Part shown: positions 1 through 64,000 of the stretch, piece after piece
Position numbering within the stretch: the first letter of the stretch is position 1
Layout of the letters: the number at the start of each line of letters is the position of its first letter
NCBI GenBank assembly: GCA_016704485.1
Contig: JADJAA010000001.1
Span: forward strand, 1,554,824 to 1,618,823
DNA length: 64,000 bases
Reading direction: 5' to 3'
From: Flavobacteriales bacterium
Lineage (GTDB): Bacteria > Bacteroidota > Bacteroidia > Flavobacteriales_F > PHOS-HE28
The notes under the pieces: generated by a model
Told to the model about the DNA's origin: nothing
Seen by the model: the letters and a program-made list of their open reading frames with translations, nothing else
The model's database searches: none
Position numbers and translations under genes: made by a program

Positions 1-1266
1 TACTGCAAACGCATAGTCGGTGCCATCGTTCGCGTATCCGGCCACAATGATGTTGCCGTCCGGTTGAAGCGCACTCGAATTGGCCATGTCATCGAAACCG
101 TTAAAGTCGGTGATCACGATACCGACCGAGCCAAGATCTGGATCAGGCGTTCCATCCGCGTTGTATCGGACCAATGCAAAATCGGTACTTGCAGCATTAT
201 AGGAAGTCCCTGCCAACAACACTTTCCCGTCCGGCTGCAAGATGACAGAATTGCCCGTATCATCGAATCCGCCCGCGATGTCAGTTGTAATATGGCCGTC
301 CGTTCCGAAATCCGTGTCAGGCGTGCCATCGGTGTTATAGCGGATCAAAACAAAATCACTTGCTGAACCAGAACCGATGCTTCCGGCCAACAGGATCTTC
401 CCGTCCGGCTGGATCACTACTGAATTGCCGTTTCCCTGATCATAACCCAGATCGGTGGTCAATTTTCCATCATCACTAAAGCTGTTGTCCAAGCTGCCAT
501 CAACGTTGTATCTGGCCAGTGCGATGTCAAAGGTCGGAGACCAGTGTGAAACGCCCACCGCTACGATCTTCCCGTCCGGCTGAATGGCGACTGATCGAAT
601 GCGGGCAAAATTATAACCGAACTCCGTTGTCGATCTACCGTCAACACCGAAGTCGGTATCGAGCGTTCCATCCGGGTTGTAACGTACCAGGGCGAAAACC
701 CCGCTTACAATTTGTGACACATCTTCGTACGCACCCCCTGCAGCTATGATCTTCCCATCCGACTGGATCGCCAGTGATCCGACCTCAGCAGGCCCTCCAC
801 TTCCAACGGCAGTTGTCACTTTACCGTCCGTACCAAAACTGGTGTCAAGGGTGCCATCCGGGTTATACCGTGCCAACGCAAAGACGTACGTAGAGCCAAT
901 GTAAGCACCTCCGGCCATGATGATCTTTCCATCCGATTGTACCGCTACTGCATATACGGAGGCATTATTCAGTCCCATGTTGGTAGCCACCTTCCCATTG
1001 GTCCCAAAATCAGTGTCGAGGCTACCATCAACGTTGTAACCGACCGCACCGAAAGCGAAAAGCGAATTGTTCGTTACTGTTCCGACTACGACCAGCTTTC
1101 CGTCCGGCCTAATTGCAACAGATGCTCCTTGAGCATTCATGGATCCAAAATCGGTAGTCACCTTTCCATCTCCATCAAAACTGGCATCCAAGCTACCGGG
1201 TTGTGCGAATGTTGTTGGGCCAAGTGCGAGGAACAATGCGCAAAGGGTTGTTGCTGCGTAGTTCAT
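1..1266 (-). CDS. Secreted delta-60 repeat (beta-propeller-type DxxFGxxGK repeat) protein; C-terminus lies beyond the window start
   Basis: Reverse-complement translation from ATG at 1266..1264 gives MNYAATTLCALFLALGPTTFAQPGSLDASFDGDGKVTTDFG... There are about 8 tandem ~50-aa repeats of the form RYNxDGSLDTxFGxDGKVxT...IQxDGKI, preceded by a signal peptide. The frame stays open to position 1, so there is no stop in the window and the ORF track omits it. Confidence 0.75.
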   Translation of the reverse strand, partial: MNYAATTLCALFLALGPTTFAQPGSLDASFDGDGKVTTDFGSMNAQGASVAIRPDGKLVVVGTVTNNSLFAFGAVGYNVDGSLDTDFGTNGKVATNMGLNNASVYAVAVQSDGKIIMAGGAYIGSTYVFALARYNPDGTLDTSFGTDGKVTTAVGSGGPAEVGSLAIQSDGKIIAAGGAYEDVSQIVSGVFALVRYNPDGTLDTDFGVDGRSTTEFGYNFARIRSVAIQPDGKIVAVGVSHWSPTFDIALARYNVDGSLDNSFSDDGKLTTDLGYDQGNGNSVVIQPDGKILLAGSIGSGSASDFVLIRYNTDGTPDTDFGTDGHITTDIAGGFDDTGNSVILQPDGKVLLAGTSYNAASTDFALVRYNADGTPDPDLGSVGIVITDFNGFDDMANSSALQPDGNIIVAGYANDGTDYAFAV

Positions 1267-1395
1267 GGTGTGTGGGTTTTGCTTGGGAATATAAAAAGCT
1301 TTCGTAAGTAAATTGGTAACAGTTCGGCTCTATGCGCGAGTATGGGCTGCATCGGATGTGTTCATGGGAACATTCGATCTGCTAACGGGTTTTCC

Positions 1396-1695
1396 TCAAT
1401 GCCAATATCGTTTAGCGTTATAACAGATATTCGTTCCGGGATCTTCTTTTACAATGATAGCATTTACTGCTGGCTCTTGGTTCGTAACAAAGTACATCTC
1501 CATTTCACCCTTGCCCTTCGCTTGAACTTTGCCTCTTGGAGTGAAGGTAAGTCCAGGCTCGCTCTTTACCAACGCATAGGTCGCCTCACTGATGTTGACT
1601 TGGCCAACCTCACCGCTGCTCTCCATACGACTTGCCGTGTTCACCGTATCGCCCCAGATGTCGTACTGGAATTTCTTCACGCCTACGAGCCCGCA
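1396..1695 (-). pseudogene. Remnant of the C-terminal ~100 aa of an adenylate/guanylate cyclase catalytic domain (paralog of the 3' end of the 21999..23375 gene)
   Basis: ORF 1396..1782(-) contains GLVGVKKFQYDIWGDTVNTASRMESSGEVGQVNISEATYALVKSEPGLTFTPRGKVQAKGKGEMEMYFV. This is ~75% identical to the C-terminus of the cyclase at 21999..23375 (GIVGVKKFQYDIWGDTVNTASRMESNSEVGQVNISQSTYELVKNVPGLAFTSRGKIPVKGKGELEMYFV). Upstream residues do not match a cyclase, so there is no N-terminal catalytic half. Confidence 0.6.
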
Positions 1696-1819
1696 GTGGG
1701 CGGCTGCCGCGCGGATACCGGATCGCCACGCACAGTTGCCTGCCGAGCTGCTGTGACGCACATAAAAGAACTGGATCATCACTGCACCGCTACCTGCCTA
1801 ACTGCTGCGCCGCGAAGAA

Positions 1820-3292
1820 TTAAAGCACTACTTGCTGAAGAACCCCTAACACCTCCACCATCGCAAGCGTATCCATCTTGCAATAGGCCAACAGGTCGGT
1901 CCGCAGTTGGGGTACGTTGCCGGTGTAGGTGCCGCTGGCGAGTTGCGTGAAGCGCAGACTGGCGGTGCCGCCTTCCTGCACGTTGAGGGTCTTGTAACTG
2001 AGTGTTGGCACTAAGGCAGGGAGTACCGTCTTGATGCCGTACTTGCCGTTCATTTGCGGGGCGTAGTACCAACCGTGTCTGAAGGCATCCATCAGGTCCT
2101 TGATGCGCGGTAGTAGTTGCTGGATGGCTGGTGCATGGTGTGGAAGGTCGCGCGCTAGATCGCGCAGCACCATGCGTTCGAAGGTTGCGTTGTACGCGAG
2201 GATGTCGCCCGTTGGACCAATGTCCTTGAGCAATTGCTGCACGAGTGCTTCGCGTGGATCGCTGGTGCCATCCGCTAGGAACTCATGGTGCGTTGCCGGT
2301 GCACTTGGTGCGGACTGCACATGCAAGCTGTATTGGAAGGGCATCTGCTGGAACGGACGTGTGCCGTCATAGAGCGGTATGCTCGGCATCATTGTCTCGA
2401 AATCGAAATGATGCACCGGGTATTCCAGCGCCGCCAACCACTGGTGTAGCGGTTCGTGCTGGATGTGTCCTTCGCCACTTTTCCATGCATTCACTTGCCG
2501 ACGTTGTGCAGCGCTGAGCTTTTCATTTTCCGGAATGTCCACCAGCTTCAGGATGCCCCGTTGGTACAACGACCATTTCTGTTCAGTAGCACCTGTTAGC
2601 TCGAATACCGACCGCTCCGGAATGTGCAACCAACAGTGTGGTTTGAAGTCGCACGGGTAGGGTGCATCGCATTGCGGACCAATGTCGACAACGGGTGCTT
2701 GCTCTTGTTGCACCACCTGTTTCAGCGCTTCGATGCGCGCGGGTATCGCCGCTTGCTCACGCAGTACCTCCGCAAGTACGGAGGTGCGGTTGAAGAGCTG
2801 CTGCACATCCACCGCGCCCTGTTTCACATAGCTGTTGTTCAAGTACACAATGCTGACATCCGCCAACGCGATGCTGCCCGAGATGACATAGTACTGCAAC
2901 GCAGCATCCTGCACATACACATCCTTCACGCCTGTGCTGCCTTTCACTTCAAATGCTTTCCATCCCTCGGCCGTATGCACCAGCAGGTCCAACGCGGCCA
3001 ACACACCGTCGCGCATGAACGCCGCTTCGTAGATCACCCGCTCACCGCGCGCAATGGCCGCTGCGGTATCCACCACGCTCTGCGCGAACTCGAACGGCGA
3101 AGGCGGCGCACAGTCCACTCCTCCTGGAAAAAGCTGCTGCGCCATCAACCCTACCGACGTGCCCGAATCAAAGATGGCCTGCTGCTGCGCACCGATGGGT
3201 GGCAACAGATCGCGCCGGTGCTTGTACAACCACAACGCCTTGGGACATTGCTTGCCCCGCATGTACGTGCTTTTGGAGAGTAGGTGGGACAT
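1820..3292 (-). CDS. DUF2779-like protein: PD-(D/E)XK / Cas4-like nuclease with a Cys cluster plus a C-terminal RNaseH-like exonuclease fold
   Basis: 490-aa ORF. Its N-terminus MSHLLSKSTYMRGKQCPKALWLYKHR is characteristic of DUF2779 proteins. It has the Cys cluster CDAPYPCDFKPHC and a C-terminal DEDD-like region. Confidence 0.6.
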   Translation of the reverse strand: MSHLLSKSTYMRGKQCPKALWLYKHRRDLLPPIGAQQQAIFDSGTSVGLMAQQLFPGGVDCAPPSPFEFAQSVVDTAAAIARGERVIYEAAFMRDGVLAALDLLVHTAEGWKAFEVKGSTGVKDVYVQDAALQYYVISGSIALADVSIVYLNNSYVKQGAVDVQQLFNRTSVLAEVLREQAAIPARIEALKQVVQQEQAPVVDIGPQCDAPYPCDFKPHCWLHIPERSVFELTGATEQKWSLYQRGILKLVDIPENEKLSAAQRRQVNAWKSGEGHIQHEPLHQWLAALEYPVHHFDFETMMPSIPLYDGTRPFQQMPFQYSLHVQSAPSAPATHHEFLADGTSDPREALVQQLLKDIGPTGDILAYNATFERMVLRDLARDLPHHAPAIQQLLPRIKDLMDAFRHGWYYAPQMNGKYGIKTVLPALVPTLSYKTLNVQEGGTASLRFTQLASGTYTGNVPQLRTDLLAYCKMDTLAMVEVLGVLQQVVL

Positions 3293-3469
3293 GGGGGAGA
3301 ACTGATAGCACGCTCTCCGGGTCGGGGCCCGGAGTGACAGAGTTTAAAGGTGGGATAAACGCAGATAGAAATAGTGAAGGAGAGACCGCGTTCGCTGTCT
3401 TTTGCGAGGCAAGGAGGCTAGGCTCGAAAGCACGTTGTGAATGGTGAACGCACTTGTAGTCCCTCTGCG

Positions 3470-3814
3470 CTACTCGGTATCGATCTTCTTTGGTTCCTTC
3501 ACCGGTTCAGCGGTGCCGGTACCGGTCTCCTTATGCTCGAAGATGAAGTTCAACGGACTCAGTTGCTCTGCTGCAACTGCCACTTCCTTTTGTTGCACCA
3601 CAGCTTTTTCGCCGGTGCCATAGGTTACGTGTACCATGTGATCGCCAACGGGTGCATTGTGCATGAAGGGCGTGCCGGCCACTACTTCACCAACGGCGGT
3701 GCTGTCCACCATCACCTGGGCGTTCACGTTGGACATGACCAGGATCTTGCCGGTGGTCTGCGCTTGGATGAGCGAAGAAAGGAAAACGGTAATGATGATA
3801 ATGGAAGTGCGCAT
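3470..3814 (-). CDS. Small secreted hypothetical protein
   Basis: ORF 3470..3859(-). An internal Met at 3814 starts a signal peptide MRTSIIIITVFLSSLIQAQ. The overlapping + strand ORF lacks such features. Confidence 0.4.
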   Translation of the reverse strand: MRTSIIIITVFLSSLIQAQTTGKILVMSNVNAQVMVDSTAVGEVVAGTPFMHNAPVGDHMVHVTYGTGEKAVVQQKEVAVAAEQLSPLNFIFEHKETGTGTAEPVKEPKKIDTE

Positions 3815-3928
3815 CGGTTGAAATTTTGCGTGGTTTGGTTCCGGTATTTCGGTTGGCATGTCCGAACTTATCGGAATGCGGAGGTGAAGGTATAGTGTAT
3901 GATCACCATCTGCGGTTGGGAGATCGTG

Positions 3929-5674
3929 TTACTGCACCACCACGCTCAAGGTCCGCACGCGTTCACCTGCACGCACCACCACTAGGTAGCGACCTGCTGC
4001 GGCATCGGGCAACTGGATGGCTTGGCTCGGCGTGTTGCGCTGCTGTCCGCTCCAACACACCTTGCCACTTGCATCGAATACGTTGATGCTCGCTTGGTGC
4101 ATGTCCGATGGAAGCACCAAGTTGAAGCGCCCGGTGTTCGGATTCGGAAAGGCGATGATCATCTCCGCATCGACTTCCTCGTTGAGTGCAGTGATGACCA
4201 ACATGTAATCAGTAGTGAGCGTGCAGCCCGTTGCGGTGGTGACGGTAACACTGTATTGCCCACCTGTTGCAGCCACCACGAAAGGGGCGTCCGAGCCGGG
4301 CAAGGGTACGCCGTTCAGGCTCCACGCGTAGCTCTCGAAATCGCCTTGAACCAACAGCACTTGTCCGCTTGCTTCAATGGTGACCGATGGACACACCACG
4401 ATGGTATCGCTGTTAGCAGTACAGCCGAATGCATTCGTTGCAACACCCCACCACAAGCCGGTGCTATCCGTGGGAACGCAAGGGCCGTTCACGTTGGGCA
4501 CCGTGTCGCCGTTGTTGTACCAGACGTAGGTCAACGGAATGGTATCCGTGGCGCAGAGCAATGCTGCGGCGGTGTCATAGCTCGTGGAAAGTTGGGGTAC
4601 AGGGAACACACGGACCGTATCCGTATCGGTGAAGACCAATTGCGGTACCACGGAAATGGTGAGGCTGCCGAAGGTGCCGTTGCCCAACGCGAAAGGTACT
4701 ACGCCATTGCTGCCGGTCGGGATGTTGAACGTGCCGAGGTCATCGTCCTGGCTCACGGGATCTTCATCGAAGAAGGCGATCGAATACGGTGGGTTCGCTA
4801 AGAGGTGGCCCACATCGTTCCAGGTCATGCTCGTGCTGTTGTCTCCAGTGCCACTCGTGGTGCTGTTGCCGTTGCCATCGGTGAGCACGTAGTACAGATC
4901 CGGATCGCCCGTGCACGCACCGAAGAGCGATGGTTCCTCTACATCGCCGCACCAATTGTCGCTCACGCCGCCCAGCACTACATCGTTAAGTACGAAGCCG
5001 CCGATCGTTGTGGTGAGCGCTACCACATGATCGCCCGGCGTATCAAAACTTGCGCTCGGCGTGGCACTGTTGCTCGTGTTCCCGTTGCCAAGGTCCCACG
5101 CATAACTTGTGGGTGCCGGAGCGCCATCGAGCAACGCGGTGAACTGCACATCGGCACTTCCGCATCCGCTGCTGGGTGTGAATGTGAAACTTGCATTTCC
5201 ACCACTGCCCGCTTGCACTACCAACGTGACACCAAACGTCTGCGACACGTTCAACGTGAAACCGCTCGCTTCCACCTGTGCAATGATGTTGATCGCGATG
5301 GTGTACGTGCCACTTCCAATGGGTGTGCCGCACAGCCGCGCGCAACCATACTGGTTCACCTGCGGATAGTAGATGCCCAACGGTTCGTTCGACGTAAGCT
5401 CCATGCCGAAGGGCACCCCCGTGACACTGGTGATCGTCATCTGCAAAAAGTTGACGTTCATTCCCGTTCCCGGATCGGTGAAGTTGGCCGGTAACCAAAA
5501 GGTGATGTCGCTTGCATACGCTTCACCTGCCGTAGCATCGGGTGGTTGCAACGGACACAGGGTAGGGTAGGCCGGCGTGGCAAAACAAGTGGCATCGATC
5601 GCGCAGCTGATGCATTGCGCGTGTACGCTGCCCAACGCGAGCAGCGCAATAGTGAGGAGGAGTGTTCGGATCAT
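3929..5674 (-). CDS. T9SS C-terminal sorting domain-containing secreted protein (PKD/Ig-like repeats)
   Basis: ORF 3929..5743(-). The likely start at 5674 gives signal peptide MIRTLLLTIALLALGSVHAQ. The C-terminus ...AAAGRYLVVVRAGERVRTLSVVVQ is a typical Por/T9SS CTD. The protein is Thr/Gly/Asn-rich with beta-repeat composition. Confidence 0.75.
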   Translation of the reverse strand: MIRTLLLTIALLALGSVHAQCISCAIDATCFATPAYPTLCPLQPPDATAGEAYASDITFWLPANFTDPGTGMNVNFLQMTITSVTGVPFGMELTSNEPLGIYYPQVNQYGCARLCGTPIGSGTYTIAINIIAQVEASGFTLNVSQTFGVTLVVQAGSGGNASFTFTPSSGCGSADVQFTALLDGAPAPTSYAWDLGNGNTSNSATPSASFDTPGDHVVALTTTIGGFVLNDVVLGGVSDNWCGDVEEPSLFGACTGDPDLYYVLTDGNGNSTTSGTGDNSTSMTWNDVGHLLANPPYSIAFFDEDPVSQDDDLGTFNIPTGSNGVVPFALGNGTFGSLTISVVPQLVFTDTDTVRVFPVPQLSTSYDTAAALLCATDTIPLTYVWYNNGDTVPNVNGPCVPTDSTGLWWGVATNAFGCTANSDTIVVCPSVTIEASGQVLLVQGDFESYAWSLNGVPLPGSDAPFVVAATGGQYSVTVTTATGCTLTTDYMLVITALNEEVDAEMIIAFPNPNTGRFNLVLPSDMHQASINVFDASGKVCWSGQQRNTPSQAIQLPDAAAGRYLVVVRAGERVRTLSVVVQ

Positions 5675-5739
5675 GGTGCAATGGCCTGCCCGAAGATCGG
5701 GTTCGGCGGGGGAAGATACTAGGATACAGCGCCCTTCGT

Positions 5740-6642
5740 TCATCGTGTTCTCCGGAGCCGAGAAGGCTCTTCAGACGTTGGCTCTTCGCCCCCGCGCAGA
5801 CCGTGCGCATCGCGCTCATCCAGAGTCCATTTGGGTTTGGCGGTCTTCAATCGCTTTTCCACTTTCTTAATGTGTTCGGCAGGTGGAATGTTCTCCGGTA
5901 GTGTGCCACCAATACGACGGATGGCATCACGCACCTCCTTGCCTACTGACTCGTGTGTGCGTATTGCCTGCTGATCCCCATGCACACCTTCCCGGGCCAA
6001 TTTGTCACGGGTCTGCGTCATGCGGAATTGGTTCGCAGCGAGTTCGGTTGCGTTCATGCGGTCCAGCAATTGCTCTTTGCCAGGGATGCCCTTGCGCTGT
6101 TTGATCTGTGCGTTACCAATACCTCCGTAGAGCCCTTTGTAACCAGCATCGTGGAATACACCGAACATGCGCCCGTTCACCCCAGCCTGTTGTGCAGCAC
6201 CGCTCAATGCTTTGAATTCTTCGGCTGTTTGCTTGCGAATTTGCAGCCGTTCTTTGTCTGCGGCCAATTGGTCATTCACTTCTTGGCGTCTCGCTTGCAC
6301 AACAAAATACTGCTGCGCTAAGGCGATCTCCGGCTTGCGAGGGTCGCCGTTGATGGCGATTAGATAGCAGGCGAATCGGGAGAGGTGGAAATCGGCCAAC
6401 TGGCGCTCACTGCCCGATCCAAGAGGGACCATTTTGCCGGCGCCGGCAAAATGGTCGGTCGGCTCATTCCCTGACTCTCTACACGCATCTTGTGCCCGTT
6501 TGATGGCCTGTTCAAATCGCCGCCATTGGTCATAACCTAACAACGGTTGCAGCGCTCTGGCACTCCAGAACTCGGCACCATGTGAATTGACCTGCTTCAG
6601 TTCTTCGAAGCTGGGCGGGGTAGGGTTCGGTAACTCACTCAT
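5740..6642 (-). CDS. dinD: DNA damage-inducible protein D homolog
   Basis: 300 aa. It is collinear with E. coli DinD: FWSARALQPLLGYDQWRRFEQAIKRAQDACRESG..., LSRFACYLIAINGDPRKPEIALAQQYF, GLYGGIGNAQIKQRKG, ELAANQFRMTQT. Confidence 0.75.
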   Translation of the reverse strand: MSELPNPTPPSFEELKQVNSHGAEFWSARALQPLLGYDQWRRFEQAIKRAQDACRESGNEPTDHFAGAGKMVPLGSGSERQLADFHLSRFACYLIAINGDPRKPEIALAQQYFVVQARRQEVNDQLAADKERLQIRKQTAEEFKALSGAAQQAGVNGRMFGVFHDAGYKGLYGGIGNAQIKQRKGIPGKEQLLDRMNATELAANQFRMTQTRDKLAREGVHGDQQAIRTHESVGKEVRDAIRRIGGTLPENIPPAEHIKKVEKRLKTAKPKWTLDERDAHGLRGGEEPTSEEPSRLRRTR

Positions 6643-6849
6643 TCTGCTGACCGCTTTCTCGTCAACGCGGTTTGCACAATATACAGGCTTTGGACCAACA
6701 AATGAAGCTAACTACAATCCTCTAAAACCTTAATTCAGGAGCCGACCGCTTCGGCGTCTCCACAATCACAATGATCTCACAAATTGCCTACCTTTCATAG
6801 CGGTGTATTTGTAGATGAGGGTGGCATGGTGCAACCAAGATGAGGGAAC

Positions 6850-9003
6850 TTGAACGATCTTCGACCCGAACTAGCGCCCAATGTTACTAGCGCCCCACAA
6901 ACCCATGGATCCTGTCCTATGCGCACCTTAGAGGAAGATGCCTTGCGCTTGTTGCGGAGTTCGGTAGGGGATACCAAGGCCACCTTCAGGGAAGGTCAAC
7001 TGGAAGCCATCGTCGCCCTGGTCCGTGAGCGAAAGCGCTTGCTGGTGGTGCAATGTACCGGCTGGGGCAAGAGCAATGTGTATTTCATCAGTGCGAAGTT
7101 GCTGCGCGAAAAAGGGCATGGACCCACCGTTATCGTTAGTCCGCTATTGGCTTTGATGCGCAACCAATTGCAGGCCGCAGCGCGCATGGAGCTGAAGGCT
7201 ATCACCATCAACAGTGCCAACACGGATGAATGGGAGACGCTGCAAGAGCAGGTGGTATCCGGTGAAGCCGATGTGCTCCTGATCAGTCCGGAACGACTGG
7301 CCAACGAACGTTTTATCGCCGAGGTGCTGTTGCCCATCGCTGGACGCATCGGCATGCTCGTGGTGGACGAAGCGCATTGCATCAGCGATTGGGGGCACGA
7401 TTTCCGGCCCGACTATCGGCGCATCATCGCGATCCTGAAACAACTGCCTGCCAACCTACCGGTACTGGGTACAACCGCCACTGCCAACCAACGCGTGGTG
7501 GACGATCTGAAGGTGCAACTTGGCGACCTCACCATACAACGTGGGACCTTAGTGCGTGACAGTTTGATGCTCGATGCTGTGCAACTCCCCGACCAAGCCG
7601 CACGCCTCGCTTGGCGGACGCACTACCTGCCCCTGCTCCCCGGATCCGGTATCGTGTACACCCTTACCGTGCGCGATGCGGAGCGCGTTGCCGAATGGTT
7701 GCAACAGAACGGGATCGAAGCAAGGGCCTACCATGCCTCCGTCGTTGATACCGAAGATGGCGATCTGCGCGAGCGCTTGGAGCAGCAACTGCTCGATGGA
7801 AGCATCAAGGCCTTAGTTGCCACCACGGCACTCGGCATGGGCTACGACAAGCCCGACCTGGGTTTCGTGATCCACTTCCAAGCTCCCGGCTCCATCATCG
7901 GCTACTACCAACAAGTGGGGCGCGCCGGAAGGGCGATCGAGAAGGCCTACGGGATACTCCTACATGGCGAAGAAGATGCTGAGATCCATGCCTACTTTCA
8001 AGAGAACGCTTTCCCGAACGAGTCGAATGTGCTGCAGATACTGAAGACTTTAGAAGGTGGCAACGGTCTTTCCATCCGGCAACTGGAGCCGACCATGAAC
8101 CTGCGCTACGGGCAGTTGGAACAGGCCTTGAAATTCCTGAGCATGGAGGACCCTGCGCCGGTGGTGTTGCAGGACCATCTGTGGAAGCGCACACCGGTGG
8201 CCTACACCTTGGACCATGCGCACATCCAGCGCCTCATGGAACTACGAGAGCGCGAACGTGAGCAAGTTGTGGCCTACGTGCAACACACTGGCTGCCGCAT
8301 GGAATTCCTTCAACAGGCCTTGGATGATGTCGTGCATGCACCCTGTGGACATTGCGCCAATTGCTTGGACAAGCACTTCAAGGCGGACATGCCCCCAGCG
8401 GAAGTGGCCCGCGCGGCTACCTTTCTGCGCAGCGCGGAGATGGTACTCACCTGTCCGAAGGCACTACCCGCAGGTGGCTTGGATGCGCTCGACATTAAGG
8501 GCAACATACCGCTGGAGTTGCGCCCGCAGCCCGGAAGGATCCTCTGCCGTTGGGGCGACTCCGGTTGGGGCAAGTTGGTGGCGCAACAGAAGCACGACGG
8601 ACACTTCAAAGACGAACTCGTCCACGCCCTTGCCGAAATGGTGAACGAGCGCTGGTGTCCGGATCCGCCCCCAATGTGGGTGACCTGTGTGCCCTCCCTT
8701 CGCCATCCGGAATTGGTTCCCGATCTTGCACGCCGATTGGCCGCCAAGTTGGAACTTCCGTTCCACAACGTGGTGGAAAAGACCCGCCAGAACGAGGCGC
8801 AGAAAGCCATGCAGAACCGCTACCACCAGTGCCATAACCTCGATGGCGCCTTCGCCATCGGTACGGTGCCCGAAGGGCCTGTGCTATTGGTGGACGATGT
8901 GGTGGATTCCGGCTGGACCATTGCCATTCTTTCGGCACAACTGCTACAGGCCGGTTGTACCTTGGTGTACCCTATCGCACTAGCAAGCACCTCCCATACC
9001 TGA
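6850..9003 (+). CDS. RecQ-family SF2 DNA helicase fused to a C-terminal ComFC-like phosphoribosyltransferase (PRTase) domain
   Basis: 717 aa. RecQ motifs present are VVQCTGWGKSNVYFI (motif I), LLISPERL, LVVDEAHCISDWGHDFRPDYRR (DEAH box), and the helicase C region ...YYQQVGRAGR. The C-terminal 130 aa carry the PRTase signature VLLVDDVVDSGWTI. Stop TGA at 9001..9003 overlaps the next start (TGATG). Confidence 0.8.
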   Translation: MNDLRPELAPNVTSAPQTHGSCPMRTLEEDALRLLRSSVGDTKATFREGQLEAIVALVRERKRLLVVQCTGWGKSNVYFISAKLLREKGHGPTVIVSPLLALMRNQLQAAARMELKAITINSANTDEWETLQEQVVSGEADVLLISPERLANERFIAEVLLPIAGRIGMLVVDEAHCISDWGHDFRPDYRRIIAILKQLPANLPVLGTTATANQRVVDDLKVQLGDLTIQRGTLVRDSLMLDAVQLPDQAARLAWRTHYLPLLPGSGIVYTLTVRDAERVAEWLQQNGIEARAYHASVVDTEDGDLRERLEQQLLDGSIKALVATTALGMGYDKPDLGFVIHFQAPGSIIGYYQQVGRAGRAIEKAYGILLHGEEDAEIHAYFQENAFPNESNVLQILKTLEGGNGLSIRQLEPTMNLRYGQLEQALKFLSMEDPAPVVLQDHLWKRTPVAYTLDHAHIQRLMELREREREQVVAYVQHTGCRMEFLQQALDDVVHAPCGHCANCLDKHFKADMPPAEVARAATFLRSAEMVLTCPKALPAGGLDALDIKGNIPLELRPQPGRILCRWGDSGWGKLVAQQKHDGHFKDELVHALAEMVNERWCPDPPPMWVTCVPSLRHPELVPDLARRLAAKLELPFHNVVEKTRQNEAQKAMQNRYHQCHNLDGAFAIGTVPEGPVLLVDDVVDSGWTIAILSAQLLQAGCTLVYPIALASTSHT

Positions 9004-10223
9004 TGGACCTAAGACCGGACGACCAAGCCACCTTGCTGCTTACCGCGCACCTGCCCGGAGGCAACGCCGTGCAGCCGCTCTCCACCGGCGAATGGTCACG
9101 GTTCAGTGCGTGGTTGCTTGCACATGAGCACACACCGGGCGACCTGTTCATTGGCGATCCGAAGCACACGCTGGCCACCTTTCAGGACAAGACCATCACC
9201 CTGGAGCGTATCGCACCGTTGCTGGATCGCGGTTTCCAAGTTGCCTTGTTGCTGGAGAAGTGGCAACGTGCAGGGCTCTGGGTGATCACGCGCTCCTCGC
9301 CGGATTATCCGCAACGGCTCACCACCATGCTCGGCGACCAAGCGCCGCCCTTGTTCCATGGTGCAGGCGACCGCCGCAAGCTGGAGACCAAGGCACTTGC
9401 TGTGATCGGATCGCGCAACGCCGCCGAGGCCGATCTGCACTTCGCCCGCCAACTGGGCCACGCCGCCGCACAACAGGGCTGGTCCATCGTAAGCGGTGGT
9501 GCGCGCGGTGTGGACGAAGCCTCCATGCGCGGTGCCATCGAAGCCAGTGGTACCGTGATCGGGGTGGTGGCCGATAGCCTGCTGAAGATGGCCACCAGTC
9601 ACAAGTACCGCGATGCCATCCAACGCAGTGACATCGTCCTGCTCTGTGCCTCGCACCCCGAAGTGGGTTTCTCCGGGGCCAATGCCATGGCGCGCAACAA
9701 GTATGTGTACTGCCTAAGCCGTGCGGCCGTGGTGGTGTGCTCCGATGCCAACAAGGGAGGTACCTGGGCCGGCGCCACTGAGGACCTGAAGAAGAAGTGG
9801 GTGCCCGTGTGGGTGAAGCACCATCCCGATCCACGCAGCGGCAACCGCGCACTGGTGGATCGTGGCGCACAGCCTTTGCCCGATTCCGATCCGCATGCCT
9901 TGGACATGGAGGACCTCGCCAAGGGTAAACTCTCCAGCGCTCAACTCTTCGAACTGCCCATTGCCTCCGACGTTGCCGCCGTATACCAAGCCTCCGGAAC
10001 CACGGCCCCGAAAGAGCTCACCGAAGCGGATGAGATGGAAGCCATCCTCAAGGCACTTGCCACTCCCATGACCGTGAAGGCCCTTGCCAAACATATCGCC
10101 ATGGACGAGGCCCGCATCAGCCACCTGCTGGACCAATTGGTACACCTGCACAAAGTGGAACCACCAACTGGCCGATCACGCAGCTACGCCCTAGCGGGTC
10201 CGGATCTTTTTAGTGGGGAGTGA
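9003..10223 (+). CDS. dprA-like: DprA/Smf-family DNA-processing protein (SLOG/Rossmann-like fold + C-terminal winged helix)
   Basis: The DprA core is LAVIGSRNAAEADLHFARQLGHAAAQQGWSIVSGGARGVDEASMRGAIEASGTVIGVVADSL...NAMARNKYVYCLS. Start ATG 9003 overlaps the upstream stop, which suggests translational coupling. Confidence 0.8.
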   Translation: MDLRPDDQATLLLTAHLPGGNAVQPLSTGEWSRFSAWLLAHEHTPGDLFIGDPKHTLATFQDKTITLERIAPLLDRGFQVALLLEKWQRAGLWVITRSSPDYPQRLTTMLGDQAPPLFHGAGDRRKLETKALAVIGSRNAAEADLHFARQLGHAAAQQGWSIVSGGARGVDEASMRGAIEASGTVIGVVADSLLKMATSHKYRDAIQRSDIVLLCASHPEVGFSGANAMARNKYVYCLSRAAVVVCSDANKGGTWAGATEDLKKKWVPVWVKHHPDPRSGNRALVDRGAQPLPDSDPHALDMEDLAKGKLSSAQLFELPIASDVAAVYQASGTTAPKELTEADEMEAILKALATPMTVKALAKHIAMDEARISHLLDQLVHLHKVEPPTGRSRSYALAGPDLFSGE

Positions 10224-10663
10224 GTCGTGTCGCTCAGTACAGCTGGATCATGCTCTTCCCGGTTGAATTGGTAGTACGGTGTTTCTGGCATCGTGGCGTT
10301 CGTTCAAGTATGAACTTGCCGTATCTCGAATGATCGTTCCGGCCACGCGGCCTTTGATAGTGTTCTTTGAGAAAGTTAGCTAAGAGCTCTACTGCGTCGT
10401 TTTTCTATTGGTAGTGTTCAGCTCTCACCCCGCCATCAATAGTCATTATGTTCCAAGATCACCTCCGGCGATAGATCCCATACCATGCTCCCCACGTGGT
10501 AACTGAACCATGCGTTAAAGACTTTCCAGCTCCGGTCCACAGGCCAAGTATCCTCATCCGGGCAAGTGCCGAACAGTTCCATCTCGAAAATGAACGGAGC
10601 ATACGGCTTCACCACATCGGCAATGTCCTTCACGGTATTTGATGTTGACCAGCCTTTACCCTG

Positions 10664-13600
10664 TCAACCCAACGTGAACTGCACGCGAGGCAATACCACT
10701 TCATAGCTCTTATCCTTCTCCTTATCGTACCAATGCACAATGTATTCTGCCGTAGCGCCTGAAACACGATATCCCTCATTTGCGAAACGGGGTAGTGTCG
10801 AGTCAATGAACTTGCGCGCGTAGAGCAGCACATTGCCGTTCCCGGTGCCAAGACCAAGTGCACTTCCGTTCGTGAATTGTTTCTCATCCGGCACCATATT
10901 GGAGCCCGCAGAAAGGGATGTGATCCGGTCGGAGTTATATGAACACGATCCCAGGTTCACCTCCTTCATACCAAGCACGTATTCAAGTTTATTGGGCCGA
11001 GGGTATACCACCTCATTCGTTTCTCTGATCAACGAGGCATGTTTGTAGGTGGGAAGGAACTGATCATTCGTGTGGATCACTAATTGGTCCATTGATCTTG
11101 TGCAGGCCACATAGAGTAGGCGGAGGTCTTTGTCCTCCTCCATCGGGTAGTTCTTCTGGTATACGAACACGTTATTGAACTCCTTGCCCTTGCTCTTGTG
11201 CATGGTAGATACATGCACCACTCCTTTCTGTGGTTTCACGGCGTCGCTGATCCTGATCTCACGCACGAAAGCATCCCATTCTGATAGGTCATGTCGCCCT
11301 TGGTTCCCTTTCTTGAAGAGCGCAAGTAGGTCTTTCATGTCCGCCCGCAATGGATTCCCCTTGAGCCCTTCTATATATTCCTTAACGGCATTGTCCCAGA
11401 CCTCCTTGGGAATAACACCAATTCCTGGATGGCGTTCACGAACGAATTGGCCGAACGCTCGGACCTCGCGCAAGCGACCTACGGGGAAGTCATCCGAGCC
11501 ACCGATGTAGCGCGCCTTGACGCCATGTTGCTCCAGCATGGCCGTTGCCATGATCGCCTCATTGTTCGTGCGGGTCAATACACTTGTCGTGCCGGTGAGC
11601 GTCGACCGTGCGACGTCCTTTACCAGTCCTGTCAAATGATAGCCGCCGGAATATCGGACCACACGTTGCACTCCCGGCCGATCGTCATTTGCTACAAGTT
11701 CCTCACCATCTTTTATCCGGACTTTGATCTTGGAGGCAATATGATTCGTCAATCGAACGATCGTCTCCTTGCTCCGGTAATTCACAAGTAGGCTATGCGA
11801 TCGCGCCTTGAAGCGGGTTCGGAATTCCGACATGAATCTTGGCGATGCACCGCGCCATTCATAGATGTTCTGGTCGTCATCACCCACTGCGATGATGCGT
11901 GGTTTCTCTGCGGTCTCAGCAAGCATCTGGATCAGTTGCCATTGCTCCTGATCAACATCTTGGAATTCATCCAATACGATCACGCTTTTGTTCGCAATGG
12001 AGGTGACATCCACTTCGCCGGCATGGATAGCCGCCATGGTGCGGCTGATCACAGTTTCCGACCGGTCCAGATCGCCGAGCTGACCCATCAGTTCAAAACA
12101 CAAGCCATGGAATGTCGTGATCCGGATAAGGCCTCGATACTCCGGAACCATGGCATGGACGCGGTCGCGGAACTCCATTGCCGCAGCCTTCGAGAACGTG
12201 AGCATAAGGAATTGCTCAGGCTTCACATCCTCAATGAGCAGAAGGCTCGCCACCTTATGGACAAGGACCCGGGTCTTACCGCTCCCCGGACCCGCAGCAA
12301 CAAGGATCTGGTCCGTACTATCATTGACCACTCCCAATTGCTTCGTATCCAGATCCCCGAAAAGCTCAGTGAATCTGCTTCGGGTGATAGGCCGTGTGAT
12401 ATCGGTGCTGCGCTTCGGAAAGTATTTCTGCACGAAGACATCGTGCTCGAAGCGGAAATAGTCATCTACGAAAGATAACGCGGCCTGAACGCTTTCCATA
12501 CGGCGTGCTGCATACTCTCCCACCATATGGATCTGTTCCACCCTGTTCTGGTAATGATGCCTCAGGTTACCGTAATCCTCTTGGGTGTATTGCTTCCGTA
12601 CGTTCTGCTCCACGCGCTCCACATTCATCCGTTGGTACATGACCATGAACCCGTCCTGCAGGCTCAGTACATTCATGCCGTGTAGGAACAGCAATGCATC
12701 GGCAATGGCTTTCAGGTCATGCTCTTTGCCGAACATCCCTTCGGCCATTGCCGCTCTCAGCCCCAACAAGGAGAATTTCACACGCAATTCCTGCTTGGCA
12801 TCGTCAGCGAGCTTCGACGTATCGGGTACTAGTTTCTCAAGTTGTTCGAAACAAGCCAAGGCAAGTGCTTGGCGCGCTTCCACCTCCTTCCGTAGTTCTT
12901 CCGGGTCCTTCAATAGTGTTATCCTGTAGCTATCTGCTTGCCGGTCCAGGCGCTTGATCCCTACCAGTCTTCGTTTCTTCCAGATCAGGAACAGTGGCTT
13001 CAGATCCTCTATCCTGCTGTCCACCCCCTGGTCAAGAATGCCTTGGTTCAGCGCGCGATAGGTCACGGTCATTTCCTGTTCGGCCAGGAGCCCTACCAAT
13101 GCCTTTTCGGTATTCAGGATGCGTTGCAACCGTGCTTTGGAACCCGCACGTGGTCGACCATCCACATAGGCGGTCAGGTCCTGCTCATCGTTCAAGACCG
13201 CGATGTTCCGCAACAGTTGTACGGTCTCGATCACATCACGCAACTTCATTCCGAGATGACCCGCGACCACATCGACTTGCGATACACCCACTCCATCCTC
13301 ATCCGGTTTCACTAGTCGCTGCAATACCCGTATGCAATTCTCCTTCTGTTTTTCTGTTAATCCGGTATTGTCCCGTACTATCCGTAAGGCATCCTCCAGT
13401 CCTTTGACCATTAGACCGGTAGCGAAAACCTGCGGGGAGTTCAGCGTGCGCTTTATGTAGCCTCGGTCCTCTAGGGCTGCAAGGGATGCGGCCACGCGGT
13501 TCTGGATATCACGCATCTCTTCATCCCATCCCGCGGCTTTGGCAAGCTCCGAAGCCGAACGACTGATCTTGTCCCGGATCTTGGTCATGCCTTTTACCGC

Positions 13601-15496
13601 ACGCCATACCTGCTGTATCTCCTTTTGATTGAGCTTGGTCCGTTGAAGCAAGTGGAAATGGCCGCCCAGGTCATTCTCATTGTATAGGATGTAGCACTTG
13701 GCATCAATGTCTTTGTTGCGGCCAGCGCGACCGGCTTCCTGTACGTAGCTCTCCAGCGAACTGGAGATGTTGTAGTGGATGACGGATCGCACATCCTCCT
13801 TGTCCACACCCATACCGAAAGCCGAGGTTGCCACCATGACATCCACCTCACCATCCATGAAGCTCTCCTGATTGAGCTGCTTCTCTTCGCGCTCCATCTT
13901 GCCATGAAATCCGCGGACCGATATCCCGATCGCCTTGATGCGATCTACAAGCTCATCAACGCGTTTGGTCCGGCTTGCATACACGATCGCGGGTTTCTCA
14001 CAGGTGTTCAGCAGGCCCAATAACACACGTTGACGGGCTTCGGCAGTGGTGTCCTCCACAGGAAGGACCTCGTACTCCAGGTTCTCCCGCCGCGCTTGGC
14101 TTATATAGGGAATAAGGTCCAGACCAAGGCCATTCTTGAAATAGTTCCGGATGTCTTCCACCACTTGCGGCTTGGCGGTGGCAGTAAAACAGGATACGGG
14201 TATGGGCTTCTCGCGCCCAAGGTCGATCTGAAGCTGTTTCAGATAGGGCGCGATGTACAAGTAGTCCACCCTGAAATCATGCCCCCAACTGGAAAAGCAA
14301 TGGGCCTCATCTATAACGAACCGCGAGATCTGTCTCTTCTGCAGCAGACGGGAAAGCGTGGGAGAACGAAGCGTTTCCGGAGCGATATACAACAGGTGGA
14401 TCCCGCCATCCTCTACTTGCTTCAGGACTTCTTGCCGCTCCAATGGGGAAAGTAGTCCGCTCAGATGGGCCGCACGCACTATCTGGTGCCGATGTTCCAG
14501 CACCTCCACCTGATCTTTCATCAGCGAAACCAACGGCGAGATGACCACGGTGAGCGAACGGGTAAGCGCACCTTCCATTAGAGCAGGCAGCTGGAACGTG
14601 AGCGACTTGCCTCCGCCAGTGGGGAAGACGGTCAGGACCGACTCTCCGGCCAACGCTGAACCGACGGCCTTTTCCTGCACTCCAGCCTGGCTTTCACCGT
14701 CGAACAATCGGAAGTGATCATACCCGAAATACTCCTTCAGTCCGCGCTTTGCATCCATCCAGGTCGCACAGTACTCGCAGCCCGCATCATTACACTGTGC
14801 GAACCGCAGGTTATGCAGTACCTGTTGGGTAAAAGGCAAGCTATGTACGACCCAAGGGGGTAGGATGGATGCTTCATCGGTCGTGTCGATCAGGGCCAGC
14901 GCATGCGCGAGCTCTACAGGTCTATCAGTAGTAAAGCGTTGCAGCGGAGCAGAAGCGCAAATGAGGCCTGAGTAACGCGAGGTGATCAAGTCGGCTACGT
15001 CTGTCTTGTCCTGCTCATGTGCCGCAAGCTCGATCATGCCATCGTACCCTTCCTGTCCGGAAAGCAAACCGGCATAGACCGAACGCATGACAACAGGCAA
15101 ACAATTGAATGTACCTAAAAGTTCTTCCAATAGTTCGCGACACAGTTTTGCGTCACTGAGCGGATCGTTGTCGCCGTCCTCGTTGCGGATCTTGTAGCCC
15201 TTCACCAACTTGTGATAGGGCTTATTGGCGTACAGCAATGCACTCCAACACAAAGTATCCAAGAGCACCTTACCCTTTAATACATTCTGCCCCATGTGCT
15301 TCCGAAGCACAGGCGCATCATGGCCAACAAGGTTGTGCCCGGCGACAATGGTTGCCCTGTCTATCAGCTTCTTAAGTCCATCCAGCTTACGCTTGTGGAA
15401 TTCGCTGCTCCCGAGCACAGCTCCTACGTCCAGGAGTTTTTTACTCCGCTGATCTAACTCGAGATCCAGAATGAGGACCTTGTCCAGTGCGTTCAT
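10664..15496 (-). CDS. 1610-aa multidomain protein: N-terminal DEDD (DnaQ-like) 3'-5' exonuclease + RecQ (SF2) helicase + C-terminal UvrD/PcrA (SF1) helicase
   Basis: Exonuclease motifs: ILDLELD and VAGHNLVGHDAPVL. RecQ motifs: FGYDHFRLFDGESQ, VFPTGGGKSLTFQLPAL, VIDEAHCFSSWGHDFRVDY, and helicase C ending YVQEAGRAGR. UvrD motifs: VAAGPGSGKTRVL (I), LTFSKAAAMEFRDRV (Ia), LDEFQDVD (II), GDDDQNIYEWRGA (III), VNYRS (IV), VSTMHKSKGKEFNNVF (V), LLYVACTRSMDQLVI (VI). Confidence 0.8.
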   Translation of the reverse strand: MNALDKVLILDLELDQRSKKLLDVGAVLGSSEFHKRKLDGLKKLIDRATIVAGHNLVGHDAPVLRKHMGQNVLKGKVLLDTLCWSALLYANKPYHKLVKGYKIRNEDGDNDPLSDAKLCRELLEELLGTFNCLPVVMRSVYAGLLSGQEGYDGMIELAAHEQDKTDVADLITSRYSGLICASAPLQRFTTDRPVELAHALALIDTTDEASILPPWVVHSLPFTQQVLHNLRFAQCNDAGCEYCATWMDAKRGLKEYFGYDHFRLFDGESQAGVQEKAVGSALAGESVLTVFPTGGGKSLTFQLPALMEGALTRSLTVVISPLVSLMKDQVEVLEHRHQIVRAAHLSGLLSPLERQEVLKQVEDGGIHLLYIAPETLRSPTLSRLLQKRQISRFVIDEAHCFSSWGHDFRVDYLYIAPYLKQLQIDLGREKPIPVSCFTATAKPQVVEDIRNYFKNGLGLDLIPYISQARRENLEYEVLPVEDTTAEARQRVLLGLLNTCEKPAIVYASRTKRVDELVDRIKAIGISVRGFHGKMEREEKQLNQESFMDGEVDVMVATSAFGMGVDKEDVRSVIHYNISSSLESYVQEAGRAGRNKDIDAKCYILYNENDLGGHFHLLQRTKLNQKEIQQVWRAVKGMTKIRDKISRSASELAKAAGWDEEMRDIQNRVAASLAALEDRGYIKRTLNSPQVFATGLMVKGLEDALRIVRDNTGLTEKQKENCIRVLQRLVKPDEDGVGVSQVDVVAGHLGMKLRDVIETVQLLRNIAVLNDEQDLTAYVDGRPRAGSKARLQRILNTEKALVGLLAEQEMTVTYRALNQGILDQGVDSRIEDLKPLFLIWKKRRLVGIKRLDRQADSYRITLLKDPEELRKEVEARQALALACFEQLEKLVPDTSKLADDAKQELRVKFSLLGLRAAMAEGMFGKEHDLKAIADALLFLHGMNVLSLQDGFMVMYQRMNVERVEQNVRKQYTQEDYGNLRHHYQNRVEQIHMVGEYAARRMESVQAALSFVDDYFRFEHDVFVQKYFPKRSTDITRPITRSRFTELFGDLDTKQLGVVNDSTDQILVAAGPGSGKTRVLVHKVASLLLIEDVKPEQFLMLTFSKAAAMEFRDRVHAMVPEYRGLIRITTFHGLCFELMGQLGDLDRSETVISRTMAAIHAGEVDVTSIANKSVIVLDEFQDVDQEQWQLIQMLAETAEKPRIIAVGDDDQNIYEWRGASPRFMSEFRTRFKARSHSLLVNYRSKETIVRLTNHIASKIKVRIKDGEELVANDDRPGVQRVVRYSGGYHLTGLVKDVARSTLTGTTSVLTRTNNEAIMATAMLEQHGVKARYIGGSDDFPVGRLREVRAFGQFVRERHPGIGVIPKEVWDNAVKEYIEGLKGNPLRADMKDLLALFKKGNQGRHDLSEWDAFVREIRISDAVKPQKGVVHVSTMHKSKGKEFNNVFVYQKNYPMEEDKDLRLLYVACTRSMDQLVIHTNDQFLPTYKHASLIRETNEVVYPRPNKLEYVLGMKEVNLGSCSYNSDRITSLSAGSNMVPDEKQFTNGSALGLGTGNGNVLLYARKFIDSTLPRFANEGYRVSGATAEYIVHWYDKEKDKSYEVVLPRVQFTLG

Positions 15497-15552
15497 TAGC
15501 TGGGCGCAATGGCGTGGTGGATGAAACGGGCTGCGGAAGAGCTATGCATGGA

Positions 15553-15696
15553 TCACAAATTCAACACTCCTTCAATAACCCGAAAACTCTCCAACCCACT
15601 TTCTAGATCTTCCACGACCTCGGTGGTGCATTCCGTGGTCTGCGCTTGAACCAGCGTAGAAAGAATTACAGTTAGGAAGAGTAGGAGAGTTCGCAT
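15553..15696 (-). CDS. Possible 47-aa secreted small protein
   Basis: Manual translation of the minus strand from ATG at 15696 gives MRTLLLFLTVILSTLVQAQTTECTTEVVEDLESGLESFRVIEGVLNL*. It has a clear signal-peptide-like N-terminus, lies in the gap between two defense genes, and is below the ORF-track length cutoff. Confidence 0.3.
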   Translation of the reverse strand: MRTLLLFLTVILSTLVQAQTTECTTEVVEDLESGLESFRVIEGVLNL

Positions 15697-15719
15697 GGGG
15701 TGGTGCTGGTTGTTGAAAT

Positions 15720-17534
15720 TTACAAGCCTTCGTAATAGCCCTTGATCTTTTGTGCCATCAGGTGTTTGCGTTCCTCCAAAAAGGTCTGGTAGCTTTTTAC
15801 ATCATAGTCGAAGATAGCTGTTGGGATGCAGTTCTCGCGCATGTTCTTGCGCAGGTCGGCCATGTTACGCAGACCACCGATGTCACCTTTGCCTTGCTCA
15901 AGCTTGTCCGCAACGGTCGTAAAGTATACCGCTGGCGTTTTGTCACCGATCTTGATGTTTCCGGGTTGGTCCATGTACACCAGATTGCTCACGCGATTGT
16001 ACAGACTGCGACCCAAGCCATTCTTCTTCAACAAGCTGCGGGGGAAGATGTGGTGTACATCTCCGCGTGTAAGCAACATGTCGTTCACGGTGAGGTGCCG
16101 ACTGAACAGACCATGGTCGTTCGCGTTGGCTTGGGCAGCTAGGAATACGCCGAAGAACGGACTGCTCATCACTGGGCTTTCCAAATGCCCTGGAAGTACA
16201 GAATTCCAGAACGCATCACTCAGGTCACCTGCTTCGATCTCGGCTAAGTAGTCGGAAGCATTGCGTTCGTTCAGCCGTTTGATGTCAAAGTCGAATTGGC
16301 TTTCGAAGCTGCCCGTTGCACGTTCGGTCAAGATGCTCATAACGTACCAACGGCGCACCAAGCTTTGTAATTCATTGCCTCGGTCCATTCCTTGACGACG
16401 CAAATGCAGGTACAAGAAATAGGCGAAGTTGATCGCGTTCTTACTGCGCATCAACTTGCTGCGCACGAAGCCTGCCGACCGAAGGATCAACGTGAAGAAC
16501 TTGAAGTCAGTCTCATTCATGAAGCGGGCCACACCAGCGTCCAACTGCTTGAAAGAATTTTCCATAATGGTCTCCTCGAACGTGCGGTTCACGAAATCGC
16601 GTCCACTAAGTAGGCTGACCAGGTCGCTCATTTTACCACGACCGAATTCCACACCGCTGGCAACACGCAACATATCCGTGTAGGCCGGGTCATAGAGATC
16701 TTCGGTTTCGCTGCGTAGCCACTTCATGTTCTTGAAGTGCTCCGTGGCTGCGAACTCGGGGTCGTTCTCCTTGATGTGCTCGTAGTACTGCGGCTCTTTG
16801 CTCAGGTGGCAGAAGTAATCGATGGCCTTGCGCAGAACCGGACCACCATGGTGCTCGTTGCTGGCGATCTTGCTCATGGCAAAGTCCGCTTGGCTCAATA
16901 CGACTCCTTTGCTGTTGATGCGGATGAAGATCTCCGTTACCGTCTCTATGTCCAGTTCGTGGTTCAGTTCGATCACGCCGATCTGCCGCTTGGCTAAATT
17001 GGCCAATTGCCCAAGGCTGCTCTCCACAAGCTCGGCATCTGCATCCGGGTTTGCTGCGGTGTATGCTTTGTTCAATTTGATCAAGCTGAAACCACTCCCA
17101 AAGAACACCGCGATATCCGGCAACCACGCCTTGTCCTTTTGGATGATGGGCGTTTGCACCTCGAACTTCTGGGTGATGGGATGGAACGCGATCTTGATCT
17201 TGATCCGCGCATAATCCTTGTCCACCACGTATTCATCCATTAAAGCAGCACGCAATGCTGTTATGCGTTGTTGCCCATCGATCAAGATCTTCTTGCCGCT
17301 GCCAATGCTGCCATCTTTCAAGCGCACATCCGGGTTCTTCCATGTAATAATGTAGCCCACTGGAAAACCTTGGTAGATGCTATCCATCAGATCGCGGACT
17401 TTGCTCTTATCCCAAACGAATGGGCGCTGGATCTCGGGTATCGCGATCTCTTTCTCTTTCACCCACGACAATAAACTTTCGATAAGCGGCTGTTGGATAC
17501 TGTATTTCTGTGTTTGCATGATCGTGTTGAACAA
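15720..17534 (-). CDS. GmrSD/BrxU-like type IV (modification-dependent) restriction endonuclease, DUF262 (ParB-like NTPase) + DUF1524 (HNH-like)
   Basis: 604 aa. The N-terminus IPEIQRPFVWDKSKVRDLMDSIYQGFPVGYII...IDGQQRITAL is the DUF262 DGQQR motif. The C-terminus ...GDVHHIFPRSLLKKNG is the DUF1524 His-Me finger. Confidence 0.75.
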   Translation of the reverse strand: MFNTIMQTQKYSIQQPLIESLLSWVKEKEIAIPEIQRPFVWDKSKVRDLMDSIYQGFPVGYIITWKNPDVRLKDGSIGSGKKILIDGQQRITALRAALMDEYVVDKDYARIKIKIAFHPITQKFEVQTPIIQKDKAWLPDIAVFFGSGFSLIKLNKAYTAANPDADAELVESSLGQLANLAKRQIGVIELNHELDIETVTEIFIRINSKGVVLSQADFAMSKIASNEHHGGPVLRKAIDYFCHLSKEPQYYEHIKENDPEFAATEHFKNMKWLRSETEDLYDPAYTDMLRVASGVEFGRGKMSDLVSLLSGRDFVNRTFEETIMENSFKQLDAGVARFMNETDFKFFTLILRSAGFVRSKLMRSKNAINFAYFLYLHLRRQGMDRGNELQSLVRRWYVMSILTERATGSFESQFDFDIKRLNERNASDYLAEIEAGDLSDAFWNSVLPGHLESPVMSSPFFGVFLAAQANANDHGLFSRHLTVNDMLLTRGDVHHIFPRSLLKKNGLGRSLYNRVSNLVYMDQPGNIKIGDKTPAVYFTTVADKLEQGKGDIGGLRNMADLRKNMRENCIPTAIFDYDVKSYQTFLEERKHLMAQKIKGYYEGL

Positions 17535-17620
17535 CCTATGTATTGTCCTTCGTGTGATTATTGTTCAGCGCTGTATCAGTTAGCTGCGTGGCGAAGATGC
17601 GCCTAAAGTATTTGTTCAGA

Positions 17621-20600
17621 TCAAGCACTGCGCTCACCCGGCTGTGCGTTCCCTTGCACCCACTCCACTACCGAGATGATCTTATCCTGATCATTCTCAT
17701 TCGGGAATAGGCCGAAGATCCCTTCTTGGTGTAGGTCCGTGAACGTTGAACCCGGCTCTGCGAGCATGCGTTTGTCGATCACGCCGTTCACCGTGAGGTG
17801 CCGAATGATGGAATCGATGAAGTGGATCTGCGTAGCACTGAAGATGGAGCCGGACAAGAATTCGCCGAAGGCTGCTTTTGCTGCGCCTTCATCAAGGCCG
17901 ATGATGCTGCGAATGAAATAGCCTAGTGGCCGTTCCTCGCCAAGTTCCTTCATCAAAGCCTCCTTCGTGCCGCGTTCGTCTCCATCGAACAGGATGCGTT
18001 CCAGTTCCACTAGCTCAGCGGTCGTGATCGGCTCATTGGTGTATAGTTTGTGAATGGTAAGCTGGTGTTTGTGCGAGCGGATGAACTCCTCTACACGCAT
18101 CCGATAGCTACGCATGGTGTAGCTACCTGGCATGGAGATGATATCCTCACCCTCGCTCACCAACTCATCTCTCAGGTCCGAGTATACCACTTTGCGTTCC
18201 TCGCGCGGTATCAAGCGCACTAGATCGCGCAATTGTTTTCGTGTGAATTCCAAGGCTTCCAGACCGAACACAGCGGCTCGTTGTTGTTGATCATTTGCGA
18301 CATCAAGAACTGCTTTGATCGCTGGATACCGCTCCTGCACTACGGGAATGTTGGAGAGCCGGGCAAGCTGTGTGGCGGTTGAGGCCAACGTGCGGAACAG
18401 GCGATCTACTGACGGCGCCTCTTGGGCCACAGCAATTTCCAGATCGAGCATAAGTAGGTCAAATCGTTTGGCCAGCTCGTCCTTGTCCGGTAGTTCGATC
18501 AAGTGACCAACGGTCTCGAACAGATCACTGATCCCGCTTTTTGATAACGCATTCCATGCGGTACGTTCACGGTAGTGATCGAGCACACGTTGCGCAGGAC
18601 GAATGCGCACGGTGTGCCGCAATTCCCAAAGTGCCTGGACCCAACTATGCGCACTATTCAAAAGCTCAACGCGTAGTGCTTGATCTTTTGGTACCTGATG
18701 GGCTGGTTCACGCAGTTGTTCACTAAGTAGGATAGTTGCTTCAAAGATCCGTTGCGATAGGCTGGGGGAGCGCACAGGTTCAATGCCTTCCGGCCGCAGG
18801 TTGAAGAAGCTGTAGTTGCCACAGAGATCGAAGATCCTGAAGTTCTCCTTGTGCTGGCCGGGACCGAACAGATCCGGGCATAAGCGTGTGCCGCGGCCAA
18901 CCATTTGCCAGAACTTGGACTTGCTATAGACCGGTTTAAAGAACACCAAGTTCACGATCTCAGGAATATCAATACCCGTATCCAACATATCCACACTCAC
19001 GGCGATCTGTGGATACCGGTCCTTATCACTGAAATTATCTATGATGCTCTGGGAGTATTGCTCCTTACTGTGTACCACCGACATGAAATGCCCACCGTAC
19101 TGCGGGAACTGATCTTCAAAACGGTTCTGTATGGCCCGGGCATGGTCTATGTTCCTTGCAAAGACAACGGTCTTGCCCAGCTTCTCACCACCTTCCACTT
19201 TGATCCCGTTCTCCATCACATAGGCCAACACCTGATCGATGGTGTTCGAGTTGAAGAGCCAGTTATTGATCGCGGGCGCTCCGATCTCTTCGGGTATATT
19301 CCCTTGGTCGTCCCGGAAGGTCTCTTCGTAATGTGTCCTATCGCTCTCACTCAGGTCATCGTAGCGGATACCGCGTTGCAGAAAGCCGAAGTCCACTGCT
19401 TTGCCAATGGGCGGCACCAGAAAACGATCGGCTACGGCCTGCCCTAATTCATAGAACGATGTCGGGTTATGCTCTTCGCAATCGAACAAGGCATAGGTAT
19501 CCCGATCCCCTTGGTCGTGTGGTGTTGCAGTAAGGCCGACCAACAAGGAATCGAAATAGGTGAAAATAGCACCGTACCGATCGTACACTGAGCGATGCGC
19601 CTCATCCACAATGATCAGATCGAAGTGACCGACACCGAAGGTCTTCACATCATCACTCCGCACTTGGTCCACGCGGTTCATTACCGTGGGGTAGGTGCTG
19701 AAGACCACCCGTGCGCTTTCATCATAGCGCTGTTTGGTGAGATCCAATGTGGTAACATTCGGCAGGTTCTTCTCAAAGGCCCGTTTTGCCTGTGTGACCA
19801 AGGCATTGCGATCAGCGAGAAAGAGCACACGCTTCGCCCAATTCGCTTTCAGTAGAAGGTCCACTAACGCGGCAACGGTACGCGTCTTGCCAGCCCCAGT
19901 GGCCATTACGATCAATGCTTTTCGCTTAAGACCGCGCATGCCATCTTCATCCACCCAACTTTCTGCAACCCGCTTGATCGCTTGATGTTGGTAATAGCGT
20001 TCCACGATCTGCTCATCGATCGGCACATGCCGAATGTTCACACGACCGATACGCCGATCAACGACCCGTTGCAATTCGTCCCGCGTGTAAATGCCCTGTA
20101 CAGCGCGTGGACCATAAAAGGTGTCATCCCAGATCCACGTATCGAAACCGTTGCTATAGAATATCACCGGGCGCTGTCCGGTCATGCGTTCCAGGCAATC
20201 AGCGTAAAGGCTTGCTTGCACACGGCCTTGTTGGGCATCGTGGGTGGTGCGCTTGGCCTCTACTACGGCCAGCGGTTTACCATCTGCACCCCAGAGCACG
20301 TAATCTACCTTGCCGTTGCCGTTGGGATTGGTGCTCAATGGCATCCCTGTTACCGGGTATTCGATCACGTTGGATGCGGCAGGGTCCCAGCCTGCTTCGC
20401 GCAACAGTTCATCAATGAAGAGTAACCGTGTATCCGCCTCCGAATATTCAGAAGCAGGTATGGGTATGTTCTCATGGCGCTCCTTGCGCTCCTGGATCGC
20501 TGCCAGGCGTTCTGCCAATATCTGCTTTTCTCCTTCTAATTTCAACCGTTGCTCGCGCTCGGTCTCCATCGCTACACGTTGCGCTTCATAACGCTCCTGT

Positions 20601-21079
20601 AACTGTTGAAGCTCCGCGCTGTTCGGAACTTCCTTCACTTTCACTTGTACTATGAGTGCCTCCTCTTGGAATGTTCCTACCTCGATGTCGAATGCGCTGT
20701 ACGTACGACCCATCCATTTCAAGAACCGGAACAAGAGGCGCAATGAGGCTACGCTCTGGCTCTCCACCACCTTCTTATCATGCGCAGCGGCATTGCCGGT
20801 ACGCCGGATGTACTGCAGGTCGATGTAGATGGGTGGTGGTATCAGTACCCGGAAGGACCGTTCATCCATCAACGCGCTCAACTGGCTGTTGTAAGGGCGC
20901 TGTAGGTCACTGTCGTTATCATACAGCCAGTGCACGGTACGTTCCAACGCACGGCGGGCATACACGGCAGAGGCGATCGGTGCGGCCAAGGCATACCGCT
21001 CCGCGTCCATGGCCTCCTTCGCAATGGAGGGCCACTCTTCAACGAGGAAGCGGAAGTTGCTCGGGGTGCTCAACGACAT
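17621..21079 (-). CDS. hsdR: Type I restriction enzyme R subunit (EcoEI/COG4096-like, with EcoEI_R_C C-terminal domain)
   Basis: 1152 aa. The N-terminus is SNFRFLVEEWPSIAKEA. The PD-(D/E)XK nuclease motif is GKVDYVLWGADGKPLAVVEAKRT. The SF2 helicase motifs are VMATGAGKTRT and LIIVDEAHRS. A long C-terminal helical domain is present. Confidence 0.8.
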   Translation of the reverse strand: MSLSTPSNFRFLVEEWPSIAKEAMDAERYALAAPIASAVYARRALERTVHWLYDNDSDLQRPYNSQLSALMDERSFRVLIPPPIYIDLQYIRRTGNAAAHDKKVVESQSVASLRLLFRFLKWMGRTYSAFDIEVGTFQEEALIVQVKVKEVPNSAELQQLQERYEAQRVAMETEREQRLKLEGEKQILAERLAAIQERKERHENIPIPASEYSEADTRLLFIDELLREAGWDPAASNVIEYPVTGMPLSTNPNGNGKVDYVLWGADGKPLAVVEAKRTTHDAQQGRVQASLYADCLERMTGQRPVIFYSNGFDTWIWDDTFYGPRAVQGIYTRDELQRVVDRRIGRVNIRHVPIDEQIVERYYQHQAIKRVAESWVDEDGMRGLKRKALIVMATGAGKTRTVAALVDLLLKANWAKRVLFLADRNALVTQAKRAFEKNLPNVTTLDLTKQRYDESARVVFSTYPTVMNRVDQVRSDDVKTFGVGHFDLIIVDEAHRSVYDRYGAIFTYFDSLLVGLTATPHDQGDRDTYALFDCEEHNPTSFYELGQAVADRFLVPPIGKAVDFGFLQRGIRYDDLSESDRTHYEETFRDDQGNIPEEIGAPAINNWLFNSNTIDQVLAYVMENGIKVEGGEKLGKTVVFARNIDHARAIQNRFEDQFPQYGGHFMSVVHSKEQYSQSIIDNFSDKDRYPQIAVSVDMLDTGIDIPEIVNLVFFKPVYSKSKFWQMVGRGTRLCPDLFGPGQHKENFRIFDLCGNYSFFNLRPEGIEPVRSPSLSQRIFEATILLSEQLREPAHQVPKDQALRVELLNSAHSWVQALWELRHTVRIRPAQRVLDHYRERTAWNALSKSGISDLFETVGHLIELPDKDELAKRFDLLMLDLEIAVAQEAPSVDRLFRTLASTATQLARLSNIPVVQERYPAIKAVLDVANDQQQRAAVFGLEALEFTRKQLRDLVRLIPREERKVVYSDLRDELVSEGEDIISMPGSYTMRSYRMRVEEFIRSHKHQLTIHKLYTNEPITTAELVELERILFDGDERGTKEALMKELGEERPLGYFIRSIIGLDEGAAKAAFGEFLSGSIFSATQIHFIDSIIRHLTVNGVIDKRMLAEPGSTFTDLHQEGIFGLFPNENDQDKIISVVEWVQGNAQPGERSA

Positions 21080-21301
21080 GGAGGCGCAATTGACGATATT
21101 CTAAGCACTTGTACAATTACAAGATGCGAATAAGTCGAGCCTATGATGTGCGGCTTGTGATGGTAACTGCCGCGTGTGGCCCTTTACGGCTCTAAAATAC
21201 ATGTGGATACTTCAGAACCGGTCTTCTTGCTGCTAAGAGAATGCTAATTCCTCTGAAGCACTACATTGCGGACATGTGCACCCACACACGCCTGCTATTA
21301 G

Positions 21302-22063
21302 TTGCGATCGCCATTTTTGGTCGTAGGGCTATGCACGGCGCAACAAGATGGACCAACCGAGGAGGAGCAGCCAACAATTATCACGGCGGAACAACTGCAG
21401 GACTTTAATTCGGTAGTGCCCGGCATGGGTCGACAGATCCCGGGAATATACTTGTCCAACTACGGGCTTCTGTGTTACCACTTTGGGGATGATGGCACAT
21501 TCGCATCGCGCGACTTGAATGATTCCGGTTGGGTCGCAGCCGGTTCATGGTATGCGCCCATCACGTTGCCAAAGGAACAATTGGACACTGCGCAAGCCCT
21601 GTGGGTGCGGTACCATCTTCTCTGCGACAGTTCCCTGCGCGGTAGCCCATTGACACTAAGTTTGGGATCCATTGCCGGTATTGAGATCTTTTTGAACGGC
21701 CATCGGTTGGTGCACGTCCGGGAATTGCCGCCGGTTGTTCATGATCTTGATCAACCAATTTGGGACACGCTGCGGCGCTTTACCCTACCGATCACATTCG
21801 CGTGCCAAGGCGAACCAGAAGTGCTCGCTATTCGGATAGATCCGGCAAGGAATGGAATTCCCTACCCCACTTTGCACTATACGAACTTCGCCTACAACGT
21901 ACAGCTGTCCGCGATGCACTATGGTGTCTTCATCGGGGTCAACGCCATCATCTTTTGCTCGCCTTGGTCCTCTGGTCTTTGGACCGGAATGATAAGCAGT
22001 GGTGGCTACTGGCCCTGCTGGCCTTCGTTACAGGATCAGGGTATGCGCCAAGTTGACCAGTGA
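21302..22063 (+). CDS. 7TMR-DISM extracellular (DISMED2-like) sensor domain; probably the N-terminal part of a single frameshifted gene with 21999..23375
   Basis: 253-aa ORF ending in a first TM-like segment HYGVFIGVNAIIF. The downstream ORF, in another frame, supplies 6 further TM helices. That gives 7 in total, as in 7TMR-DISM receptors. Confidence 0.5.
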   Translation: MRSPFLVVGLCTAQQDGPTEEEQPTIITAEQLQDFNSVVPGMGRQIPGIYLSNYGLLCYHFGDDGTFASRDLNDSGWVAAGSWYAPITLPKEQLDTAQALWVRYHLLCDSSLRGSPLTLSLGSIAGIEIFLNGHRLVHVRELPPVVHDLDQPIWDTLRRFTLPITFACQGEPEVLAIRIDPARNGIPYPTLHYTNFAYNVQLSAMHYGVFIGVNAIIFCSPWSSGLWTGMISSGGYWPCWPSLQDQGMRQVDQ

Positions 22064-23375
22064 GATGGGCTTGTTGGGTTTGCCGTGGCCCACCATCCAG
22101 GTCATTGGCATTATTGACAAGATCCTCCTTCTATGGCCTATGTATGTGCTTATCATGGTCTTGTGGCGCATGCTAGGTGGGTTATCAAGTCGGCGCGCCT
22201 TTTGGCTCACCTTCGGTGTCTTGTTCGTTTCGGCAACCAGCGCTGGCCGCTTGTACTTTTTCGGGAAGATCTCCTGGTCATTTTCGGAGATCACGGGGGA
22301 ATACAGCATAGATGCAGGTTTGTCCGATGATCAGTGGCCACTTTTGGTCGCACTGGTGGTTGGTGCGGTACTGCGCTATTCCATAGCGCTCTGGTTCGCG
22401 ATCGAATTGATCCGACTTGGCATTCGCCTGGTGCGTAAGAAGGGTTTCGGACGTTGGATCGGGGCAGGGGCGCTTGTGTCCAGTCTGTTGAGTTTCCTCT
22501 TGACGTGCTTCGGCCTGGTCACTGAAATACCATCTACGACATGGCTCACACTTTCCGATTATCTCGCCTATGTTGCTGTGCCGGTTTCAGTCGTCATTTA
22601 TCTGGCCGTCACTGCCGCTCAAAACAACAAGCTGGTAGCGCGTCAACGGGATGATCTTGATCGCGAGGTGGACGACCGTACCGCCGAACTTGTAGCGGAG
22701 AAACAAGCGGTGTTGCGCGAGAAAGAACGCAGCGATGAACTACTCCTCAACATCCTGCCATCCGAAGTGGCGGAAGAACTAAAAGCCAACGGTTCGGCAA
22801 AGGCGCGGGACTTCGATCCCGCCACCATCCTGTTCACCGACTTCAAAGGCTTCACGGAGCTATCCGTGCAATTAAGTGCTCAGGATCTGGTGGCCGAGAT
22901 CAATACGTGTTTCGAGGCGTTCGATGGGATAATTTCCCGGTACGGTGTGGAGAAGATCAAGACCATTGGCGATGCTTACATGGCGGCAGGTGGCGTGCCT
23001 GATCCTCTGCGCGGATCACCGGCAGGTGTTGTAGAGGCCGCGTTGGAGATGCAGGAATTCATGGTCAGGTACAAAGCGCAACGAACAGCCTTGAACAAAC
23101 CGGCCTTCGAGATGCGTCTCGGTGTTCACACCGGCCCAGTGGTGGCGGGCATCGTGGGTGTGAAGAAGTTCCAGTACGATATCTGGGGCGACACCGTGAA
23201 CACGGCCAGCCGCATGGAGAGCAATAGCGAAGTGGGCCAAGTAAACATCTCGCAGAGCACCTATGAACTGGTGAAGAACGTGCCGGGACTTGCCTTCACA
23301 TCGCGAGGCAAAATACCAGTGAAAGGGAAAGGAGAGCTGGAAATGTACTTCGTAAAGAGAGGGCCGGTCGCATAG
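21999..23375 (+). CDS. 7TMR-DISM_7TM membrane domain + class III adenylate/guanylate cyclase catalytic domain
   Basis: There are six hydrophobic helices, followed by a coiled-coil and the cyclase core FTDFKGFTELS...KTIGDAYMAAGG...GVHTGPVVAGIVG...WGDTVNTASRMES. Confidence 0.75.
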   Translation: MVATGPAGLRYRIRVCAKLTSEMGLLGLPWPTIQVIGIIDKILLLWPMYVLIMVLWRMLGGLSSRRAFWLTFGVLFVSATSAGRLYFFGKISWSFSEITGEYSIDAGLSDDQWPLLVALVVGAVLRYSIALWFAIELIRLGIRLVRKKGFGRWIGAGALVSSLLSFLLTCFGLVTEIPSTTWLTLSDYLAYVAVPVSVVIYLAVTAAQNNKLVARQRDDLDREVDDRTAELVAEKQAVLREKERSDELLLNILPSEVAEELKANGSAKARDFDPATILFTDFKGFTELSVQLSAQDLVAEINTCFEAFDGIISRYGVEKIKTIGDAYMAAGGVPDPLRGSPAGVVEAALEMQEFMVRYKAQRTALNKPAFEMRLGVHTGPVVAGIVGVKKFQYDIWGDTVNTASRMESNSEVGQVNISQSTYELVKNVPGLAFTSRGKIPVKGKGELEMYFVKRGPVA

Positions 23376-23382
23376 CCATTTC

Positions 23383-23470
23383 CGATCCCTACTCCCCCCA
23401 AAACGCCCCCTGCAGCAAAAGCCCGAACAAGTCCTCGCTCCGGCGTAGGTTCGCAGTGGAACACCGGTAG
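23383..23470. repeat. Direct repeat copy 1 (~60-80 bp, ~80% identical to copy 2 at 24305..24395) flanking the 23477..24274 gene
   Basis: CCCCCCAAAACGCCCCCTGCAGCAAAAGCCCGAACAAGTCCTCGCTCCGGCGTAGG here versus CCCCCCGGAACGCCCCCTGCAACAAACTCCCGAACAAGCCCTCGCTCTGGTGTAAG at 24319. Confidence 0.6.
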
Positions 23471-23476
23471 TGCTGT

Positions 23477-24274
23477 CTATCCACTCCACTTCACGATATC
23501 CGCCACTACCGTCTTGTAGCTCAAGCCACGCAGCCGTTTCACCACCACGATGCGGGTATCTCCGTACTGCTCTGCGCGTTCGACCGACGAGTCAGTTGGT
23601 CTACTTTCCTTGATCCCCAGCCCCGTGCGAAAATGCGACCACCACGTATCGTTGGTGAGCACCACACAGAGTTTCGGCTGTAATTCCTCCAGTTCCATGC
23701 GCACCAGATCCACGCATTCGGGTCGTTGCAGGATGCGCTCGTCCACATCCGGATTGGCCACTTCGCCACGGTTCTGCGGTGCGATCTTGTAGAGGTTGGA
23801 CCATACCAGTTGACGGTTCCATTCCCACGCGTCCTCATTTGTGATGCCGTGCCGAACCTGCATCAGCTTGACCGTGGCCTGCCAGAAGAACGATGACCAA
23901 GCGCGGTAGTTCTTCTCCCGTTCGGTATACCAGGCTTGTTCTTCCGGGCTACACTTGTTCAAGGTAGTGTTCGTCCACAACACGTTCACCCAATCCAACG
24001 GGGAGTGGTCTTTGAAGGGTTCGTTGGAGTAGCGCTTGCTCTCTTCTATGCGGCCCCTCGGTACTGCCTTCGTGAAGTCCCACTCCGGGTGCCAACCACC
24101 CACGGCCTGGCCGTAGACCAGCACATCAACCGGTTCATTCGTTCGCGTACCGATGCTCGGATAGAAGTCTGTGAAGTGGGTGCGTTGCGGAAAGGTGCGC
24201 GCCAGTCGACGTTGAAAGGCTTCCAAGTGTTGCTGGTAGGCGGCGTTATAGGTTGGTGAGAGGGTGCGATACAT
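23477..24274 (-). CDS. Hypothetical protein (cassette-like gene flanked by direct repeats, between hsdS and the cyclase gene)
   Basis: ORF 23477..24451(-). The first 59 codons read through repeat copy 2 and look non-coding (Arg/Gly/Ser-rich). Probable start MYRTLSPTYNAAYQQHLEAF at 24274. No family recognised. Confidence 0.5.
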   Translation of the reverse strand: MYRTLSPTYNAAYQQHLEAFQRRLARTFPQRTHFTDFYPSIGTRTNEPVDVLVYGQAVGGWHPEWDFTKAVPRGRIEESKRYSNEPFKDHSPLDWVNVLWTNTTLNKCSPEEQAWYTEREKNYRAWSSFFWQATVKLMQVRHGITNEDAWEWNRQLVWSNLYKIAPQNRGEVANPDVDERILQRPECVDLVRMELEELQPKLCVVLTNDTWWSHFRTGLGIKESRPTDSSVERAEQYGDTRIVVVKRLRGLSYKTVVADIVKWSG

Positions 24275-24302
24275 TATGTCCGTGCTGCGTGATCCTCTTC
24301 CG

Positions 24303-25448
24303 TTAGTTCCCCAACTCCCCCCGGAACGCCCCCTGCAACAAACTCCCGAACAAGCCCTCGCTCTGGTGTAAGCTTGCTGCAATGCAGGTGCGCTGCTTTT
24401 GGATGTTATGGAGTAATGTTCCGAACCGTTCCTGCGCTTTGAGTGGAACAAGTGGAATACGCATTCTTCGGATCTCTTCTGTTGTGATATTCTTGAAGAT
24501 GGCTCCCACCGACTTATCGCTGACCCCTACGGCGAGCATATTCAGATAATGGTAAATGAACCTCAGGTCAAAGCCTTTGTCAAAGTCACGAAATCCTGCA
24601 AATCCATCGTGTATGCAACAGTCGACCATCAGGATCGCTGGCAGGCCTGGCTTCCCACTTACAGCCATCACCAAGTCACCACGTTTCATTGGACGACTGC
24701 GCTGTGAGCCTTCAATCGTGAGTGAATCGATCTGAGGTGTCACATACATCCCATCACGGGTCAAGTCTGCAACCATTAGGCGAGGCACGGGACCTCCAAA
24801 GTATCGCGCATCACCCTGTGGTCTTGGACTGCTCCCACGGACGACCTCACACAACGAACCCAAGTCTACAGTTTCCCACCCCCTCTCATTCCGCACCGGA
24901 TCCCCGAACAGCTCCAAGAACAGGCTCTTGGCAAGTTGGTCGTAAACCGCCAAGGTTCGCCGGTCGTTGGCCACCAGCGCCTGCGCCTTGTCCAAGATCG
25001 CCGCGATGCGACGCTGCGTGGGGAGGGCGGGCGGAGCAAAAGGTAAGCTGCGGATATCTTCTATCTTGAAGCCTTTCACCGTCGCTCCGTTTCCACGCGA
25101 AATGAAGTAATTCTCTTTCGCAAATAGAAAGTAATAGAGATAGGTCTGGTCAACCTTGCCATTTATAACAAGCGCCTTCAGATCCTGATTGAATGCCATC
25201 GGCACGTTCGTGATCGACATGCGCCCAAGAGCCATGCGTGTTGCAATCAATAACGTTCCGGCTGGAACTATCTGTGTCGCACAATTATCTACACCGCGTT
25301 CAGTGATCGACTCGTACGTCTCCGAAATATGCTTTGATGTAAGATCCTTCACCGTAGCCCATGGGACATCACCTTCCCAATAGCCCTCGATATCGCGATT
25401 AGGAGTACCACCACCAAGTATCTGGATATAATTGCCCAGCACGCTCAT
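24303..25448 (-). CDS. hsdS: Type I restriction-modification specificity subunit (two TRDs)
   Basis: 381 aa. Two target-recognition-domain halves are each followed by the conserved HsdS helix LPTQRRIAAILDKAQAL. Its start overlaps the hsdM stop by 4 nt (25445..25448). Confidence 0.8.
   Translation of the reverse strand: MSVLGNYIQILGGGTPNRDIEGYWEGDVPWATVKDLTSKHISETYESITERGVDNCATQIVPAGTLLIATRMALGRMSITNVPMAFNQDLKALVINGKVDQTYLYYFLFAKENYFISRGNGATVKGFKIEDIRSLPFAPPALPTQRRIAAILDKAQALVANDRRTLAVYDQLAKSLFLELFGDPVRNERGWETVDLGSLCEVVRGSSPRPQGDARYFGGPVPRLMVADLTRDGMYVTPQIDSLTIEGSQRSRPMKRGDLVMAVSGKPGLPAILMVDCCIHDGFAGFRDFDKGFDLRFIYHYLNMLAVGVSDKSVGAIFKNITTEEIRRMRIPLVPLKAQERFGTLLHNIQKQRTCIAASLHQSEGLFGSLLQGAFRGELGN
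24305..24395. repeat. Direct repeat copy 2 (partner of 23383..23470)
   Basis: See copy 1. It lies immediately downstream of the hsdS stop (24303) and upstream of the proposed start at 24274. Confidence 0.6.
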
Positions 25449-27004
25449 TTCAACAACGCCTCCAATTCGTCCAACAATTTCACACGGTCGGCGGCCAATT
25501 GGCGCAGGCCGGGTTCTCCCTTTTTGCCGTTGATCAGCTCGGCGGGCGTGGCATACTTCACTTGCTCGTACACCACCTCCTTGTAGCGGTTTATGCTGAG
25601 GTCCCAGTTGTTGGCCTTCAAGTCCGCAAAGGGCACCAGAAAGCTCTGGTCGGTTCGTGCACGTTTGCTTTCACCTTTCGCACCGAAGCGCGCTAGGATG
25701 TCGGCGATGTTGCTTTTCTCGTGCAGCGTTTTCGCTCCCTTGGTGGGCTCGGTGTATTGGAGTTCAAGCTGTTCTTCGGTGAGTTGCGGTGTGCGCTTAT
25801 CATCCAACGAGAAACCGTCGGCACGCATGTCGTAGAACCACACGTTGTCGGTACCGCCGCTATCGGTCTTGGTAAAGATCAGCACCGCGGTGCTCACCCC
25901 TGCATAGGGTTTGAATACGCCGCCGGGCATGCTGATCACCGCTTGCAATTGCTGGCGTTCGATCAGTTCCTGCCGCAGTTGCTTGTGCGCCTTGCTGCTG
26001 CCGAAGAGCACACCATCGGGCACGATCACAGCTGCGCGGCCACCTGTGCGGAGCATGCGCAGGATCAGACCTAGGAAGAGCAACTCGGTCTTCTTGCTGC
26101 TCACTGTGCGCAAGATCGCAGGGTCCACAGCGTCGTGGTCCAAGCTGCCTTTGAACGGCGGGTTCGCTAACACCAGCGAGAAGCGCTCACTGATGTGGCC
26201 TTGCTCTTTGCTAAGCGCATCCTGCCCGATCAGTTGCGGGTGCTCAATGCCGTGCAACATCATGTTCATGGCACCAATGCGCAACATGCTGGAGTCGAAC
26301 TCGACCCCGGTGAAGAGGTTGGTGTTGTAATGCTCGCGGAACTTCTTCTCGTGGAAGCTGTCCGGGTGCGTGCGCCGTATCTCTTCGCTTGCCGCCACCA
26401 AGAAACCGCACGTGCCGGCACTGGGATCGCAGATGGTATCGGTGGGTTGCGGAACCATCAGTTGCACCATCATGCGGATGATGTGGCGCGGTGTGCGGAA
26501 CTGGCCGTTGCGTCCTGCCGTAGCGATCTTGCCCAGCAGGTATTCATAGAGGTCGCCCTTGGTGTCGCGGTCGGCCATGTCCAGCGCGGCGATCATTTGC
26601 ACGGCGCGGTCCAGCAACCGCGCGGAGGGGATCATGAACGTAGCACCCTTCATGTGCTCACTGAACACGCTGCCCTCGCGCCCCATCTGCTTCATGAAAT
26701 CGAAGACCGTGAGGTTATCGTTCTTCGCATCAGGCCGCGTAAAGAGCGCGAACAATGTATCCGGGTCCTTGTCCTTGAAACTGCTCCACCGCAACGCCTT
26801 GTACTTGGGCGGGTAAATGGGATCCTTGATGGGCCCACCGAGCTTGGCGCTCTGCTTCTCTTTGGTGGTCTGGATCTCATCCATCCGGCGCAAAAAGAGC
26901 AAGTAGGTGATCTGTTCGATAACCGTGAGCGGATTGGCGATGCCGCCAGTCCAGAAGGCCTCCCAGAGGCGGTCGACGTCGGAGCGGAGTGTTCCGTTTA
27001 TCAT
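25445..27004 (-). CDS. hsdM: Type I restriction-modification N6-adenine DNA methyltransferase subunit
   Basis: 519 aa. It has the HsdM N-terminal domain, GQFRTPRHIIRMMVQL, motif I DPSAGTCGFL, motif IV LANPPFKG, and the C-terminus AAVIVPDGVLFGSS...AVISMPGGVF. Confidence 0.85.
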   Translation of the reverse strand: MINGTLRSDVDRLWEAFWTGGIANPLTVIEQITYLLFLRRMDEIQTTKEKQSAKLGGPIKDPIYPPKYKALRWSSFKDKDPDTLFALFTRPDAKNDNLTVFDFMKQMGREGSVFSEHMKGATFMIPSARLLDRAVQMIAALDMADRDTKGDLYEYLLGKIATAGRNGQFRTPRHIIRMMVQLMVPQPTDTICDPSAGTCGFLVAASEEIRRTHPDSFHEKKFREHYNTNLFTGVEFDSSMLRIGAMNMMLHGIEHPQLIGQDALSKEQGHISERFSLVLANPPFKGSLDHDAVDPAILRTVSSKKTELLFLGLILRMLRTGGRAAVIVPDGVLFGSSKAHKQLRQELIERQQLQAVISMPGGVFKPYAGVSTAVLIFTKTDSGGTDNVWFYDMRADGFSLDDKRTPQLTEEQLELQYTEPTKGAKTLHEKSNIADILARFGAKGESKRARTDQSFLVPFADLKANNWDLSINRYKEVVYEQVKYATPAELINGKKGEPGLRQLAADRVKLLDELEALLK

Positions 27005-27017
27005 GGGGTGAAGATGG

Positions 27018-28226
27018 TCAATGTTTGGTGATGGTGGTAAATTCCCATTTAGACTGTCCGTTCAGTTCGACTTGTTTGACTTGGCCGGAAACGAGGTCGC
27101 CATCCACAAGGCTGTGTAGTTTTATCAGATCCTTGTTGATGTAGGCATCGCCAGCATGGGCGTAGGTGTTATCGTTGCGTTTCTTGACCACGACGCGGCC
27201 CAGTTCTTTGGTATCACCGTCGAGTAGGGGAACTCCGTCGCTGCCTACCGCTTCCTCGTGTAGCCAGGTTCGGTTCGCCTTGGGGTCTGGATACTTTGCT
27301 GCGAACTTCTTGAACCAGACCAACACGTCCATGAGCTGGAACACGATGGTGCTCAAGAGGTAAGGCGTTACACCATGCTCGTGTAGTGCTTCGAGATTGT
27401 CCAAGCTGTAATTGGAATCCTCAGCGGTCTCGTCCGCATGCGAGCTTTCGCTGGTTACCCGCAGAATATTGTCCAGTGCATCGGCAACGATCCGGGGCAT
27501 CATCGGGCGGTCACACTTCAAGGCCACCGTGGCCGAAGAACGGCTCGGATAAAGCACGCGCTCGCCCCGCAGGAACAGTGCTGACAAGCGTTGGTTGACC
27601 CTCGGCTTTACAAGGACATCGGGTAGTAACCCGTGCCGATGCGCGGCATAGAAGAAGTGCTCCACTACCTGACGCAAAGGATTCATGAATAAGCGATCAC
27701 TACCGGACTTGTCCCCGCGATCCACAAAGCGCAATGCGTCCATGAACATAGGGTCGGCAACGGCATCCAAATAAGGAACTTGGAGCACTGCGAACACATC
27801 GGCATACCTATCACGAAGCGCTTGCTCGTTGCTTCGATCAACAAGGCTCTGTAGTTCCGCGTATAGGTCCTTCTCGTTCCCTTTCAAGTACCGCCGCTCA
27901 TCACGACGGTTCTTTGTTGCACCTTCGTCAAAGCCGGTATTGATCACATACGGAATATGAATGTTCGCTCCTTTCCATTGGTCCAGATCCCTGCGGGCTT
28001 CATGCAGGTGGTCGATGTCCTCGGTGGGTGAATGTTCATCCACCTGCCCTCTGGCATCGAGGATCAAGGCTTTGAAACGCTTTTCTCGGATCGGTTCCTT
28101 AGCCTCGGCCCAGGTCTTGAACCAAGTCACTTCGAAACCGTGCGCGACCGCCTTAGCAATTTGGGCTTTGGCGTATGCTTCATCGTCATCTACTAAGGCG
28201 ATCGGAACCAGGTCAAACAGTGTCAT
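27018..28226 (-). CDS. Response-regulator receiver (REC) domain protein with an uncharacterised ~280-aa C-terminal (effector?) domain
   Basis: ORF 27018..28289(-). Start at 28226 gives MTLFDLVPIALVDDDEAYAKAQIAKAVAHGFEVTWFKTWAEAKEPIREKRFKALILDARGQ, with an acidic pocket DDD and a phospho-acceptor-like D in ILDARG. The remainder has no recognisable family. Its start overlaps the stop of the upstream kinase gene by 14 nt. Confidence 0.65.
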   Translation of the reverse strand: MTLFDLVPIALVDDDEAYAKAQIAKAVAHGFEVTWFKTWAEAKEPIREKRFKALILDARGQVDEHSPTEDIDHLHEARRDLDQWKGANIHIPYVINTGFDEGATKNRRDERRYLKGNEKDLYAELQSLVDRSNEQALRDRYADVFAVLQVPYLDAVADPMFMDALRFVDRGDKSGSDRLFMNPLRQVVEHFFYAAHRHGLLPDVLVKPRVNQRLSALFLRGERVLYPSRSSATVALKCDRPMMPRIVADALDNILRVTSESSHADETAEDSNYSLDNLEALHEHGVTPYLLSTIVFQLMDVLVWFKKFAAKYPDPKANRTWLHEEAVGSDGVPLLDGDTKELGRVVVKKRNDNTYAHAGDAYINKDLIKLHSLVDGDLVSGQVKQVELNGQSKWEFTTITKH

Positions 28227-30909
28227 GCGAAATGGGAAGGTCAATGGTGAAGTGGACAAACATTTGAGTGGATACAGCTTCCCGGTCAAATGGTATCCAA
28301 TGATTCTCGTCTATACGTTGATCGCGTTCAAAACTCGATCGGTACTTGTCATCGCTCACTGGCAGGTTACCCGACACGAACTTTCCGCCGTGGTTGGCAA
28401 TGATCCGATCGATCAGATAGCCGCCTATGCCATTGCCCTTTTTCATGTCCAGACGCTTGCCAAAGGTGATGAAGTGCTCATGGGTAAAACCTTCCGGAAA
28501 GGGTTTGCCGTTGTTCTCGATGGTGATAACCAATCGCGTTCGTTGAGGTTCAATACGCGTTGATACCCTCACCCGTACGACCAATTGTTCCTGATCCGAT
28601 CGAAGGCCGTGTTTGGCCATATTGATGAACAAGTTCTGGATGACAAGTGCGAACTGTTGTTGATCGACATGTGCGATCACTCCTTCAGTGGTTTCTAGTC
28701 CAGCTTCACATTCGAAAATGACCATAAGCGCTTTCACCTGGTCGGCAAGTCCGCGCAATTCCGTTCGGAACAGTCGACGAAGGTCGATGGGCACTGGTCT
28801 TAGACTCTCCTTATCTGATCGGATCACCGCATTGATCAATTGAAAGAGACCGCGCATGCGATCCAATCCACTATTCATTGTATCTAGGGCGGTGGTGATC
28901 GTAGACTTTTCAACTGGGCCCAAACTGTTGAGTACTGCATGGATCTCGGCCATGGGTTGCTCCAGAAGCGCCACCACCGGGCGGAAGCTGTGCTCCACTG
29001 CACCAAGGATCTGCCACTCATCAGTGGAGAGGCCATGCTGTTTTTCCTGCCTAGCGATCTCCTCCTTCTTCGCCAATAGAATGGATTCCTTCCGTTCGCG
29101 AACAATGCGCAGTTGATCCTTGAGTTCGGGTAAGCGAACCCGAATTCTCAGAACGTCTGCTTTGGCTATGAAAGCGATCGTACTTCCTTGGTGGTATGCG
29201 TCGAGCTGATCTTGGATCGTGGGCGTTCTTAGTTCTGTTGCGAGGTATTCGGTATTAGCACGAGCCGCATCCACACGGAACATGAATACATTGCTTCCCA
29301 CGGCGATCGGTCCATCTACCGGGTCGAATAAGGTCGGCTTCAACTTTCCGCCCACCCGTGCAAGTAGCAGTGCTGGCACATCCAATCTCTTCAGTCCCTT
29401 CTTGACAGAACCGGTTTCATGTTGCCCATCACGCGCCGTGCGCCTCATGTCGAGGACATCCGTTGAAAGCTCGGAGACCTGGAAGAGCGGCAGACCGGCG
29501 AGGTCGCCCATGGAGAGGATATCGTCCGAAAGCACGGTGCCGAGTTCAACCACGTCCACACCATCCGCTTCGGCCACGATATGGGCTTGTTGAAGCAGGC
29601 TGGCAAACCGACTCATGCTCCAAGACACATGCTCGTCGGAACGGATGTCAGAAACCTTCACGTCCAAAACACCTTGTAAGGTATAAGTGCTATCCAACGC
29701 CTGCAGCACGCTGCTAACATCGAGTGTTATTTCGGATCGCGTCTTGTATGTGACATGCAAACCCGCATCCACGAATCGGACAGGCGCATTCGTTGGCCGT
29801 GATCCATTCAAAACAATGATCGAGGTCTTTATCCCTGAGTAGGGTGTGAAGGATCCTGCTGGCAACGAGATCACTGCTTCGAGCAACCCTAGGTCAAGAA
29901 TCTGTTTGCGTAGATGCGCTCTGTTGATGCCGAACAACATACTCTCGGGCACAAGGATCACCGCCTTCCCCTCGGGTGCAAGCCGCTTGAGGATCTGGTT
30001 GATCGCTATCTCATAGGGTTCTATCGCGCGTAGCCTTCCTTCCTCTTTCACTCGACCACCGAAAGGTGGTGCACTAATGCAATGCGTATACTTCTTGTTG
30101 GAAGCACCGGGTGCTGATGGTTCGTTCAAGGCGGCGTTCAGGTCTGCCCCGAGAATACGTGCTTGCAGCGTATTGAAGAAGAATGCGAATTGGTTGAAGA
30201 ATACCGCGTCGAGCTTTACAGAATGTGGCGCACGCGCTGCGAGCACTGCTGGCAATACGCTCGCATCCGCAGCTGGGTCGAATACCTCTTCCACGTCTCC
30301 GAGCAGCCGCGCCATAAGCATTGCAACGGACCATGGCGTACAGAACTGGCCCATGTGACTATCGCGCAAGAGGAGGCTACGCATTTCTTCCACATACTCG
30401 ATCGGTTCCAAACCCGCTGATGCCATGAGAAAAAGCTCAGTTTGTACTGGGCTTGTTGCCAGTGCGCCGCCATTTTTAAGAAGATACGAATGCTGCTCCC
30501 CAAAGTCCTTAAACTCCTCTGCCAATTCATTCAAGGTGGACCATAATCCTTCTCCTCTTTGAGCGATCGTAGGCAACACTCCTGCTGGGCGCACGGCCAA
30601 GGCATAAATGAGTGCCAGCTCCAAGCCAACGGTCTGCGCGAAGGGCATGGATCGTAGCGCATTGCGCAATTCCCATGCGTGGGCCTGAAAAAAACGGACC
30701 CGGTTCAACATACGTTCTGGATCCAACTGTAAACTACCGTCATCGGATATACTAACACGCCCACCAGACAACTCCACCTCAGCAAGCAAGCTCGATGGCT
30801 CAACGTCCTTCTGGCTCAATAAGACCTTGACGATATTACAGACACCCTCCAAAGTATCCGAGCCGTTCTTCAGGCGAAGGGCACATATTATGGCGTCTAT
30901 CAGTTTCAT
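28213..30909 (-). CDS. Fusion protein: HsdM-like N6-adenine MTase domain (degenerate catalytic motifs) + HsdS-like target-recognition domain + HisKA/HATPase_c histidine kinase
   Basis: 898 aa. It has an HsdM N-terminal helical domain. Motif X is GQFCTPWSVAMLMARLL. Motif I is degenerate, VFDPAADASVLP (no GxGxF). Motif IV is CISAPPFGG, APPF instead of NPPF. The HsdM C-terminal region is AVILVPESMLFGINRAHLRKQILDLGLLEAVISLPAGSFTPYSGIKTSIIVL. The HsdS-like conserved helix is VRLPELKDQLRIVRERKESI. The H-box is AVEHSFRPVVALL. The GHKL ATPase region is LFINMAKHG (N-box), ...IENNGKPFPEGF...GNGIGGYLIDRIIANHGGK (G1/G2). Confidence 0.75.
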   Translation of the reverse strand: MKLIDAIICALRLKNGSDTLEGVCNIVKVLLSQKDVEPSSLLAEVELSGGRVSISDDGSLQLDPERMLNRVRFFQAHAWELRNALRSMPFAQTVGLELALIYALAVRPAGVLPTIAQRGEGLWSTLNELAEEFKDFGEQHSYLLKNGGALATSPVQTELFLMASAGLEPIEYVEEMRSLLLRDSHMGQFCTPWSVAMLMARLLGDVEEVFDPAADASVLPAVLAARAPHSVKLDAVFFNQFAFFFNTLQARILGADLNAALNEPSAPGASNKKYTHCISAPPFGGRVKEEGRLRAIEPYEIAINQILKRLAPEGKAVILVPESMLFGINRAHLRKQILDLGLLEAVISLPAGSFTPYSGIKTSIIVLNGSRPTNAPVRFVDAGLHVTYKTRSEITLDVSSVLQALDSTYTLQGVLDVKVSDIRSDEHVSWSMSRFASLLQQAHIVAEADGVDVVELGTVLSDDILSMGDLAGLPLFQVSELSTDVLDMRRTARDGQHETGSVKKGLKRLDVPALLLARVGGKLKPTLFDPVDGPIAVGSNVFMFRVDAARANTEYLATELRTPTIQDQLDAYHQGSTIAFIAKADVLRIRVRLPELKDQLRIVRERKESILLAKKEEIARQEKQHGLSTDEWQILGAVEHSFRPVVALLEQPMAEIHAVLNSLGPVEKSTITTALDTMNSGLDRMRGLFQLINAVIRSDKESLRPVPIDLRRLFRTELRGLADQVKALMVIFECEAGLETTEGVIAHVDQQQFALVIQNLFINMAKHGLRSDQEQLVVRVRVSTRIEPQRTRLVITIENNGKPFPEGFTHEHFITFGKRLDMKKGNGIGGYLIDRIIANHGGKFVSGNLPVSDDKYRSSFERDQRIDENHWIPFDREAVSTQMFVHFTIDLPISHDTV

Positions 30910-30971
30910 GCAACGGGGGTCAAAGTAAGCGGTGGAGGGTTATGGTGTAGATGTGTTTGCAGGTTATGATC

Positions 30972-32234
30972 TCAAGCGACTTTCTCCAGTCGGTTTGTCG
31001 GCAGAAGTTGGGCAGCCATACGATCCATGACCTCCCATTCCGGACGTGTGTACGAGTTGCTCTCCGTGACCACCGGGATCCTGAATTCGCCCATGGCATC
31101 CTCGCGCATAGCCCATTGATCCTTCTGGTCGTAGAGCTTTGTTCCGGGCAAAAGCATCAGCGGCCAAGCCTTAACGTCCCTGCAGCCTTTGGATAAGAGG
31201 TGGTCGATACTACGCTGGAAACTTTCCAAGGTCTGTCCGGGCAACCCGTAGATCAAACTCACTTCGAAAGGAATCTCGCGCTCCACAAGCTGTTCAATAG
31301 CAGCATCGACAAGATCCATCCGATTGGCGCGGTCAATTTTCTTGGACACTGCATGGTCCGTGGTCTGCAACCCGAACTCCAAGTGGAAGTTGGCTTGCGT
31401 ACAAAGGTCCAGGAATGCATTAACCTGTTGGCCTCGGATATTCTCAAAGCGCGATTGCAGGGTGAAGGTGGAGCGCGTACGGAGTTGAACGATCTCTTGC
31501 ATTATATCCAGGCACTCCTTCCCAGCGTTGAAGATGGGGTCGAGTATGTTCACGCGTTGCACACGATGTTCAGTGAGAAATGCTAACTCTTTAAAGACTT
31601 TATCCAGTGGGTGCTTATGCACGCGGTGAGTGGCGAGGTCGCGGTGTGCGCAAAATGAACACCGGTAGGGGCAGCCGCGTTTGGTCTCCAACCGTACCAT
31701 ACCGGCTCCCATTGGTACAGGCAATTCGCCAGTGAGATACGGTGAGGCCAGTTGTGTGAAGTCCACTGGTACGTTCACGAACACGGGTTCGTCGGCATCG
31801 AGATGGTCCGTCAATTCGGCAAAGGCTTGTTCGGCTTGTCCGGAGATGAAGACCTGGCAATCCGGATACCGACGCAGCAATTCTGCTCGGTTCCCGTAGG
31901 TGACTTGATACCCTCCGAGGACCACCTTGCCAAGGAACCCAAGACGACGAAGCAATGCGATGATGCCATTGGTGAGGTACTCGTTCCAGATGTAAGCCGA
32001 GAGCGCGATGGCGTTAAAGCGGCTCACATCAAGCGCCGCGAGTTGCACTTCGAATTGCTCGGGTGTGGCCGTGCCGCCGTGTTCGAGCATGTTGATCGAG
32101 AGGTGTTCCACGTGCATCTGTCCACGCAGCCGTTCATTACTCCGTTGGTGTGCCAAGAGAGATGCGATCGCCAAGGGCTTGGTGATCTCACCGTGCCGGA
32201 TCAGGTCGAAGGATATGATGAGCGTGTTCGTCAT
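30972..32234 (-). CDS. B12-binding domain radical SAM protein
   Basis: ORF 30972..32282(-). There is an N-terminal cobalamin-binding-like Rossmann region. The radical SAM cluster motif is RGCPYRCSFCAH (CxxxCxxC). It sits 62 bp upstream of the MTase-kinase gene, which is co-oriented. Confidence 0.75.
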   Translation of the reverse strand: MTNTLIISFDLIRHGEITKPLAIASLLAHQRSNERLRGQMHVEHLSINMLEHGGTATPEQFEVQLAALDVSRFNAIALSAYIWNEYLTNGIIALLRRLGFLGKVVLGGYQVTYGNRAELLRRYPDCQVFISGQAEQAFAELTDHLDADEPVFVNVPVDFTQLASPYLTGELPVPMGAGMVRLETKRGCPYRCSFCAHRDLATHRVHKHPLDKVFKELAFLTEHRVQRVNILDPIFNAGKECLDIMQEIVQLRTRSTFTLQSRFENIRGQQVNAFLDLCTQANFHLEFGLQTTDHAVSKKIDRANRMDLVDAAIEQLVEREIPFEVSLIYGLPGQTLESFQRSIDHLLSKGCRDVKAWPLMLLPGTKLYDQKDQWAMREDAMGEFRIPVVTESNSYTRPEWEVMDRMAAQLLPTNRLEKVA

Positions 32235-32343
32235 TGGTCCTCGCCACCAAGGGTCTATATGGTTGGATAATCGCTCAACCAACGAACTTCCCTATGGCAA
32301 CGGACCAAAAGTCCCGGTCACCTGTGCAGTCTATCTGCACAGT

Positions 32344-33354
32344 TCATTTCGCGTAGTTCTTCTTCATTTCCATCACCCGCAAAAGCAGCGCTTGGCGTAG
32401 TTCTTCCGGCGCAATAACCTGTAGCCCTTCTCCATAAGATAACAACAAGGCTTGTAGCTCGTAGTTCAGCTTCACTTCTAAACGAATAGTCGCGCCGCCG
32501 TCTTTTCTCTTCACTACTTTCTGCGAACCGTGTATAGGCTTTGACTCCAAATAAGGCCAAAGTCTATCCGTGACTTGGATCTTGACAACAACAGCTTCTT
32601 GATCCGCAGGTACACTTACACCAACAACATCCTCAAAATACTCCGTGAAATCCACCTCATCGTTCGGTATGTATTTCACCTTACTGGGTACAATATCCCG
32701 GATCCGGTCCAAGGCCATATTGACAATACGCCCCTCTTCCTCAAGACCAAAAACAAACCAACGGTTGTTATACTGTTTCAAGTAATACGGATGGAGCAAC
32801 ACAATGCTAGGCGCATTTTGCTTGAAGCCTTGGTAAGATATTTCCAAGGCTTGCTCATTGATGATCGAATGAAATAATGTGGTAATGTGCTCGGCACCTT
32901 TCAAATACGGGTTCTGCTCAAACTCGATGACCTGAGCAGCCCCTTGTTTCAGCCCGAAACCAGCTTCCAACCGAGCAACTAATTCATCTACCCATTCAAA
33001 CTGCGGCATGCCCTTAAATCGGCTCAGCGTTAAGAGCGCCTCCTTCAATTGTTCCGCTTCGCTCTCGTTCAGCGGTCGCTTGTTGATAGAGAATTCAAGG
33101 TCACTGTACCGGTAAAAAGTACGCTTTCCGTCTTTGTGTTTCTCCAGCGGGATAGCCCATCCTTGTTCGCTCTCCATGTACTTGATGTCCTCGAAAACTT
33201 GGCGGCGGCTGATGCTTGCACCTGCTCCGGTGAACTCCTCCAACGCCATGTTGCAAGCTTCCATCAGGTCTTCGATGAAATACTCGCGCCCACGGTTCGC
33301 AAAGCAACGGTCCATTGTCTGATAGCGAATAAGGGCATTCTTATTTACGGGCAT
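32344..33354 (-). CDS. WYL-domain transcriptional regulator (N-terminal wHTH + WYL + C-terminal WCX-like)
   Basis: 336 aa. The WYL signature is LLHPYYLKQYNNRWFVFGL, with an N-terminal HTH-like region. It has BrxR/CapW-like architecture. It is the first gene of the co-oriented block 33354->24303. Confidence 0.75.
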   Translation of the reverse strand: MPVNKNALIRYQTMDRCFANRGREYFIEDLMEACNMALEEFTGAGASISRRQVFEDIKYMESEQGWAIPLEKHKDGKRTFYRYSDLEFSINKRPLNESEAEQLKEALLTLSRFKGMPQFEWVDELVARLEAGFGLKQGAAQVIEFEQNPYLKGAEHITTLFHSIINEQALEISYQGFKQNAPSIVLLHPYYLKQYNNRWFVFGLEEEGRIVNMALDRIRDIVPSKVKYIPNDEVDFTEYFEDVVGVSVPADQEAVVVKIQVTDRLWPYLESKPIHGSQKVVKRKDGGATIRLEVKLNYELQALLLSYGEGLQVIAPEELRQALLLRVMEMKKNYAK

Positions 33355-33487
33355 CTCGGGTGGCTGAAATTAGGGCTGAACGGTGTTACCAGCCTCGTCT
33401 TTTATGGTCCTTCAGAAATACAAAAAACGGACTAATGCTTCTGCGCTCACTTTTCAAAAATCAATTGCATAGAGCAAATTAATCTTC

Positions 33488-33900
33488 CGCTGCCAGCTGG
33501 GTGGTAACCTGCACCAAGCTTGATGGTACCACACACCAAGCTTAGTGGTACCCTGTGCCAAGCTTAGTGGTACCTTGCACTAAGCTTGATGGTACCCTGC
33601 ACTAAGCTTAGTGGTACCCTGCACTAAGCTTAGTGGTACTCTGCACTAAGCTTAATGGTACCCTGCACCCAGTTGGGTGGTACCCTCCACCCAGCAGGGT
33701 GGTACCCTGCACCCAGTTGGGTGGTACCCTGCACTAAGCTTAGTGGTACCCTGCACTAAGCTTAGTGGTACTCTGCACTAAGCTTAATGGTACCCTGCAC
33801 CCAGTTGGGTGGTACCCTGCACCCAGTTGGGTGGTACCCTGCACCCAGTTGGGTGGTACCCCGCACTAAACTTAATGGTACCCGACACCAAGCTCAATAG
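33488..33900. repeat. Tandem array of ~19 copies of a 22-bp unit GGTACCCTGCACTAAGCTTAGT (variant units GGTACCCTGCACCCAGTTGGGT)
   Basis: Read directly from the sequence. Each unit contains the palindrome GGTACC plus either the 10-bp palindrome CTAAGCTTAG or the near-palindrome CCCAGTTGGG. A ~90-bp higher-order block (A-A-A-B) is itself duplicated. There are no unique spacers. It is non-coding because the unit length is not a multiple of 3. Confidence 0.9.
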
Positions 33901-33984
33901 TGCATTCCATTGATCTTGAGGGAGTTCACCTGAACCAGCATTGCGCTTGTGCCTCGGGAACTTGAGGAAGTAAAAGGTGAAATG

Positions 33985-34202
33985 GTCCGCTATCTATACC
34001 ATACTACTATAGGGCACATTGAACCTTAGTCTGGACTTCCGCCTTCGGAACTGCATTCGCTGCCAGATGATCATTGGGGTGCAATTATCCCAAACCTATA
34101 CCATATTACTATAGGGGGCATAAGCCTCCATCTCCGGCTCGTGAACTTTGGAGGTAAAGATGGTGTGATTTGACCTACTACCTATACCATATTACTATAT
34201 GG
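33985..34202. repeat. Three dispersed copies (~100 bp spacing) of a 20-nt near-palindromic motif CCTATACCATAYTACTATAGGG
   Basis: Copies are at ~33985 (ctataccatactactataggg), ~34089 (cctataccatattactataggg) and ~34178 (cctataccatattactatatgg). They lie between the two tandem arrays. Confidence 0.7.
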
Positions 34203-34287
34203 TGCTTTGCACCGTGCGCCTCGTGGTGCACACTTGTGGTTCAGAACTGCTTCATGTAGGCCTGGTGCAAGAGGCTGTATTTGTTCC

Positions 34288-34758
34288 ATTGGTACATGGC
34301 CTTGTCCCGTAAGTACATGTACTTGTGCCTTTGGTACATGTACTTGTCCCGTGAGTACATGTACTTGTCCCGTAAGTGCATGTACTTGTCCCGTGAGTAC
34401 ATGTACTTGTCCCGTGAGTACATGTACTTGTCCCGTAAGTACATGTACTTGTCCCGTAAGTACATGTACTTGTGCCGTTGGTACATGTACTTGTCCCGTA
34501 AGTACATGTACTTGTGCCGTTGGTACATGTACTTGTGCCGTTGGTACATGTACTTGTGCCGTGAGTACATGTACTTGTGCCGTGAGTACATGTACTTGTC
34601 CCGTAAGTACATGTACTTGTGCCGTTGGTACATGTACTTGTCCCGTAAGTACATGTACTTGTCCCGTAAGTACATGTACTTGTCCCGTAAGTACATGTAC
34701 TTGTCCCGTAAGTACATGTACTTGTGCCGTGAGTATGTGTACCTGTACCATGTGTAAC
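34288..34758. repeat. Tandem array of ~22 copies of a 21-bp unit TACATGTACTTGTCCCGTAAG (variants GTGCCGTTGG / CCGTGAG)
   Basis: Read directly from the sequence. Each unit contains the perfect 10-bp palindrome GTACATGTAC. Because 21 bp equals 7 codons, all frames are open, which explains four overlapping artefactual ORFs in the track (34182..34788). Confidence 0.9.
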
Positions 34759-35042
34759 GATACTTCAAGTTACAGTACACTTACTTGATACAGAGGTGCT
34801 TATGCCATTGCGTGGGGTATGCCTGCTTGTAACACGGGGACTGATAACCCACTCAGCGTCAGGCGTAAAGAGTGATCCGAACGTTGCCCGTGCTGCATAA
34901 CCCATCCTCGAGCGGCCGCGTGCGGGCTACAGTAAATGAAAAGAACCCCGGCCAGTTGTGCTAGGATTCTTCCGTTCGGGGATGGTGTATGAGTGGCAGG
35001 GTCGTCTGCTATGCGGCAGACTGACCCTGAGCGGGTTTAAAA

Positions 35043-35327
35043 ATGCGCCGCTGCACTACGCAATGGGTAGCGGATGCGCAGTTCGCTTACCTGGTGGACC
35101 CCGCATCGCCCGAAGCGGAACTTCCGCACAAAGCAACCCTCTTGGTGCACTGCCCGGAACGCGGCGAGATCCGGCTGAATATATTGTCCAACGGTTCCAT
35201 CGCCGAACTACAGTTCACGGACTGCTATGAACCGATGTCCAGAACCACCAGCATAGCAGAAGAATCCGATCCGATGTCTCCTTTTACCGTGGTACATCGG
35301 CATTGGGATCACGGCAGTGAGGTGTAG
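35043..35327 (+). CDS. Possible small protein (94 aa), followed by an intrinsic terminator
   Basis: The ORF has mixed amino-acid composition and ends 22 nt upstream of a strong hairpin + T8 terminator. No homology recognised. A 13-bp-stem hairpin (34996..35028) lies just upstream. Confidence 0.3.
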   Translation: MRRCTTQWVADAQFAYLVDPASPEAELPHKATLLVHCPERGEIRLNILSNGSIAELQFTDCYEPMSRTTSIAEESDPMSPFTVVHRHWDHGSEV

Positions 35328-35348
35328 GTGTGCCCCTCATTTGAATGG

Positions 35349-35389
35349 AACGACCCCGCTGTTTTTGCTGGGTCGTTTTTTTTGCTGGG
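35349..35389 (+). terminator. Rho-independent terminator (stem ACGACCC/GGGTCGT, 13-nt loop, T8 tail)
   Basis: The sequence reads aACGACCCcgctgtttttgctGGGTCGTtttttttg. Confidence 0.6.
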
Positions 35390-35457
35390 GGGCGCGAGAG
35401 ACGAGCTTCCATTCTTGCAGACCATGGATCAATGGGCATTGGATGGAATGTAAATTG

Positions 35458-36426
35458 TCAAGCCTTTATGAACTCGTTCACAAAAGCTTGTACAAATTGC
35501 TTGGCTAAAGCAGAGTAAGGCTTGGTCGGCTCTGTCAGTTGCATCAGCAATTCCACCTCTTGCTCGATCATCGCCTCAATTGTTCCTGTGGTCTTTTTTA
35601 CAAGTTTGTTCAATGTACGTGTTGGTACTTTATCCTTGAATGATCTGATATCCTTACCGATCTCGTTCGATAGGTCGATCAATTTCAAGATCATCTCAAA
35701 ACGCATTTTTAATCGCAGAATGTATTCTCTGCGCATATCGACCAACCCCTTTCTATTCAAGCCGTAGATCTCAATGGAACGGATCGCTTTTTGCCAATGG
35801 ATCTCCCTTTTTATCACGTTCTCTGATGAGGGCAAAGCAATGGCCTTCATTACTCCTGAGTCATCGTATTCCAAGTATTTGCTAGGTTCGTCCGTACAAG
35901 GGTTCAACAACAAACATTGTTCGCCTGAAATATCGAACAGCGGCGCACTCGCACGCATTGTTTCATCAAACAATGGAAAAGAGTTTGCCTTTCCTTGTTT
36001 TAGCTTTTTCCATTGATAGGACCCATCTATGGGGTTCTTTCGATACACATATTGATAGCGCGCTCTATTGCAGTCTATGCATGAAGGGAGTAGATTATCC
36101 CATTCCATTGCGAGCTTAGCATATACACCTACTTTAGTTTCGGTCTTGTTCGTCAATTCTACGAGCACTTCGGATTTGGGTCTGAAATGCTCAATATCCA
36201 GCGGTTGTGTGCGCGTGTAAGGTGATTCGCAATATGCACATTTACCATGGAACATAAGCTCCAACAACTCAGGCACTTTTTCGTGCTTGTAAAGCTTGAA
36301 ATCGGGCTTTAGGTCCTTGTGGAAATCGCTTCGAAGCCATGCTTCCACCTCTTCCTTTTCTTTGTTGAAGGCATCCGAGGTTATGGTAAGTGCCTGCGGG
36401 GCATTTACGCGTTTTCGTTTGATCAT
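35458..36426 (-). CDS. HNH endonuclease-domain protein, PtuB-like (TIGR02646-type)
   Basis: 322 aa. The HNH motif is GKCAYCESPY...DIEHFRPKS...NLLPSCIDCN. The central region is paralogous to the N-terminal domain of the upstream 795-aa protein. Confidence 0.7.
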   Translation of the reverse strand: MIKRKRVNAPQALTITSDAFNKEKEEVEAWLRSDFHKDLKPDFKLYKHEKVPELLELMFHGKCAYCESPYTRTQPLDIEHFRPKSEVLVELTNKTETKVGVYAKLAMEWDNLLPSCIDCNRARYQYVYRKNPIDGSYQWKKLKQGKANSFPLFDETMRASAPLFDISGEQCLLLNPCTDEPSKYLEYDDSGVMKAIALPSSENVIKREIHWQKAIRSIEIYGLNRKGLVDMRREYILRLKMRFEMILKLIDLSNEIGKDIRSFKDKVPTRTLNKLVKKTTGTIEAMIEQEVELLMQLTEPTKPYSALAKQFVQAFVNEFIKA

Positions 36427-36434
36427 TGAAGAGC

Positions 36435-38822
36435 TCAGTTGTTCAGGCGCCAGGAAGCATCCGTTAAAGCCTCTATTATCTTCTTAGTGGGTTTGGGAAA
36501 TCGTACGTTGGTCGGTGACTTCATCAAGTGCTCATCGATCAGCCTCAACAAGTACATATCACGCCGACTACTACCGAGAATGCTCTTTCTGTTGAGTCGT
36601 TCATGTAGATCCTTCAGTTGTGCCTTACCCGAATCATCTAACGCCGATGCCTTCGCTATGAGGTTGTAATAGCGGTCAAAGAATTCAGCTGTGCGCGGGT
36701 CCAGGGTTGTACTTAATCCGAATAATTCTGAGGTAAGGAGCTGGTCGGAACGTAAGCCAGCCGGCGAATCCATGTCGTCGTGTACTGTAGCCATGGAAGG
36801 GTCGTCCACATTTCTCTTGACCAATGCTACTTCACCAGCACCCAGCCCATGCAGGCATAGTGGCTCATGGGTGCTCGCGATGAATTGGATAAGCGGAAAT
36901 GTCTGTTCCAATCTTCTTAAGATGCTCATGCGCCAACTCGGGTGCAGATGTGCACCGATCTCATCAATTAGTACCACGCCTCTAATTTGATGCGTATCCG
37001 TTGGATTGCCTGCCATTATATCACAGGCTAGACCAACCATGGTCTTGTAACCCGCACTAAAATGCTTTAAGCGGGTGAATGACCCGTTCACGAAAAGCCC
37101 GAATTGTGTTGGCTTGTTGTTTTCAAATTGAAAGTCGAGACGTGTAGAATTATCTGTAAGATCCAGCAGGTCCTTCAAGGCCACACAAACATCGAAGAAC
37201 TGCTGTTGATTCTTTACCACTATGGTACGTAACCACTCTTCGGCATCTACCATGGGATAGAACGGGTCAAAGAGGTTCTGGATGTTCTTATTCACTCCCC
37301 TTTTCTCTAACAGATCAGAACTCTTGCCTTTTTGCGGCAGCAATCGAACAGGCCCGTATGCACGAAGAAATATATTCGGGACCTCACCTTGCTCCCATTT
37401 TAATCCGCTATTCGTGATGTTCACTACGATAGGATCTGTTCGCTGATGAAAGTAGACTTCAATTCTACCTGACGTAGCTCCACGCCTCAAGCTAGTGCTG
37501 AAATGCTCCTTCATCTTACTCAAGGCTTTCTTGCCGCTGAGTATCAATGCAAGTGCTTCGAGCAGCGAACTTTTTCCTGACCCGTTCTCACCCAGCAGCA
37601 TTTTCCAACCGCTGTGTCGAAAGGTTTCCTGTTGTGGAGATTCGGAGCCGTTTTCGTCGATCGTCTTCCGGCGTTCCTCTTGATTGCCTCCCGCTGTTTC
37701 CGTGTTCAAGTCTAAGTTCAGTTCACGTTCTGTGTCTACTAGGTCTTTCGGGCGTTCTTGGGGGATCAAGAATACAGCCTTCTCGAAGATCCTGTAATTC
37801 TCAACTATTAATTTGCTAATGGTCAGCGCTTGATGCGCGACTTTCTCCTTGGACGGCGCATTCTCTGTGGCGGTTTTCGGAGGAGTTCTTTGCGCCTCGG
37901 AACTCGTCTTCTTTGGAGACTCCTTATTAGCGCGTGTTGATCCCGGTTTCGTACGCGCTCCGGTCTCAGCTTCTAATAAGGACCCAGGCTTATTGAGCCC
38001 TTTGCTTATTGTTTCGACGTGCAGGCCGTCGCCTTGAATGAGGATTTTTAGTCCGAAGTCCTCCTTAAGAACATGGTTACTCAGATTCCGCATTGGACTT
38101 TGCGGGTCTATCAGTCCTTTCAAGAAGTGATCTTCTTCTACGGTTCGAGGTAGTTTCTCACCCTTTTTTTTAAGAACCAGAGACTTTGTCAAGTCGCGAA
38201 CTCGGTGAACCATATCACTCCTTCTATTGATGGCGGATTTCCGGTTCAGGTCCAGAGTTTCAATGGTCACCTCGGCTCGTCGCTTCTGCATGTGCCCTAA
38301 AGTGGAACGAGGCTTTATCATTCCATTAGATGAATAGTCGAAGTACTCCTCCGGATCGTCTTCATAAGGATTCAGCAAATACGGTTCTTCTTTCTCGAGC
38401 GCACTCCCCCGAGGCTGGTCATCAGCATGCTTGATAGGAACACGTTTTCCGGCGATGGGAAACTGTGCTCCCTTTGCAAAACTGCACTCATTGCATATGG
38501 GTAGCATGTTCTGCCAATCAAACAATAGCCACCAATAGTGGTCGCCAACCTGCTCATTTGGTTCCACTTTTACCGGTCGGTACAGGTCGATGTGTACCGT
38601 CTTTTCATTCAAGGGTGCTTCGCAATACGCACATGCATTATTGGAGGTTTCCAGAAGATCTCGGTTTACATCACGAGAATACTGTGGAGCCTTGTGTCTT
38701 ATCTGGCTTCGCTTCTCTAAAGGTTGCGCATAAAACTTCCGAAGTTCATTGAACGTCTTCTCTCCTTCCGTACTGTACTGTAGGTCTGGTGGAGATACTT
38801 TACTTCGGTTCAGTTTTCTCAT
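36435..38822 (-). CDS. Fusion of an N-terminal HNH (PtuB-like) domain with an AAA15/ABC-type ATPase (PtuA-like)
   Basis: 795 aa. The N-terminus has NACAYCEAPL...HIDLYRPV...NMLPICNECS (HNH). The ATPase has Walker A LLGENGSGKSSLLEALALIL, Walker B VVLIDEIGAHLHPS, and ASTHEP (a D-loop/H-motif region). Its stop (36435) is 9 nt from the downstream HNH gene start. Confidence 0.7.
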   Translation of the reverse strand: MRKLNRSKVSPPDLQYSTEGEKTFNELRKFYAQPLEKRSQIRHKAPQYSRDVNRDLLETSNNACAYCEAPLNEKTVHIDLYRPVKVEPNEQVGDHYWWLLFDWQNMLPICNECSFAKGAQFPIAGKRVPIKHADDQPRGSALEKEEPYLLNPYEDDPEEYFDYSSNGMIKPRSTLGHMQKRRAEVTIETLDLNRKSAINRRSDMVHRVRDLTKSLVLKKKGEKLPRTVEEDHFLKGLIDPQSPMRNLSNHVLKEDFGLKILIQGDGLHVETISKGLNKPGSLLEAETGARTKPGSTRANKESPKKTSSEAQRTPPKTATENAPSKEKVAHQALTISKLIVENYRIFEKAVFLIPQERPKDLVDTERELNLDLNTETAGGNQEERRKTIDENGSESPQQETFRHSGWKMLLGENGSGKSSLLEALALILSGKKALSKMKEHFSTSLRRGATSGRIEVYFHQRTDPIVVNITNSGLKWEQGEVPNIFLRAYGPVRLLPQKGKSSDLLEKRGVNKNIQNLFDPFYPMVDAEEWLRTIVVKNQQQFFDVCVALKDLLDLTDNSTRLDFQFENNKPTQFGLFVNGSFTRLKHFSAGYKTMVGLACDIMAGNPTDTHQIRGVVLIDEIGAHLHPSWRMSILRRLEQTFPLIQFIASTHEPLCLHGLGAGEVALVKRNVDDPSMATVHDDMDSPAGLRSDQLLTSELFGLSTTLDPRTAEFFDRYYNLIAKASALDDSGKAQLKDLHERLNRKSILGSSRRDMYLLRLIDEHLMKSPTNVRFPKPTKKIIEALTDASWRLNN

Positions 38823-38823
38823 C

Positions 38824-40638
38824 TTAACTATGTGCTATTCTGTGGAACGTGTTCGCCAAATAGTGCTTCGGGTTAGTCCTGGCGATCAGGTCGAATTGTG
38901 CTTCGCTCAGGCCGGCCAGCATATTGGCATAGAGCTCCTTTTCTGATAGGTGGTTCCTCACGACAAAAAAGTCTGTACCGAACAGGACCCGTTCACCGAG
39001 TTTCTTCACTGAATGGTCGATCGTCTTTTTCAGTAACGGTTGTATCCACGGATCGTGCAATATGTAACTGATATCTGCATAAACGTTCTCATAGCGCAAC
39101 ATCATACTGCAAATGATCGTGTACCAGTCAGCTTCCATCCAGTGAGCGTAGACACGTGTCCATTGGATGCGCTTGTGTTCGTTGTCATAATACGATCGAT
39201 GAAATAATCCGCTTTCAGCATGCAGGTTCAGATCTTGGTTGTACTGGTCATTATCGGCTTCTAAATGTCGTTTCCATTCATCAACACCACCAAAATGTGC
39301 CAAGCAGATCTTCAATTGAGAAAGTGATCGGAATTTTTCATCGGGACCTTTTTCGAACAACGTTTGAATTCGGGGTTGGCAGCTCACGAGGTGCTCCCTC
39401 AAGAGGTCATCATCCAGCAGGCAGAGGTAGTTCAATGGATGTGTGTAGTTCTTTTGAAAGTCGATTCCGCGAAGTTCCAACAGGTCAATGGGTGCGATCA
39501 CCGTATCGTCATGTGCGTCCTCTATTCCGGTTGAACGCTTGAAGACAGGATGCTTTGCCATTTCATCAGTGATCTTGTCTCGGGAATATATTGTGCCATG
39601 CACGCAATGGGTCATGATCGGTAAACCTTCCTGAGCTGCATACGCCCACACGGGCAATAGGTCTTCATCGAAAGGATAATAACCTAAAGCCGGGTAGATC
39701 TTGAATCCGCAGCAACCATTGCTTAGATACTTCTGGACTTTACATTCAAGCAAGACTACTTTACCGTATTCTACTTTCCACTTGAAGAAGTCATCCTCTT
39801 CACGAATTCGGCGTGGATCAATGAAGATGAAAGGCAGTATTTGATGTCCATGATCTTCACCTTTGGTAAGTTTTACAAGCCCTTCCATTTGTTTGTGGAA
39901 ATCACCTAATCGGTGGACCTTCCCCGCACCCATGTATTTCATATCCATTGGTAGAACAATGAATTTGGTTTCGGCTGGGTACTGGGCCCGGAGTTTTTGA
40001 AAGAGTAGACTTAGTCGCCTTTGGTCATCACCGGTTTTCGCACTTTTCGTCTCGTAACCATAAGAGCTGAAGCGTGCGATAAGTACGTATCGCTCCAAAA
40101 GGTCCATGTACTCCGTAGCAGGAAAGCTCTTGATCATTGGAACAAACTTTTGTAGAAGGAACCAGATCTGTCTTCGAACGGCTGGGATGAATGCAATAAT
40201 TGCTGCTACGAATATGGTCTTGATCGCCCAGTGTAATTCATGAAAGTATAATTTATACTTTACAAGTAACGCCAAGAACGCCGCGATATATTTCGACCCG
40301 CCATAGAAGGTGCTTTCAACCAAAACTTCATAAAGGAATAATAACACATAGATCGTAACGATCAAATTAAACGCACCTCGTACAAACTTCAAGAAGCTGT
40401 TTCGTTGGATCCTGTTCTGCGCCTTTACCTTGTTTATGCGTATGGTTTCTTGTGCCGGTTCATACCGCTCGGCATACTTCCGTCGGTTGCACTTCACGTA
40501 AAGTTTCATGAAGTAATCCATTCGCGCCCACTTGTACAACGGCCACGGAAGAATACCCTTTGCATGCTCTGGAGGCACGTGATAGTTGTTGAACAAGTGC
40601 ACGTGGCAGTTCACTATGGGGTCCTTCACTTTACTCAT
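38824..40638 (-). CDS. Membrane-anchored amidohydrolase-superfamily (metal-dependent TIM-barrel hydrolase, Amidohydro_2-like) protein
   Basis: 604 aa. The N-terminal metal-binding motif is VNCHVHLF. A ~80-aa insertion carries 2-3 TM helices (LIVTIYVLLFLY, IFVAAIIAFIPAV). Then come IMTHCVHG, CLAHFGG and VLFGTDFF. It ends 2 nt before the start of the HNH-ATPase gene. Confidence 0.6.
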   Translation of the reverse strand: MSKVKDPIVNCHVHLFNNYHVPPEHAKGILPWPLYKWARMDYFMKLYVKCNRRKYAERYEPAQETIRINKVKAQNRIQRNSFLKFVRGAFNLIVTIYVLLFLYEVLVESTFYGGSKYIAAFLALLVKYKLYFHELHWAIKTIFVAAIIAFIPAVRRQIWFLLQKFVPMIKSFPATEYMDLLERYVLIARFSSYGYETKSAKTGDDQRRLSLLFQKLRAQYPAETKFIVLPMDMKYMGAGKVHRLGDFHKQMEGLVKLTKGEDHGHQILPFIFIDPRRIREEDDFFKWKVEYGKVVLLECKVQKYLSNGCCGFKIYPALGYYPFDEDLLPVWAYAAQEGLPIMTHCVHGTIYSRDKITDEMAKHPVFKRSTGIEDAHDDTVIAPIDLLELRGIDFQKNYTHPLNYLCLLDDDLLREHLVSCQPRIQTLFEKGPDEKFRSLSQLKICLAHFGGVDEWKRHLEADNDQYNQDLNLHAESGLFHRSYYDNEHKRIQWTRVYAHWMEADWYTIICSMMLRYENVYADISYILHDPWIQPLLKKTIDHSVKKLGERVLFGTDFFVVRNHLSEKELYANMLAGLSEAQFDLIARTNPKHYLANTFHRIAHS

Positions 40639-40766
40639 TTTTGATCCAGTGCGTACTGATCACTTATAGAGATCTTATGATGCCAGTACTATCGGTCAGA
40701 AATGCATTGACTTGCCACCACATTATTGTGATGGCTCATGGTCGAATGGAACGTAAATCTGTGGAG

Positions 40767-41864
40767 TTAAGAATTAGGTACTATCTGCACACCAAACCGG
40801 AACTGGAAATTCTTCTTCACGAAATCATCTCCGGAATACCAATTAGCCACTATTCGAACGACGCTATTCAATGCTAAACCTGCGCTGAATTGCCAAAGAT
40901 CGATACCTCCCTCTGACGTACGATCAAGATTATGCCAAAAAACAGCATTTCCACTTATGTGAGAATAGCGCACTTGACCAAAAAGAGCCATGCGATCCTT
41001 AATCCCAGTAAGTGAAAATACCATTTCTGCACCATTATCAAAGTTTTGGCCAACGACATTTGTGTCTACCCCGATCTTAGGAAGATCGAAGGATAATCGA
41101 GGTGCATAATGCAAGCGAATGGACAATCGACGGTTCAGTGAGGTAAATCCGACAATTGGCACACCGAAATTCAAAACCCCGTTTCCGCCACCGCCAAGAA
41201 TACGTTGCACCTGATCTTGGAAAGTGGCGCTGGAGTCTGAAACTGGCACTGTATCTGGCTCACTCGTCTTGTTGCTGATCAGCGCACCAAAACCCATTCG
41301 CACTGGTCCGAAATAATCATAAACAACCTCCGAGTATAGAGATGCTTTCTGTGCTTGCCCACTATACGTGAGGAGATTATTCTTTAGGAGTTTTCCCCGT
41401 TCCTCTTCAGAACTGAAACCATCGTAGAAATATTCCGTCGCAATTCGCCGGACCGCCAAGCCATAAAGCCCTTCTGTTACATCCGGATCGAACCGGATGC
41501 GCAACAATTCTTCTCTGTACGACTGGAAATCCTGCCTTCGCTGTCGATATGCGGCTTTCAGTGAATCGATCAGTTCTTTTGAATCGGCGGAGCGGTCATT
41601 ATCCAGTGCTTGGAACGAAGCTCTTCGGAATGCTTGTTTGTGTTTCTTGTTTTCGGCTCGATCGTCTTTCAAAAATGCATATACACTCTTTACTTGTATT
41701 GACGAATCAGACGGTTCAAGGAATTTATTCAGTTCAACTTTTGTTAAGTCTATGTTGCTTTTCCGAGACTCACTGTTTGGAAAAACAAATGGCCCCGTTT
41801 GTGCGAACATTGTGCATGAGGTTGAAAGCAGGAATATCGCAATTGTTGTTCGTCTCATTGTCAT
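40767..41864 (-). CDS. Secreted hypothetical protein (signal peptide; possible outer-membrane beta-rich protein)
   Basis: 365 aa. The N-terminus MTMRRTTIAIFLLSTSCTMFAQ. No family recognised. Confidence 0.5.
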   Translation of the reverse strand: MTMRRTTIAIFLLSTSCTMFAQTGPFVFPNSESRKSNIDLTKVELNKFLEPSDSSIQVKSVYAFLKDDRAENKKHKQAFRRASFQALDNDRSADSKELIDSLKAAYRQRRQDFQSYREELLRIRFDPDVTEGLYGLAVRRIATEYFYDGFSSEEERGKLLKNNLLTYSGQAQKASLYSEVVYDYFGPVRMGFGALISNKTSEPDTVPVSDSSATFQDQVQRILGGGGNGVLNFGVPIVGFTSLNRRLSIRLHYAPRLSFDLPKIGVDTNVVGQNFDNGAEMVFSLTGIKDRMALFGQVRYSHISGNAVFWHNLDRTSEGGIDLWQFSAGLALNSVVRIVANWYSGDDFVKKNFQFRFGVQIVPNS

Positions 41865-41884
41865 ATACTTTTCAGTTCAATTAT

Positions 41885-42676
41885 TTAGACTTCTACACCA
41901 TAAGATTCCGTGAACGCCGCTTCAGCGTATGATTTGCTGGCGTAAGCAAACCCTTTGTCTCCCCACAGAGTGGTTCCCCAACTGTTTCGCACGATGAAAT
42001 GATCAGGCGTGTATCCGACAATAGAGACAGCGTGGCCACCTAGGTTGTCGCTGGCACGGTAGCGCGCTAGTTTGCCCCGTGTCTCTTTCGCATCCATAAA
42101 GGCGTTGTCACAGTTCAGCCGGGTGAGAATGGGGCCTTTGTTGGCGATCCAGCGCCGCCATTCATTCAGGTCTTGGCCTAATGAGAAGTAGCGCATCACC
42201 TTCAACTGCGCAGCAATCGCGTAGAACACATCGGTCTCATCCGGATAGAGTATTCCGCGACCGAAAGGCAACACGCTATCCAGCACTGCGCCGTATTTGC
42301 GCGATACATCGAGTGCTGCTTTCAGACTGGTTCCATCGCTTTCAATGAATGAGGTTGGTTTGTCGGTGAATTCATCGATCTCCTTTGCGGCCATCCATGT
42401 AAAGCGCGTGCTAAGCCTACGGTTGGTGGCGATCCTTCCGGCTTTTGCGAAATGCCAACGCAGCACACCTTCGGCGCAAGCCCAGCCAACGCACGAGCCG
42501 GTACTTCCTTGGTCGCCAATGGTCCACCAATCTTCTCGCAAGTCTTTTTTAGGCGGAGGTGGTGCTGGTGCGCGTAGTGCGCCAGCGGCACGTGCTGTGT
42601 GCAAGTTCCAATCGTTTGCGGTGTTCAATGAAGGAAGGCAATTGAGGACGCGGGGAGGTGATTTCTTTGTTGCCAT
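41885..42676 (-). CDS. Papain-like cysteine peptidase (C1 family)
   Basis: Catalytic Cys context QGSTGSCVGWA. His context GGHAVSIVGY. Asn/Trp NSWGTTLWGDKGFAYASKSY. Confidence 0.7.
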   Translation of the reverse strand: MATKKSPPRVLNCLPSLNTANDWNLHTARAAGALRAPAPPPPKKDLREDWWTIGDQGSTGSCVGWACAEGVLRWHFAKAGRIATNRRLSTRFTWMAAKEIDEFTDKPTSFIESDGTSLKAALDVSRKYGAVLDSVLPFGRGILYPDETDVFYAIAAQLKVMRYFSLGQDLNEWRRWIANKGPILTRLNCDNAFMDAKETRGKLARYRASDNLGGHAVSIVGYTPDHFIVRNSWGTTLWGDKGFAYASKSYAEAAFTESYGVEV

Positions 42677-42708
42677 TTTTTTGAGGAATTTGTTGACTTA
42701 AGCTTCGT

Positions 42709-43362
42709 TCATGCGCTCCACCGCCACCCCAACACATCACTCGCCGGGTAACTACTTACACAAACACTATTACTCTGATTACCGCCTAACACCATGATGC
42801 CGGTACCGCGCGTTTCGAGGTAGAAGGCCACATGGCCACTGGTGGTGCTGTTGCCGCGTTTGAAGACTGCGATGCATCCGGGAACGGGCTCGTTAATTTT
42901 TTTGCCCCATTGCAACCAGCTGCGAGCGGCGGCGGAGTTGGTGCCGCGCAAGTTTGCTTTGGTGATGCACCAGTTAACGAATGACGAGCACCATGCCACC
43001 TCATCGGTGGTTGCTTTGAGACCTGTAGTACTGTGGTATTCAATTATGCGCTGGTTATGCTCAGGACCTGGATATTCCTTAACACCGATCTCTGCACGGG
43101 CGATCTTCAACCAAGCAGGCTCATCTATCGGTGGAGCGGTGGCAACCGGTTCGATGTAGGTGGTGCTTACCCAACCGGTAAGTGTGCCATCGCGCAATTT
43201 TGCGCTCACTTGCGCCCAACCATTCCGCGGTCCTTGCAAGAGGTCCAATGCGGTATGCTGCGGTAGGCGACCGATGATGGATCGATTGGTACTTGGGCCT
43301 TCGCGAAGGCGAAGTACAGAGGCGGTGGTGCGGTGAGTTGGCATGGTGTTTCGTTCGAACAA
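42709..43362 (-). CDS. SH3b domain + TIGR02594/CHAP-like amidase (putative peptidoglycan hydrolase)
   Basis: The N-terminal SH3b region is ASVLRLREGPSTNRSIIGRLPQHTALDLL...GWV. The C-terminal region has EVAWCSSFVNWC...GHVAFY (Cys/His of the CHAP/NlpC-P60 fold). Confidence 0.6.
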   Translation of the reverse strand: MFERNTMPTHRTTASVLRLREGPSTNRSIIGRLPQHTALDLLQGPRNGWAQVSAKLRDGTLTGWVSTTYIEPVATAPPIDEPAWLKIARAEIGVKEYPGPEHNQRIIEYHSTTGLKATTDEVAWCSSFVNWCITKANLRGTNSAAARSWLQWGKKINEPVPGCIAVFKRGNSTTSGHVAFYLETRGTGIMVLGGNQSNSVCVSSYPASDVLGWRWSA

Positions 43363-44064
43363 AAGTCACGAGAGGATGATCTGCTCACAATACCCAGTTA
43401 CAGGTATTCTGATATTACAGCTGGATATGTTTATAGTAGAAACCAAGTTGAAGCCGACGTTAAGCAGTGCAAATGGTACGCATGCGCATTCGGGCTTTAA
43501 TACCTCCCGCCCATTCCCATCCAAGAAACTTCTATCGATCCATTGTGCATTCATGTGGTACTTCTTGTTGGTGTTACACAAGTACTTCTTCCACCACGTC
43601 GCAGGATCATGTGCGGGTTCTTCTGTCAGCAGGCCAGGAACCCATGATCGGTGTGATCAACTTCTTTGCAAAGGCGAAATAAGCGCATTGTTGAATGCGC
43701 CTACTCCCGAAAAACCCTAGGGTACTACTCCCGAAAAATCATAGGGGTGGAGACCTATACTAACAGTGCGGATTGTCGCGGAAAATGTGTATTGCGTTCT
43801 GCGCGTTGCGATGAATTCGTTGTGCTTTTGTGCAGGATACGATCAGGTACATAGAGGGGAATATCCAAGTACAGCAATGGTTATCGGTGGTCGGTCGGTT
43901 ACGGCTTGGCGTTGTGCAGGAGGTTGCATGGTGCATTACGCGCTTTCGTTGGGTTGCATTTTGTCGGGAGATCCGTAACATAATTTCTGGAATAGCACTG
44001 CGTGTTTTTCGGGAGTACCCCCCTATGAAAAACACGCAGTGCCACCTCGAACGGGGCCGGTACT

Positions 44065-44865
44065 TTGGCCGCCAGAATAGAACCACATTCCATGACCCAG
44101 TTCCGGTACGTCCCCAAGAAAGAATTCACGTGTATCTCGCGTGATTTTTCCCTTCATATTCAACGCGGTCCGGTTGCTTCTCCCCAACCGATCGTGGTGC
44201 CCCAGCTGCGCTTTTCGGTCGACGATGTCAGTAGAGCGCTGGATTCGTTGGCTACTTGCGCGGCTGGGCAAGGGAACCTGCGCGGCATCACCGTTCACTT
44301 CGGGTTGGATAGGAATGGCGCGCTGGATCTGGTATTGCAGTTCGTCTGCATGTACCCGGTAAACGGCACGGCCGATACCTACACCTATACGCCTACCGCT
44401 ACCTACTATGTTATTGTTGGTGGTCATTTGGTGCGTGCACCTGATGCCATAACGAATTGGTTGGCGGATAGCGGCGACCGGTATACGAAGGAGGTGGTGA
44501 AACGCCGCACGGACGGCCCAACGTGGGAGCCTTTCCGGTCGGGTGTGGATGTTACGAGCATCACGTTCCTCTACGAGGGTGAGTTGGATCTGTTGATCGC
44601 CGAGAACGGATTGACCGGGAGCGACCTGCTGGAACTGGTGCCTGCTGCGGAGCCGGCAACATGGAAAGAGGATGGTCACGGTGGCATTGAGGAGAAGGAC
44701 TTTTACCAGAGCCTCTGTTGGGTTGGTGTAGGGGTGGAATTGGATGATGTGGATCACACTGAGAAGTTCAAGAACAAGGGGGCGGATCTGGGTTCGCTCT
44801 GCCCGCCGAATTGTGCATTGCTTTATTTACCGGAAAGAGGGCAACCCCGCAGGCCTGGCTGTTGA
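44065..44865 (+). CDS. Hypothetical protein
   Basis: 266-aa ORF with balanced composition. The overlapping minus ORF 44023..44757 is Arg-rich and looks antisense. The true start may be at 44092 (MTQFRYVP). Confidence 0.4.
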   Translation: MAARIEPHSMTQFRYVPKKEFTCISRDFSLHIQRGPVASPQPIVVPQLRFSVDDVSRALDSLATCAAGQGNLRGITVHFGLDRNGALDLVLQFVCMYPVNGTADTYTYTPTATYYVIVGGHLVRAPDAITNWLADSGDRYTKEVVKRRTDGPTWEPFRSGVDVTSITFLYEGELDLLIAENGLTGSDLLELVPAAEPATWKEDGHGGIEEKDFYQSLCWVGVGVELDDVDHTEKFKNKGADLGSLCPPNCALLYLPERGQPRRPGC

Positions 44866-44886
44866 ACGCATGCGGTTCCTGCACAT

Positions 44887-45546
44887 GTGGTATACTTGGG
44901 CATGGGCGCAGCCGATATCAATAGGATACTCCTCTTAGTGAGCATGAGCATAGCGCTGGGTTTTTGGTTACGGATACCGGTACCTCGCCAACCGGCGTTC
45001 CGGGTGGTGGGTCTGCTGATCGGTGCCGGGCTGCTCATGGAACTAATGGGTGCTGCACTGGCATGGCGAAGCGTGAATAACACCGCGTTCTACAATGGTT
45101 ACGCATTGGTCGATTGCTTGATCGCGCTATGGATCTGCTACCTGATGGTGCCTGCACGGATCCTGGTGGTAGCGATCGGTGCAGCACTCGTGGTCAGTGC
45201 AATGGCATGGGATTTTATGGACCGGGACGCTGACCCGAACGTATTTCTTGGTCGCGGTATCGTGCTTAGCGCGGTAGTACTTACTCTGGTGCTTATGGCC
45301 GTGCTGTGGCAGTTGGCGCAGACCAGTGCTGTGCCGTTGCAGCTCGTGCCAGGGTTCTGGCTCTTCATGGGGCTATTGGTCTACTTCGGTTGCATGTCGC
45401 CGATCCTCACCATCATCGATCGCGTGTACGCGCAGGACCATGCGCTTGCCCAACGGCTCTACCAGATCATGCCGATGCTGTGTGTAACGCGTTATGCCAT
45501 CACTGCATTTGCCTGTAAATTGGAAAGCAGTACCGCACATGGATGA
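44887..45546 (+). CDS. Polytopic membrane protein (possible sensor module of the adjacent histidine kinase)
   Basis: 219 aa with 5-6 hydrophobic helices. Its stop overlaps the kinase start by 8 nt. Confidence 0.55.
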   Translation: MVYLGMGAADINRILLLVSMSIALGFWLRIPVPRQPAFRVVGLLIGAGLLMELMGAALAWRSVNNTAFYNGYALVDCLIALWICYLMVPARILVVAIGAALVVSAMAWDFMDRDADPNVFLGRGIVLSAVVLTLVLMAVLWQLAQTSAVPLQLVPGFWLFMGLLVYFGCMSPILTIIDRVYAQDHALAQRLYQIMPMLCVTRYAITAFACKLESSTAHG

Positions 45547-46321
45547 TCCTTCGCTCATATTCGCTATGCTGATCGGCACGTTGCTGCTGGTGATCATGAT
45601 CAGCATCACGGGACTCTTGCTTGTGGTGAATGCGAACAAGCGCCATAAGCACCGTGCTGAAATGGCCGAGGCGGACCTTCGGCGCAAGCAGGAAGTAGTA
45701 AGTGCGGATCGCGATTCGCGCGAACAGACTTTGAGCATCATCGGTCGCGAGCTGCATGACAGTGTGGGGCAGTTGCTCACCGCTGCGCGCATGGGCTTTT
45801 CCACCGTACCGGAATATACGGATGAGCCACGCATCATGGCCATGGGGGCCTTGAAGGAAGCCATTGACGAAGTGCGGTTGTTGGGGAGGACCTTGAACAA
45901 TGATAAGTGGAAGACCCGCACCTTGGCGATGGCGATCACCGATGAGGCCAACCGCATCATGCGCATCCGTACGGTGCACGTGGAGGTGGAGATAGAAGAT
46001 GATCCGTTGGATCCACCTACGGATACGAAGATCATTCTTTATCGCTCGTTCCAAGAGGCGCTGAACAATGCACTGAAACATGCGGATGCCCAACACATCC
46101 GTGTACGCATGAGCGGCGTTGTACAGCACACGCTATCCATTACGGATGATGGGTGCGGGTTCGATCCGCTCGCGGTAACGGAGGGCACCGGTTTGCTGAA
46201 TATCCGCAACCGCTGCGCACTGATCGGTTACGATGCTACCTTGGTGACCGCCATGGGCACTGGTTGCTCCTGGACATTTAGCCCTCTCCCCAATGGAAAC
46301 ATCCGTAGCGCTGATCGATGA
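45539..46321 (+). CDS. Sensor histidine kinase, NarL/DesK-type (HisKA_3 + HATPase_c)
   Basis: One TM helix, then the H-box GRELHDSVGQLL, then ...ALNNALKHA...ITDDGCGF...GTGLLNIRNR. Confidence 0.75.
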   Translation: MDDPSLIFAMLIGTLLLVIMISITGLLLVVNANKRHKHRAEMAEADLRRKQEVVSADRDSREQTLSIIGRELHDSVGQLLTAARMGFSTVPEYTDEPRIMAMGALKEAIDEVRLLGRTLNNDKWKTRTLAMAITDEANRIMRIRTVHVEVEIEDDPLDPPTDTKIILYRSFQEALNNALKHADAQHIRVRMSGVVQHTLSITDDGCGFDPLAVTEGTGLLNIRNRCALIGYDATLVTAMGTGCSWTFSPLPNGNIRSADR

Positions 46322-46961
46322 CCACCACATGGTGCGCAAAGGCCTGGCCAGCATCGTGAACAGTATGGAAGGGTACCGGGTTACCATGGATTTCCCGAAC
46401 GGCAAGGAATTCGTGGACGCGTTGAATGTTACCAACTTGCCGCAGATCGCGATCGTGGACCTGAGCATGCCCGTCATGAACGGGTTCGAGACCATGGATT
46501 GGCTCCGGAAAAATGCGCCTTCGGTGCGTGCGTTGGCCTTGACCTTCGATGCGGCGGAAGATGCCATGGTGCGTGCGATACGCTCCGGTGCACGCGGGTT
46601 CCTATTGAAGGAAGCGCCGCCATCGGAACTAAAGCTCGCACTGGATAGTTTGATGTTGACGGGCTACTACCACACCGAGGATGTGCTGCAGGGCATGATG
46701 AATTCCAATGAAGAGAAGACCGTGTACGAACGCCAAAGCGAAGAACTGGGTGGACTACTGACGGCACGCGAAATGGAGTTCCTGCTATTGGTATGTGCAG
46801 CGGAAGAACATACCTACGAACACGTGGCGGAATTAATGGGCATCCAAGGCCGCACCGTGGATTACTACCGCAAAAGCCTCTTCGAGAAACTCAACGTAAA
46901 GAGTAAGGTGGGCATGGTGCTCTTCGCCGCGCGGCACGGGCTTTTGCCGTTGGACGCGTGA
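46293..46961 (+). CDS. Response regulator, NarL/LuxR family (REC + LuxR-type HTH)
   Basis: The N-terminus is VALIDDHHMVRKGL...IAIVDLSMP. The C-terminus is LTAREMEFLLLVCAAEEHTYEHVAELMGIQGRTVDYYRKSLFEKLNV. Confidence 0.8.
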   Translation: METSVALIDDHHMVRKGLASIVNSMEGYRVTMDFPNGKEFVDALNVTNLPQIAIVDLSMPVMNGFETMDWLRKNAPSVRALALTFDAAEDAMVRAIRSGARGFLLKEAPPSELKLALDSLMLTGYYHTEDVLQGMMNSNEEKTVYERQSEELGGLLTAREMEFLLLVCAAEEHTYEHVAELMGIQGRTVDYYRKSLFEKLNVKSKVGMVLFAARHGLLPLDA

Positions 46962-47054
46962 ATGGAGTTAGTGTTTCTGACTGCTGTTCACGTGTGAAGA
47001 GCAATTGGATAGCGATGCGGCTCGATGTTTATATTTACATATCCCTTTCGAACA

Positions 47055-47822
47055 ATGAAGACCTCCAGCATCCTTATTCTCTGTACATTCCTACTCAGCA
47101 CCTCCTGTCGGAAGGATATCGCGATCGAAGATGATCCGGGGATCGATCCATCGCCGATGACAAGTATTGCCAACATCGGTGATACGATCGAATTCGGGCT
47201 GGTGGACAATATGCTGATCGATAGCGATTCGATCGTGCTTCAGCCTGGCATAAACCAGTCGCTTACGCATAACATGGATGTGGATGCGGATGGGGTCACG
47301 GACTTTCAGATCTTTATGCAAACCTCTGTTTCCTTGGGTGCCGGTTTCCAGGCTTATTCGTTTATGCGGAGCGTGCATCCGAATGCCACAGTGCGCGGTC
47401 TGCTGCGGCCCGATACGACGTTCGTTCATGATGATACGGTAAGTGTCGATAACATCATCCACCGGGTCTACTCGTGCAGACGGGTGGGACCATTGGATCC
47501 GATCAGTTCCATCGTGCCGGACGTTACGAAGATCCTTCCGTTCCAAAGTGGTGACGAGCTCACCGTAATGGATGCGTTCTACGCGGATACGATCGCTTTG
47601 CGTCGCACGAACTATTCATCGCCCGTTCCGAACTATGAACCACCTTACCAAATACAGACTACAGGCGATAGTGATTGCTTCCTGCTTCCACTTGGCGAGG
47701 TGGTGTACATCGGCTTCGCGATGATGGATGGAAGCGGCAGTGAACGCTTGGGCTGGTGGAAGCTGAACCATGTTACCGCTTCCAGGATCGTGATCTACGA
47801 ACAGGCGATACAAGCGCCGTAG
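47055..47822 (+). CDS. Lipoprotein, paralog A
   Basis: Lipobox signal peptide MKTSSILILCTFLLSTSCRK. It is ~70% identical to the 48014..48778 product and shares the C-terminus ERLGWWKLNHVTASRIVIYEQAIQ. Confidence 0.65.
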   Translation: MKTSSILILCTFLLSTSCRKDIAIEDDPGIDPSPMTSIANIGDTIEFGLVDNMLIDSDSIVLQPGINQSLTHNMDVDADGVTDFQIFMQTSVSLGAGFQAYSFMRSVHPNATVRGLLRPDTTFVHDDTVSVDNIIHRVYSCRRVGPLDPISSIVPDVTKILPFQSGDELTVMDAFYADTIALRRTNYSSPVPNYEPPYQIQTTGDSDCFLLPLGEVVYIGFAMMDGSGSERLGWWKLNHVTASRIVIYEQAIQAP

Positions 47823-48013
47823 GGTAGTGTGAACACGATCGTGTGTGCGTACATCGAAACGTTGGGTATCAGCGGCACCGATGAATATGTCGCAGGGTCC
47901 TGAAGGGGAGAGCCGACGAAGGTTTGGTGCGACGGCGAAGGTTGAATTGATCGTGTAGTTCAACAACGCATTCACAATGCATCAGTGCATACATTTACAT
48001 ATTCTCCCATGCC

Positions 48014-48778
48014 ATGAAGAACTCCAGCATTCTAATTTTCTGTGCGATCATTCTCAGCACTTCATGCCGAAAGGAACATGGAATTGAGGATCCTGCGGGT
48101 AGCGGTCCCTCGCCGGTGCAGACAACGATCAACGTGGGTGATACGATCACCTTCGGGTTGGTGGACAATATGCTGATCAACGGAGATTCCGTCGTTCTGG
48201 AACCGATGATCAACCAATCGGTCACGCATGACATGGACGTGGATGCGGATGGGATCACGGACTTTCAGATCTTTCTGCAAACGAACTTTTCCATGGGTGG
48301 CGGTTTCCAGGCCTATTCCGTCCTGACGAGCCAACATGCGAATGCTACCCTGCGCAGTTTTCAACGTTCTGATACGTCATTCGTTCATGACGATACGGTC
48401 AGTGTATCCATGATCCACCGTGTCTATTCCTGTCGGCGCTTGGCACTGGTTGATCAGATCAGCTCCATAGTACCGAACGTTACGAAGATCCTGTGGTTCC
48501 ACACTGACTACATGCTCACCAGTGAGGATGCATTCTACGCGGATGCAATACAATTAAGGCGCACCAATTCAGGAGTATCAACTCCGAACTATGAACCTCC
48601 TTATCAGATCGTGTCGGAAACAATTAATGATTGCTTCCTGTTACCACTTGGTGAGGTGCTGTATATAGGCTTCGCGATGGTGGATGGTAACGGCAGTGAG
48701 CGCTTGGGCTGGTGGAAGCTGAACCATGTGACTGCTTCCAGGATCGTCATCTACGAACAGGCGATACAAGTACCTTAG
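48014..48778 (+). CDS. Lipoprotein, paralog B (tandem duplicate)
   Basis: The N-terminus is MKNSSILIFCAIILSTSCRK. It is collinear with paralog A. Both genes are preceded by the shared upstream motif ACATTTACATAT. Confidence 0.65.
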   Translation: MKNSSILIFCAIILSTSCRKEHGIEDPAGSGPSPVQTTINVGDTITFGLVDNMLINGDSVVLEPMINQSVTHDMDVDADGITDFQIFLQTNFSMGGGFQAYSVLTSQHANATLRSFQRSDTSFVHDDTVSVSMIHRVYSCRRLALVDQISSIVPNVTKILWFHTDYMLTSEDAFYADAIQLRRTNSGVSTPNYEPPYQIVSETINDCFLLPLGEVLYIGFAMVDGNGSERLGWWKLNHVTASRIVIYEQAIQVP

Positions 48779-49019
48779 ATAGGGAGTTGGAGGTCAGTTC
48801 GCGTGCGACCTCAAACCGCTGCTTCAAGCTTTTGCTGGGTATCTCAAAGAGGACCCCGCAGTTGCTGTTCATTGCGCCAATGAGAAACTGGGTCGCTGCC
48901 GGAAGGAAGAAGCCCAGGCAAAGGTTTGATGAGTCGCAGGGTCCTGAAGCGGAGACCAGGCGAAGGTATGAGATCCGGTGAAGGTTTGATGCGAACGTGA
49001 CGATCCAGCGATAGCAGAT

Positions 49020-49253
49020 TCACCCCTTTTTCGGTGGGAAGGGCTTGATCCGCTCCGATATGTATTCGGAGGTCTCTTCCAAGTTGCCGGGTTGTTCGCC
49101 GGTGCCGGAATCCACTCGTCCTAATTCCACTTCATCGTCATCCATTTTCATGCTCGCCATGTAGTAGCCGCCGGGCCCTTTTACGTGGTGGAATCCTGGT
49201 ACACCTTCCGCAGCAACGTTCGGATTAACGGGTGTGTGCTTCTGCTTTTTCAT
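49020..49253 (-). CDS. Small hypothetical protein (77 aa)
   Basis: The ORF has mixed composition. No family recognised. Confidence 0.35.
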   Translation of the reverse strand: MKKQKHTPVNPNVAAEGVPGFHHVKGPGGYYMASMKMDDDEVELGRVDSGTGEQPGNLEETSEYISERIKPFPPKKG

Positions 49254-49437
49254 GGTGATGGTGGTTGGTATTATTTACACGGCATATTCAAAGGTACTAC
49301 TCGCGTGCCATGTTCTTGTGCATAGCTACTGCAAGATCTGTTCCTTTCATTGATTGATCGCTTCTTGACGATCCATTCCTGTTTTAGTTTTTATTTTGTT
49401 CGTTGTGTTTCGCGGGATCATGATGGTGTTGAATGAG

Positions 49438-49470
49438 AATAGGCGGTCTGCTCCCGCAGACCGCCTATTC
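49438..49470. terminator. Perfect 14-bp-stem hairpin (AATAGGCGGTCTGC/GCAGACCGCCTATT) downstream of csbD
   Basis: Read directly. It lies 56 nt past the csbD stop on the minus strand. Confidence 0.5.
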
Positions 49471-49525
49471 CTATTTCTTGCTACTTGCTTTGTAGCAAGT
49501 TCATGTACTGAGGTGATCGGCACGA

Positions 49526-49753
49526 TCAGTGCGCCTGTTTTTCTTTGTTGAATGCAGACCGCATATCTTCTACGATATCGCGCACTTGATCTTTGGTCTT
49601 GCCCAACTTCTGCTGCATCTTACCATATAGCTCATCCTCTTTTCCTTCAGCGTAGGTCAGATCATCATCGGTCAACTCGCCGTACTTCTGCTTTAGTTTA
49701 CCTTTCAGTTCGTTCCAGTTGCCTTTCAACTTGTCTTCGGTTGGTGTGCTCAT
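49526..49753 (-). CDS. csbD: CsbD-family general stress protein
   Basis: 75 aa. The signature is [46 protein letters not shown]. Confidence 0.75.
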
Positions 49754-50082
49754 CTTTATTGGGGTTTTAGTTAATGATTCGTGTTAACACTTTAATGGGT
49801 GCACGTGCCATGCCATGGAGTTCGTAAGGGTGGTCATGCCCACTGTACGCGGGGCTTACGAGGCATTCGGCACCTTGCTCTGGCGTTCCTGAATTGTGGA
49901 ACCAAGCCACACGTTGGGGTGTAGGTTCCACATGATGCGTTCATTCCGGCACGGACCTCGTGATCTTCTTGTTCGTGCTACACGCTTACGTAGATAGGGT
50001 GTGTATGCCGCCGACGCCTATTCGTAAAGGATCGGTACGCGAATGGTAATGAACCCAGCGAACCCTTAAAAACACCAACCAA

Positions 50083-50574
50083 ATGAAAATGTTGAAGAGC
50101 AATTTGATAATGGCCTCGCTAGTAGCCGGGTCTTTTCTTGTAGTGAGCTGCAACAACACGCCAGCAGAGCAGCGCGACGAGATGAATGATAAAGTGGAAA
50201 AGATCGAGGACAAAGCGATCGACGCGACGACCGCACGGGATTGGCAAGCCGAACGCACGGAGATCATGAACGACCTACGCGACCTGCGCACGAAGGTTGA
50301 CAACAAGCTCGCGGAGGTGAATGAGGACCTTGCGAATACGGATATCAAGCCAAGTGTGAAAGCGGACAAGGAGGCAATGAAAGCTGAATTGACCAAGGAG
50401 CTGAACATGTTGGACGAGAAGATCGGTAACGTTGAGAATGCGACCGCCGATGCTTGGGATATGACCAAGTCCGATGCCGAGAACACCTCGAAAGAAGTGA
50501 AGTCCTGGTGGGAGACCCAAAAGGAAAAGGTGGATGCGGAGACCGATGCCGACCATGACAAGGACGGACATTAA
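50083..50574 (+). CDS. Lipoprotein of unknown function (acidic, coiled-coil-like)
   Basis: Lipobox signal peptide MKMLKSNLIMASLVAGSFLVVSCNN. The overlapping minus ORF (49986..50561) is Ser-rich antisense noise. Confidence 0.6.
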   Translation: MKMLKSNLIMASLVAGSFLVVSCNNTPAEQRDEMNDKVEKIEDKAIDATTARDWQAERTEIMNDLRDLRTKVDNKLAEVNEDLANTDIKPSVKADKEAMKAELTKELNMLDEKIGNVENATADAWDMTKSDAENTSKEVKSWWETQKEKVDAETDADHDKDGH

Positions 50575-50637
50575 TTCGAATATGATGTTGAGGTGAAAGT
50601 TGACATCATCACTCCCGTTGAACGTTCGGGAGAAGAT

Positions 50638-52446
50638 CAGAAGGGGCTGTCTCGAAAGGGATGGCCCCTTCTTGTTTTGATGGGGATTGGATGTGGTGCT
50701 GATTCAGAGACCTACCAGATCGGGATTATTTGCGGCCTTGCCCGTGTAAAGGACAGGACCGAACCCAAGGCACTTTTTAGACGTTCCTCAGCCCTTTTTT
50801 GAAGGATCCTGACCAACTTCTTCAGGTTGATCGCAGTTGCAAGTAGTCCGGTTTCCAAGGCGACTTTATCGAGTCCCCTTAGCATGAACCGGGTGAAGCC
50901 TTTGTTCTGCTTGAGGTTACCGAAGGCCGATTCCACTTCCACCGGTCTAGCGCTTCGGTGCATTAGACCTTCTTCGCTGGTGAGCTTTTCTCGGGCTTGG
51001 GCTTTAAGTTCGTTAAGCCGATGGTTCACTTCGATGATCCGGTTACCCTTGGCCTTGTGGCAAACACCATTCATGGGGCATGTGGCGCAGTTGCTTGCTT
51101 GGTAGCGCGATACGGTTTGCACATACCCGGCCTTTGTTGTTGAGCGCTGGTCACCGATATGCCGCATGGGCTGGCCTATGGGGCAGGTATACTCGTTCCT
51201 TGCAGCGTTGTAGTGGAGTCTGTTTTGTACAAAGGGGTGTTTTTCCCAGTAGCTCTTTTGTTGTTCACGGTGGAAGTAGTTGTACTTCACAAAAGCCTCC
51301 ACGCCCTCGCCTTCCAAGTATTCGTAATTCTGCTCCGAGCCATAGCTCCGCCATGCGGCGGACCACAGCCGCTTGGGGCAGTTTGCCCAACTGGGCTTGT
51401 AGTTCCTTGTAGTGGGGATCAGTGTCTTGGTGTCGGTGGTGTCCTGATGTAGGCTGTAGTGTATGATGAACTGGTTCTGGGTGCTCCATTGCACGTTGTA
51501 GCCGGCCTTGAGTTGTCCGTTGCCCATGTGGTCGTCCTTCATGCGCATGAAGGTGGCTCCGCGATCGGTCTTCGAGTAGCTACCGCGCTCGCCCAAGATG
51601 GACTCTTGCATCTTGTACTTGCGCACGTTGTCCGGCCAGTTCCTCTTGGCGTAAGAGAGCTTTTGCTTGGTCTTCGGATCGATCTTCTTGTCCTTGAGCG
51701 CGGCGTTGATCGCATCAATGGTCTGGGCCACTTTCTTCGGGTCGAGTTCTTCCATCTCACCGGGGTCATCGCCCTGTAGTTCTTCAGCGGCTACTCCTTG
51801 GGTGTAGTTCCAGAGCTCCTCCAACTGGGCTTTCATTTTCTTCTTGTTGGTGGCAATGCTCTTGGCCCAAACGAAGGTGTACTTATTGGCATTGGCCTCG
51901 ATCTTGGTGCCATCGGTGTACACTGCTTTGAGATCCACATGACCCGCTTCCATCAACAACAGAACCACTTGGCTGAACACTTCTTTGATGTGGTTCTTGA
52001 GCCGCTGGGCACGGAACCGATTGACCGTGTGGTGATCCGGACGCTTCATCCCGGCAAGCCACATGAAATGGATGTTCTCCTGGATCGCTGCCTCGATCTT
52101 ACGCGAGGAGTAGATGTTGTTCAGGTAAGCATAGACCAATACCTTGAGCAACATACGCGGGTGGTAACTAGAGGTGCCGCCACCCTTGTACGTGTCGGCC
52201 AGCGAACCGATGTCGATCTGGTCGATAACCGAACCAACTACACGTACGGCATGTGTCTTTGAGATGAGTTCTTCCAACGATGGTGGCAAGAGCATCGCTT
52301 GACTCGGGTCGTAGTCCTTGAACACGACTTTTCTTTGTGAAGCCATGCCCGAAGGTCGATCACCCAAAACGAGTTGTCAAGATCAACTTCCAACGGCTTT
52401 TCAACAAAATGAAAAGGGCTGCCTCTTTTGAGACAGCCCCTTCTTT
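50638..52446. mobile_element. IS1182-family insertion sequence (~1.8 kb) with ~19-bp terminal inverted repeats embedded in hairpin-forming ends
   Basis: Left end GAAGGGGCTGTCTCGAAAG (50639..50657). The reverse complement of the right end is GAAGGGGCTGTCTCAAAAG (52425..52443). These are 18/19 identical. A single transposase gene lies inside. Confidence 0.55.
50712..52367 (-). CDS. IS1182-family (DUF772 N-terminal + DDE) transposase
   Basis: 551 aa. The N-terminus is YDPSQAMLLPPSLEELISKTHAVRVVGSVIDQI (DUF772). The DDE region includes VYTDGTKIEANANKY. The C-terminal zinc-ribbon-like region is CPIGQ...CATCP. Confidence 0.75.
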   Translation of the reverse strand: MGDRPSGMASQRKVVFKDYDPSQAMLLPPSLEELISKTHAVRVVGSVIDQIDIGSLADTYKGGGTSSYHPRMLLKVLVYAYLNNIYSSRKIEAAIQENIHFMWLAGMKRPDHHTVNRFRAQRLKNHIKEVFSQVVLLLMEAGHVDLKAVYTDGTKIEANANKYTFVWAKSIATNKKKMKAQLEELWNYTQGVAAEELQGDDPGEMEELDPKKVAQTIDAINAALKDKKIDPKTKQKLSYAKRNWPDNVRKYKMQESILGERGSYSKTDRGATFMRMKDDHMGNGQLKAGYNVQWSTQNQFIIHYSLHQDTTDTKTLIPTTRNYKPSWANCPKRLWSAAWRSYGSEQNYEYLEGEGVEAFVKYNYFHREQQKSYWEKHPFVQNRLHYNAARNEYTCPIGQPMRHIGDQRSTTKAGYVQTVSRYQASNCATCPMNGVCHKAKGNRIIEVNHRLNELKAQAREKLTSEEGLMHRSARPVEVESAFGNLKQNKGFTRFMLRGLDKVALETGLLATAINLKKLVRILQKRAEERLKSALGSVLSFTRARPQIIPIW

Positions 52447-52754
52447 TTGGTTGAAGGTGTTGCCGGTGTTGCGCATGATCGGGGAATTCTCGCACAGGGT
52501 ATTTTTAAGGAAGTGCCTATGCATGCGGCTTCCACCCTTCGGCATGAACTATGTTCCAGTATAGGCATCATGGAAAAGCCATCAATGAAACCCCAAGAAC
52601 GTGGTGATCGAACGGTTCCGAAGAAAGAGCACACGCCACCAATTAAACCCAGAAAGCAGCCGCGCGCACCACGACCGGACCGCGGCGTTGCACCCGGAAT
52701 TACAGGGTGACGTGAACACGATCAACATACACGAACAGTTAAAGAACACATACA

Positions 52755-53318
52755 ATGAACAACGAATTGAAAGGAAAGAAAGTAGCCATACTGGCAACGA
52801 ACGGATTTGAGGACAGTGAACTACGCAGCCCAAAGGAAGCATTGGAAAAAGCCGGTGCAACCACCCACATCGTATCACTGGAAAGTGGTTCCATCAAAGG
52901 ATGGAAAGATGGTGATTGGCACGGGTCGATCGAAGTGGATACGACCGTGAAAGAGACGACGAGCGATGCGTACGATGCCCTGGTTCTTCCCGGCGGAGTG
53001 ATAAACCCGGACCTATTGCGCGCCAACGCCGATGCCGTGAACTTCGTGAAGGCATTCTTCAAACAGAAAAAGCCCGTGGCCGCAATTTGTCATGGTCCGT
53101 GGATGCTTGCAGAAGCAGGCGTACTGGAAGGTAGAGGCATAACCAGTTACAAGAGCATAAAAACCGATATGGTAAATGCCGGCGCGATCTGGGTGGATGA
53201 TGAAGTAGTGGTGGATGAAGGTCTTGTGACCAGCCGCTCGCCCAAGGATCTCCCTGCATTCAATGCCAGATTGGTAGAAGAAGTTGCAGAAGGCAAGCAC
53301 GCGAAACAAACGGCGTAG
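52755..53318 (+). CDS. DJ-1/PfpI family protein (class I glutamine amidotransferase-like)
   Basis: 187 aa. The N-terminus is KKVAILATNGFEDSEL. The nucleophile elbow is AAICHGPWML. Confidence 0.8.
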   Translation: MNNELKGKKVAILATNGFEDSELRSPKEALEKAGATTHIVSLESGSIKGWKDGDWHGSIEVDTTVKETTSDAYDALVLPGGVINPDLLRANADAVNFVKAFFKQKKPVAAICHGPWMLAEAGVLEGRGITSYKSIKTDMVNAGAIWVDDEVVVDEGLVTSRSPKDLPAFNARLVEEVAEGKHAKQTA

Positions 53319-53337
53319 TGCTGGGATATTAAAAAGA

Positions 53338-53376
53338 TAAAGGCGCCATTCGGATCCGGGTGGCGCCTTTTTGTGA
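53338..53376 (+). terminator. Rho-independent terminator after the PfpI-family gene
   Basis: The sequence reads AAGGCGCCAttcggatccgggTGGCGCCTTtttgtg. Confidence 0.6.
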
Positions 53377-53539
53377 TCTCGTAATGGAGTGATTTCCGCG
53401 TAAATCGTATGGCTAACACTGTTCTAGTTGAGCGCGTGTTGAAAACGGGTAAAGCAAGAAGCACAATGGGGAACATTTGCCGCGTTGATAGAGCATCCGA
53501 ACAGGGCATACTAAGAAATATGCGGGGCATAGCATTTGC

Positions 53540-54169
53540 TTGAGTACCATGAATAAAATTCCTCACATGCGCTATTCCATTAAACTTCTCGCTTTTGCTT
53601 CGTTTCTCATGGGTACTTCCGCCGCTGCACAGAATTGGGGCATCGGTTTCCGGCTAGGCGATCCGAGCGGATTGACCTTGAAACACTACTGGAACAACAA
53701 AGCCCTTGAAGTGAGCGTCGGACGCGCCCAGTTCTTTACAGGGAACAGTTTCTACAACAGGCAATATCAGCGGTGGTATGATCGCCGTGGCTATAACTAC
53801 GATAAGCACGAGTTCCTGGGGTACGGTACTTCGGTGCCGATCGGGGTGCAGGTCCATTACCTTATTCAGAACCCTATTGGTAATGTAAATGGTCTGAGTT
53901 GGTATTTCGGTTTCGGAGGGCAAGCACATGTTGCGAGCTATCGGTTCAGCTACCGCTACAAATTACCGAACGACAATGACTGGATCTATGTGAGCGATGA
54001 GCGTGTGAGCAGTGTCGACTTGGGAATTGATGCCGTTCTTGGTATAGAATACACCTTCCCGAAAGCGCCGGTATCCCTCTTTGCGGATGGAACAGTGTAC
54101 ATGGAACTGTTCGATGATCCGTTCGTTTTCTTTTTGCAACCGGGTACTGGGGTGCGGTTCCGGTTCTGA
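53540..54169 (+). CDS. Outer-membrane beta-barrel protein (porin-family-like)
   Basis: Signal peptide (MRYSIKLLAFASFLMGTSAAAQ from the internal Met at 53567). Aromatic-rich alternating pattern with a C-terminal ...VRFRF. Confidence 0.6.
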   Translation: MSTMNKIPHMRYSIKLLAFASFLMGTSAAAQNWGIGFRLGDPSGLTLKHYWNNKALEVSVGRAQFFTGNSFYNRQYQRWYDRRGYNYDKHEFLGYGTSVPIGVQVHYLIQNPIGNVNGLSWYFGFGGQAHVASYRFSYRYKLPNDNDWIYVSDERVSSVDLGIDAVLGIEYTFPKAPVSLFADGTVYMELFDDPFVFFLQPGTGVRFRF

Positions 54170-54239
54170 GGATATGTGATACTATTGACTACAGCGAAAC
54201 GTATATCGTGTAAAACGTGAGAATAGTAATTGGTTGGTT

Positions 54240-55724
54240 CTAATGCGCTACGACCAAACGGCCAACAAGCAGCTCCTTAACGGTTCTCACTATCACTGTA
54301 TAATTTCCGTTTGAAAGGTCGCTAACATACAGCACGTGTTCACGCGCACCGGACATTATCTGCTCTTGGTGTGACATTTTCCCAGTGGCATCGATCACCT
54401 CTATGTGAATTGGACCTGCAAGTGGTGGTATTTGTACGCGCACCTGTTGGTCAGCGGGTACCGGGTAGATTAGAAGTAATTCGTTGTTCAGTTGGTACTC
54501 GGCAATTCCGACGGTGCTGCTTAATGTGTCCCATGTCAAGAATAGACGGGGCGGTACAGAACCCGAATACATATCCTTCGTCCCGAACGCCACGAAACCA
54601 TCATTGGTCACCAGCATGCTCGTTCCCCGGTCACGGAGCGAGTCGCCATAAACCCGTGACCAAATGGAATCGCCATTGGCCGCTACAGCAGTAACACAGA
54701 GTTGATTCATGTCCGGTGTCACAAAGCTTCCGCTTGTTCCAACGAGCAAGTACGTACCGTCCGACAAGGACAGCGCTTGTTGAAACCGGGTGGCATACTG
54801 GCGATCCCATAAGGTGGCACCAAGTGTATCCGTATGGATCAGTCGACTAGTTGAGTATTCGTTGCTCAGCGTCATCAACAGACCATTATCCACCGTAGTT
54901 ATAATGTCCACGACCGTTCTGATCGAGGAATCGGTTACCGTTACAAAACCCAGCGGAACTCCATCATCGTCCAGCTTTCCAAGTCTTACGTAGCTGTTAT
55001 TCTGGCCCACCGTGTCCAACGCTGTGGCCAGTAAATAACGCCCTGCCCGGTGACCCGCACTACCTATGCAGGCCCCAAAGAAAGGATCGGACTCCTGGAT
55101 CATAGCCATGTTAATGGTATTACCCTGTGTATCCAACGTGTAATTCTCGAACCACGTCGGTTGAATATAACCGACCACGATGTTCGGCTCTTGGGTATCC
55201 AGAGCAAGCAGGTGTATTTCCTGATCGTCCGTTTCCCATGCGTCGGCCAATATTCTGGCGCAGGGTAGGTCGTACACATGCCTCCAGAGAATAGTTCCTT
55301 GCTGATCGATCTTCATGGCGAAAACTTGGGGCATAGGGATGGTCGAGTACGCAAAACCACAATAGGTCCAATTCATGCTTGCCGTTCCGGCGATCAGGGT
55401 ATTCCCATCGAATAGATCAACAACATGTGAAATAGTGTAGGGCACCAACGAATCGATCCGTTGGGTCCACAGGGTATCGCCATTGGGCTGTGTTTTCAGT
55501 AAGTACGTAGCGAGGGGTGGGTCCTCGAAAGGAATCCCGCTTCCGGTTGTCCAACCACCATGAATACTGGCGCATAGCAATAAGTTCCCATCGCTGGTAC
55601 GGTGCATGGTATGCGCATAGACACGTCTTCCCGCGTATGGGTATTGATTACTCCAGTCGACCCATTGCGTGCTGGCTGAAATGAACAAAAGGCAACCCAG
55701 TCCAGCTAATACGATCCGTACCAT
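54240..55724 (-). CDS. T9SS C-terminal sorting domain-containing secreted beta-propeller-like protein
   Basis: 494 aa. Signal peptide MVRIVLAGLGCLLFISAST. The C-terminus ...LIYPVPADQQVRVQIP...GNYTVIVRT...GRLVVAH is typical of T9SS type A CTDs. Confidence 0.7.
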   Translation of the reverse strand: MVRIVLAGLGCLLFISASTQWVDWSNQYPYAGRRVYAHTMHRTSDGNLLLCASIHGGWTTGSGIPFEDPPLATYLLKTQPNGDTLWTQRIDSLVPYTISHVVDLFDGNTLIAGTASMNWTYCGFAYSTIPMPQVFAMKIDQQGTILWRHVYDLPCARILADAWETDDQEIHLLALDTQEPNIVVGYIQPTWFENYTLDTQGNTINMAMIQESDPFFGACIGSAGHRAGRYLLATALDTVGQNNSYVRLGKLDDDGVPLGFVTVTDSSIRTVVDIITTVDNGLLMTLSNEYSTSRLIHTDTLGATLWDRQYATRFQQALSLSDGTYLLVGTSGSFVTPDMNQLCVTAVAANGDSIWSRVYGDSLRDRGTSMLVTNDGFVAFGTKDMYSGSVPPRLFLTWDTLSSTVGIAEYQLNNELLLIYPVPADQQVRVQIPPLAGPIHIEVIDATGKMSHQEQIMSGAREHVLYVSDLSNGNYTVIVRTVKELLVGRLVVAH

Positions 55725-55899
55725 GTATTGTGTCCTTTACACGAATGTAGTCGCTTTATTGTAGTGCAAGATCACCGCGGCTATATTAACTCTATGCTAA
55801 GATCATGCACCCGGTTATTAAGGCTGGCGGCAACCCACCCCGTTGCAACGATACTCCTTGGTATCATAATCTCCAAATAATATCAACAGCAACAATCTC

Positions 55900-56727
55900 C
55901 TACCCACCCAACTCCAACACCTCATCCCCATCTCCCCAAACAGCCCCGCGAACTTCCATCTGCTCCAACCCAAGTAGTGGCAACAACGCCGTGAACTGTT
56001 CCGTAGCGCCACTTGTGTAAGCAACCAAGCCACCAACTTGCTTCGCGGGTGCGTTCAGGTCGCGCTGTTCAAGGATCCGGTCGACCTGTTTTGCAACGGC
56101 AGGTGCCGGGTCGATGATGCGGACACTAGGGCCAAGGATGCGTTCGATCAACGGGCGTACGAACGGGTAGTGCGTGCAGCCCAATACCAATGCGTCGATG
56201 TTCTTGGCCAGCATCGGTTCCAGCCAACCGCGCAGCATTTTTTCTGTATGATCGGTCTCTAACTCGCCGGCTTCTATTTGTTGCACCAGGCCGGGGCAAG
56301 GTTGGTGGATCACTTCAACATCCTTCGCAAAGCGACCGACCACACTGGCATAGACAGCGCTTTGGAAAGTGGCCGTGGTGGCGATAACGCCCACGACACC
56401 GCTGAGCGTTTGTTCCACGGCCGGTTTTACTGCTGGCTCCATGCCGACGAACGCGACGGTAGGGAAGTGTGCGCGCAAGTGGGCGAGTGCTGCGGCAGAA
56501 GCGGTGTTGCACGCTATCACAATGAGTTTGCAATCCGCTGCGATCAATACCCGGGTTATGGCGGTGCTGAATTGACGTACTTCCTCCAACGAACGCTGTC
56601 CGTAGGGAATGTGTACCGTATCCGCGAAATAGAGCAGGCGCTCCGTAGGGAGCGCCTGCTGCATTGCATTGGTCACTGTTAACCCACCGATCCCGCTGTC
56701 GAAGATACCGATGGGACGTGGGTCCAT
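55900..56727 (-). CDS. murI: Glutamate racemase
   Basis: The N-terminus is IGIFDSGIGGLTV. Also ...YFADTVHIPYG...IACNTASA...LGCTHYP. Confidence 0.85.
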   Translation of the reverse strand: MDPRPIGIFDSGIGGLTVTNAMQQALPTERLLYFADTVHIPYGQRSLEEVRQFSTAITRVLIAADCKLIVIACNTASAAALAHLRAHFPTVAFVGMEPAVKPAVEQTLSGVVGVIATTATFQSAVYASVVGRFAKDVEVIHQPCPGLVQQIEAGELETDHTEKMLRGWLEPMLAKNIDALVLGCTHYPFVRPLIERILGPSVRIIDPAPAVAKQVDRILEQRDLNAPAKQVGGLVAYTSGATEQFTALLPLLGLEQMEVRGAVWGDGDEVLELGG

Positions 56728-56731
56728 CTGA

Positions 56732-57247
56732 TCAAGGGATCTTCAATTCGGCTTTTACCAACGGTAGAATGTCCTCACCTTTATCGTAGTACAGGACAAA
56801 GCCCGTGCTTACATCGAAGATGTAGACGAAGTTGTTCGCTTCAGCTACTTTCTTGATCGCCGCGTTGGTCTCCGTTACCATAGGACGCAACAATTCCTCT
56901 TCCTGCTTGGCTAGGTCCTCCTGTGCTTTTTCCTGCGCTGCTTGGATGCGTTGCTCCAGATCTTGGATCTCCGTCACAACCATATCTTTTTGTGTCTGGG
57001 TCATGTCCGGGGCATCTTTTTGTGCATCGGCAACTTTTTGCTGGTACTCGGCACCCATCGCTTTCAAGCGATCATCCAAGGTCTTGGCAAAGTCCTGCAT
57101 TTTCGTTTCAGCTGCTTTGCGGCCAGGTAGCAAGAGCATCAATTGCTGGCGATCGATGTGACCGAGCTTCTGTGCGGTGGCCATCGGTACGGTGCTCAGC
57201 AATAAGCCGAGTGCGAGAAATACAGTTTTCATTGTTCGTTTGTTCAT
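56732..57247 (-). CDS. OmpH/Skp-family periplasmic chaperone
   Basis: 171 aa. Signal peptide, coiled-coil core, and the C-terminus FVYIFDVSTGFVLYYDKGEDI. It lies upstream of murI as in many Bacteroidota. Confidence 0.75.
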   Translation of the reverse strand: MNKRTMKTVFLALGLLLSTVPMATAQKLGHIDRQQLMLLLPGRKAAETKMQDFAKTLDDRLKAMGAEYQQKVADAQKDAPDMTQTQKDMVVTEIQDLEQRIQAAQEKAQEDLAKQEEELLRPMVTETNAAIKKVAEANNFVYIFDVSTGFVLYYDKGEDILPLVKAELKIP

Positions 57248-57897
57248 CGTGGTTTTACTTCGTCCTTGCCGCCTCTAGGGTCAATTCCGCCCTTTCCGGG
57301 ATCAGGCTTTTCTTCTTCCGGCGGGTCTTCGCCGAATTTCTCATCGTCGTTCGCGCCATCGGTCCCTTCCTTTCCCGGACGGATACCAAGCTTGCGCAGA
57401 ACAGTATCGCTCTTATCGTATTTCTCACTGGCGAACAACAGATTGCTGCTGCTTCCGCCCAGGTCGAACACAGCGATATAGCTGGTTCCTGCTATTTCCT
57501 TGATCGCATCGTATACGCGGTCCTGGATCGGCTTGATGAGTTCTTCGCGCTTCTTGAAGAGATCACCACCAGGGCCGAATCTGCGTTTCTGCAGGTCACG
57601 TGCTTCGCGTTCGCGACGATCGATCTCCTCCATGCGACTGCGCTTCATCTCTTCCGTAAGGAGGATCGCTTCCGCATTGTACGACTCACGCATCCGTTTG
57701 ATCCCCAGATGCCGTTCATCGATCTCCTCCTGCCACTGCGCACTCGAGCGATCGAGCTCTTTCTGTGCCGTACTGTATTCCGGCATATTATCCATGATGT
57801 ACTTGGTGTTCACGAATGCGATCCGTTGTGCATCCATCTTTGGGGCGAATGCAAAAGCAGCTAGCAGAGCGATCGTATATATGAGGTTGTTCTTCAT
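57244..57897 (-). CDS. OmpH/Skp-family periplasmic chaperone (second copy, extended acidic/Pro-rich tail)
   Basis: 217 aa. Signal peptide MKNNLIYTIALLAAFAFAPKMDAQ. RIAFVNTKYIM...YIAVFDLGG. It overlaps the downstream skp-like gene by 4 nt. Confidence 0.75.
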   Translation of the reverse strand: MKNNLIYTIALLAAFAFAPKMDAQRIAFVNTKYIMDNMPEYSTAQKELDRSSAQWQEEIDERHLGIKRMRESYNAEAILLTEEMKRSRMEEIDRREREARDLQKRRFGPGGDLFKKREELIKPIQDRVYDAIKEIAGTSYIAVFDLGGSSSNLLFASEKYDKSDTVLRKLGIRPGKEGTDGANDDEKFGEDPPEEEKPDPGKGGIDPRGGKDEVKPR

Positions 57898-57926
57898 GCG
57901 GAGCCGTCGAAAATAGGTGATCCGGT

Positions 57927-60467
57927 CTATAACTCGCCAAGATCTATGCCGATCGTGAAATGGAACTGACTTTTGGCCATGCTCGGAAGATTCGGTACAT
58001 CATCCAAACGCCACCCGTAATCCAAGCCCATGGGGCCGAACATCGGGAGGTTCAATCGCAATCCTATACCAGCTGAACGGTATAGTTTGAAGGGGTCGAA
58101 ATCATTGAAACTGCCGTAGCTGTTACCGGCTTCCAGGAACGCAAGGGTGAAAATGGTGGCCGATGGGTTCAAGGAGATCGGGTAGCGCAATTCCGCGGTG
58201 TATTTGGCCACTACGAAATTCCCGGTGTTCGGTGCGAGCGAGAAATCATCATAGCCGCGTAAGCCCAATATCTCACGACCATCCAACTGGAAGCCCGTTA
58301 ACGCACTTCCACCCAAATAGAACCGCTCGAACGGCGAATCGCCCAACGAACTGTTGTACCTTCCCAAGAAGCCGAATCCGGCACGGGTCATCAACACCAA
58401 ACTGCGACCGCTTTTCGGGTTGGTGAGCTTATTGAACCACTGCGTACTGAATTTCCATTTGTGGAACTCCGCCCATTCGTAACGCTGCTCCGGTTCCAGA
58501 TCCGCCCAATCGCGCTCCGGTTGGAAGAGCGAATAGGGTGGGGTGGCCTTCACGGATATCGTGGTGTTCGATCCTGTTCTGGAGAAGAACGGTTGGTCGA
58601 TGGAGCTACGCGATAACTGGAGCGTGTAGGAAAGCACATTGCTGACACCGTTCGTGAACGAGAAGACCACGGCTCCGCTCGAATAGTTCTTCAGATCGTA
58701 CAATTGATAGCCCAAGGTCTGGCGGAGGATGAAATAGTTGTCCGGCCACTGCAGACGCTTGCCGATGCCTAGGGTTACACCTGTAATGATCAAGGATTGG
58801 CGCAATGGGTTTGCTATGCGGCCATCTTCGGTGTCTATGAACCTGTTCTCGCCATTGGTCTGTACACTGCGATACGCGGATATGCTGAGCGCATTCGGTT
58901 TCCGGCCACCCAACCAAGGTTCCACGAAGGATAAGCTGTACGATTGGAAGAACCGTCCGTTGGTCTGTGCTCTAAGGTTCAACGTCTGGCCATCTCCGCT
59001 AGGCAAAGGTGTCCATGCCGAACCTTTGAACAGATTCCGCATGCTGAAGTTGGTGAACGATAGGCCCAATGAGAGCACTACGCGCCCTGCGCCCCAACCA
59101 CCGCTCAATTCCAATCGGTCACTTGGTTTTTCCTCTACGGTGTACTCCAGATCCACGGTGCCGGTACGTGCATCCTGGATCGGATTCACACCCATAGATT
59201 CCGGATTGAAGTAACCCAAGGTGGAGAGCTCCCGCTGTGTACGGATCACATCACTGCGGTTGAACAATTGTCCCGGCTTTGTGTAGATCTCTCTGCGGAT
59301 CACATGTTCCGTGGTCTTCGTATTGCCTTTTATGATCACGTTCCGGATGCGGTATTGTTTGCCCTCGCGGATCCGGATATCGATATCGATGCTATCGCCA
59401 GGTACAAGTAGCTCAATGGGGTCCGGATAGAACGCCAGGTAACCATCATCCATGTACAACGAGCTGATGTCGCGGCCTGCTTGGTTCATGTACAATCTGC
59501 TGTCCAGCAATTTCTTGTTGTAGATATCGCCTTTGTTGATGTTCATGATCTCCGCCAACTGCGCATCCGAGTGCTTGCTGTTGCCGGTGTAGGTGATGTT
59601 GCGGAAACGGAATTCAGGACCTTCATCCATGGCGATCTCCACCCTTACCCGTTTCTCCCTCACGAAATACATGGTATCCGACACGATGGCCGCGTTGCGA
59701 TAGCCTTTTTCATTGTACAGGTCCAACACGCTGTTCTTGTCGTTCCTGTACTCGCTCCATAGGAATTTGCTGCTGCCGAAGAAATTCCACCAGCGCTTCT
59801 GGCGGGTCTTCTTCATCGCCTTGCGCAGCTTTCTCGATTTGATATTGTTGTTCCCGGTGAACACCACATCCTTGATCTTCACTTTCTTGTTCTTCTCCAC
59901 CTCAAGGATCAACAGTACACTATTCTCCGGTGCGGTCTTTACCGTGTCATTGATCTGGATGATGTTCACGCTGGCCTTCAGGAATCCTTTATCGATGTAA
60001 TAGCGTTCGATCGCATTCGAGGCATTGGCGATCAGGGCATCATTCACTTGTTGCCCGCGGACCAATTGGATCTCTTCGCGCAATTTATCAGCTTCGCTCT
60101 TGTTCGGGCCCTTGAACTTGAAACGCGATAGGCGAGGCTTTTCGACCACAATGATGTTCAGGAAGATGACTCGCCCACGGATCTCCGCTGCATCGATGCG
60201 GACATCGCTGAACAACTGCTGGTCCCACAATTGGCGGATCGCGTTGGTGATCCGTTCGCCGGGCACCGTGACCTTATCACCTACTTGCAGCCCTGTGAAC
60301 AGTTTTACGGCGTTAGGATCCGTAGTAACGGTGCCGCTAACGGTGATCCCACCGATCTCATATTCCGATGCATGCGCCGGATCCATGGTAGGCCCGCTGG
60401 TCTGTGCGAAAGCTGAACCGCCGATGAACACTAGAAGAAGTACGATATACCAACGCATTGCTTTCAA
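57927..60467 (-). CDS. bamA: Outer membrane protein assembly factor BamA (POTRA repeats + Omp85 beta-barrel)
   Basis: 846 aa. Signal peptide, five POTRA-like repeats, and a C-terminal barrel ending ...QFHFTIGIDLGEL. Conserved position upstream of the skp genes. Confidence 0.85.
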   Translation of the reverse strand: MKAMRWYIVLLLVFIGGSAFAQTSGPTMDPAHASEYEIGGITVSGTVTTDPNAVKLFTGLQVGDKVTVPGERITNAIRQLWDQQLFSDVRIDAAEIRGRVIFLNIIVVEKPRLSRFKFKGPNKSEADKLREEIQLVRGQQVNDALIANASNAIERYYIDKGFLKASVNIIQINDTVKTAPENSVLLILEVEKNKKVKIKDVVFTGNNNIKSRKLRKAMKKTRQKRWWNFFGSSKFLWSEYRNDKNSVLDLYNEKGYRNAAIVSDTMYFVREKRVRVEIAMDEGPEFRFRNITYTGNSKHSDAQLAEIMNINKGDIYNKKLLDSRLYMNQAGRDISSLYMDDGYLAFYPDPIELLVPGDSIDIDIRIREGKQYRIRNVIIKGNTKTTEHVIRREIYTKPGQLFNRSDVIRTQRELSTLGYFNPESMGVNPIQDARTGTVDLEYTVEEKPSDRLELSGGWGAGRVVLSLGLSFTNFSMRNLFKGSAWTPLPSGDGQTLNLRAQTNGRFFQSYSLSFVEPWLGGRKPNALSISAYRSVQTNGENRFIDTEDGRIANPLRQSLIITGVTLGIGKRLQWPDNYFILRQTLGYQLYDLKNYSSGAVVFSFTNGVSNVLSYTLQLSRSSIDQPFFSRTGSNTTISVKATPPYSLFQPERDWADLEPEQRYEWAEFHKWKFSTQWFNKLTNPKSGRSLVLMTRAGFGFLGRYNSSLGDSPFERFYLGGSALTGFQLDGREILGLRGYDDFSLAPNTGNFVVAKYTAELRYPISLNPSATIFTLAFLEAGNSYGSFNDFDPFKLYRSAGIGLRLNLPMFGPMGLDYGWRLDDVPNLPSMAKSQFHFTIGIDLGEL

Positions 60468-61219
60468 CCCGGGGTCACTTGTTCACTGATAAGGCCGAAG
60501 CGACGCTCACGGTTCTGATAATCGAGTATGGCACTGTAGAGATGCTCTTTCTTGAAATCCGGCCACAGTACAGGCGTGAACCAGAGTTCCGCATAGGCGA
60601 TCTGCCACAGCAGGAAATTGCTGATCCGTTGCTCTCCACTGGTGCGGATCAATAGTTCCGGATCGGGGATACCGGCGGTGGTGAGTTCGTTGCCGATCAT
60701 TTGCTCATCGATCTCTTCCGGATCGATCTCGCCGTTCTTGGCAGCCCTTGCAAGGTTGCGGGCCATGCGCAGGATCTCCCAACGTGAACTGTAGCTCAGG
60801 GCCAGTACCAAGGTTATCCGATCGTTCTTGGCGGTATTGTCGATCGCATTGCGCAGGGTATCCCGGCATGTAGCAGGAAGGCTTTCAACATCGCCGATCG
60901 CTTGCAGCCGAACGCCGTTCTTGTTCAATTCCTCCAGCTCACCCGCTATGGTCTGCACCAAGAGGTCCATCAATGCAGCGACTTCATTCGCTGGTCGGTT
61001 CCAGTTCTCCGTGCTGAATGCGTAGAGCGTTAAGTATTCCACGCCCACCTCCGTAGCAGCAACCAAGGCTTCGCGTACACTGCGTACACCGGTGGCGTGG
61101 CCCACTACGCGGTGCTCGCCGTTCGCCTTGGCCCAACGCCCATTGCCATCCATAATGATAGCAATATGCTTCGGCACCTTGGTGGTGTCGATGCGGCCAA
61201 GTATTTCTTCGGTGGTCAA
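60464..61219 (-). CDS. uppS: Isoprenyl transferase (undecaprenyl diphosphate synthase)
   Basis: HIAIIMDGNGRWAK...LTLYAFSTENWNRP...ALSYSSRWEI. The motifs are canonical. Confidence 0.9.
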   Translation of the reverse strand: MTTEEILGRIDTTKVPKHIAIIMDGNGRWAKANGEHRVVGHATGVRSVREALVAATEVGVEYLTLYAFSTENWNRPANEVAALMDLLVQTIAGELEELNKNGVRLQAIGDVESLPATCRDTLRNAIDNTAKNDRITLVLALSYSSRWEILRMARNLARAAKNGEIDPEEIDEQMIGNELTTAGIPDPELLIRTSGEQRISNFLLWQIAYAELWFTPVLWPDFKKEHLYSAILDYQNRERRFGLISEQVTPG

Positions 61220-61262
61220 GGGCGTATTAAAATGGGGTGCAAAGGTCGCGAAATTCGCGGTA

Positions 61263-62105
61263 TCAATTTCTTCGACGCATCCAGTTGTACTGTTCGTCGC
61301 AATCGGAGAATCTGCTCAGGATGTAAGTGATCGAAAATCCGGTGTACTGGTACCAATCGCGTGTGTTCGTATCGCCCCGTGCACGGCCTGCATTGGAGAT
61401 GCCCGCCTGGGGCAGTCCACTGCGGTCCGCGTAGATCGCAGCGATGGGTCCGTTCTCGAACTCTAGCAATCCATTATCCACGTATTTCCCGCTCACATCG
61501 TCGATATAATCCGTCCAGGTGCGACGTAGTCCCCATTCCAACTGGAAGTCGAACCGGCCCACATTGGCCTTCAACCCGGCACCGAACGGAATGGCGATCT
61601 GATCGATCTTGTAGATGTCCCTATCTGCTACCGTTGTGCCTTGGCCCTCTGTTCCTAATGGTTGTAACCGGATCCAGGTATCACCCAGTTGCGCTTGCGG
61701 GTCGGCCCTGAAATAAGCAAGCCCACCAAAAATGAACGGTGTCCAGAATTTGCCTTCTTTGCCTTTGTCGCGGTATTTGAAGAAATTGATCTCAAATAGA
61801 ACGGCAGCCTCGAACAAGCGGGAACGGAAGCTCAGGTTGCGTAGCTGTTGTAGGCTATCCGGACTATTGCTGTCCGAAGCCTGTAAAGTTCCGTAAAGCC
61901 CTTGAAGGCGAATGGCATAGCGATCGTTGATGTTATGCCGGAACACAATGCCGACCGCTGGTTTAGTGCCTTTTGGATAGTGCCGCGTAGGATTCAGGTC
62001 ACCGATGTAGTACATAAGGCCACCGGTGATGCCGATCTCATTCACTTGGGCGTGAACCTGTATCAGCGAGCCGATCACAATGAGTAGGCAGATCTTGCGT
62101 AGCAT
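61263..62105 (-). CDS. DUF6089-family outer-membrane beta-barrel protein
   Basis: ORF 61263..62210(-). The internal start at 62105 gives signal peptide MLRKICLLIVIGSLIQVHAQ. It occupies the conserved position between uppS and nadK in Bacteroidota. Confidence 0.6.
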   Translation of the reverse strand: MLRKICLLIVIGSLIQVHAQVNEIGITGGLMYYIGDLNPTRHYPKGTKPAVGIVFRHNINDRYAIRLQGLYGTLQASDSNSPDSLQQLRNLSFRSRLFEAAVLFEINFFKYRDKGKEGKFWTPFIFGGLAYFRADPQAQLGDTWIRLQPLGTEGQGTTVADRDIYKIDQIAIPFGAGLKANVGRFDFQLEWGLRRTWTDYIDDVSGKYVDNGLLEFENGPIAAIYADRSGLPQAGISNAGRARGDTNTRDWYQYTGFSITYILSRFSDCDEQYNWMRRRN

Positions 62106-62206
62106 CCCGGTACCAACGTTCGTAGCCCGGAATTGGTATGTCCTAGCTAGCGAGCGCGAAGGTAATCTGGATCCGCAACCTCTGAGTCCTTCTACTGACC
62201 TACATA

Positions 62207-63109
62207 TCAACGTTTAGCGTTCTTTTCCACTTTCGGACTCCGGATATCCAAGCCCCAATTGAGCTTTGCCCGTAACGTGGGTAGGAATTCCCCTTCTTCG
62301 ATCTGGATCATCTTTACCACAAAATCGGCCTTGCGCACGGTGACCATGCTTTGTCCGTGGATCGCATGGCTGCGCGAATCGAGATTCAATAGGCACTTGG
62401 CCGAACGCGCCTCCAGTTGAAGGTGGAGCGTTAAATGATTGGGGACCACAAAGGGCCGCACATTGAGGTTATGCGGACTGATGGGTGTGATGATCAGCGC
62501 ATTGTTCGATGGGTCCAGCACAGGGCCGCCACAACTGAGTGAATAGGCGGTGGATCCAGTGGGTGTGGCAATGATCAATCCATCGGCCCAATACGTGTTC
62601 AGGTAGGTCTCGCCCAAGTGTACATGCACGGCAAGCATGCTCGCACTGTCCCGTTTGTGAAGGGTTACCTCGTTCAGCGCGAAATTCTGCGTGCTCAGTA
62701 TATCCGCATGGTTCGTAACTTCTACCAACGAGCGGTCCAATATGGTGTGCTTGCCTTGTTTGATCACCGCGAGTGCTTCGTCCACTTCCTCTAAGCGAAC
62801 ATTGGATAAGAAGCCCAACCGGCCCAAGTTGATCCCTACTACGGGTACTTCGGATCGGCCTACCATGGCCACGGTATCCAGCAAGCTGCCATCGCCACCA
62901 AGGCTGATCATCATATCCAACCCCTGTGCCTCGAGCGGCGCTTCAGTGAGGACCTTCCACGGAATTGATCCCGCAGTCTCATTGAGCCAAGTGGCCATAT
63001 CGGGAGTCAATGCCAACTCAAGCCCAGCTGCATGGATCTGTTCCAATACACGGATAACAGCAGGTGTGCCGCTAATATCCTTTGCTCTACCATTTACACC
63101 TACGCGCAT
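62207..63109 (-). CDS. nadK: NAD kinase
   Basis: 300 aa. Motifs GGDGSLL, NEVTLH and DGLIIATPTGSTAYSLSCGGP. Confidence 0.85.
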   Translation of the reverse strand: MRVGVNGRAKDISGTPAVIRVLEQIHAAGLELALTPDMATWLNETAGSIPWKVLTEAPLEAQGLDMMISLGGDGSLLDTVAMVGRSEVPVVGINLGRLGFLSNVRLEEVDEALAVIKQGKHTILDRSLVEVTNHADILSTQNFALNEVTLHKRDSASMLAVHVHLGETYLNTYWADGLIIATPTGSTAYSLSCGGPVLDPSNNALIITPISPHNLNVRPFVVPNHLTLHLQLEARSAKCLLNLDSRSHAIHGQSMVTVRKADFVVKMIQIEEGEFLPTLRAKLNWGLDIRSPKVEKNAKR

Positions 63110-63211
63110 CCGTTGGTCGTTGGGTTCCGTCCAAAGATATTGCAGTTGGGTGTATTCCCATTTCGCGTGTTGCGAACATGCTTACATCCAAGAATAAGTT
63201 CAAGGTGCGTG

Positions 63212-64000
63212 CTAGAATGGATGCGTAAAATGCAAAAAGAAACCGCTCTCGCCCAAGGCATTGAAGGTGTATTCCAACCGTGCTACCTGATCATAACTGG
63301 TAACTAGGTCCAGACCAAGGCCATAGCCGGACATGGGTGAATTCGCCAGAAAGTTCTGATCGGCATAGCGGCTATCCCATACGTAACCCGCATCCACGAA
63401 TGCATCCAAGTACAACGCGAAATACACGGTGCGGAAACTCTCAATGGGAATGAACTCCACCCGGAAGGTCTTCGGTTTGAACAACGCGAACAGGAAGTTG
63501 GCCTTGCCCAATGCATAATGATCACCGTCGATCACATAGTACTCATAGCCTCGCACTGAATTGCGGTATCCCAATCCTTGTTGCACATAATAAGGCTGCC
63601 TACCGAAGGTGCGTTTGCCGCGTGCGCCCAGAGCGAAGGTGAAGCGTTCGTTCAATTTGAACCAACGGGTAGCTTCCAGGTAGGCCGTGGTAACTTCCGG
63701 TGCATTCTTGTCCAATAGCCCTAATCCGTAACGGTCCAGTCTTAGCTCAGCAAAATGACCTTTCGTCGGGAACGATCGGAGGTTCCGTTTATCCCAGGTC
63801 ACGGAATAAGTGAGGCTCAGGTAACGGGTGGTGTTGGAGTTGCCGTTGAAATAATCCTCAGCCACGTGTACGATCGTATCCGCCACTTCGGCCTGTGTGA
63901 AGCCCAATCGCCAGCTATGTCGGAAATCATGGGTCTTGCGCAAGGTTGCGCCGATGTCGGCGCTCCACACATCCCTGTTGCTCCCATCCGGGTTCCGGAT
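63212..64000 (-). CDS. Omp85/bacterial surface antigen (D15)-family outer membrane protein, C-terminal part (N-terminus beyond window end)
   Basis: The C-terminal beta-barrel ends ...ESGFFLHFTHPF. The ORF remains open through position 64000. Confidence 0.55.
   Translation of the reverse strand: MRNPDGSNRDVWSADIGATLRKTHDFRHSWRLGFTQAEVADTIVHVAEDYFNGNSNTTRYLSLTYSVTWDKRNLRSFPTKGHFAELRLDRYGLGLLDKNAPEVTTAYLEATRWFKLNERFTFALGARGKRTFGRQPYYVQQGLGYRNSVRGYEYYVIDGDHYALGKANFLFALFKPKTFRVEFIPIESFRTVYFALYLDAFVDAGYVWDSRYADQNFLANSPMSGYGLGLDLVTSYDQVARLEYTFNALGESGFFLHFTHPF

What the first reader, a model, noticed from the sequence alone, without database searches (positions are those of the whole stretch)
28213..30909. 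The MTase domain of the kinase fusion has degenerate catalytic motifs (APPF instead of NPPF; no GxG in motif I)
The bona fide hsdM next door shows canonical DPSAGTCGFL and NPPF. The fusion protein instead has VFDPAADASVLP and CISAPPFGG, while retaining motif X (GQFCTP) and the HsdM C-terminal scaffold. Loss of the SAM-binding glycine loop and of the (N/D/S) in the (N/D/S)PP(F/Y/W) motif predicts a methylation-dead domain that still binds DNA. That is what one would expect of a domain co-opted as a sensor, for example of the methylation state of the cognate Type I site.
Basis: partly seen in the sequence, partly recalled or inferred. Interest (0 to 1): 0.6.

Follow-up and report, generated by a model that had tools for sequence, protein, structure and literature searches.

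The report
Dead methylase domain wired to kinase
A gene annotated as a DNA methylase encodes a histidine kinase whose sensor half looks like a complete but catalytically dead Type I methyltransferase core; with the response-regulator gene next to it, it forms an apparently undescribed signalling module built into Type I restriction operons of Bacteroidota.

Summary
ORF 28213-30909(-) has GQFCTP, VFDPAADASVLP and CISAPPFGG exactly where the adjacent HsdM has GQFRTP, ICDPSAGTCGFL and LANPPFKG, and no canonical motif occurs elsewhere in it. The degeneracy is family-wide: 19/19 relatives have Asp at the first motif I glycine and none has N/D before PPF.

The protein reads as a winged-helix-like N-terminus, an HsdM-like helical region, a dead N6-MTase fold, one HsdS-type TRD, then DHp and CA kinase domains with invariant H-, N- and G2-box residues. 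The overlapping downstream gene encodes a response regulator: a REC domain with all phospho-acceptor residues, an unannotated helical domain with invariant R/E/H, and an S1/CSD fold.

The cassette fusion / partner / hsdM / hsdS recurs in all 10 loci inspected. At least 1137 cluster representatives match the family profile at E<=1e-30. Most of the 153 aligned have degenerate MTase motifs.

Its example (reading the cognate Type I site) is not: the fused TRD stays 68-70% identical where the HsdS TRDs are 17-24% identical.

The signal sensed and the effector chemistry are unresolved. The module resembles Detocs in logic only. I found no published description.

The parts
28213..30909 (-). Fusion gene, 898 aa: MTase-like sensor + TRD + histidine kinase
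   Evidence: ORF and translation. Pfam N6_Mtase 5.7e-15 and HATPase_c 1.7e-08. AF2 model, mean pLDDT 79.
30370..30909 (-). Residues 1-180: small winged-helix-like N-terminus (about 1-62) plus an HsdM_N-like helical region. This is the fastest-evolving part of the protein.
   Evidence: hhalign aligns family columns 29-450 with HsdM 23-454. Secondary structure from the model. Identity to relatives is 28-38%, against 40-65% for the MTase fold. A weak HARE-HTH hit occurs only in the distant member P0132.
29590..30369 (-). Residues 181-440: gamma-class N6-MTase fold with degenerate motifs I and IV, plus an HsdM-like C-terminal segment
   Evidence: Best fold hits are 7eew_A and HsdM chains.
30334..30351 (-). 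Motif X, GQFCTP (retained)
30250..30285 (-). Degenerate motif I, VFDPAADASVLP. D215 replaces the first Gly and V218 the second.
   Evidence: D215 is present in 19/19 close relatives.
30055..30081 (-). Degenerate motif IV, CISAPPFGG. A280 replaces the catalytic Asn.
   Evidence: 0/19 close relatives have N/D here. The PP is nearly invariant across 153 superfamily representatives.
29125..29547 (-). Residues 455-595: single HsdS-type target recognition domain
   Evidence: PADLOC Specificity_I hits at 472-640. Family profile matches HsdS chains 5ybb_D and 3okg_A at 6.6e-14. Pfam Methylase_S in 11/19 members.
28810..29124 (-). Residues 596-700: long conserved-region helix running into the DHp hairpin. 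The phospho-acceptor H640 is encoded at 28990-28992.
   Evidence: Helices 596-625, 629-662 and 665-697. H640 is invariant in 153/153 and aligns with the EnvZ H-box histidine.
28216..28809 (-). Residues 701-898: CA (HATPase_c) domain, with N box N763, a G1 box that reads N799-N-G801, and G2 box G827-I-G829-G
27018..28226 (-). Partner response regulator, 402 aa; overlaps the fusion gene by 14 nt. REC (about residues 1-120; D13, D14, D57, T97, K115) + helical domain (about 121-320; invariant R185, E189, S262-H263) + S1/CSD-like barrel (about 321-402).
25445..27004 (-). Canonical hsdM (DPSAGTCGFL, NPPF)
   Evidence: Pfam N6_Mtase 1.6e-57 and HsdM_N; PADLOC MTase_I 1.7e-168.
24303..25448 (-). hsdS with two TRDs
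   Evidence: Methylase_S 2.7e-31, two stretches; PADLOC Specificity_I.
17621..21079 (-). hsdR (DUF4145 + ResIII/helicase + EcoEI_R_C)
30972..32282 (-). B12-binding radical SAM gene directly upstream of the fusion (PADLOC candidate PDC-M51A)
   Evidence: Pfam Radical_SAM and B12-binding. PDC-M51A 6.6e-117. Directly upstream in 6/6 close-family loci and 0/4 distant loci.
32344..33354 (-). WYL-WCX (BrxR-like) regulator at the head of the cassette
   Evidence: Pfam WYL and WCX. Present upstream in 8 of the 9 loci where the contig reaches that far.

Best explanation
The gene encodes a cytoplasmic sensor histidine kinase, not a methyltransferase.

Its input module is a whole Type I methyltransferase core fused in one chain: an HsdM-like N-terminal region, a gamma-class N6-MTase fold, one HsdS-type TRD and the conserved helix. 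The SAM-binding loop and the catalytic Asn have been lost. The fold, the PP(F) loop and the TRD have been kept.

Inferred mechanism:
1. Because histidine kinases dimerise through the DHp bundle, the dimer would mimic an M2S1 methylase clamp.
2. Binding of a DNA-like ligand in that clamp shifts the helix that runs from the TRD into the DHp and switches autophosphorylation of H640. The ligand is most likely DNA with a flipped base at a site unrelated to the neighbouring system's specificity. A DNA-mimic anti-restriction protein is less likely.
3. The phosphoryl group passes to D57 of the translationally coupled partner.
4. The partner's helical R/E/H domain and S1/CSD fold act as the output. This is probably a second-line defence or growth-arrest response, possibly directed at RNA.

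The module is hard-wired between a WYL regulator and hsdM-hsdS-(cargo)-hsdR.

Shown here: the dead motifs, the domain order, the intact kinase and receiver residues, the conserved synteny, and the HK-RR co-variation.
Inferred: dimeric clamp geometry, ligand, direction of switching, and effector chemistry.
For: (1) Motifs I and IV are degenerate in 19/19 close relatives, while the homology to HsdM is unambiguous. Motif I forms the SAM site and NPP(F/Y/W) forms the catalytic slot in gamma-MTases (PMC3874165).

(2) Across 153 superfamily representatives the PP is nearly invariant (135 and 149 of 153) and F is present in 120. The preceding residue is N in only 54 and D in 6. Only 12/153 keep both the glycines and N/D.

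(3) A TRD is fused in cis. The best structural match is 7eew_A, titled an 'intact MTase' of V. vulnificus crystallised with the DNA mimic Ocr.

(4) Kinase residues: H640, N763, G801, G827 and G829 are invariant in 153/153, and the H box aligns with that of EnvZ.

(6) DHp identity tracks partner identity across loci (78/80, 69/70, 39/53, 15/24%). In the mosaic locus L005 the MTase-like part is 65% identical but the kinase and partner were swapped together.

(7) The order fusion / partner / hsdM / hsdS holds in all 10 loci inspected, including distant members.

(8) There is precedent for kinase to REC-effector signalling as a phage defence (Detocs, 10.1101/2023.01.24.525353).
Against: - No biochemical data exist. 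Loss of activity is inferred from sequence.
- 12/153 superfamily members keep canonical-looking motifs, so the ancestral or some extant forms may still methylate.
- The partner's helical domain has no detectable relative of known function. A HEPN/DUF4145 relationship is not supported (hhalign probability 2.2%). An effector role, as opposed to a regulatory role, is therefore a guess.
- The G1 box has Asn where kinases have Asp (152/153).
- The motif VIII aromatic residue is Leu in most superfamily members, which weakens the flipped-base argument.
- The dimeric clamp model was not computed.
- A defence role rests only on context.
Confidence: 0.6

Rival explanations
1. First reader's specific idea. 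The dead domain reads the methylation state of the cognate Type I recognition site of the neighbouring HsdMS and reports unmethylated (foreign or newly replicated) sites.
For: It is encoded in the same operon as hsdM and hsdS in all loci seen. The PP(F) pocket is retained. Loss of the Asn that contacts N6 could alter discrimination of m6A (inference).
Against: The fused TRD does not co-vary with HsdS: 68-70% identity against 17-24% for the HsdS TRDs (window vs L002/L004). In L004 the HsdM (78%) and HsdS conserved region (84%) are close to the window's, so it is the TRDs, which set specificity, that have diverged. L002 has a different Type I family altogether. No fused TRD resembles its own HsdS TRDs.
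Confidence: 0.1
2. Guard or decoy for anti-restriction. The dead M2S-like dimer binds DNA-mimic proteins (Ocr/ArdA-type) that phages and plasmids use to block Type I enzymes. Binding turns on the kinase and hence a back-up response. In logic this resembles PrrC with EcoprrI, or PARIS sensing Ocr (both from my own knowledge).
For: Neither catalysis nor matching sequence specificity is needed, which fits. The module is portable between unrelated Type I families. The closest solved structure is an M-S fusion crystallised with Ocr (7eew_A). The N-terminal region evolves fastest, as expected for a surface in an arms race.
Against: Near-invariance of the PP(F) base-pocket loop across the superfamily is not explained by binding a protein mimic, unless the loop is purely structural. 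There is no direct evidence.
Confidence: 0.18
3. Housekeeping regulator of the R-M system. The kinase-regulator pair tunes expression or activity of hsdMSR (establishment or restriction alleviation), for example through the partner's S1/CSD domain binding the operon mRNA. It would not trigger a toxic effector.
For: The pair lies immediately upstream of hsdM in every locus. The validated Ambrosia system is proposed to use a two-component pair to control R-M-like genes (10.1101/2025.09.30.679545). About 295-aa partners lack the S1/CSD domain.
Against: The partner has no recognisable DNA-binding output domain. Invariant R/E/H residues in its helical domain look more like an active site than a binding surface. 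A WYL regulator is already present in most loci.
Confidence: 0.12
4. It is still an active, unusual DNA methyltransferase, as the public annotation 'N-6 DNA methylase' implies.
For: N6_Mtase is the only annotation in NCBI. The fold and motifs X and V-VIII are recognisable.
Against: The first motif I glycine is Asp in 19/19 relatives, and N/D is absent from motif IV in 19/19. No alternative motif occurs elsewhere. From memory, not checked here: Gly-to-Asp in EcoKI motif I abolished AdoMet binding and NPPF substitutions abolished methylation (Willcock, Dryden and Murray 1994).
Confidence: 0.03

Closest known systems
Type I methyltransferase core M2S1 (HsdM + HsdS); single-chain M-S 'intact MTase' of Vibrio vulnificus YJ016 (PDB 7EEW)
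   Same: Same order of parts: HsdM_N-like region, gamma-class N6-MTase fold, HsdM C-terminal segment, TRD and conserved helix. 7eew_A is the best hit by both sequence profile (6.3e-23) and fold (3.2e-18). It also has a non-canonical motif IV (SGVPFG).
   Different: Here motif I has lost its glycines and motif IV its Asn. The conserved helix continues into a DHp/CA histidine kinase. 7EEW keeps G-x-G in motif I (VYDPAMGTGGV) and has no kinase.
Detocs (DtcA kinase, DtcB buffer receiver, DtcC receiver-effector)
   Same: Logic only: a cytoplasmic sensor kinase passes phosphate to a receiver domain fused to a non-transcriptional output domain, in a defence context.
   Different: The sensor is a dead MTase/TRD instead of TPR repeats. 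No stand-alone buffer receiver was seen. The output is an unannotated helical domain with or without S1/CSD, instead of a PNP nucleosidase. The module is embedded in a Type I R-M operon. Neither the kinase part nor the partner has any PADLOC hit; whether PADLOC 2.0.0 holds Detocs models was not checked.
Ambrosia (AbrR XRE, AbrA N6-MTase, AbrB kinase, AbrC REC-wHTH, AbrD HNH)
   Same: It combines R-M-type genes with a two-component pair in one validated defence cluster.
   Different: In Ambrosia the MTase and kinase are separate proteins, the regulator has a wHTH output, and the nuclease is HNH. Here the MTase-like domain is fused to the kinase and is dead, and a complete canonical Type I system lies beside it. 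No sequence comparison was possible.
MADS (mad1-8)
   Same: A methylation-associated multi-gene system in which PADLOC identified a methylase, a specificity subunit and a kinase. There are weak mad2/mad5 model hits here.
   Different: The mad2/mad5 hits are far weaker than the Type I models for the same proteins. NCBIfam MADS2 scores 21.7 bits against a cut-off of 720. None of the 10 window proteins scanned hit a model for the mandatory mad6-8 genes.
PrrC anticodon nuclease embedded in EcoprrI (own knowledge, not tested here)
   Same: A latent second-line effector encoded inside a Type I R-M operon.
   Different: PrrC is held directly by the R-M complex and released by a phage peptide. Here the coupling would be by His-Asp phosphotransfer from a dedicated pseudo-enzyme sensor.

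Membership tests
Gamma-class N6-adenine DNA methyltransferase (HsdM, Pfam N6_Mtase) | Homologous Rossmann-type MTase fold with the HsdM N- and C-terminal segments | tested here: met
   hhalign 99.6%, E 6.6e-24 over 383 columns. Pfam N6_Mtase 5.7e-15, but only profile positions 166-260. Foldseek hits to HsdM chains.
Gamma-class N6-adenine DNA methyltransferase (HsdM, Pfam N6_Mtase) | Motif I glycine-rich SAM-binding loop (DPxxGxxG/GxG) | tested here: not met
   DPAADASV: D215 and V218 stand at the glycine positions. D215 is present in 19/19 relatives.
Gamma-class N6-adenine DNA methyltransferase (HsdM, Pfam N6_Mtase) | Motif IV (N/D)PP(F/Y/W) | tested here: not met
   The motif reads APPF. 0/19 relatives have N/D, and there is no such motif elsewhere in the protein.
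Gamma-class N6-adenine DNA methyltransferase (HsdM, Pfam N6_Mtase) | SAM binding and methyl transfer to DNA | not testable with these tools
   Needs ITC or cross-linking and a methylation assay.
Two-component sensor histidine kinase (DHp + HATPase_c) | H-box histidine on a helical hairpin | tested here: met
   VEHSFRP aligns with VSHDLRNP of 8u4x and VSHDLRTP of EnvZ. H640 is present in 153/153. Helices 629-662 and 665-697 form the hairpin.
Two-component sensor histidine kinase (DHp + HATPase_c) | N, G1 and G2 boxes of the ATP-binding domain | tested here: met
   N763, G801, G827 and G829 are invariant. The G1 box is atypical, with N799 in place of Asp in 152/153. HATPase_c scores 1.7e-08.
Two-component sensor histidine kinase (DHp + HATPase_c) | Cognate response regulator with phospho-acceptor Asp | tested here: met
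Two-component sensor histidine kinase (DHp + HATPase_c) | Autophosphorylation and phosphotransfer | not testable with these tools
   Needs an assay with radiolabelled ATP or Phos-tag gels.
Detocs | DtcA/DtcB/DtcC triad: TPR sensor kinase, stand-alone buffer receiver, receiver fused to a PNP or other known effector | tested here: not met
   There is no TPR. No stand-alone receiver gene was called within the cassette in any locus. The partner's output has no Pfam or PADLOC family. The kinase part has no PADLOC hit.
MADS | Mandatory mad6, mad7 and mad8 genes, with mad2/mad5 equivalogs | tested here: not met
   Only weak mad2/mad5 hits, all below the Type I models. NCBIfam MADS2 scores 21.7 bits against a cut-off of 720.
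[quoted passage not shown] | hsdM, hsdS and hsdR present with canonical motifs | tested here: met
HEPN / DUF4145-like nuclease (for the partner's helical domain) | Four-helix HEPN fold with an Rx4-6H motif | tested here: inconclusive
   One of 20 members hits DUF4145 at E 0.082. hhalign against the DUF4145 of three HsdR N-termini gives probability 2.2%. RVTSESSH (Rx6H) is present in the window copy, but the Arg is not conserved; only H263 is.

The most novel reading that the evidence does not exclude
A complete but catalytically dead Type I methyltransferase core (M + TRD) serves as the ligand-binding input domain of a histidine kinase. It would be a DNA-sensing (or DNA-mimic-sensing) two-component immune switch that backs up Type I restriction by phosphorylating a receiver-effector with a new R/E/H helical domain. 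It is a large family (at least 1137 50%-identity cluster representatives; every named member is from Bacteroidota), is mis-annotated as 'N-6 DNA methylase', and is absent from current defence-system catalogues.
Probability: 0.35. Interest if true: 0.8.

Novelty: new variant of a known kind. Interest (0 to 1): 0.66.

Why it matters
If correct, this would be a histidine kinase whose sensor is a pseudo-methyltransferase clamp. I found no report of such a kinase. It would also be a second architecture, after Detocs, in which bacterial immunity uses His-Asp phosphotransfer to drive a non-transcriptional output.

It gives a testable handle on how Type I R-M operons add a signalling layer, whether that layer responds to DNA, base modification or anti-restriction proteins. 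It also defines a new receiver-linked output domain.

Practically, hundreds to thousands of genes annotated 'N-6 DNA methylase' or 'type I restriction enzyme M protein' are probably not methylases. That matters for methylome and REBASE-type predictions.

Tried and rejected
- MADS membership: rejected.
- Detocs or other catalogued systems: the kinase part, the N-terminal part and six partner proteins give no meaningful PADLOC hit.
- Function of the partner's helical domain:
  - Pfam, NCBIfam and PADLOC give nothing.
  - A profile search finds only REC-fused hypothetical proteins of about 295 or 400 aa.
  - Foldseek against viral proteins gives receivers and weak SSB-like OB folds.
  - hhalign against DUF4145 gives probability 2.2%.
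- Motifs II and III: the stretch between motifs I and IV aligns unreliably, so I make no claim about the motif II acidic residue.
- The motif VIII aromatic residue is Phe here but Leu in most of the superfamily, so I do not use it as strong evidence.
- The genome-contig scan returned only one locus because the peptide pattern was specific to the close family.
- The sigma-70 promoter scan found fewer sites than in shuffles. From my own knowledge, Bacteroidota use a different promoter type.
- Literature: 10 searches found no description of an MTase-like-TRD-kinase fusion. The paper behind 7EEW is not in the library. Willcock et al. 1994 could not be retrieved and is cited from memory only.

Full report
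**Observation**

The ORF at 28213-30909 on the minus strand is intact and encodes 898 aa. It contains three motifs:
- GQFCTP, residues 187-192, nt 30334-30351
- VFDPAADASVLP, residues 209-220, nt 30250-30285
- CISAPPFGG, residues 277-285, nt 30055-30081

The adjacent HsdM (25445-27004) has GQFRTP, ICDPSAGTCGFL and LANPPFKG. BLASTP of the two proteins (E 1e-15) places the motifs opposite each other. So does a profile-profile comparison of the 19-member family with an HsdM alignment (hhalign 99.6%, E 6.6e-24, 383 columns). D215 stands at the first motif I glycine, V218 at the second, and A280 at the catalytic Asn.

No other [NDS]PP[FYW] exists in the protein or its relatives. The only G-x-G in the N-terminal half lies in the helical HsdM_N-like region.

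In gamma-class MTases motif I forms the SAM site. NPP(F/Y/W) forms the slot into which the target adenine flips (PMC3874165).

**The degeneracy is a family trait**

A search of 5.8 billion proteins found only about 20 full-length close relatives. The scan of 185,579 species genomes, made with a peptide pattern specific to the close family, found one locus. All named sources are Flavobacteriales MAGs, annotated 'N-6 DNA methylase'.
- In all 19 aligned relatives D215 is invariant, and the residue before PPF is A (15), I, V, M or K, never N or D.
- The rest of the fold stays conserved (for example GRAVVLVPESMLF and AVISLPxGxFxPYAGVKTSILV).

This is a maintained pseudo-enzyme, not a decaying gene.

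**Full anatomy of the protein**

| Residues | Part | Evidence |
|---|---|---|
| 1-180 | Small winged-helix-like unit plus HsdM_N-like helices | |
| 181-440 | MTase fold with the HsdM C-terminal segment | |
| 455-595 | One HsdS-type TRD: PADLOC Specificity_I hits; profile hits to HsdS chains at 6.6e-14; Pfam Methylase_S in 11/19 members | |
| 596-700 | A long helix running into a DHp hairpin | |
| 701-898 | HATPase_c | |

H640 aligns with the EnvZ H-box histidine. The N and G2 boxes are canonical. The G1 box has Asn where kinases have Asp. The best structural match of the whole model is 7eew_A, titled an 'intact MTase' of Vibrio vulnificus crystallised with the DNA mimic Ocr, followed by HsdM chains and HK853.

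**The partner**

The downstream ORF, starting at the Met at 28226, overlaps the kinase gene by 14 nt.
- D13, D14, D57 and K115 are invariant and T97 nearly so.
- It continues into an all-helical domain with invariant R185, E189 and S262-H263.
- In the ~400-aa forms it ends in an S1/CSD-like barrel (PF22707 in 14/20 members).
- The helical domain occurs only in such REC-fused hypothetical proteins; every hit that carries an organism name is from Bacteroidota. It matches no Pfam, NCBIfam or PADLOC family.
- A HEPN/DUF4145 relationship is suggestive by eye but unsupported statistically.

**Context**

The order fusion / partner / hsdM / hsdS holds in all ten loci inspected.
- A WYL-WCX regulator lies upstream in 8 of 9 loci that reach that far.
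- DUF2130, listed as a PD-(D/E)XK family in PMC3424549, is often present.
- A variable cargo slot precedes hsdR.
- In the close family a B12-binding radical SAM gene (PADLOC candidate PDC-M51A, 6.6e-117) always sits directly upstream. It is absent in the four distant loci.
- BrxR-type WYL regulators are known to head defence loci, including Type I systems (PMC9122601).

The window itself is a dense defence island.

**A large superfamily**

A profile search of 1.84 billion cluster representatives found 1137 with E<=1e-30. The listed hits of about 800-1000 aa match from the MTase motif IV region through the kinase. In 153 aligned representatives:

| Feature | Count (of 153) |
|---|---|
| H640, N763, G801, G827, G829 | invariant |
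| PP of motif IV | 135 and 149 |
| F of motif IV | 120 |
| Residue before PP is N / D | 54 / 6 |
| Both motif I glycines | 27 |
| Complete canonical set | 12 |

The input domain of this superfamily is therefore generally non-catalytic. The window's clade is an extreme case.

Identity to the window's proteins, by domain:

| Locus | Fused TRD | HsdS TRDs | HsdM | DHp | Partner | MTase-like |
|---|---|---|---|---|---|---|
| L002 | 70% | 18% | 23% (different Type I family) | 78% | 80% | 65% |
| L004 | 68% | 17-24% | 78% | 69% | 70% | 49% |
| L001 | 49% | 22% | 82% | 39% | 53% | 40% |
| L005 | 32% | 23-36% | 87% | 15% | 24% | 65% |

- The fused TRD does not follow the specificity of the neighbouring R-M system.
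- In none of 8 loci does the fused TRD resemble its own HsdS more than foreign ones.
- 'Sensor of the cognate Type I site' is therefore not supported.
- DHp identity tracks partner identity. Together with the mosaic locus L005, this marks a cognate kinase-regulator pair.

**Most likely mechanism (inference)**

- The kinase dimer would reproduce an M2S1-like clamp.
- A DNA-like ligand bound in the clamp would shift the helix that links the TRD to the DHp and switch phosphorylation of H640.
- The phosphate would go to D57 of the partner, whose helical/S1-CSD output then acts.
- I favour DNA with a flipped base as the ligand, because the PP(F) loop is kept although the Asn is free to vary.
- A DNA-mimic decoy role and a purely regulatory role remain open.
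- Detocs and Ambrosia show that two-component signalling is used in phage defence. Neither shares this architecture.
- MADS membership is rejected.

**Verdict**

- Observation: confirmed.
- Interpretation: partly supported.
- The thing is an apparently undescribed sensor-kinase / response-regulator module with a pseudo-methyltransferase input, embedded in Type I R-M operons.
- Ten literature searches found no description. I could not search exhaustively.

Noticed in passing
window 30972-32282 (-): A B12-binding radical SAM protein (PADLOC candidate PDC-M51A, 6.6e-117; weak KedN5-type C-methyltransferase similarity) lies directly upstream of the fusion in 6/6 close-family loci and in 0/4 distant loci. 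Its role beside a dead N6-MTase is unexplained.
   Followed up: partly
window 21302-24300, between hsdS and hsdR: This is a variable cargo slot. Here it holds a 458-aa class III nucleotidyl cyclase (Guanylate_cyc 7e-56, PycC-like PADLOC hits, weak 4TM N-terminus) on the + strand, plus two unannotated ORFs (21302-22063 on +; about 23477-24300 on -). Other loci carry GmrSD, Xre/RES toxin-antitoxin pairs, or NERD/UvrD or PIF1-like helicases in the same slot.
   Followed up: partly
window 28498-28518 (-), residues 798-804 of the fusion: The kinase G1 box reads N-N-G. Asn replaces the canonical Asp in 152/153 superfamily members, an atypical ATP-lid signature for this family.
   Followed up: partly
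L005 4174-7952: A mosaic relative. Its MTase-like part is 65% identical to the window's, but its TRD, DHp, CA and partner are only 15-32% identical. This implies recombination at the MTase/TRD junction that swapped the kinase and regulator together.
   Followed up: partly
window 10664-17534 (-): Downstream of hsdR lie a GmrSD_N protein (15720-17534) and a 1610-aa protein that combines a DEAD/Helicase_C module with a UvrD-type helicase module (10664-15496). Further upstream (36435-38822) is a 795-aa AAA_21/SMC_N ATPase. The window is a dense defence island.
   Followed up: no
PDB 7eew_A (alignment): The solved 'intact MTase' of V. vulnificus YJ016 has SGVPFG where NPPF is expected, while keeping G-x-G in motif I. 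It may itself be catalytically unusual. It is the closest solved relative of the fusion's sensor half.
   Followed up: no
L009 1-2563 and 10001-12748: The distant member P0132 keeps canonical-looking DPFAGDG and NPPF, has a weak HARE-HTH hit at its N-terminus, and lies next to Tn7-like tnsA/tnsB genes. Some superfamily members may still be active methylases, and the cassette may travel on transposons.
   Followed up: no
NCBI MAG copies of the fusion: In several Flavobacteriales MAGs the same gene is split into two ORFs (337+575 aa, 487+411 aa). These are probably assembly frameshifts rather than real pseudogenes, since 16 contigs carry the intact 898-aa form.
   Followed up: no

Follow-up and report, generated by a model that had tools for sequence, protein, structure and literature searches.

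The DNA analyzed here (the window, a stretch of 64,000 nucleotides from a Flavobacteriales bacterium) encodes a compact radical SAM enzyme of the TokK type, putatively cobalamin-dependent, in an operon shared with a sensor-like methyltransferase-kinase fusion and two type I restriction-modification (RM) genes. Given its fold, its conservation, and its neighbors across the family, we infer, with a probability of roughly 40%, that the enzyme is a swappable effector of anti-phage loci that would make a modified, probably C-methylated, nucleotide.

The Radical SAM Enzyme

The gene and its two diagnostic motifs are located as follows.

30972–32234, minus strand: radical SAM enzyme of the TokK type, putatively cobalamin-dependent, PADLOC PDC-M51A family (Pfam, NCBIfam, PADLOC, PDB sequence search, AF2 and Foldseek, family alignments)
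31650–31673, minus strand: CxxxCxxC [4Fe-4S]/SAM motif with C188, C192, and C195 (translation, invariant alignment columns)
31986–32006, minus strand: A77-x-S79-x-Y81-x-W83, corresponding to Ala70-x-Ser72-x-Tyr74-x-Trp76 at the cobalamin lower face in TokK (phmmer against TokK and CysS, family alignments; PMC9204698)

The reading frame extends on the minus strand from a TTG at 32282 to 30972, and we assigned the ATG at 32234 as the real start because homologs all open with an equivalent M-x-x-T-L-I-I-S-F-D-L, which agrees with the start in the original prediction. The 420 a.a. protein comprises a Rossmann cobalamin domain (residues ~1–150) followed by the radical SAM barrel (~175–375). The motif RGCPYRCSFCAH (residues 186–197) supplies the three cluster cysteines, which occur without exception in an alignment of 50 homologs, and the Pfam Radical_SAM family (PF04055) matched the protein at 50.7 bits (cut-off 29.5, E 3e-13). 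The Pfam B12-binding family scored 20 bits, below its cut-off of 32.1; we nevertheless accepted the B12 domain, given the fold match to TokK and CysS and the presence of the A-x-S-x-Y-x-W motif.

This Ala-x-Ser-x-Tyr-x-Trp motif, on the beta3-alpha3 loop, is the ‘downstream Cbl-binding motif’ of TokK (PMC9204698). The version seen here, A77-L-S79-A-Y81-I-W83, aligns with TokK residues 70–76, and all four named residues are invariant in a 15-sequence alignment (A1), whereas in a 50-sequence alignment (A4) W83 remains so, with conservation of 90% or more at S79 and Y81 and of less than 90% at A77. Both glycines of the GG motif in beta4 (G107 and G108) are also invariant in the latter alignment. 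The AlphaFold model (pLDDT 92.3, with the barrel at high confidence) had TokK and CysS as its best Foldseek matches (E 6e-24, TM 0.77), and the alignments to TokK, CysS, TsrM, and OxsB all cover both domains. The fold of AprD4, which is not known to use B12, was similar to the model as well. Together, the motifs and the predicted fold suggest that the protein binds cobalamin and place it among the putative cobalamin-dependent class B enzymes, the class that had been predicted from the cysteine motif and the N-terminal region.

In comparison to TokK, ThnK, and CysS (PDB 7kdx, 9n1b), the enzyme shares the two-domain core, the CxxxCxxC, A-x-S-x-Y-x-W, and GG motifs, and a D-x-x at the GGE position. 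Identity is, however, 21–22%, the protein is far shorter (420 a.a. compared to 650–680 a.a.) and lacks their C-terminal domain, TokK Trp215 is replaced by H197, and no genes for carrier proteins or antibiotics surround the gene.

The closest family model was PADLOC PDC-M51A (PDLC04689), matched at E 6.8e-117 with residues 3–412 on profile positions 6–413 of 420. The PDCs are 145 candidate systems found by ‘guilt-by-embedding’ (Payne et al., bioRxiv 10.1101/2024.01.29.577857), and PDC-M51 is a defense-candidate cassette of a radical SAM and a dNK gene, embedded in BREX, DISARM, or type I RM loci (same source). Given that the family is already in PADLOC under this name, the idea of a defense role is not new, and its status there is that of a candidate only; a literature search returned no paper mentioning PDC-M51 and nothing on any family member. 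The window enzyme is like PDC-M51 in matching the A component end to end and in lying, as that cassette does, at or inside a type I RM locus. It is unlike PDC-M51 in that the latter is a two-gene cassette with the dNK/TMPK-like kinase PDC-M51B, whereas the window has no such kinase and joins the enzyme to a WYL regulator, a methyltransferase-kinase fusion (MTase-HK), and a response regulator.

The Operon and Its Island

The genes of the operon, and the restriction subunit beyond it, are the following.

32344–33354, minus strand: WYL + WCX transcription regulator, operon head (Pfam WYL and WCX; PADLOC WYL)
28213–30909, minus strand: MTase-HK, 898 a.a., joining a type-I-like N6-MTase, a TRD-like domain, and a histidine kinase in one protein (Pfam N6_Mtase and HATPase_c; PADLOC MTase_I and Specificity_I; PDB; alignment of 6 homologs)
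27018–28226, minus strand: response regulator, 402 a.a. (REC, helical middle domain, C-terminal S1/cold-shock-like OB fold)
25445–27004, minus strand: HsdM, type I methyltransferase subunit (Pfam N6_Mtase at 195 bits and HsdM_N; PADLOC MTase_I, E 2e-168)
24303–25448, minus strand: HsdS, type I specificity subunit (Pfam Methylase_S; PADLOC Specificity_I)
23477–24274, minus strand: 265-a.a. protein at the operon end (tblastn match in the related locus L001 from residue 61)
17621–21079, minus strand: HsdR, type I restriction subunit with an N-terminal DUF4145 (Pfam ResIII, HSDR_N, EcoEI_R_C, and DUF4145; PADLOC REase_I, E 3e-160)

All on one strand, the order runs from the WYL regulator through the radical SAM enzyme, the MTase-TRD-HK fusion, and the response regulator to HsdM and HsdS, with gaps of 62, −14, 13, and −4 nt from the radical SAM gene downstream. 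The enzyme had been described as lying directly before the MTase-HK and hsdMS genes, which the layout bears out, and as embedded in an RM locus, which holds in the sense that it is upstream of hsdM and hsdS, but not in the sense of lying among the hsd genes; hsdR is separate, with an unassigned ORF and a plus-strand cyclase gene between it and hsdS. The type I set in the window is complete (hsdM, hsdS, and hsdR), with HsdR probably the partner of HsdMS, and the radical SAM enzyme is an additional gene rather than a canonical subunit.

The methylase motifs of the MTase-HK are degenerate, reading FDPAADAS and, at motif IV, APPF where N/DPPF is expected. Its kinase residues comprise an H-box histidine (H640), N763, and G827/G829, and its PDB matches were HsdM and a histidine kinase. 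In the response regulator, the REC residues D13-D15, D57, T97, and K115 are invariant. The 265-a.a. protein had no match in Pfam, NCBIfam, PADLOC, or PDB, and its membership in the operon is uncertain because a homolog occurs in L001 only; an assignment as UDG-like, suggested by a ‘YGQAVGG’ stretch, was rejected for want of support from any of these four collections.

The same island also carries Septu and a GmrSD-type modification-dependent nuclease. Heptad-repeat ORFs at 34182–34788 stem from a 21-bp DNA tandem array whose copies match at 91%; they occur on both strands and were rejected as a precursor peptide. A 22-bp palindrome array next to the 21-bp array was absent in all 96 of the 96 related loci searched. 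A scan for sigma-70 promoters and terminators gave fewer sites than shuffled controls and says little for a Bacteroidota genome, and PADLOC applied to the accessory genes (DUF2130, the L092 cassette, and genes past hsdS) gave a weak LmuB match and nothing else.

Among known systems, the operon invites comparison with Ambrosia (bioRxiv 10.1101/2025.09.30.679545), where an N6-MTase, a HATPase kinase, a REC regulator, and a dedicated transcription regulator are likewise found in one anti-phage operon. In the window, however, the MTase is fused to the kinase and has degenerate motifs (APPF), the response regulator carries a helical domain and S1/CSD rather than a wHTH, the transcription regulator is WYL rather than XRE, and the operon has no HNH nuclease while adding the radical SAM enzyme and HsdM/HsdS. 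Two further systems, Ophion (a viperin-related radical SAM enzyme with PHP and PRTase) and HXS (two-cluster radical SAM maturases of an HxS-repeat protein), were set aside as both enzyme and partners differ.

Conservation of the Architecture

The gene set of the operon recurs in L001, L081-84, L088, L089, L094, and L095-96, and also in the distant L061 and L062, where the gene order is different and identity drops to 32% for the radical SAM enzyme and 20% for the MTase-HK. Within the close clade, the radical SAM enzyme (78–94% identity) and HsdM (80–100%) are highly conserved, and the divergent members are the MTase-HK (26–65%), the response regulator (28–78%), and HsdS (35–40%). The WYL regulator is kept upstream of the radical SAM slot in L001, L081-84, L089, L092, and L095. 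In L092, the slot between WYL and MTase-HK holds genes for 90-a.a., 180-a.a., and DUF4407 proteins and the radical SAM gene is absent, which argues for the position being an effector slot. A metagenome scan with a three-sequence MTase-HK alignment found two true relatives, each with the radical SAM enzyme. The tight gaps, together with a gene set that recurs as far as L061 and L062, argue for a functional link of the enzyme to the kinase, the regulator, and HsdMS.

This link is what the strongest alternative denies, namely that the enzyme is a self-contained defense gene carried into an RM/two-component locus by co-transfer (a ‘genomic sink’), mechanistically unlinked to MTase-HK, response regulator, and HsdMS. 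Such an account concerns the wiring only and is compatible with nucleotide chemistry. It draws on the fact that PDC candidates are defined by just such embedding, on the highly variable partners of the enzyme over the 80 species-level loci described below, on L092, which has the MTase-HK and response regulator but no radical SAM gene, and on the unrelated Septu and GmrSD systems in the same island. Against it, the enzyme accompanies MTase-HK and the response regulator in 9 of the 10 distinct loci with a visible upstream region, including L061 and L062 despite 20–32% identity and another gene order; 7 of the 20 known response regulator homologs lie on contigs equal in length to radical SAM-bearing ones; and the operon genes are tightly spaced or overlapping. 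We consider an independent passenger possible but somewhat unlikely.

The Family and Its Neighbors

The family counts more than 1,600 homologs, and we surveyed its gene neighborhoods at 80 species-level and 7 metagenome loci; 44 loci were well-flanked, and many are short metagenome contigs on which the lack of a partner is often uninformative. The enzyme retains 50 invariant residues and a mean column identity of ~58% across phyla, though its partners change, which argues for a universal substrate. Nucleoside/nucleotide kinases are its most frequent partners: members of three P-loop families abut the gene in 13 of the 80 loci, spread over several clades of the radical SAM tree (TMPK/dNK-like PDC-M51B in 9 loci, ADK-like in 3, and a uridine-kinase-like PRK in L033). 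Two-gene PDC-M51 pairs occur, for example, in L047 (Moritella) and L050 (Endozoicomonas). A second PADLOC model matched by the PDC-M51B kinases is VakA, which carries no description and whose name we take to stand for viperin-associated kinase. In the window itself, a tblastn search with 12 partner kinases over the full stretch gave nothing better than E 0.1, and none of these kinase families was found among its genes in Pfam or PADLOC scans.

The remaining neighbors are defense or defense-candidate genes, toxin-antitoxin genes, and regulators, with WYL regulators flanking 8 loci and RtcR-like CARF regulators 5; those named include HamA, Drt3a, HEC-06, CARF, OLD/AriA-like, ParE-like, PglZ/SNF2, type I RM, and WYL. 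The Desulfobacterales members are accompanied by a TPR protein (c5) and a 476-a.a. protein (c12), in which Pfam found no HATPase or REC domain and which hhalign, with shallow alignments, related to MTase-HK or the response regulator at 1–2% probability. Of the 44 well-flanked loci, 7 have type I RM genes no farther than 10 kb away, a recurrent association but not the general one that had been implied, and a count in keeping with the earlier view that the enzyme is not a normal RM component. The original prediction had also stated beforehand that orthologs consistently sitting in unrelated metabolic operons would speak against it; around the 80 species-level and 7 metagenome loci there were no bacteriochlorophyll, antibiotic, or other metabolic operons, and defense-type genes stood there instead.

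As to function, the choice had been left between hypermodification of DNA or nucleotides and synthesis of a signaling or antiviral small molecule. Since kinases of the nucleoside/nucleotide type are the partners met most often, we favor a nucleotide or small-molecule role over DNA hypermodification. In the latter scheme, the enzyme and the methyltransferases of the locus would place a second, radical-installed mark (e.g., a C-methyl on a base) on DNA or RNA, distinguishing self from non-self, with the dead-MTase kinase or HsdR/GmrSD as its reader. It accords with the shared operon of the enzyme, HsdM, HsdS, and an MTase-like reader, with the high conservation that sets the enzyme and HsdM apart from the rest of the cluster, with the return of the architecture in distant lineages, and with the GmrSD-type nucleases, one in the island and one embedded in L095. 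Furthermore, as the protein has no C-terminal lid, a macromolecule (DNA, RNA, or protein) may be able to reach the active site.

The family as a whole fits this scheme poorly. Its majority has no methyltransferase or nuclease nearby, several members being apparently solitary, its usual partner is a kinase of the TMPK/dNK, ADK, or uridine-kinase type and not a DNA kinase, and a Pfam scan of the enzyme detected no DNA- or RNA-binding domain. DNA hypermodification pathways are abundant in phages, yet a search of IMG/VR, INPHARED, and PLSDB found no phage, viral-contig, or plasmid homologs of the enzyme, the sole matches being unrelated radical SAM proteins at 24% identity; this absence argues for a host-side gene. 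Nucleic-acid hypermodification therefore seems unlikely to us.

Two kinds of radical SAM enzyme offer parallels. Like the family studied here, prokaryotic viperins (pVips) are radical SAM enzymes of defense islands that frequently stand alone and in some cases have a nucleotide kinase beside them. The window enzyme, however, has a B12 Rossmann domain, and viperin aligns with it over the radical SAM core only (TM 0.33–0.37, ranks 42–50); PADLOC gave no pVip match, and the expected chemistry would be methyl transfer or rearrangement, compared to dehydration in viperin. The second parallel is OxsB, which acts on 2′-deoxyadenosine phosphates in the oxetanocin A pathway, a route to an antiviral nucleoside, and would thus be a precedent for a nucleotide-acting B12 radical SAM enzyme. 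It is a structural relative (PDB 5ul4; Foldseek E 4e-14, TM 0.68), albeit at 13–14% identity and with additional N- and C-terminal domains. OxsB also differs in having Asn/water at the lower face in place of Trp (PMC9204698) and in its HD-domain partner OxsA, which is absent from the window.

Proposed Function

In our preferred reading, bacterial anti-phage loci would use this minimal TokK-type enzyme as a catalytic cassette that is conserved but can be swapped, and the enzyme would modify a common nucleoside or nucleotide. C-methylation is the default chemistry of class B radical SAM enzymes and would be expected here, with an OxsB-like rearrangement as the alternative. The product may poison phage nucleic-acid synthesis, or possibly signal, as viperin products do; where a nucleoside/nucleotide kinase lies alongside, as in many genomes, it would provide the substrate or phosphorylate the product. 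In the window operon, HsdM and HsdS may mark self DNA, the DNA may be read by the kinase fused to a catalytically degenerate MTase and TRD, and the response regulator may pass the signal on, with the radical SAM enzyme as the downstream effector.

Several observations weigh against this reading. A kinase is present in just 13 of the 80 loci and is absent from the window; the substrates methylated by TokK, CysS, and the KedN5 family, the nearest characterized enzymes, are carrier-bound natural-product intermediates rather than nucleotides; and the co-conservation of the enzyme with HsdM would also fit a DNA-directed role.

A more ambitious form of the proposal, which we regard as speculative and unlikely in its entirety, is one of ‘restriction by signalling’. 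HsdMS would methylate self, the kinase with its dead MTase and TRD would read unmethylated invader DNA in place of HsdR, the response regulator would relay the signal, and the radical SAM enzyme would make a new antiviral nucleotide, C-methylated or ring-rearranged. The enzyme would thereby be a cobalamin counterpart of viperin that also circulates as PDC-M51 with its own kinase.

The enzyme could instead methylate or crosslink a protein or peptide, such as the response regulator, the histidine kinase, or a small neighboring ORF, in the manner of Mmp10, MgmA, or the RiPP class B methylases. Class B does include methylases of proteins and peptides, MgmA (9ccb) is among the sequence and fold matches of the enzyme, and an open active site would be compatible with such a substrate. 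We nonetheless judge this very unlikely, given that the family has no small ORF or precursor-like gene as a conserved neighbor in the surveyed loci, that the heptad-repeat ORFs at 34182–34788 are by-products of the tandem array, and that the enzyme is highly conserved while the partner proteins vary by clade. An ordinary metabolic role as a natural-product or cofactor methylase, suggested by the antibiotic-pathway enzymes (TokK, CysS, and the KedN5 family) that are its closest characterized relatives, is more improbable still, as identity to these is just 21–24%, the KedN5-type NCBIfam model (NF033712) reached 113 bits against a 700-bit cut-off over profile positions 169–396 of 624 only, and the surveyed neighborhoods held no PKS, NRPS, sugar, or cofactor genes.

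Implications

Should the enzyme make a modified nucleotide, as we favor, it would represent a second, chemically distinct radical SAM route to antiviral nucleotide analogues beside viperin, and possibly a new chain-terminator or antimetabolite chemistry. The family, being conserved, widespread, compact, and already in PADLOC, is a well-defined target. The locus in turn offers a view of how a type I methylase, a degenerate-methylase sensor, and a two-component relay may join a swappable effector, and it bears on the evolution of RM into signaling-type immunity.

Radical SAM Enzyme and Cobalamin Site

The open reading frame of the radical SAM protein (rSAM) runs on the minus strand from 32282 (TTG) to 30972 and, from the ATG at 32234, encodes 420 a.a. 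As every homolog aligned shares an equivalent start (M-x-x-T-L-I-I-S-F-D-L), the coordinates 30972–32234 of the original prediction are right, and its assignment to the cobalamin-type radical SAM enzymes agrees with the Radical_SAM match, the predicted TokK/CysS fold, and the cofactor motifs. Pfam places it in the radical SAM superfamily (50.7 bits, E 3e-13); its B12-binding match scored 20 bits, short of the cut-off of 32.1. Fold and motifs assign the protein to the class B cobalamin group. No NCBIfam model was reached: the highest score, 113 bits, was to the model of the KedN5-family methylcobalamin-dependent C-methyltransferases, which has a cut-off of 700 bits. The nearest PDB sequences were CysS (E 1e-19) and TokK (E 3e-15). 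The AlphaFold model, built with 50 homologs as input, was confident (pLDDT 92.3, pTM 0.89), and Foldseek placed TokK and CysS at the top (E 6e-24, query TM 0.77), followed by TsrM, AprD4, OxsB, and MgmA. Viperins matched the core only (TM ~0.35), and the enzyme is not a viperin. It spans the cobalamin and radical SAM domains of the TokK/CysS-type targets (620–680 residues) but lacks their C-terminal domain and, given this absence and the failed cut-off, lies outside the TokK/CysS/KedN5 family.

The cluster cysteines C188, C192, and C195 were invariant in alignments of both 15 and 50 sequences, as were the GG motif (G107/G108) and E135, while the conservation of G132 was complete in the smaller alignment and 90% or more in the larger. 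In TokK, the lower face of the cobalamin is lined by the motif Ala70-x-Ser72-x-Tyr74-x-Trp76, with an equivalent Trp predicted for ThnK and CysS (PMC9204698). This stretch aligned by phmmer with A77-L-S79-A-Y81-I-W83 of rSAM, where all four motif residues were invariant among the 15 sequences; among the 50, W83 was invariant, S79 and Y81 were at least 90% conserved, and A77 fell below 90%. D232 and P233, at the position of TokK Asp250-Ala251, were also invariant, and TokK Trp215 is replaced by H197. Given these motifs and the modelled fold, a TokK-type, base-off cobalamin site is a well-supported prediction.

Operon and Defence Island

The rSAM gene lies in a minus-strand operon extending from 33354 to ~23477.

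Genes of the rSAM operon (coordinates, strand, description)
32344–33354, minus, WYL/WCX regulator, 109 nt before rSAM
30972–32234, minus, rSAM, 62 nt before the fusion gene
28213–30909, minus, 898-a.a. methyltransferase-TRD-kinase fusion (MTase-HK), overlapping the next gene by 14 nt
27018–28226, minus, response regulator (RR; true start M22), 13 nt before hsdM
25445–27004, minus, hsdM, overlapping hsdS by 4 nt
24303–25448, minus, hsdS, 28 nt before the last gene
23477–24274, minus, uncharacterised 265-a.a. ORF, operon end

The MTase-HK comprises a type-I-like N6-methyltransferase, a TRD-like stretch, and a HATPase_c domain. In an alignment of six homologs, H640, N763, and G827/G829 of the kinase were invariant; in the catalytic motif IV of the methyltransferase (APPF), the N/D position is occupied by A, K, A, A, D, or H, and motif I (FDPAADAS) lacks the G-x-G. 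From these residues, we infer a real kinase joined to a probably inactive methylase serving as a DNA reader.

The surrounding region is a defence island. Past hsdR (17621–21079) lie a 604-a.a. GmrSD_N protein (15720–17534) and, adjoining it, a 1610-a.a. protein (10664–15496) in which a DpdF-like DEAD helicase (PADLOC DpdF, E 5e-98) is fused to a UvrD/GajB-like one; upstream of the operon is a Septu pair (PtuB, 35458–36426; PtuA, 36435–38822). The minus-strand series from hsdR to hsdS is broken by a gene on the plus strand (21999–23375) for a class III adenylate/guanylate cyclase with an N-terminal membrane region, preceded by a 253-a.a. ORF, the pair spanning 21302–23375. A DEAD/RecQ-like helicase (6850–9003), weakly matched to a phosphoribosyltransferase at its C-terminus, and an overlapping DprA/SLOG (LDcluster4) protein (8955–10223) could be another conflict-system pair. 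Directly after PtuA is a 604-a.a. protein (38824–40638), predicted to contain membrane helices, whose C-terminal domain is Amidohydro_2. GC falls to 0.44–0.48 over 34–42 kb, and at the edge of this segment lie a papain-like C1 peptidase (41885–42676) and an SH3 and CHAP cell-wall hydrolase (42709–43362).

Repeats were also noted. Upstream of the WYL gene, at a distance of 150 nt, is a 22-bp tandem array (33501–33894; 17.9 copies, higher-order unit of 132 bp) in which every unit contains a 14-bp palindrome (CACTAAGCTTAGTG or CACCCAGTTGGGTG). The degenerate pattern matched 15 times where chance would give 0, and none of the 96 related loci contained the exact palindrome; the array might serve as a set of operators or be REP-like. 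A 21-bp tandem array (34292–34746; 21.7 copies, 91% matches) separates the Septu genes from the WYL operon and is probably non-coding; the ORFs that it creates mechanically on both strands (34182–34751 minus, 34207–34788 plus) contain heptad repeats, for example QVHVLTG. A perfect 8-bp-stem hairpin (32322–32342; CTGTGCAG-TCTAT-CTGCACAG), placed after the stop codon of WYL and before the start of rSAM, could be an attenuator or operator.

Family Status and Neighbours Across Species

A defence link has previously been recorded for this enzyme family, at candidate status: the PADLOC-DB profile PDC-M51A covers the whole rSAM length (E 6.8e-117), and the PDC sets comprise "145 untested phage defence candidates", cassettes inside BREX, DISARM, or type I RM (Payne et al., bioRxiv 10.1101/2024.01.29.577857). 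Component B (PDC-M51B, E 9e-78) is a small kinase adjoining many orthologs; a further PADLOC match of this kinase is to VakA, a model that PADLOC leaves undescribed and whose name we read as viperin-associated kinase. As component B is missing from the window, the two-gene PDC-M51 definition does not apply there. No mention of PDC-M51 or of a B12 radical SAM defence system was found in the literature searched. The family has more than 1600 detectable members, predominantly in Bacteroidota.

Scanning one genome per species, we found 107 rSAM loci and kept 80 (30–79% identity) from Bacteroidota, Desulfobacterota, Gammaproteobacteria, Planctomycetota, Poribacteria, Latescibacterota, and others, many on short metagenome contigs and with genes called simply as longest ORFs. 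Synteny was very low by neighbour clustering. Aggregated scans found TMPK/dNK-like kinases (PDC-M51B) at 9 loci, ADK-like kinases at 3, and a uridine-kinase-like PRK at 1 (L033), so that 13 of the 80 loci are flanked by a kinase, in several clades of a neighbour-joining sketch tree. WYL regulators occurred at 8 loci, RtcR-like CARF regulators at 5, and an uncharacterised ~590-a.a. protein in the most distant clade. Further immediate neighbours were HamA, Drt3a, HEC-06, CARF nucleases, PDC-S25, OLD/AriA-like ATPases, NsnB, ParE-like toxins, and NYN, with PglZ and SNF2 genes in one locus; some loci looked solitary or lay amid housekeeping genes. No relatives were found in IMG/VR, INPHARED phages, or PLSDB plasmids.

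The restriction-modification association of the original prediction stood in part: type I hsd genes lay within 10 kb in 7 of the 44 loci that had 5 kb or more on each side, against a rough, uncomputed expectation of no more than a few per cent, but many loci are free of methyltransferases. The biosynthetic operons that would have spoken against it were not seen in the neighbourhoods surveyed, where defence genes were among the neighbours.

Association with the MTase-HK/RR/HsdMS Module

The gene set of the window recurs in L001 (rSAM 76% identity), L081/82/89 (85%), L083/84 (82%), L088, L094, and L095/96, with L095 carrying the full series of rSAM, MTase-HK, RR, hsdM, hsdS, two GmrSD genes, and hsdR. 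It is also present in L061 and L062 at 32% (rSAM) and ~20% (MTase-HK) identity, in a different order (MTase-HK, RR, rSAM, then hsd genes), and the fact that the two partners have diverged together argues that they have long formed a functional unit. Seven of 20 RR homologs were on contigs equal in length to rSAM-bearing contigs. The single exception, L092, carries a WYL gene, 90-a.a. and 180-a.a. genes, a DUF4407 gene, MTase-HK, and RR, without rSAM; the site between regulator and kinase thus behaves as an exchangeable slot, like effector slots elsewhere in defence systems.

A DUF2130 gene often lies between WYL and rSAM in these loci, including most close relatives (L081, 4561–5808; also L082–L084, L089, L005, and L002), and is absent from the window and L001; its ~415-a.a. 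product has a coiled coil and, by eye, a PD-(D/E)xK-type D...E-x-K motif. In Desulfobacterales (L019–L021, L030), rSAM is followed by a TPR-rich 590–640-a.a. protein and a 476-a.a. protein with an N-terminus receiver-like by eye (LWVEDN...VIVLDVKF); homology of this pair to the kinase/regulator pair of the window was not demonstrated.

Within the close clade, rSAM (78–94%), HsdM (80–100%), and WYL (63–68%) are conserved, whereas MTase-HK (26–65%), RR (28–78%), and HsdS (35–40%) diverge, as expected if the latter three recognise variable targets and rSAM acts on something universal. The MTase-HK/RR part resembles Ambrosia but differs in its fused MTase-HK, degenerate motifs, other regulator and output domain, and lack of an HNH nuclease. 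The WYL, rSAM, dead-methyltransferase kinase, RR, and HsdMS architecture with slot swapping was not found in the literature searched.

Putative Function

Beyond enzyme class and gene context, we infer, with a probability of about 0.4, that rSAM is a nucleotide-modifying effector. The same chemistry would suit a passenger with no wiring to its neighbours, which we consider unlikely. Somewhat less likely still, rSAM could hypermodify DNA or RNA alongside the methylases of the locus; the missing lid domain and co-conservation with HsdM are consistent with this, but the kinase partners and the many methyltransferase-free loci speak against it. Modification of a protein is improbable, and a role in ordinary biosynthesis more so.

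The nucleotide-modifying effector is favoured by a conserved enzyme with changing partners, repeated recruitment of three non-orthologous nucleoside/nucleotide kinase families, solitary loci, nearby ligand-sensing regulators, and absence from phages, all of which would parallel the prokaryotic viperins. OxsB, among the structural relatives, is a B12 radical SAM enzyme working on deoxyadenosine phosphates. The enzyme would thus modify a nucleotide, with the TokK-type motifs pointing to C-methylation and rearrangement as an alternative; in the window, the WYL protein would control the enzyme, and the DNA-reading kinase and its regulator may act upstream of it.

What the first reader, a model, noticed from the sequence alone, without database searches (positions are those of the whole stretch)
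33488..34758. Two different long tandem arrays built on 10-bp palindromes, upstream of the WYL-led operon
Array 1 has ~19 copies of a 22-bp unit containing GGTACC plus CTAAGCTTAG or CCCAGTTGGG. Array 2 has ~22 copies of a 21-bp unit containing GTACATGTAC. They lie ~390 bp apart. Array 1 has a duplicated higher-order A-A-A-B block, which suggests recent expansion. Neither is a CRISPR array, since there are no spacers. Each unit carries a dyad site of the type bound by dimeric HTH proteins or recognised by restriction enzymes. Arrays of ~20 sites could act as regulator-titrating iterons, restriction-site decoys, or a replication or partition-like sequestration element. This is an unusual structure for a bacterial chromosome, and it sits directly upstream of the defense operon's regulator gene.
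Basis: seen in the sequence. Interest (0 to 1): 0.7.

Follow-up and report, generated by a model that had tools for sequence, protein, structure and literature searches.

The report
Two palindrome-unit minisatellites in a defence island
Two real, back-to-back arrays of about 20 short palindromic DNA units lie in a 2.1-kb non-coding gap between two phage-defence gene clusters of a wastewater Flavobacteriales bacterium, but they are confined to this one species and nothing found here ties them to regulation of the neighbouring genes.

Summary
Array 1 is 33490-33907 (22 bp x ~18-19) and array 2 is 34290-34751 (21 bp x ~22). Each unit is a 14-bp palindrome plus a 7-8-bp linker. The same copy numbers appear in six independent assemblies, so this is not an artefact.

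The functional ideas found no support:
- The WYL-rSAM-methylase-type I R-M operon is conserved in many Bacteroidota, but none of about 85 orthologous loci (46-70% identity) has such arrays.
- The likely WYL operator (TTGC-N5-GCAA) does not resemble the array palindromes.
- The restriction-type sites in the units are not avoided elsewhere in the window.
- No rep, par or toxin gene is adjacent.
- The gap also holds a truncated gene remnant.

Best reading (about 0.5): lineage-specific minisatellites amplified by slippage or unequal exchange of hairpin-prone units, in a decaying junction between two acquired defence modules (Septu and the WYL-led system). The closest precedent is the 23-nt BrickBuilt minisatellite of Porphyromonas gingivalis.

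A protein-binding or hairpin-RNA role is not excluded. Interest is moderate to low.

The parts
33490..33907 (.). Array 1: 19 units of 22 bp. Each is a 14-bp palindrome (CACTAAGCTTAGTG type A, or CACCCAGTTGGGTG type B) plus the linker GTACCCTG. There is an A-A-A-B-B-B higher-order repeat of 132 bp. End units are degenerate.
   Evidence: TRF 33501-33894, period 22 x 17.9 and period 132 x 3.0. Units read in register. Motif counts against shuffles.
33940..34235 (+). Three direct copies of a ~90-100-bp unit (33940-34041, 34042-34127, 34128-34235). The invariant core CTATACCATAYTACTATA(G) lies at 33994-34012, 34096-34114 and 34182-34200.
   Evidence: the repeat finder family D1. Three matches in the window against 0.00 expected. 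Alignment A1 has 68% mean column identity with an invariant 19-mer. No stable conserved hairpin.
34290..34751 (.). Array 2: 22 units of 21 bp. Each is the 14-bp palindrome AAGTACATGTACTT (variants GAG.., TGG..) plus the linker GTSCCGT. The core GTACATGTAC is unchanged in 19 of the 20 interior units; the twentieth has GTGCATGTAC.
   Evidence: TRF 34292-34746, period 21 x 21.7, 91% matches. Units in register. 22 matches against 0.09 expected.
33458..33476 (-). Imperfect inverted repeat AATTTGC-TCTAT-GCAATTG in the 135 bp between array 1 and the WYL start codon. It is the best candidate for the WYL repressor's own operator.
   Evidence: Sequence. Similar ATTGC/CATTG inverted repeats lie upstream of orthologues L041, L019 and L025. 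This is inference, not shown.
32344..33354 (-). wHTH-WYL-WCX regulator gene, first gene of the operon WYL, radical SAM (PDC-M51A), methylase-HATPase, 423-aa protein, HsdM, HsdS.
   Evidence: Pfam WYL and WCX. PADLOC. Operon order is conserved in relatives.
35043..35327 (+). 94-aa ORF, the only ORF in the gap with homologues. It matches the C-terminal two thirds of a rare ~145-150-aa family. The N-terminal part is absent in all frames, so it is probably a truncated remnant.
   Evidence: 11 hits among 1.84 billion representatives; P0122-P0126 align from their residue ~42-100 onward. Three-frame translation of 34740-35330. No Pfam, NCBIfam or PADLOC family.
35349..35385 (+). Hairpin AACGACCCCGC/GCTGGGTCGTT followed by a T-run. 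It looks like a terminator for the + strand, between the 94-aa ORF and the convergent end of ptuB.
   Evidence: Inverted repeat I3. Sequence. Not listed by the consensus terminator scan.
35458..38822 (-). Septu module: PtuB (35458-36426) and PtuA (36435-38822). Its 3' end bounds the 2.1-kb gap on the right.
   Evidence: PADLOC: PtuB 1.2e-68, PtuA 1.6e-157.

Best explanation
The two arrays are genuine, lineage-restricted minisatellites. Two unrelated short dyad-symmetric units were each amplified to about 20 copies. The likely process is slipped-strand mispairing and unequal exchange, which hairpin-forming units favour.

The amplification happened in a 2.1-kb non-coding, partly decayed junction between two horizontally acquired defence modules. 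Septu (ptuAB) lies on the right and the WYL-rSAM-methylase-type I R-M system on the left. The arrays are not a conserved cis-regulatory part of the WYL-led operon.

Shown here:
- The arrays are real, stable in most samples, and shorter in phase in one divergent strain.
- They are restricted to this species in the data available.
- They are absent from orthologous operons.
- A truncated gene lies beside them.

Inferred, not shown:
- The amplification mechanism.
- That any effect is a by-product. Transcripts crossing the region would fold into runs of 14-18-bp inter-unit hairpins. The DNA offers about 40 phased dyads. Either could damp read-through from Septu into the WYL operon or bind proteins incidentally.
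- The symmetric A-to-B change in array 1 (TA..TA to CC..GG) can arise without selection through quasi-palindrome template switching.
For: - Real and reproducible: identical arrays in six assemblies, and contig breaks inside the arrays in short-read assemblies.
- Typical minisatellite anatomy: degenerate end units, homogenised interior, a 132-bp higher-order duplication.
- Copy-number variation: strain L005 has about four times more flank SNPs and carries in-phase shorter alleles of about 10 and 14.7 copies.
- Not tied to the operon: 80 GTDB loci plus L016, L018 and L220-L224 share the WYL operon but have no such arrays. The only arrays near them are small and unrelated.
- Not found elsewhere: the motifs are absent from the rest of the window, from 1.43 Mb of other fetched loci, from viral contigs, and from phage and plasmid collections.
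- The two unit types are no more alike than shuffled sequences. They share an architecture, not ancestry.
- The gap contains a truncated gene remnant. G+C drops at this junction, from 0.52-0.59 on the left to 0.44-0.48 on the right.
Against: - Two large arrays of the same architecture 397 bp apart, flanking a triplicated 19-mer, look organised. Elsewhere such arrays are rare: about one small array per 150 kb in about 900 kb of related loci.
- The array 2 core GTACATGTAC is unchanged in 19 of the 20 interior units, and all three recurrent variable positions fall in or next to the linker. The only other variable site, in one interior unit, lies inside the core. This could reflect constraint, or merely youth.
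- The periods of 21 and 22 bp equal two helical turns, as in cooperative protein-binding arrays.
- Copy numbers are identical in six samples, which is more stable than a freely slipping repeat might be.
- No transcription, methylation or binding data were available.
Confidence: 0.5

Rival explanations
1. Protein-binding arrays. Each 14-bp dyad is a site for a dimeric DNA-binding protein. The 21-22-bp phasing puts about 20 dimers on one face of the helix. The result would be a cooperative nucleoprotein block that titrates a regulator, insulates the two operons, or acts like a parC or iteron cluster. The three 19-mers between the arrays would be sites for a second protein.
For: - Perfect 14-bp palindromes at two-turn spacing.
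- BrxR/CapW-type WYL repressors bind a palindromic site of about 20 bp as dimers, so one unit could hold one dimer (PMC11662680).
- Two arrays flank a central region, loosely like the split iteron sets of plasmid R1 parC (from memory).
- The array 2 core is unchanged in 19 of the 20 interior units.
Against: - Three different palindromes would need three specificities.
- No single copy of any of them lies near a promoter elsewhere in the window.
- The candidate WYL operator is unrelated to them.
- Orthologous operons work without arrays.
- No par, rep or extra HTH gene is adjacent.
Confidence: 0.2
2. Functional repeat RNA. The central region drives divergent transcription, leftward through array 1 and rightward through array 2. 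The transcripts fold into strings of hairpins. These would serve as a decoy, a sensor, or an antitoxin-like RNA, analogous to the repeat antitoxins of type III toxin-antitoxin systems, or as an RNase-processed pool of small RNAs.
For: - Five- to six-unit segments (126-132 nt) fold well below shuffled sequence: z = -2.9 to -3.5 for array 1 and z = -6.4 to -7.3 for array 2, with 13-18-bp inter-unit stems.
- In array 2 all 11 non-Watson-Crick transition variants are G.U on the + strand, against 16 mismatches on the - strand.
- A + strand hairpin with a T-run follows the 94-aa ORF downstream of array 2.
- BrickBuilt repeats are transcribed from bidirectional promoters (PMC4596501).
Against: - Strong folding is automatic for tandem palindromes.
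- The G.U asymmetry rests on about three independent mutations, and array 1 shows none.
- No Rfam family matched.
- No convincing Bacteroidota-type or sigma-70-type promoter was found in the centre.
- No ToxN, AbiQ, CptN or other nuclease gene lies downstream.
- Units are 21-22 nt x 20, whereas type III antitoxins are about 34-49 nt x 2-6 (from memory; repeat nature per PMC8860590 abstract).
Confidence: 0.12
3. A BrickBuilt-like mobile element. The region is one copy of a non-autonomous element, made of leader, internal minisatellite and tail, that is dispersed in this genome.
For: Same phylum, similar unit length (21-23 nt), similar maximum copy number, intergenic position, species restriction, and no BLAST hits outside the species (PMC4596501).
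Against: - No terminal inverted repeats between the flanks of the region; scores are within the shuffle range.
- No second copy of any motif in the 64-kb window.
- There are two different unit types side by side rather than one.
Confidence: 0.1
4. Array 2 encodes a heptad-repeat peptide, for example (QVHVLTG)n on the - strand or (TCTCPVS)n on the + strand. It might be a substrate of the neighbouring radical SAM enzyme.
For: - The 21-bp period keeps at least four of the six frames open across the array (ORFs of 158-193 aa).
- MAG annotations call a 189-aa gene there.
- A radical SAM gene lies 2 kb away, and rSAM-matured repeat peptides exist in defence (PMC13128918 abstract).
Against: - Array 1 has the same architecture but a 22-bp period and stop codons, so it cannot be coding.
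- No homologue was found for the 189-aa product.
- Pfam hits are low-complexity only.
- Orthologous rSAM operons have no such ORF.
Confidence: 0.03
5. Assembly artefact: collapsed or chimeric repeats.
For: One scaffold has an N gap here (L001), and one assembly is shorter (L005).
Against: Six independent assemblies from different samples and pipelines are identical across both arrays.
Confidence: 0.01

Closest known systems
BrickBuilt minisatellite/MITE of Porphyromonas gingivalis (Klein et al. 2015, PMC4596501)
   Same: - Same phylum, Bacteroidota.
- Spacerless direct repeats of about 23 nt, up to 22.8 copies.
- Always intergenic and species-restricted.
- Copy number differs between strains.
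[quoted passage not shown]
- No Rfam match.
   Different: - BrickBuilt has leader and tail segments with terminal inverted repeats and 19 dispersed copies per genome. Here no TIRs were found and no second copy lies within 64 kb.
- Here there are two different units side by side.
- Here each unit holds a perfect 14-bp palindrome.
- Here a triplicated 19-mer sits between the arrays.
Type III toxin-antitoxin repeat antitoxins (ToxI, CptI, TenpI, antiQ)
   Same: Tandem, spacerless repeats in a phage-defence context, lying upstream of protein genes. They work as RNA.
   Different: - Units there are about 34-49 nt in 2-6 copies, followed directly by an endoribonuclease toxin gene.
- Here units are 21-22 nt x ~20, palindromic, and there is no toxin gene.
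Iteron or centromere-like repeat clusters (plasmid iterons; R1 parC, pSK41 parC)
   Same: Direct repeats phased at one or two helical turns. Two clusters flank a central region.
   Different: - Those have 4-12 copies next to rep or par genes on plasmids.
- Iterons are usually not palindromic.
- Here the locus is chromosomal, has about 20 copies per array, and no rep or par gene.
BrxR/CapW operators of WYL repressors
   Same: Palindromic DNA upstream of a wHTH-WYL-WCX gene that heads a defence operon (PMC11662680).
   Different: - Known operators are a single palindrome of about 20 bp at the promoter.
- The arrays start about 135 bp upstream of the start codon.
- They are absent from orthologues.
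- They differ from the candidate operator.
REP/BIME elements
   Same: Short extragenic palindromes clustered between co-directional operons. Proposed roles are in transcript stability, termination and gyrase binding.
   Different: REPs are dispersed in hundreds of copies, carry GTAG or CGTC tags, and alternate in orientation within BIMEs (PMC3733652 abstract). Here there are strictly direct tandem units at one locus.

Membership tests
CRISPR array | Repeats separated by unique spacers of similar length | tested here: not met
   Units are contiguous. The 7-8-bp linkers are nearly invariant.
CRISPR array | Adjacent cas genes | tested here: not met
   Neighbours are WYL, rSAM, methylases, PtuA and PtuB. 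No Cas effector hits, only WYL accessory models.
Type III toxin-antitoxin antitoxin array | Endoribonuclease toxin gene (ToxN, AbiQ, CptN or TenpN) directly downstream of the repeats | tested here: not met
   Downstream are the WYL gene on the - strand or a 94-aa remnant on the + strand. Neither has Pfam or PADLOC toxin hits.
Type III toxin-antitoxin antitoxin array | Few (2-6) repeats of about 34-49 nt forming pseudoknotted units | tested here: not met
   Units are 21-22 nt in about 18-22 copies and are simple palindromes. The family's size range is from memory.
BrickBuilt-type minisatellite MITE | Spacerless direct repeats of about 23 nt, variable copy number, intergenic | tested here: met
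   21- and 22-bp units, about 22 and 18 copies, with a shorter allele in L005, in a 2.1-kb intergenic gap.
BrickBuilt-type minisatellite MITE | Leader and tail segments ending in terminal inverted repeats | tested here: not met
   The best inverted matches between flanks score 14-26, within the range of the shuffles run (maxima 25 and 33).
BrickBuilt-type minisatellite MITE | Multiple dispersed copies in the genome | not testable with these tools
   Only 64 kb of the genome is held, and there is no second copy in it.
REP/BIME | Many dispersed copies; palindromic units in alternating orientation | tested here: not met
   All copies lie in two direct tandem arrays. None is elsewhere in the 64 kb.
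Plasmid iteron origin or par centromere | Adjacent rep or par genes and a plasmid or mobile replicon context | tested here: not met
   No such genes are present. The locus lies on contigs of up to 2.15 Mb beside core genes bamA, uppS and NAD kinase.
Plasmid iteron origin or par centromere | Direct repeats phased with the DNA helix | tested here: met
   The periods are 21 and 22 bp, about two turns.
WYL (BrxR/CapW) operator | Palindromic site at the promoter of the WYL gene, co-inherited with the regulator | tested here: not met
   Arrays are absent upstream of about 85 orthologues. A different inverted repeat is the better operator candidate.
WYL (BrxR/CapW) operator | Direct binding by the WYL protein | not testable with these tools
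   Needs EMSA or footprinting.

The most novel reading that the evidence does not exclude
The whole 1.3-kb structure is one cis-acting device of the defence island. It comprises array 1, three 19-mer sites and array 2. One version is a phased landing pad that soaks up a host or phage dimeric DNA-binding protein. Another is a divergently transcribed pair of hairpin-repeat RNAs. Either would couple invasion signals to expression of the WYL-controlled rSAM/methylase/type I R-M system or to Septu. That would be a new kind of repeat-based regulatory or decoy element in bacterial immunity.
Probability: 0.12. Interest if true: 0.7.

Novelty: new member of a known kind. Interest (0 to 1): 0.3.

Why it matters
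If the ordinary reading holds, the practical points are these:
- The locus is a good strain-typing marker (VNTR).
- It is a known breakpoint for short-read assemblies of an abundant wastewater Flavobacteriales species.
- It shows that defence-island junctions accumulate decaying DNA and minisatellites.

If the arrays prove to bind a protein or make functional hairpin RNA, they would be a new cis element linking two defence systems. The concrete coordinates, unit sequences and the list of orthologous loci without arrays given here make that directly testable.

Tried and rejected
1. T7-type promoter idea. The 19-mer ends in ACTATAGGG. No single-subunit RNA polymerase is in the window, and the motif is absent from viral contigs apart from one chance hit.
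2. Conserved hairpin or HUH-nick-site idea for the 19-mer (loop CCATATTAC). Folding of the three copies is inconsistent and mostly no better than shuffles.
3. Common origin of the two unit types. The best cyclic alignment is no better than shuffles.
4. A homologous array in the 76% relative L014/L015. I first thought its contig end carried array-1-like units. The similarity is within the shuffle range and TRF finds nothing, so the claim is withdrawn.
6. Searching the spurious 189-aa array-2 ORF against 5.8 billion proteins to find sister arrays. No hit. The exact-sequence cluster look-up also found nothing.
7. Tracing the arrays through Septu. PtuB has no relative above 45% identity.
8. Context of the 94-aa ORF family. 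Only short contigs were available and none had arrays.
9. BLASTN of the whole gap against phages and plasmids. No match.
10. Rfam. Only sub-threshold microRNA noise.
11. Promoter scans, both sigma-70 and the Bacteroidota -7 motif TAnnTTTG. Nothing consistent across the three central repeats.
12. Restriction-site avoidance. None.
Full report
**What is there.** The sequence between 33355 and 35457 is a 2.1-kb gap without a convincing full-length gene. On the left it is bounded by the start of a wHTH-WYL-WCX regulator gene (32344-33354, minus strand). On the right it is bounded by the stop of ptuB (35458, minus strand).

- TRF finds two strong arrays and nothing comparable elsewhere in the 64 kb. 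They are 33501-33894 (period 22, 17.9 copies, plus a 132-bp higher-order period) and 34292-34746 (period 21, 21.7 copies).
- Read in register, each unit is a 14-bp palindrome followed by a short linker.
- Array 1 units are CACTAAGCTTAGTG (type A) or CACCCAGTTGGGTG (type B), plus GTACCCTG.
- Array 2 units are AAGTACATGTACTT (variants GAG.. and TGG..), plus GTSCCGT.
- Array 1 runs A-rich, then B-B-B, A-A-A, B-B-B, A. The last twelve of these units form the 132-bp duplication.
- Both arrays have degenerate end units.
- The motifs occur 11-22 times against 0.00-0.09 expected, and apart from two weak two-mismatch hits (49497, 51274) only here.

It is three direct copies of a ~90-100-bp unit with 68% mean identity. 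Their 19-nt core, CTATACCATAYTACTATA(G), is invariant.

**Is it real?** The WYL protein is encoded with 100% identity on at least 21 public contigs from wastewater samples.

- Six assemblies carry both arrays with identical copy numbers and almost identical sequence: the window plus L002, L003, L004, L006 and L007.
- Three short-read contigs stop inside an array (L008, L009, L219), and one scaffold has an N gap there (L001).
- One assembly, L005, has in-phase shorter arrays of about 10 and 14.7 copies. It also has about four times more SNPs in the flanks. This is probably a true strain allele, although assembler collapse cannot be ruled out.
- An assembly artefact is therefore excluded.

**Context.** The window is a chromosomal defence island of a Flavobacteriales bacterium. 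Source names appear, and T9SS sorting domains.

- 6850-10223: PsyrT/PsyrA-like pair (PsyrT by PADLOC; the adjacent DprA/SLOG-type ORF read as PsyrA by inference).
- 10664-15496: a 1610-aa DpdF/UvrD-like helicase.
- 15720-17534: GmrSD.
- 17621-21079: HsdR.
- 24303-33354: the operon WYL, B12-type radical SAM (PDC-M51A), methylase-HATPase (898 aa), a 423-aa protein, HsdM, HsdS.
- 35458-38822: Septu ptuAB.
- 54-64 kb: core genes (bamA, skp, uppS, NAD kinase).

G+C falls from 0.52-0.59 left of the gap to 0.44-0.48 across Septu. The gap is therefore a junction between two separately acquired modules.

**Is it part of the WYL system?** The WYL-rSAM-methylase-HsdMS operon is widely conserved.

- I collected 80 GTDB loci at 46-68% WYL identity, plus L016, L018 and L220-L224 at 64-70%.
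- TRF finds no comparable array upstream of any of them. There are only four or five small unrelated arrays of 5-9 copies.
- In several loci an unrelated gene ends 60-270 bp upstream of the WYL gene.
- Array palindromes and the 19-mer are absent from 1.43 Mb of these and other fetched loci.
- They are also absent from viral contigs and from phage and plasmid collections.

The only other carrier is L219. This is a mosaic allele whose 5' part and upstream DNA are 95-100% identical to the window, whose sensor half is 57-80% identical, and whose contig ends in array 1.

An apparent array at the end of the 76% relative L014 did not survive a shuffle test, and I withdraw it.

The 135 bp between array 1 and the start codon hold an imperfect inverted repeat, AATTTGC-N5-GCAATTG. 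It resembles perfect ATTGC/CATTG inverted repeats upstream of three orthologues. It is a better operator candidate than the array dyads, which it does not resemble. Known BrxR/CapW repressors bind one palindrome of about 20 bp (PMC11662680).

**Other functional ideas.**

- *Restriction decoy.* GTAC, CATG, GGTACC, AAGCTT and ACATGT have observed/expected ratios of 0.73-0.96 outside the arrays. There is no sign of selection against these sites in this genome.
- *Replication or partition.* No rep or par genes are present, and the setting is chromosomal.
- *RNA.* Five- to six-unit segments (126-132 nt) fold far below shuffles (z down to -7.3). The reason is that neighbouring palindromes pair into 13-18-bp stems with the linker as loop. 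That is automatic for tandem palindromes.
  - Array 2 variants are all G.U-compatible on the + strand. This rests on about three independent transitions, and array 1 shows no bias.
  - Rfam is silent. No consistent promoter was found. No toxin-like gene follows either array.
- *Coding.* The 21-bp period leaves at least four frames open in array 2. Array 1, with the same architecture, cannot be coding, and the 189-aa product has no homologue.
- *The 19-mer.* A phage-RNA-polymerase promoter and a nick-site hairpin were both considered and dropped.

**The rest of the gap.** The only ORF with homologues is 35043-35327 (+). It matches the C-terminal two thirds of a rare ~145-150-aa family of unknown function. 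The family's conserved N-terminal FDPxP...QW..WP segment is missing in all three frames upstream. It is most likely a truncated remnant. It is followed by a + strand hairpin and T-run at 35349-35385. No terminal inverted repeats bracket the region. The two array units are not related to each other.

**Best explanation.** The arrays are lineage-specific minisatellites. Hairpin-prone units were amplified by slippage and unequal exchange in decaying junction DNA between two defence modules. The supporting features are:
- degenerate edges and a homogenised interior;
- a recent 6-unit block duplication;
- an in-phase shorter allele;
- restriction to one species;
- absence from orthologous operons.

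The symmetric A-to-B change in array 1 can be produced without selection by quasi-palindrome template switching (established mutational mechanism, from memory).

The closest published thing is BrickBuilt in Porphyromonas gingivalis. [quoted passage not shown] BrickBuilt is a dispersed MITE with leader and tail inverted repeats. I found no such ends here, and I could not scan the whole genome, so membership is open.

I give the minisatellite reading about 0.5.

**What keeps it from being dismissed.** Three observations are not explained by the neutral reading:
- Two unrelated arrays share the same 14+7/8 architecture and two-turn phasing. They lie 397 bp apart and flank three invariant 19-mers.
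- The array 2 core is unchanged in 19 of the 20 interior units.
- The copy number is the same in six samples.

Rival readings are a protein-binding array (0.2), a hairpin-RNA element (0.12) and a dispersed BrickBuilt-like element (0.1). None has positive evidence beyond the anatomy.

**Verdict.** Novelty: a new member of a known kind, bacterial intergenic minisatellites of dyad-symmetric units. Interest: 0.3.

Noticed in passing
L219 1-1295 (JGI 3300012956) versus window 32200-33560: A mosaic WYL allele. Upstream DNA and the first ~440 nt of the gene (the wHTH part) are 85-100% identical to the window per 60-nt bin. Locus nt 661-1200 (the WYL-WCX sensor part) are only 57-80% identical. The last ~95 nt are again 100% identical. 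The sensor half of the regulator seems to have been swapped by recombination while the DNA-binding half and array 1 were kept.
   Followed up: partly
window 24303-33354 (-), and L016, L018, L014, L220, L224: The gene order WYL regulator, B12-type radical SAM (PADLOC PDC-M51A, 6.6e-117), ~900-aa N6-methylase with a specificity-like region and a C-terminal HATPase, a ~400-aa unknown protein, HsdM, HsdS is conserved across many Bacteroidota MAGs. Some variants insert a DUF2130 gene. It looks like a composite modification-based defence system built onto a type I R-M.
   Followed up: partly
L091 5907-6011 (Prevotellaceae MAG): A 14-bp unit, CAACAAAATTATGC, is repeated 7.5 times. It duplicates the translation start region of the WYL regulator homologue, so each unit carries an ATG and 14 is not a multiple of 3. 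This looks like a possible phase-variation switch on a defence regulator.
   Followed up: no
L044 1-203 (Chitinophaga MAG): A non-palindromic 22-bp unit, CGAGGTATGTTGTAAGTGAGTT, is repeated 9 or more times at the contig start, about 2.3 kb upstream of a WYL homologue. It is unrelated in sequence to the arrays studied here.
   Followed up: no
window 35043-35327 (+): A 94-aa ORF that is a truncated copy of a rare ~145-150-aa protein family of unknown function. There are 11 hits among 1.84 billion representatives. Conserved motifs are FDPxP..QW..WP.LA and PFTVVHR. In L225 the full-length gene follows an fn3-domain gene.
   Followed up: partly
window 34997-35029: A 33-nt near-perfect palindrome, CAGGGTCGTCTGC-TATGCG-GCAGACTGACCCTG, lies just upstream of the 94-aa ORF. 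Its function is unknown.
   Followed up: no
window 36435-38822 (-): The 795-aa PtuA carries an N-terminal ~240-residue region that matches PtuB (HNH-type) models. A separate PtuB gene follows it, so this Septu has two PtuB-like modules. PtuB has no relative above 45% identity in 5.8 billion proteins.
   Followed up: no
window 6850-10223 (+) and 10664-17534 (-): More defence genes lie in the same island: a PsyrT-like RecQ/PRTase protein (PADLOC 4.9e-287) with a DprA/SLOG partner, a 1610-aa fusion of a DpdF-like DEAD helicase and a UvrD/GajB-like helicase, and a GmrSD-type (HEC-05-like) nuclease.
   Followed up: no
whole window outside the arrays: GATC is over-represented (observed/expected 1.38) and CTAG is strongly under-represented (0.51) among 4-bp palindromes.
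   Followed up: no
window 38824-42676 (-): Upstream of Septu, on the same strand, lie a 604-aa protein with a C-terminal amidohydrolase domain, a 365-aa protein with no family hit, and a papain-like cysteine protease. G+C here is low (0.44-0.45). They may belong to the Septu module or to another system.
   Followed up: no
L130 3809-6620 and other loci: Metagenomes contain many long 21-22-bp tandem arrays. One example is 128 copies of AAACCTGCACATGAACCTGTTC on a 10.9-kb contig. Such minisatellites are not rare in environmental DNA.
   Followed up: no
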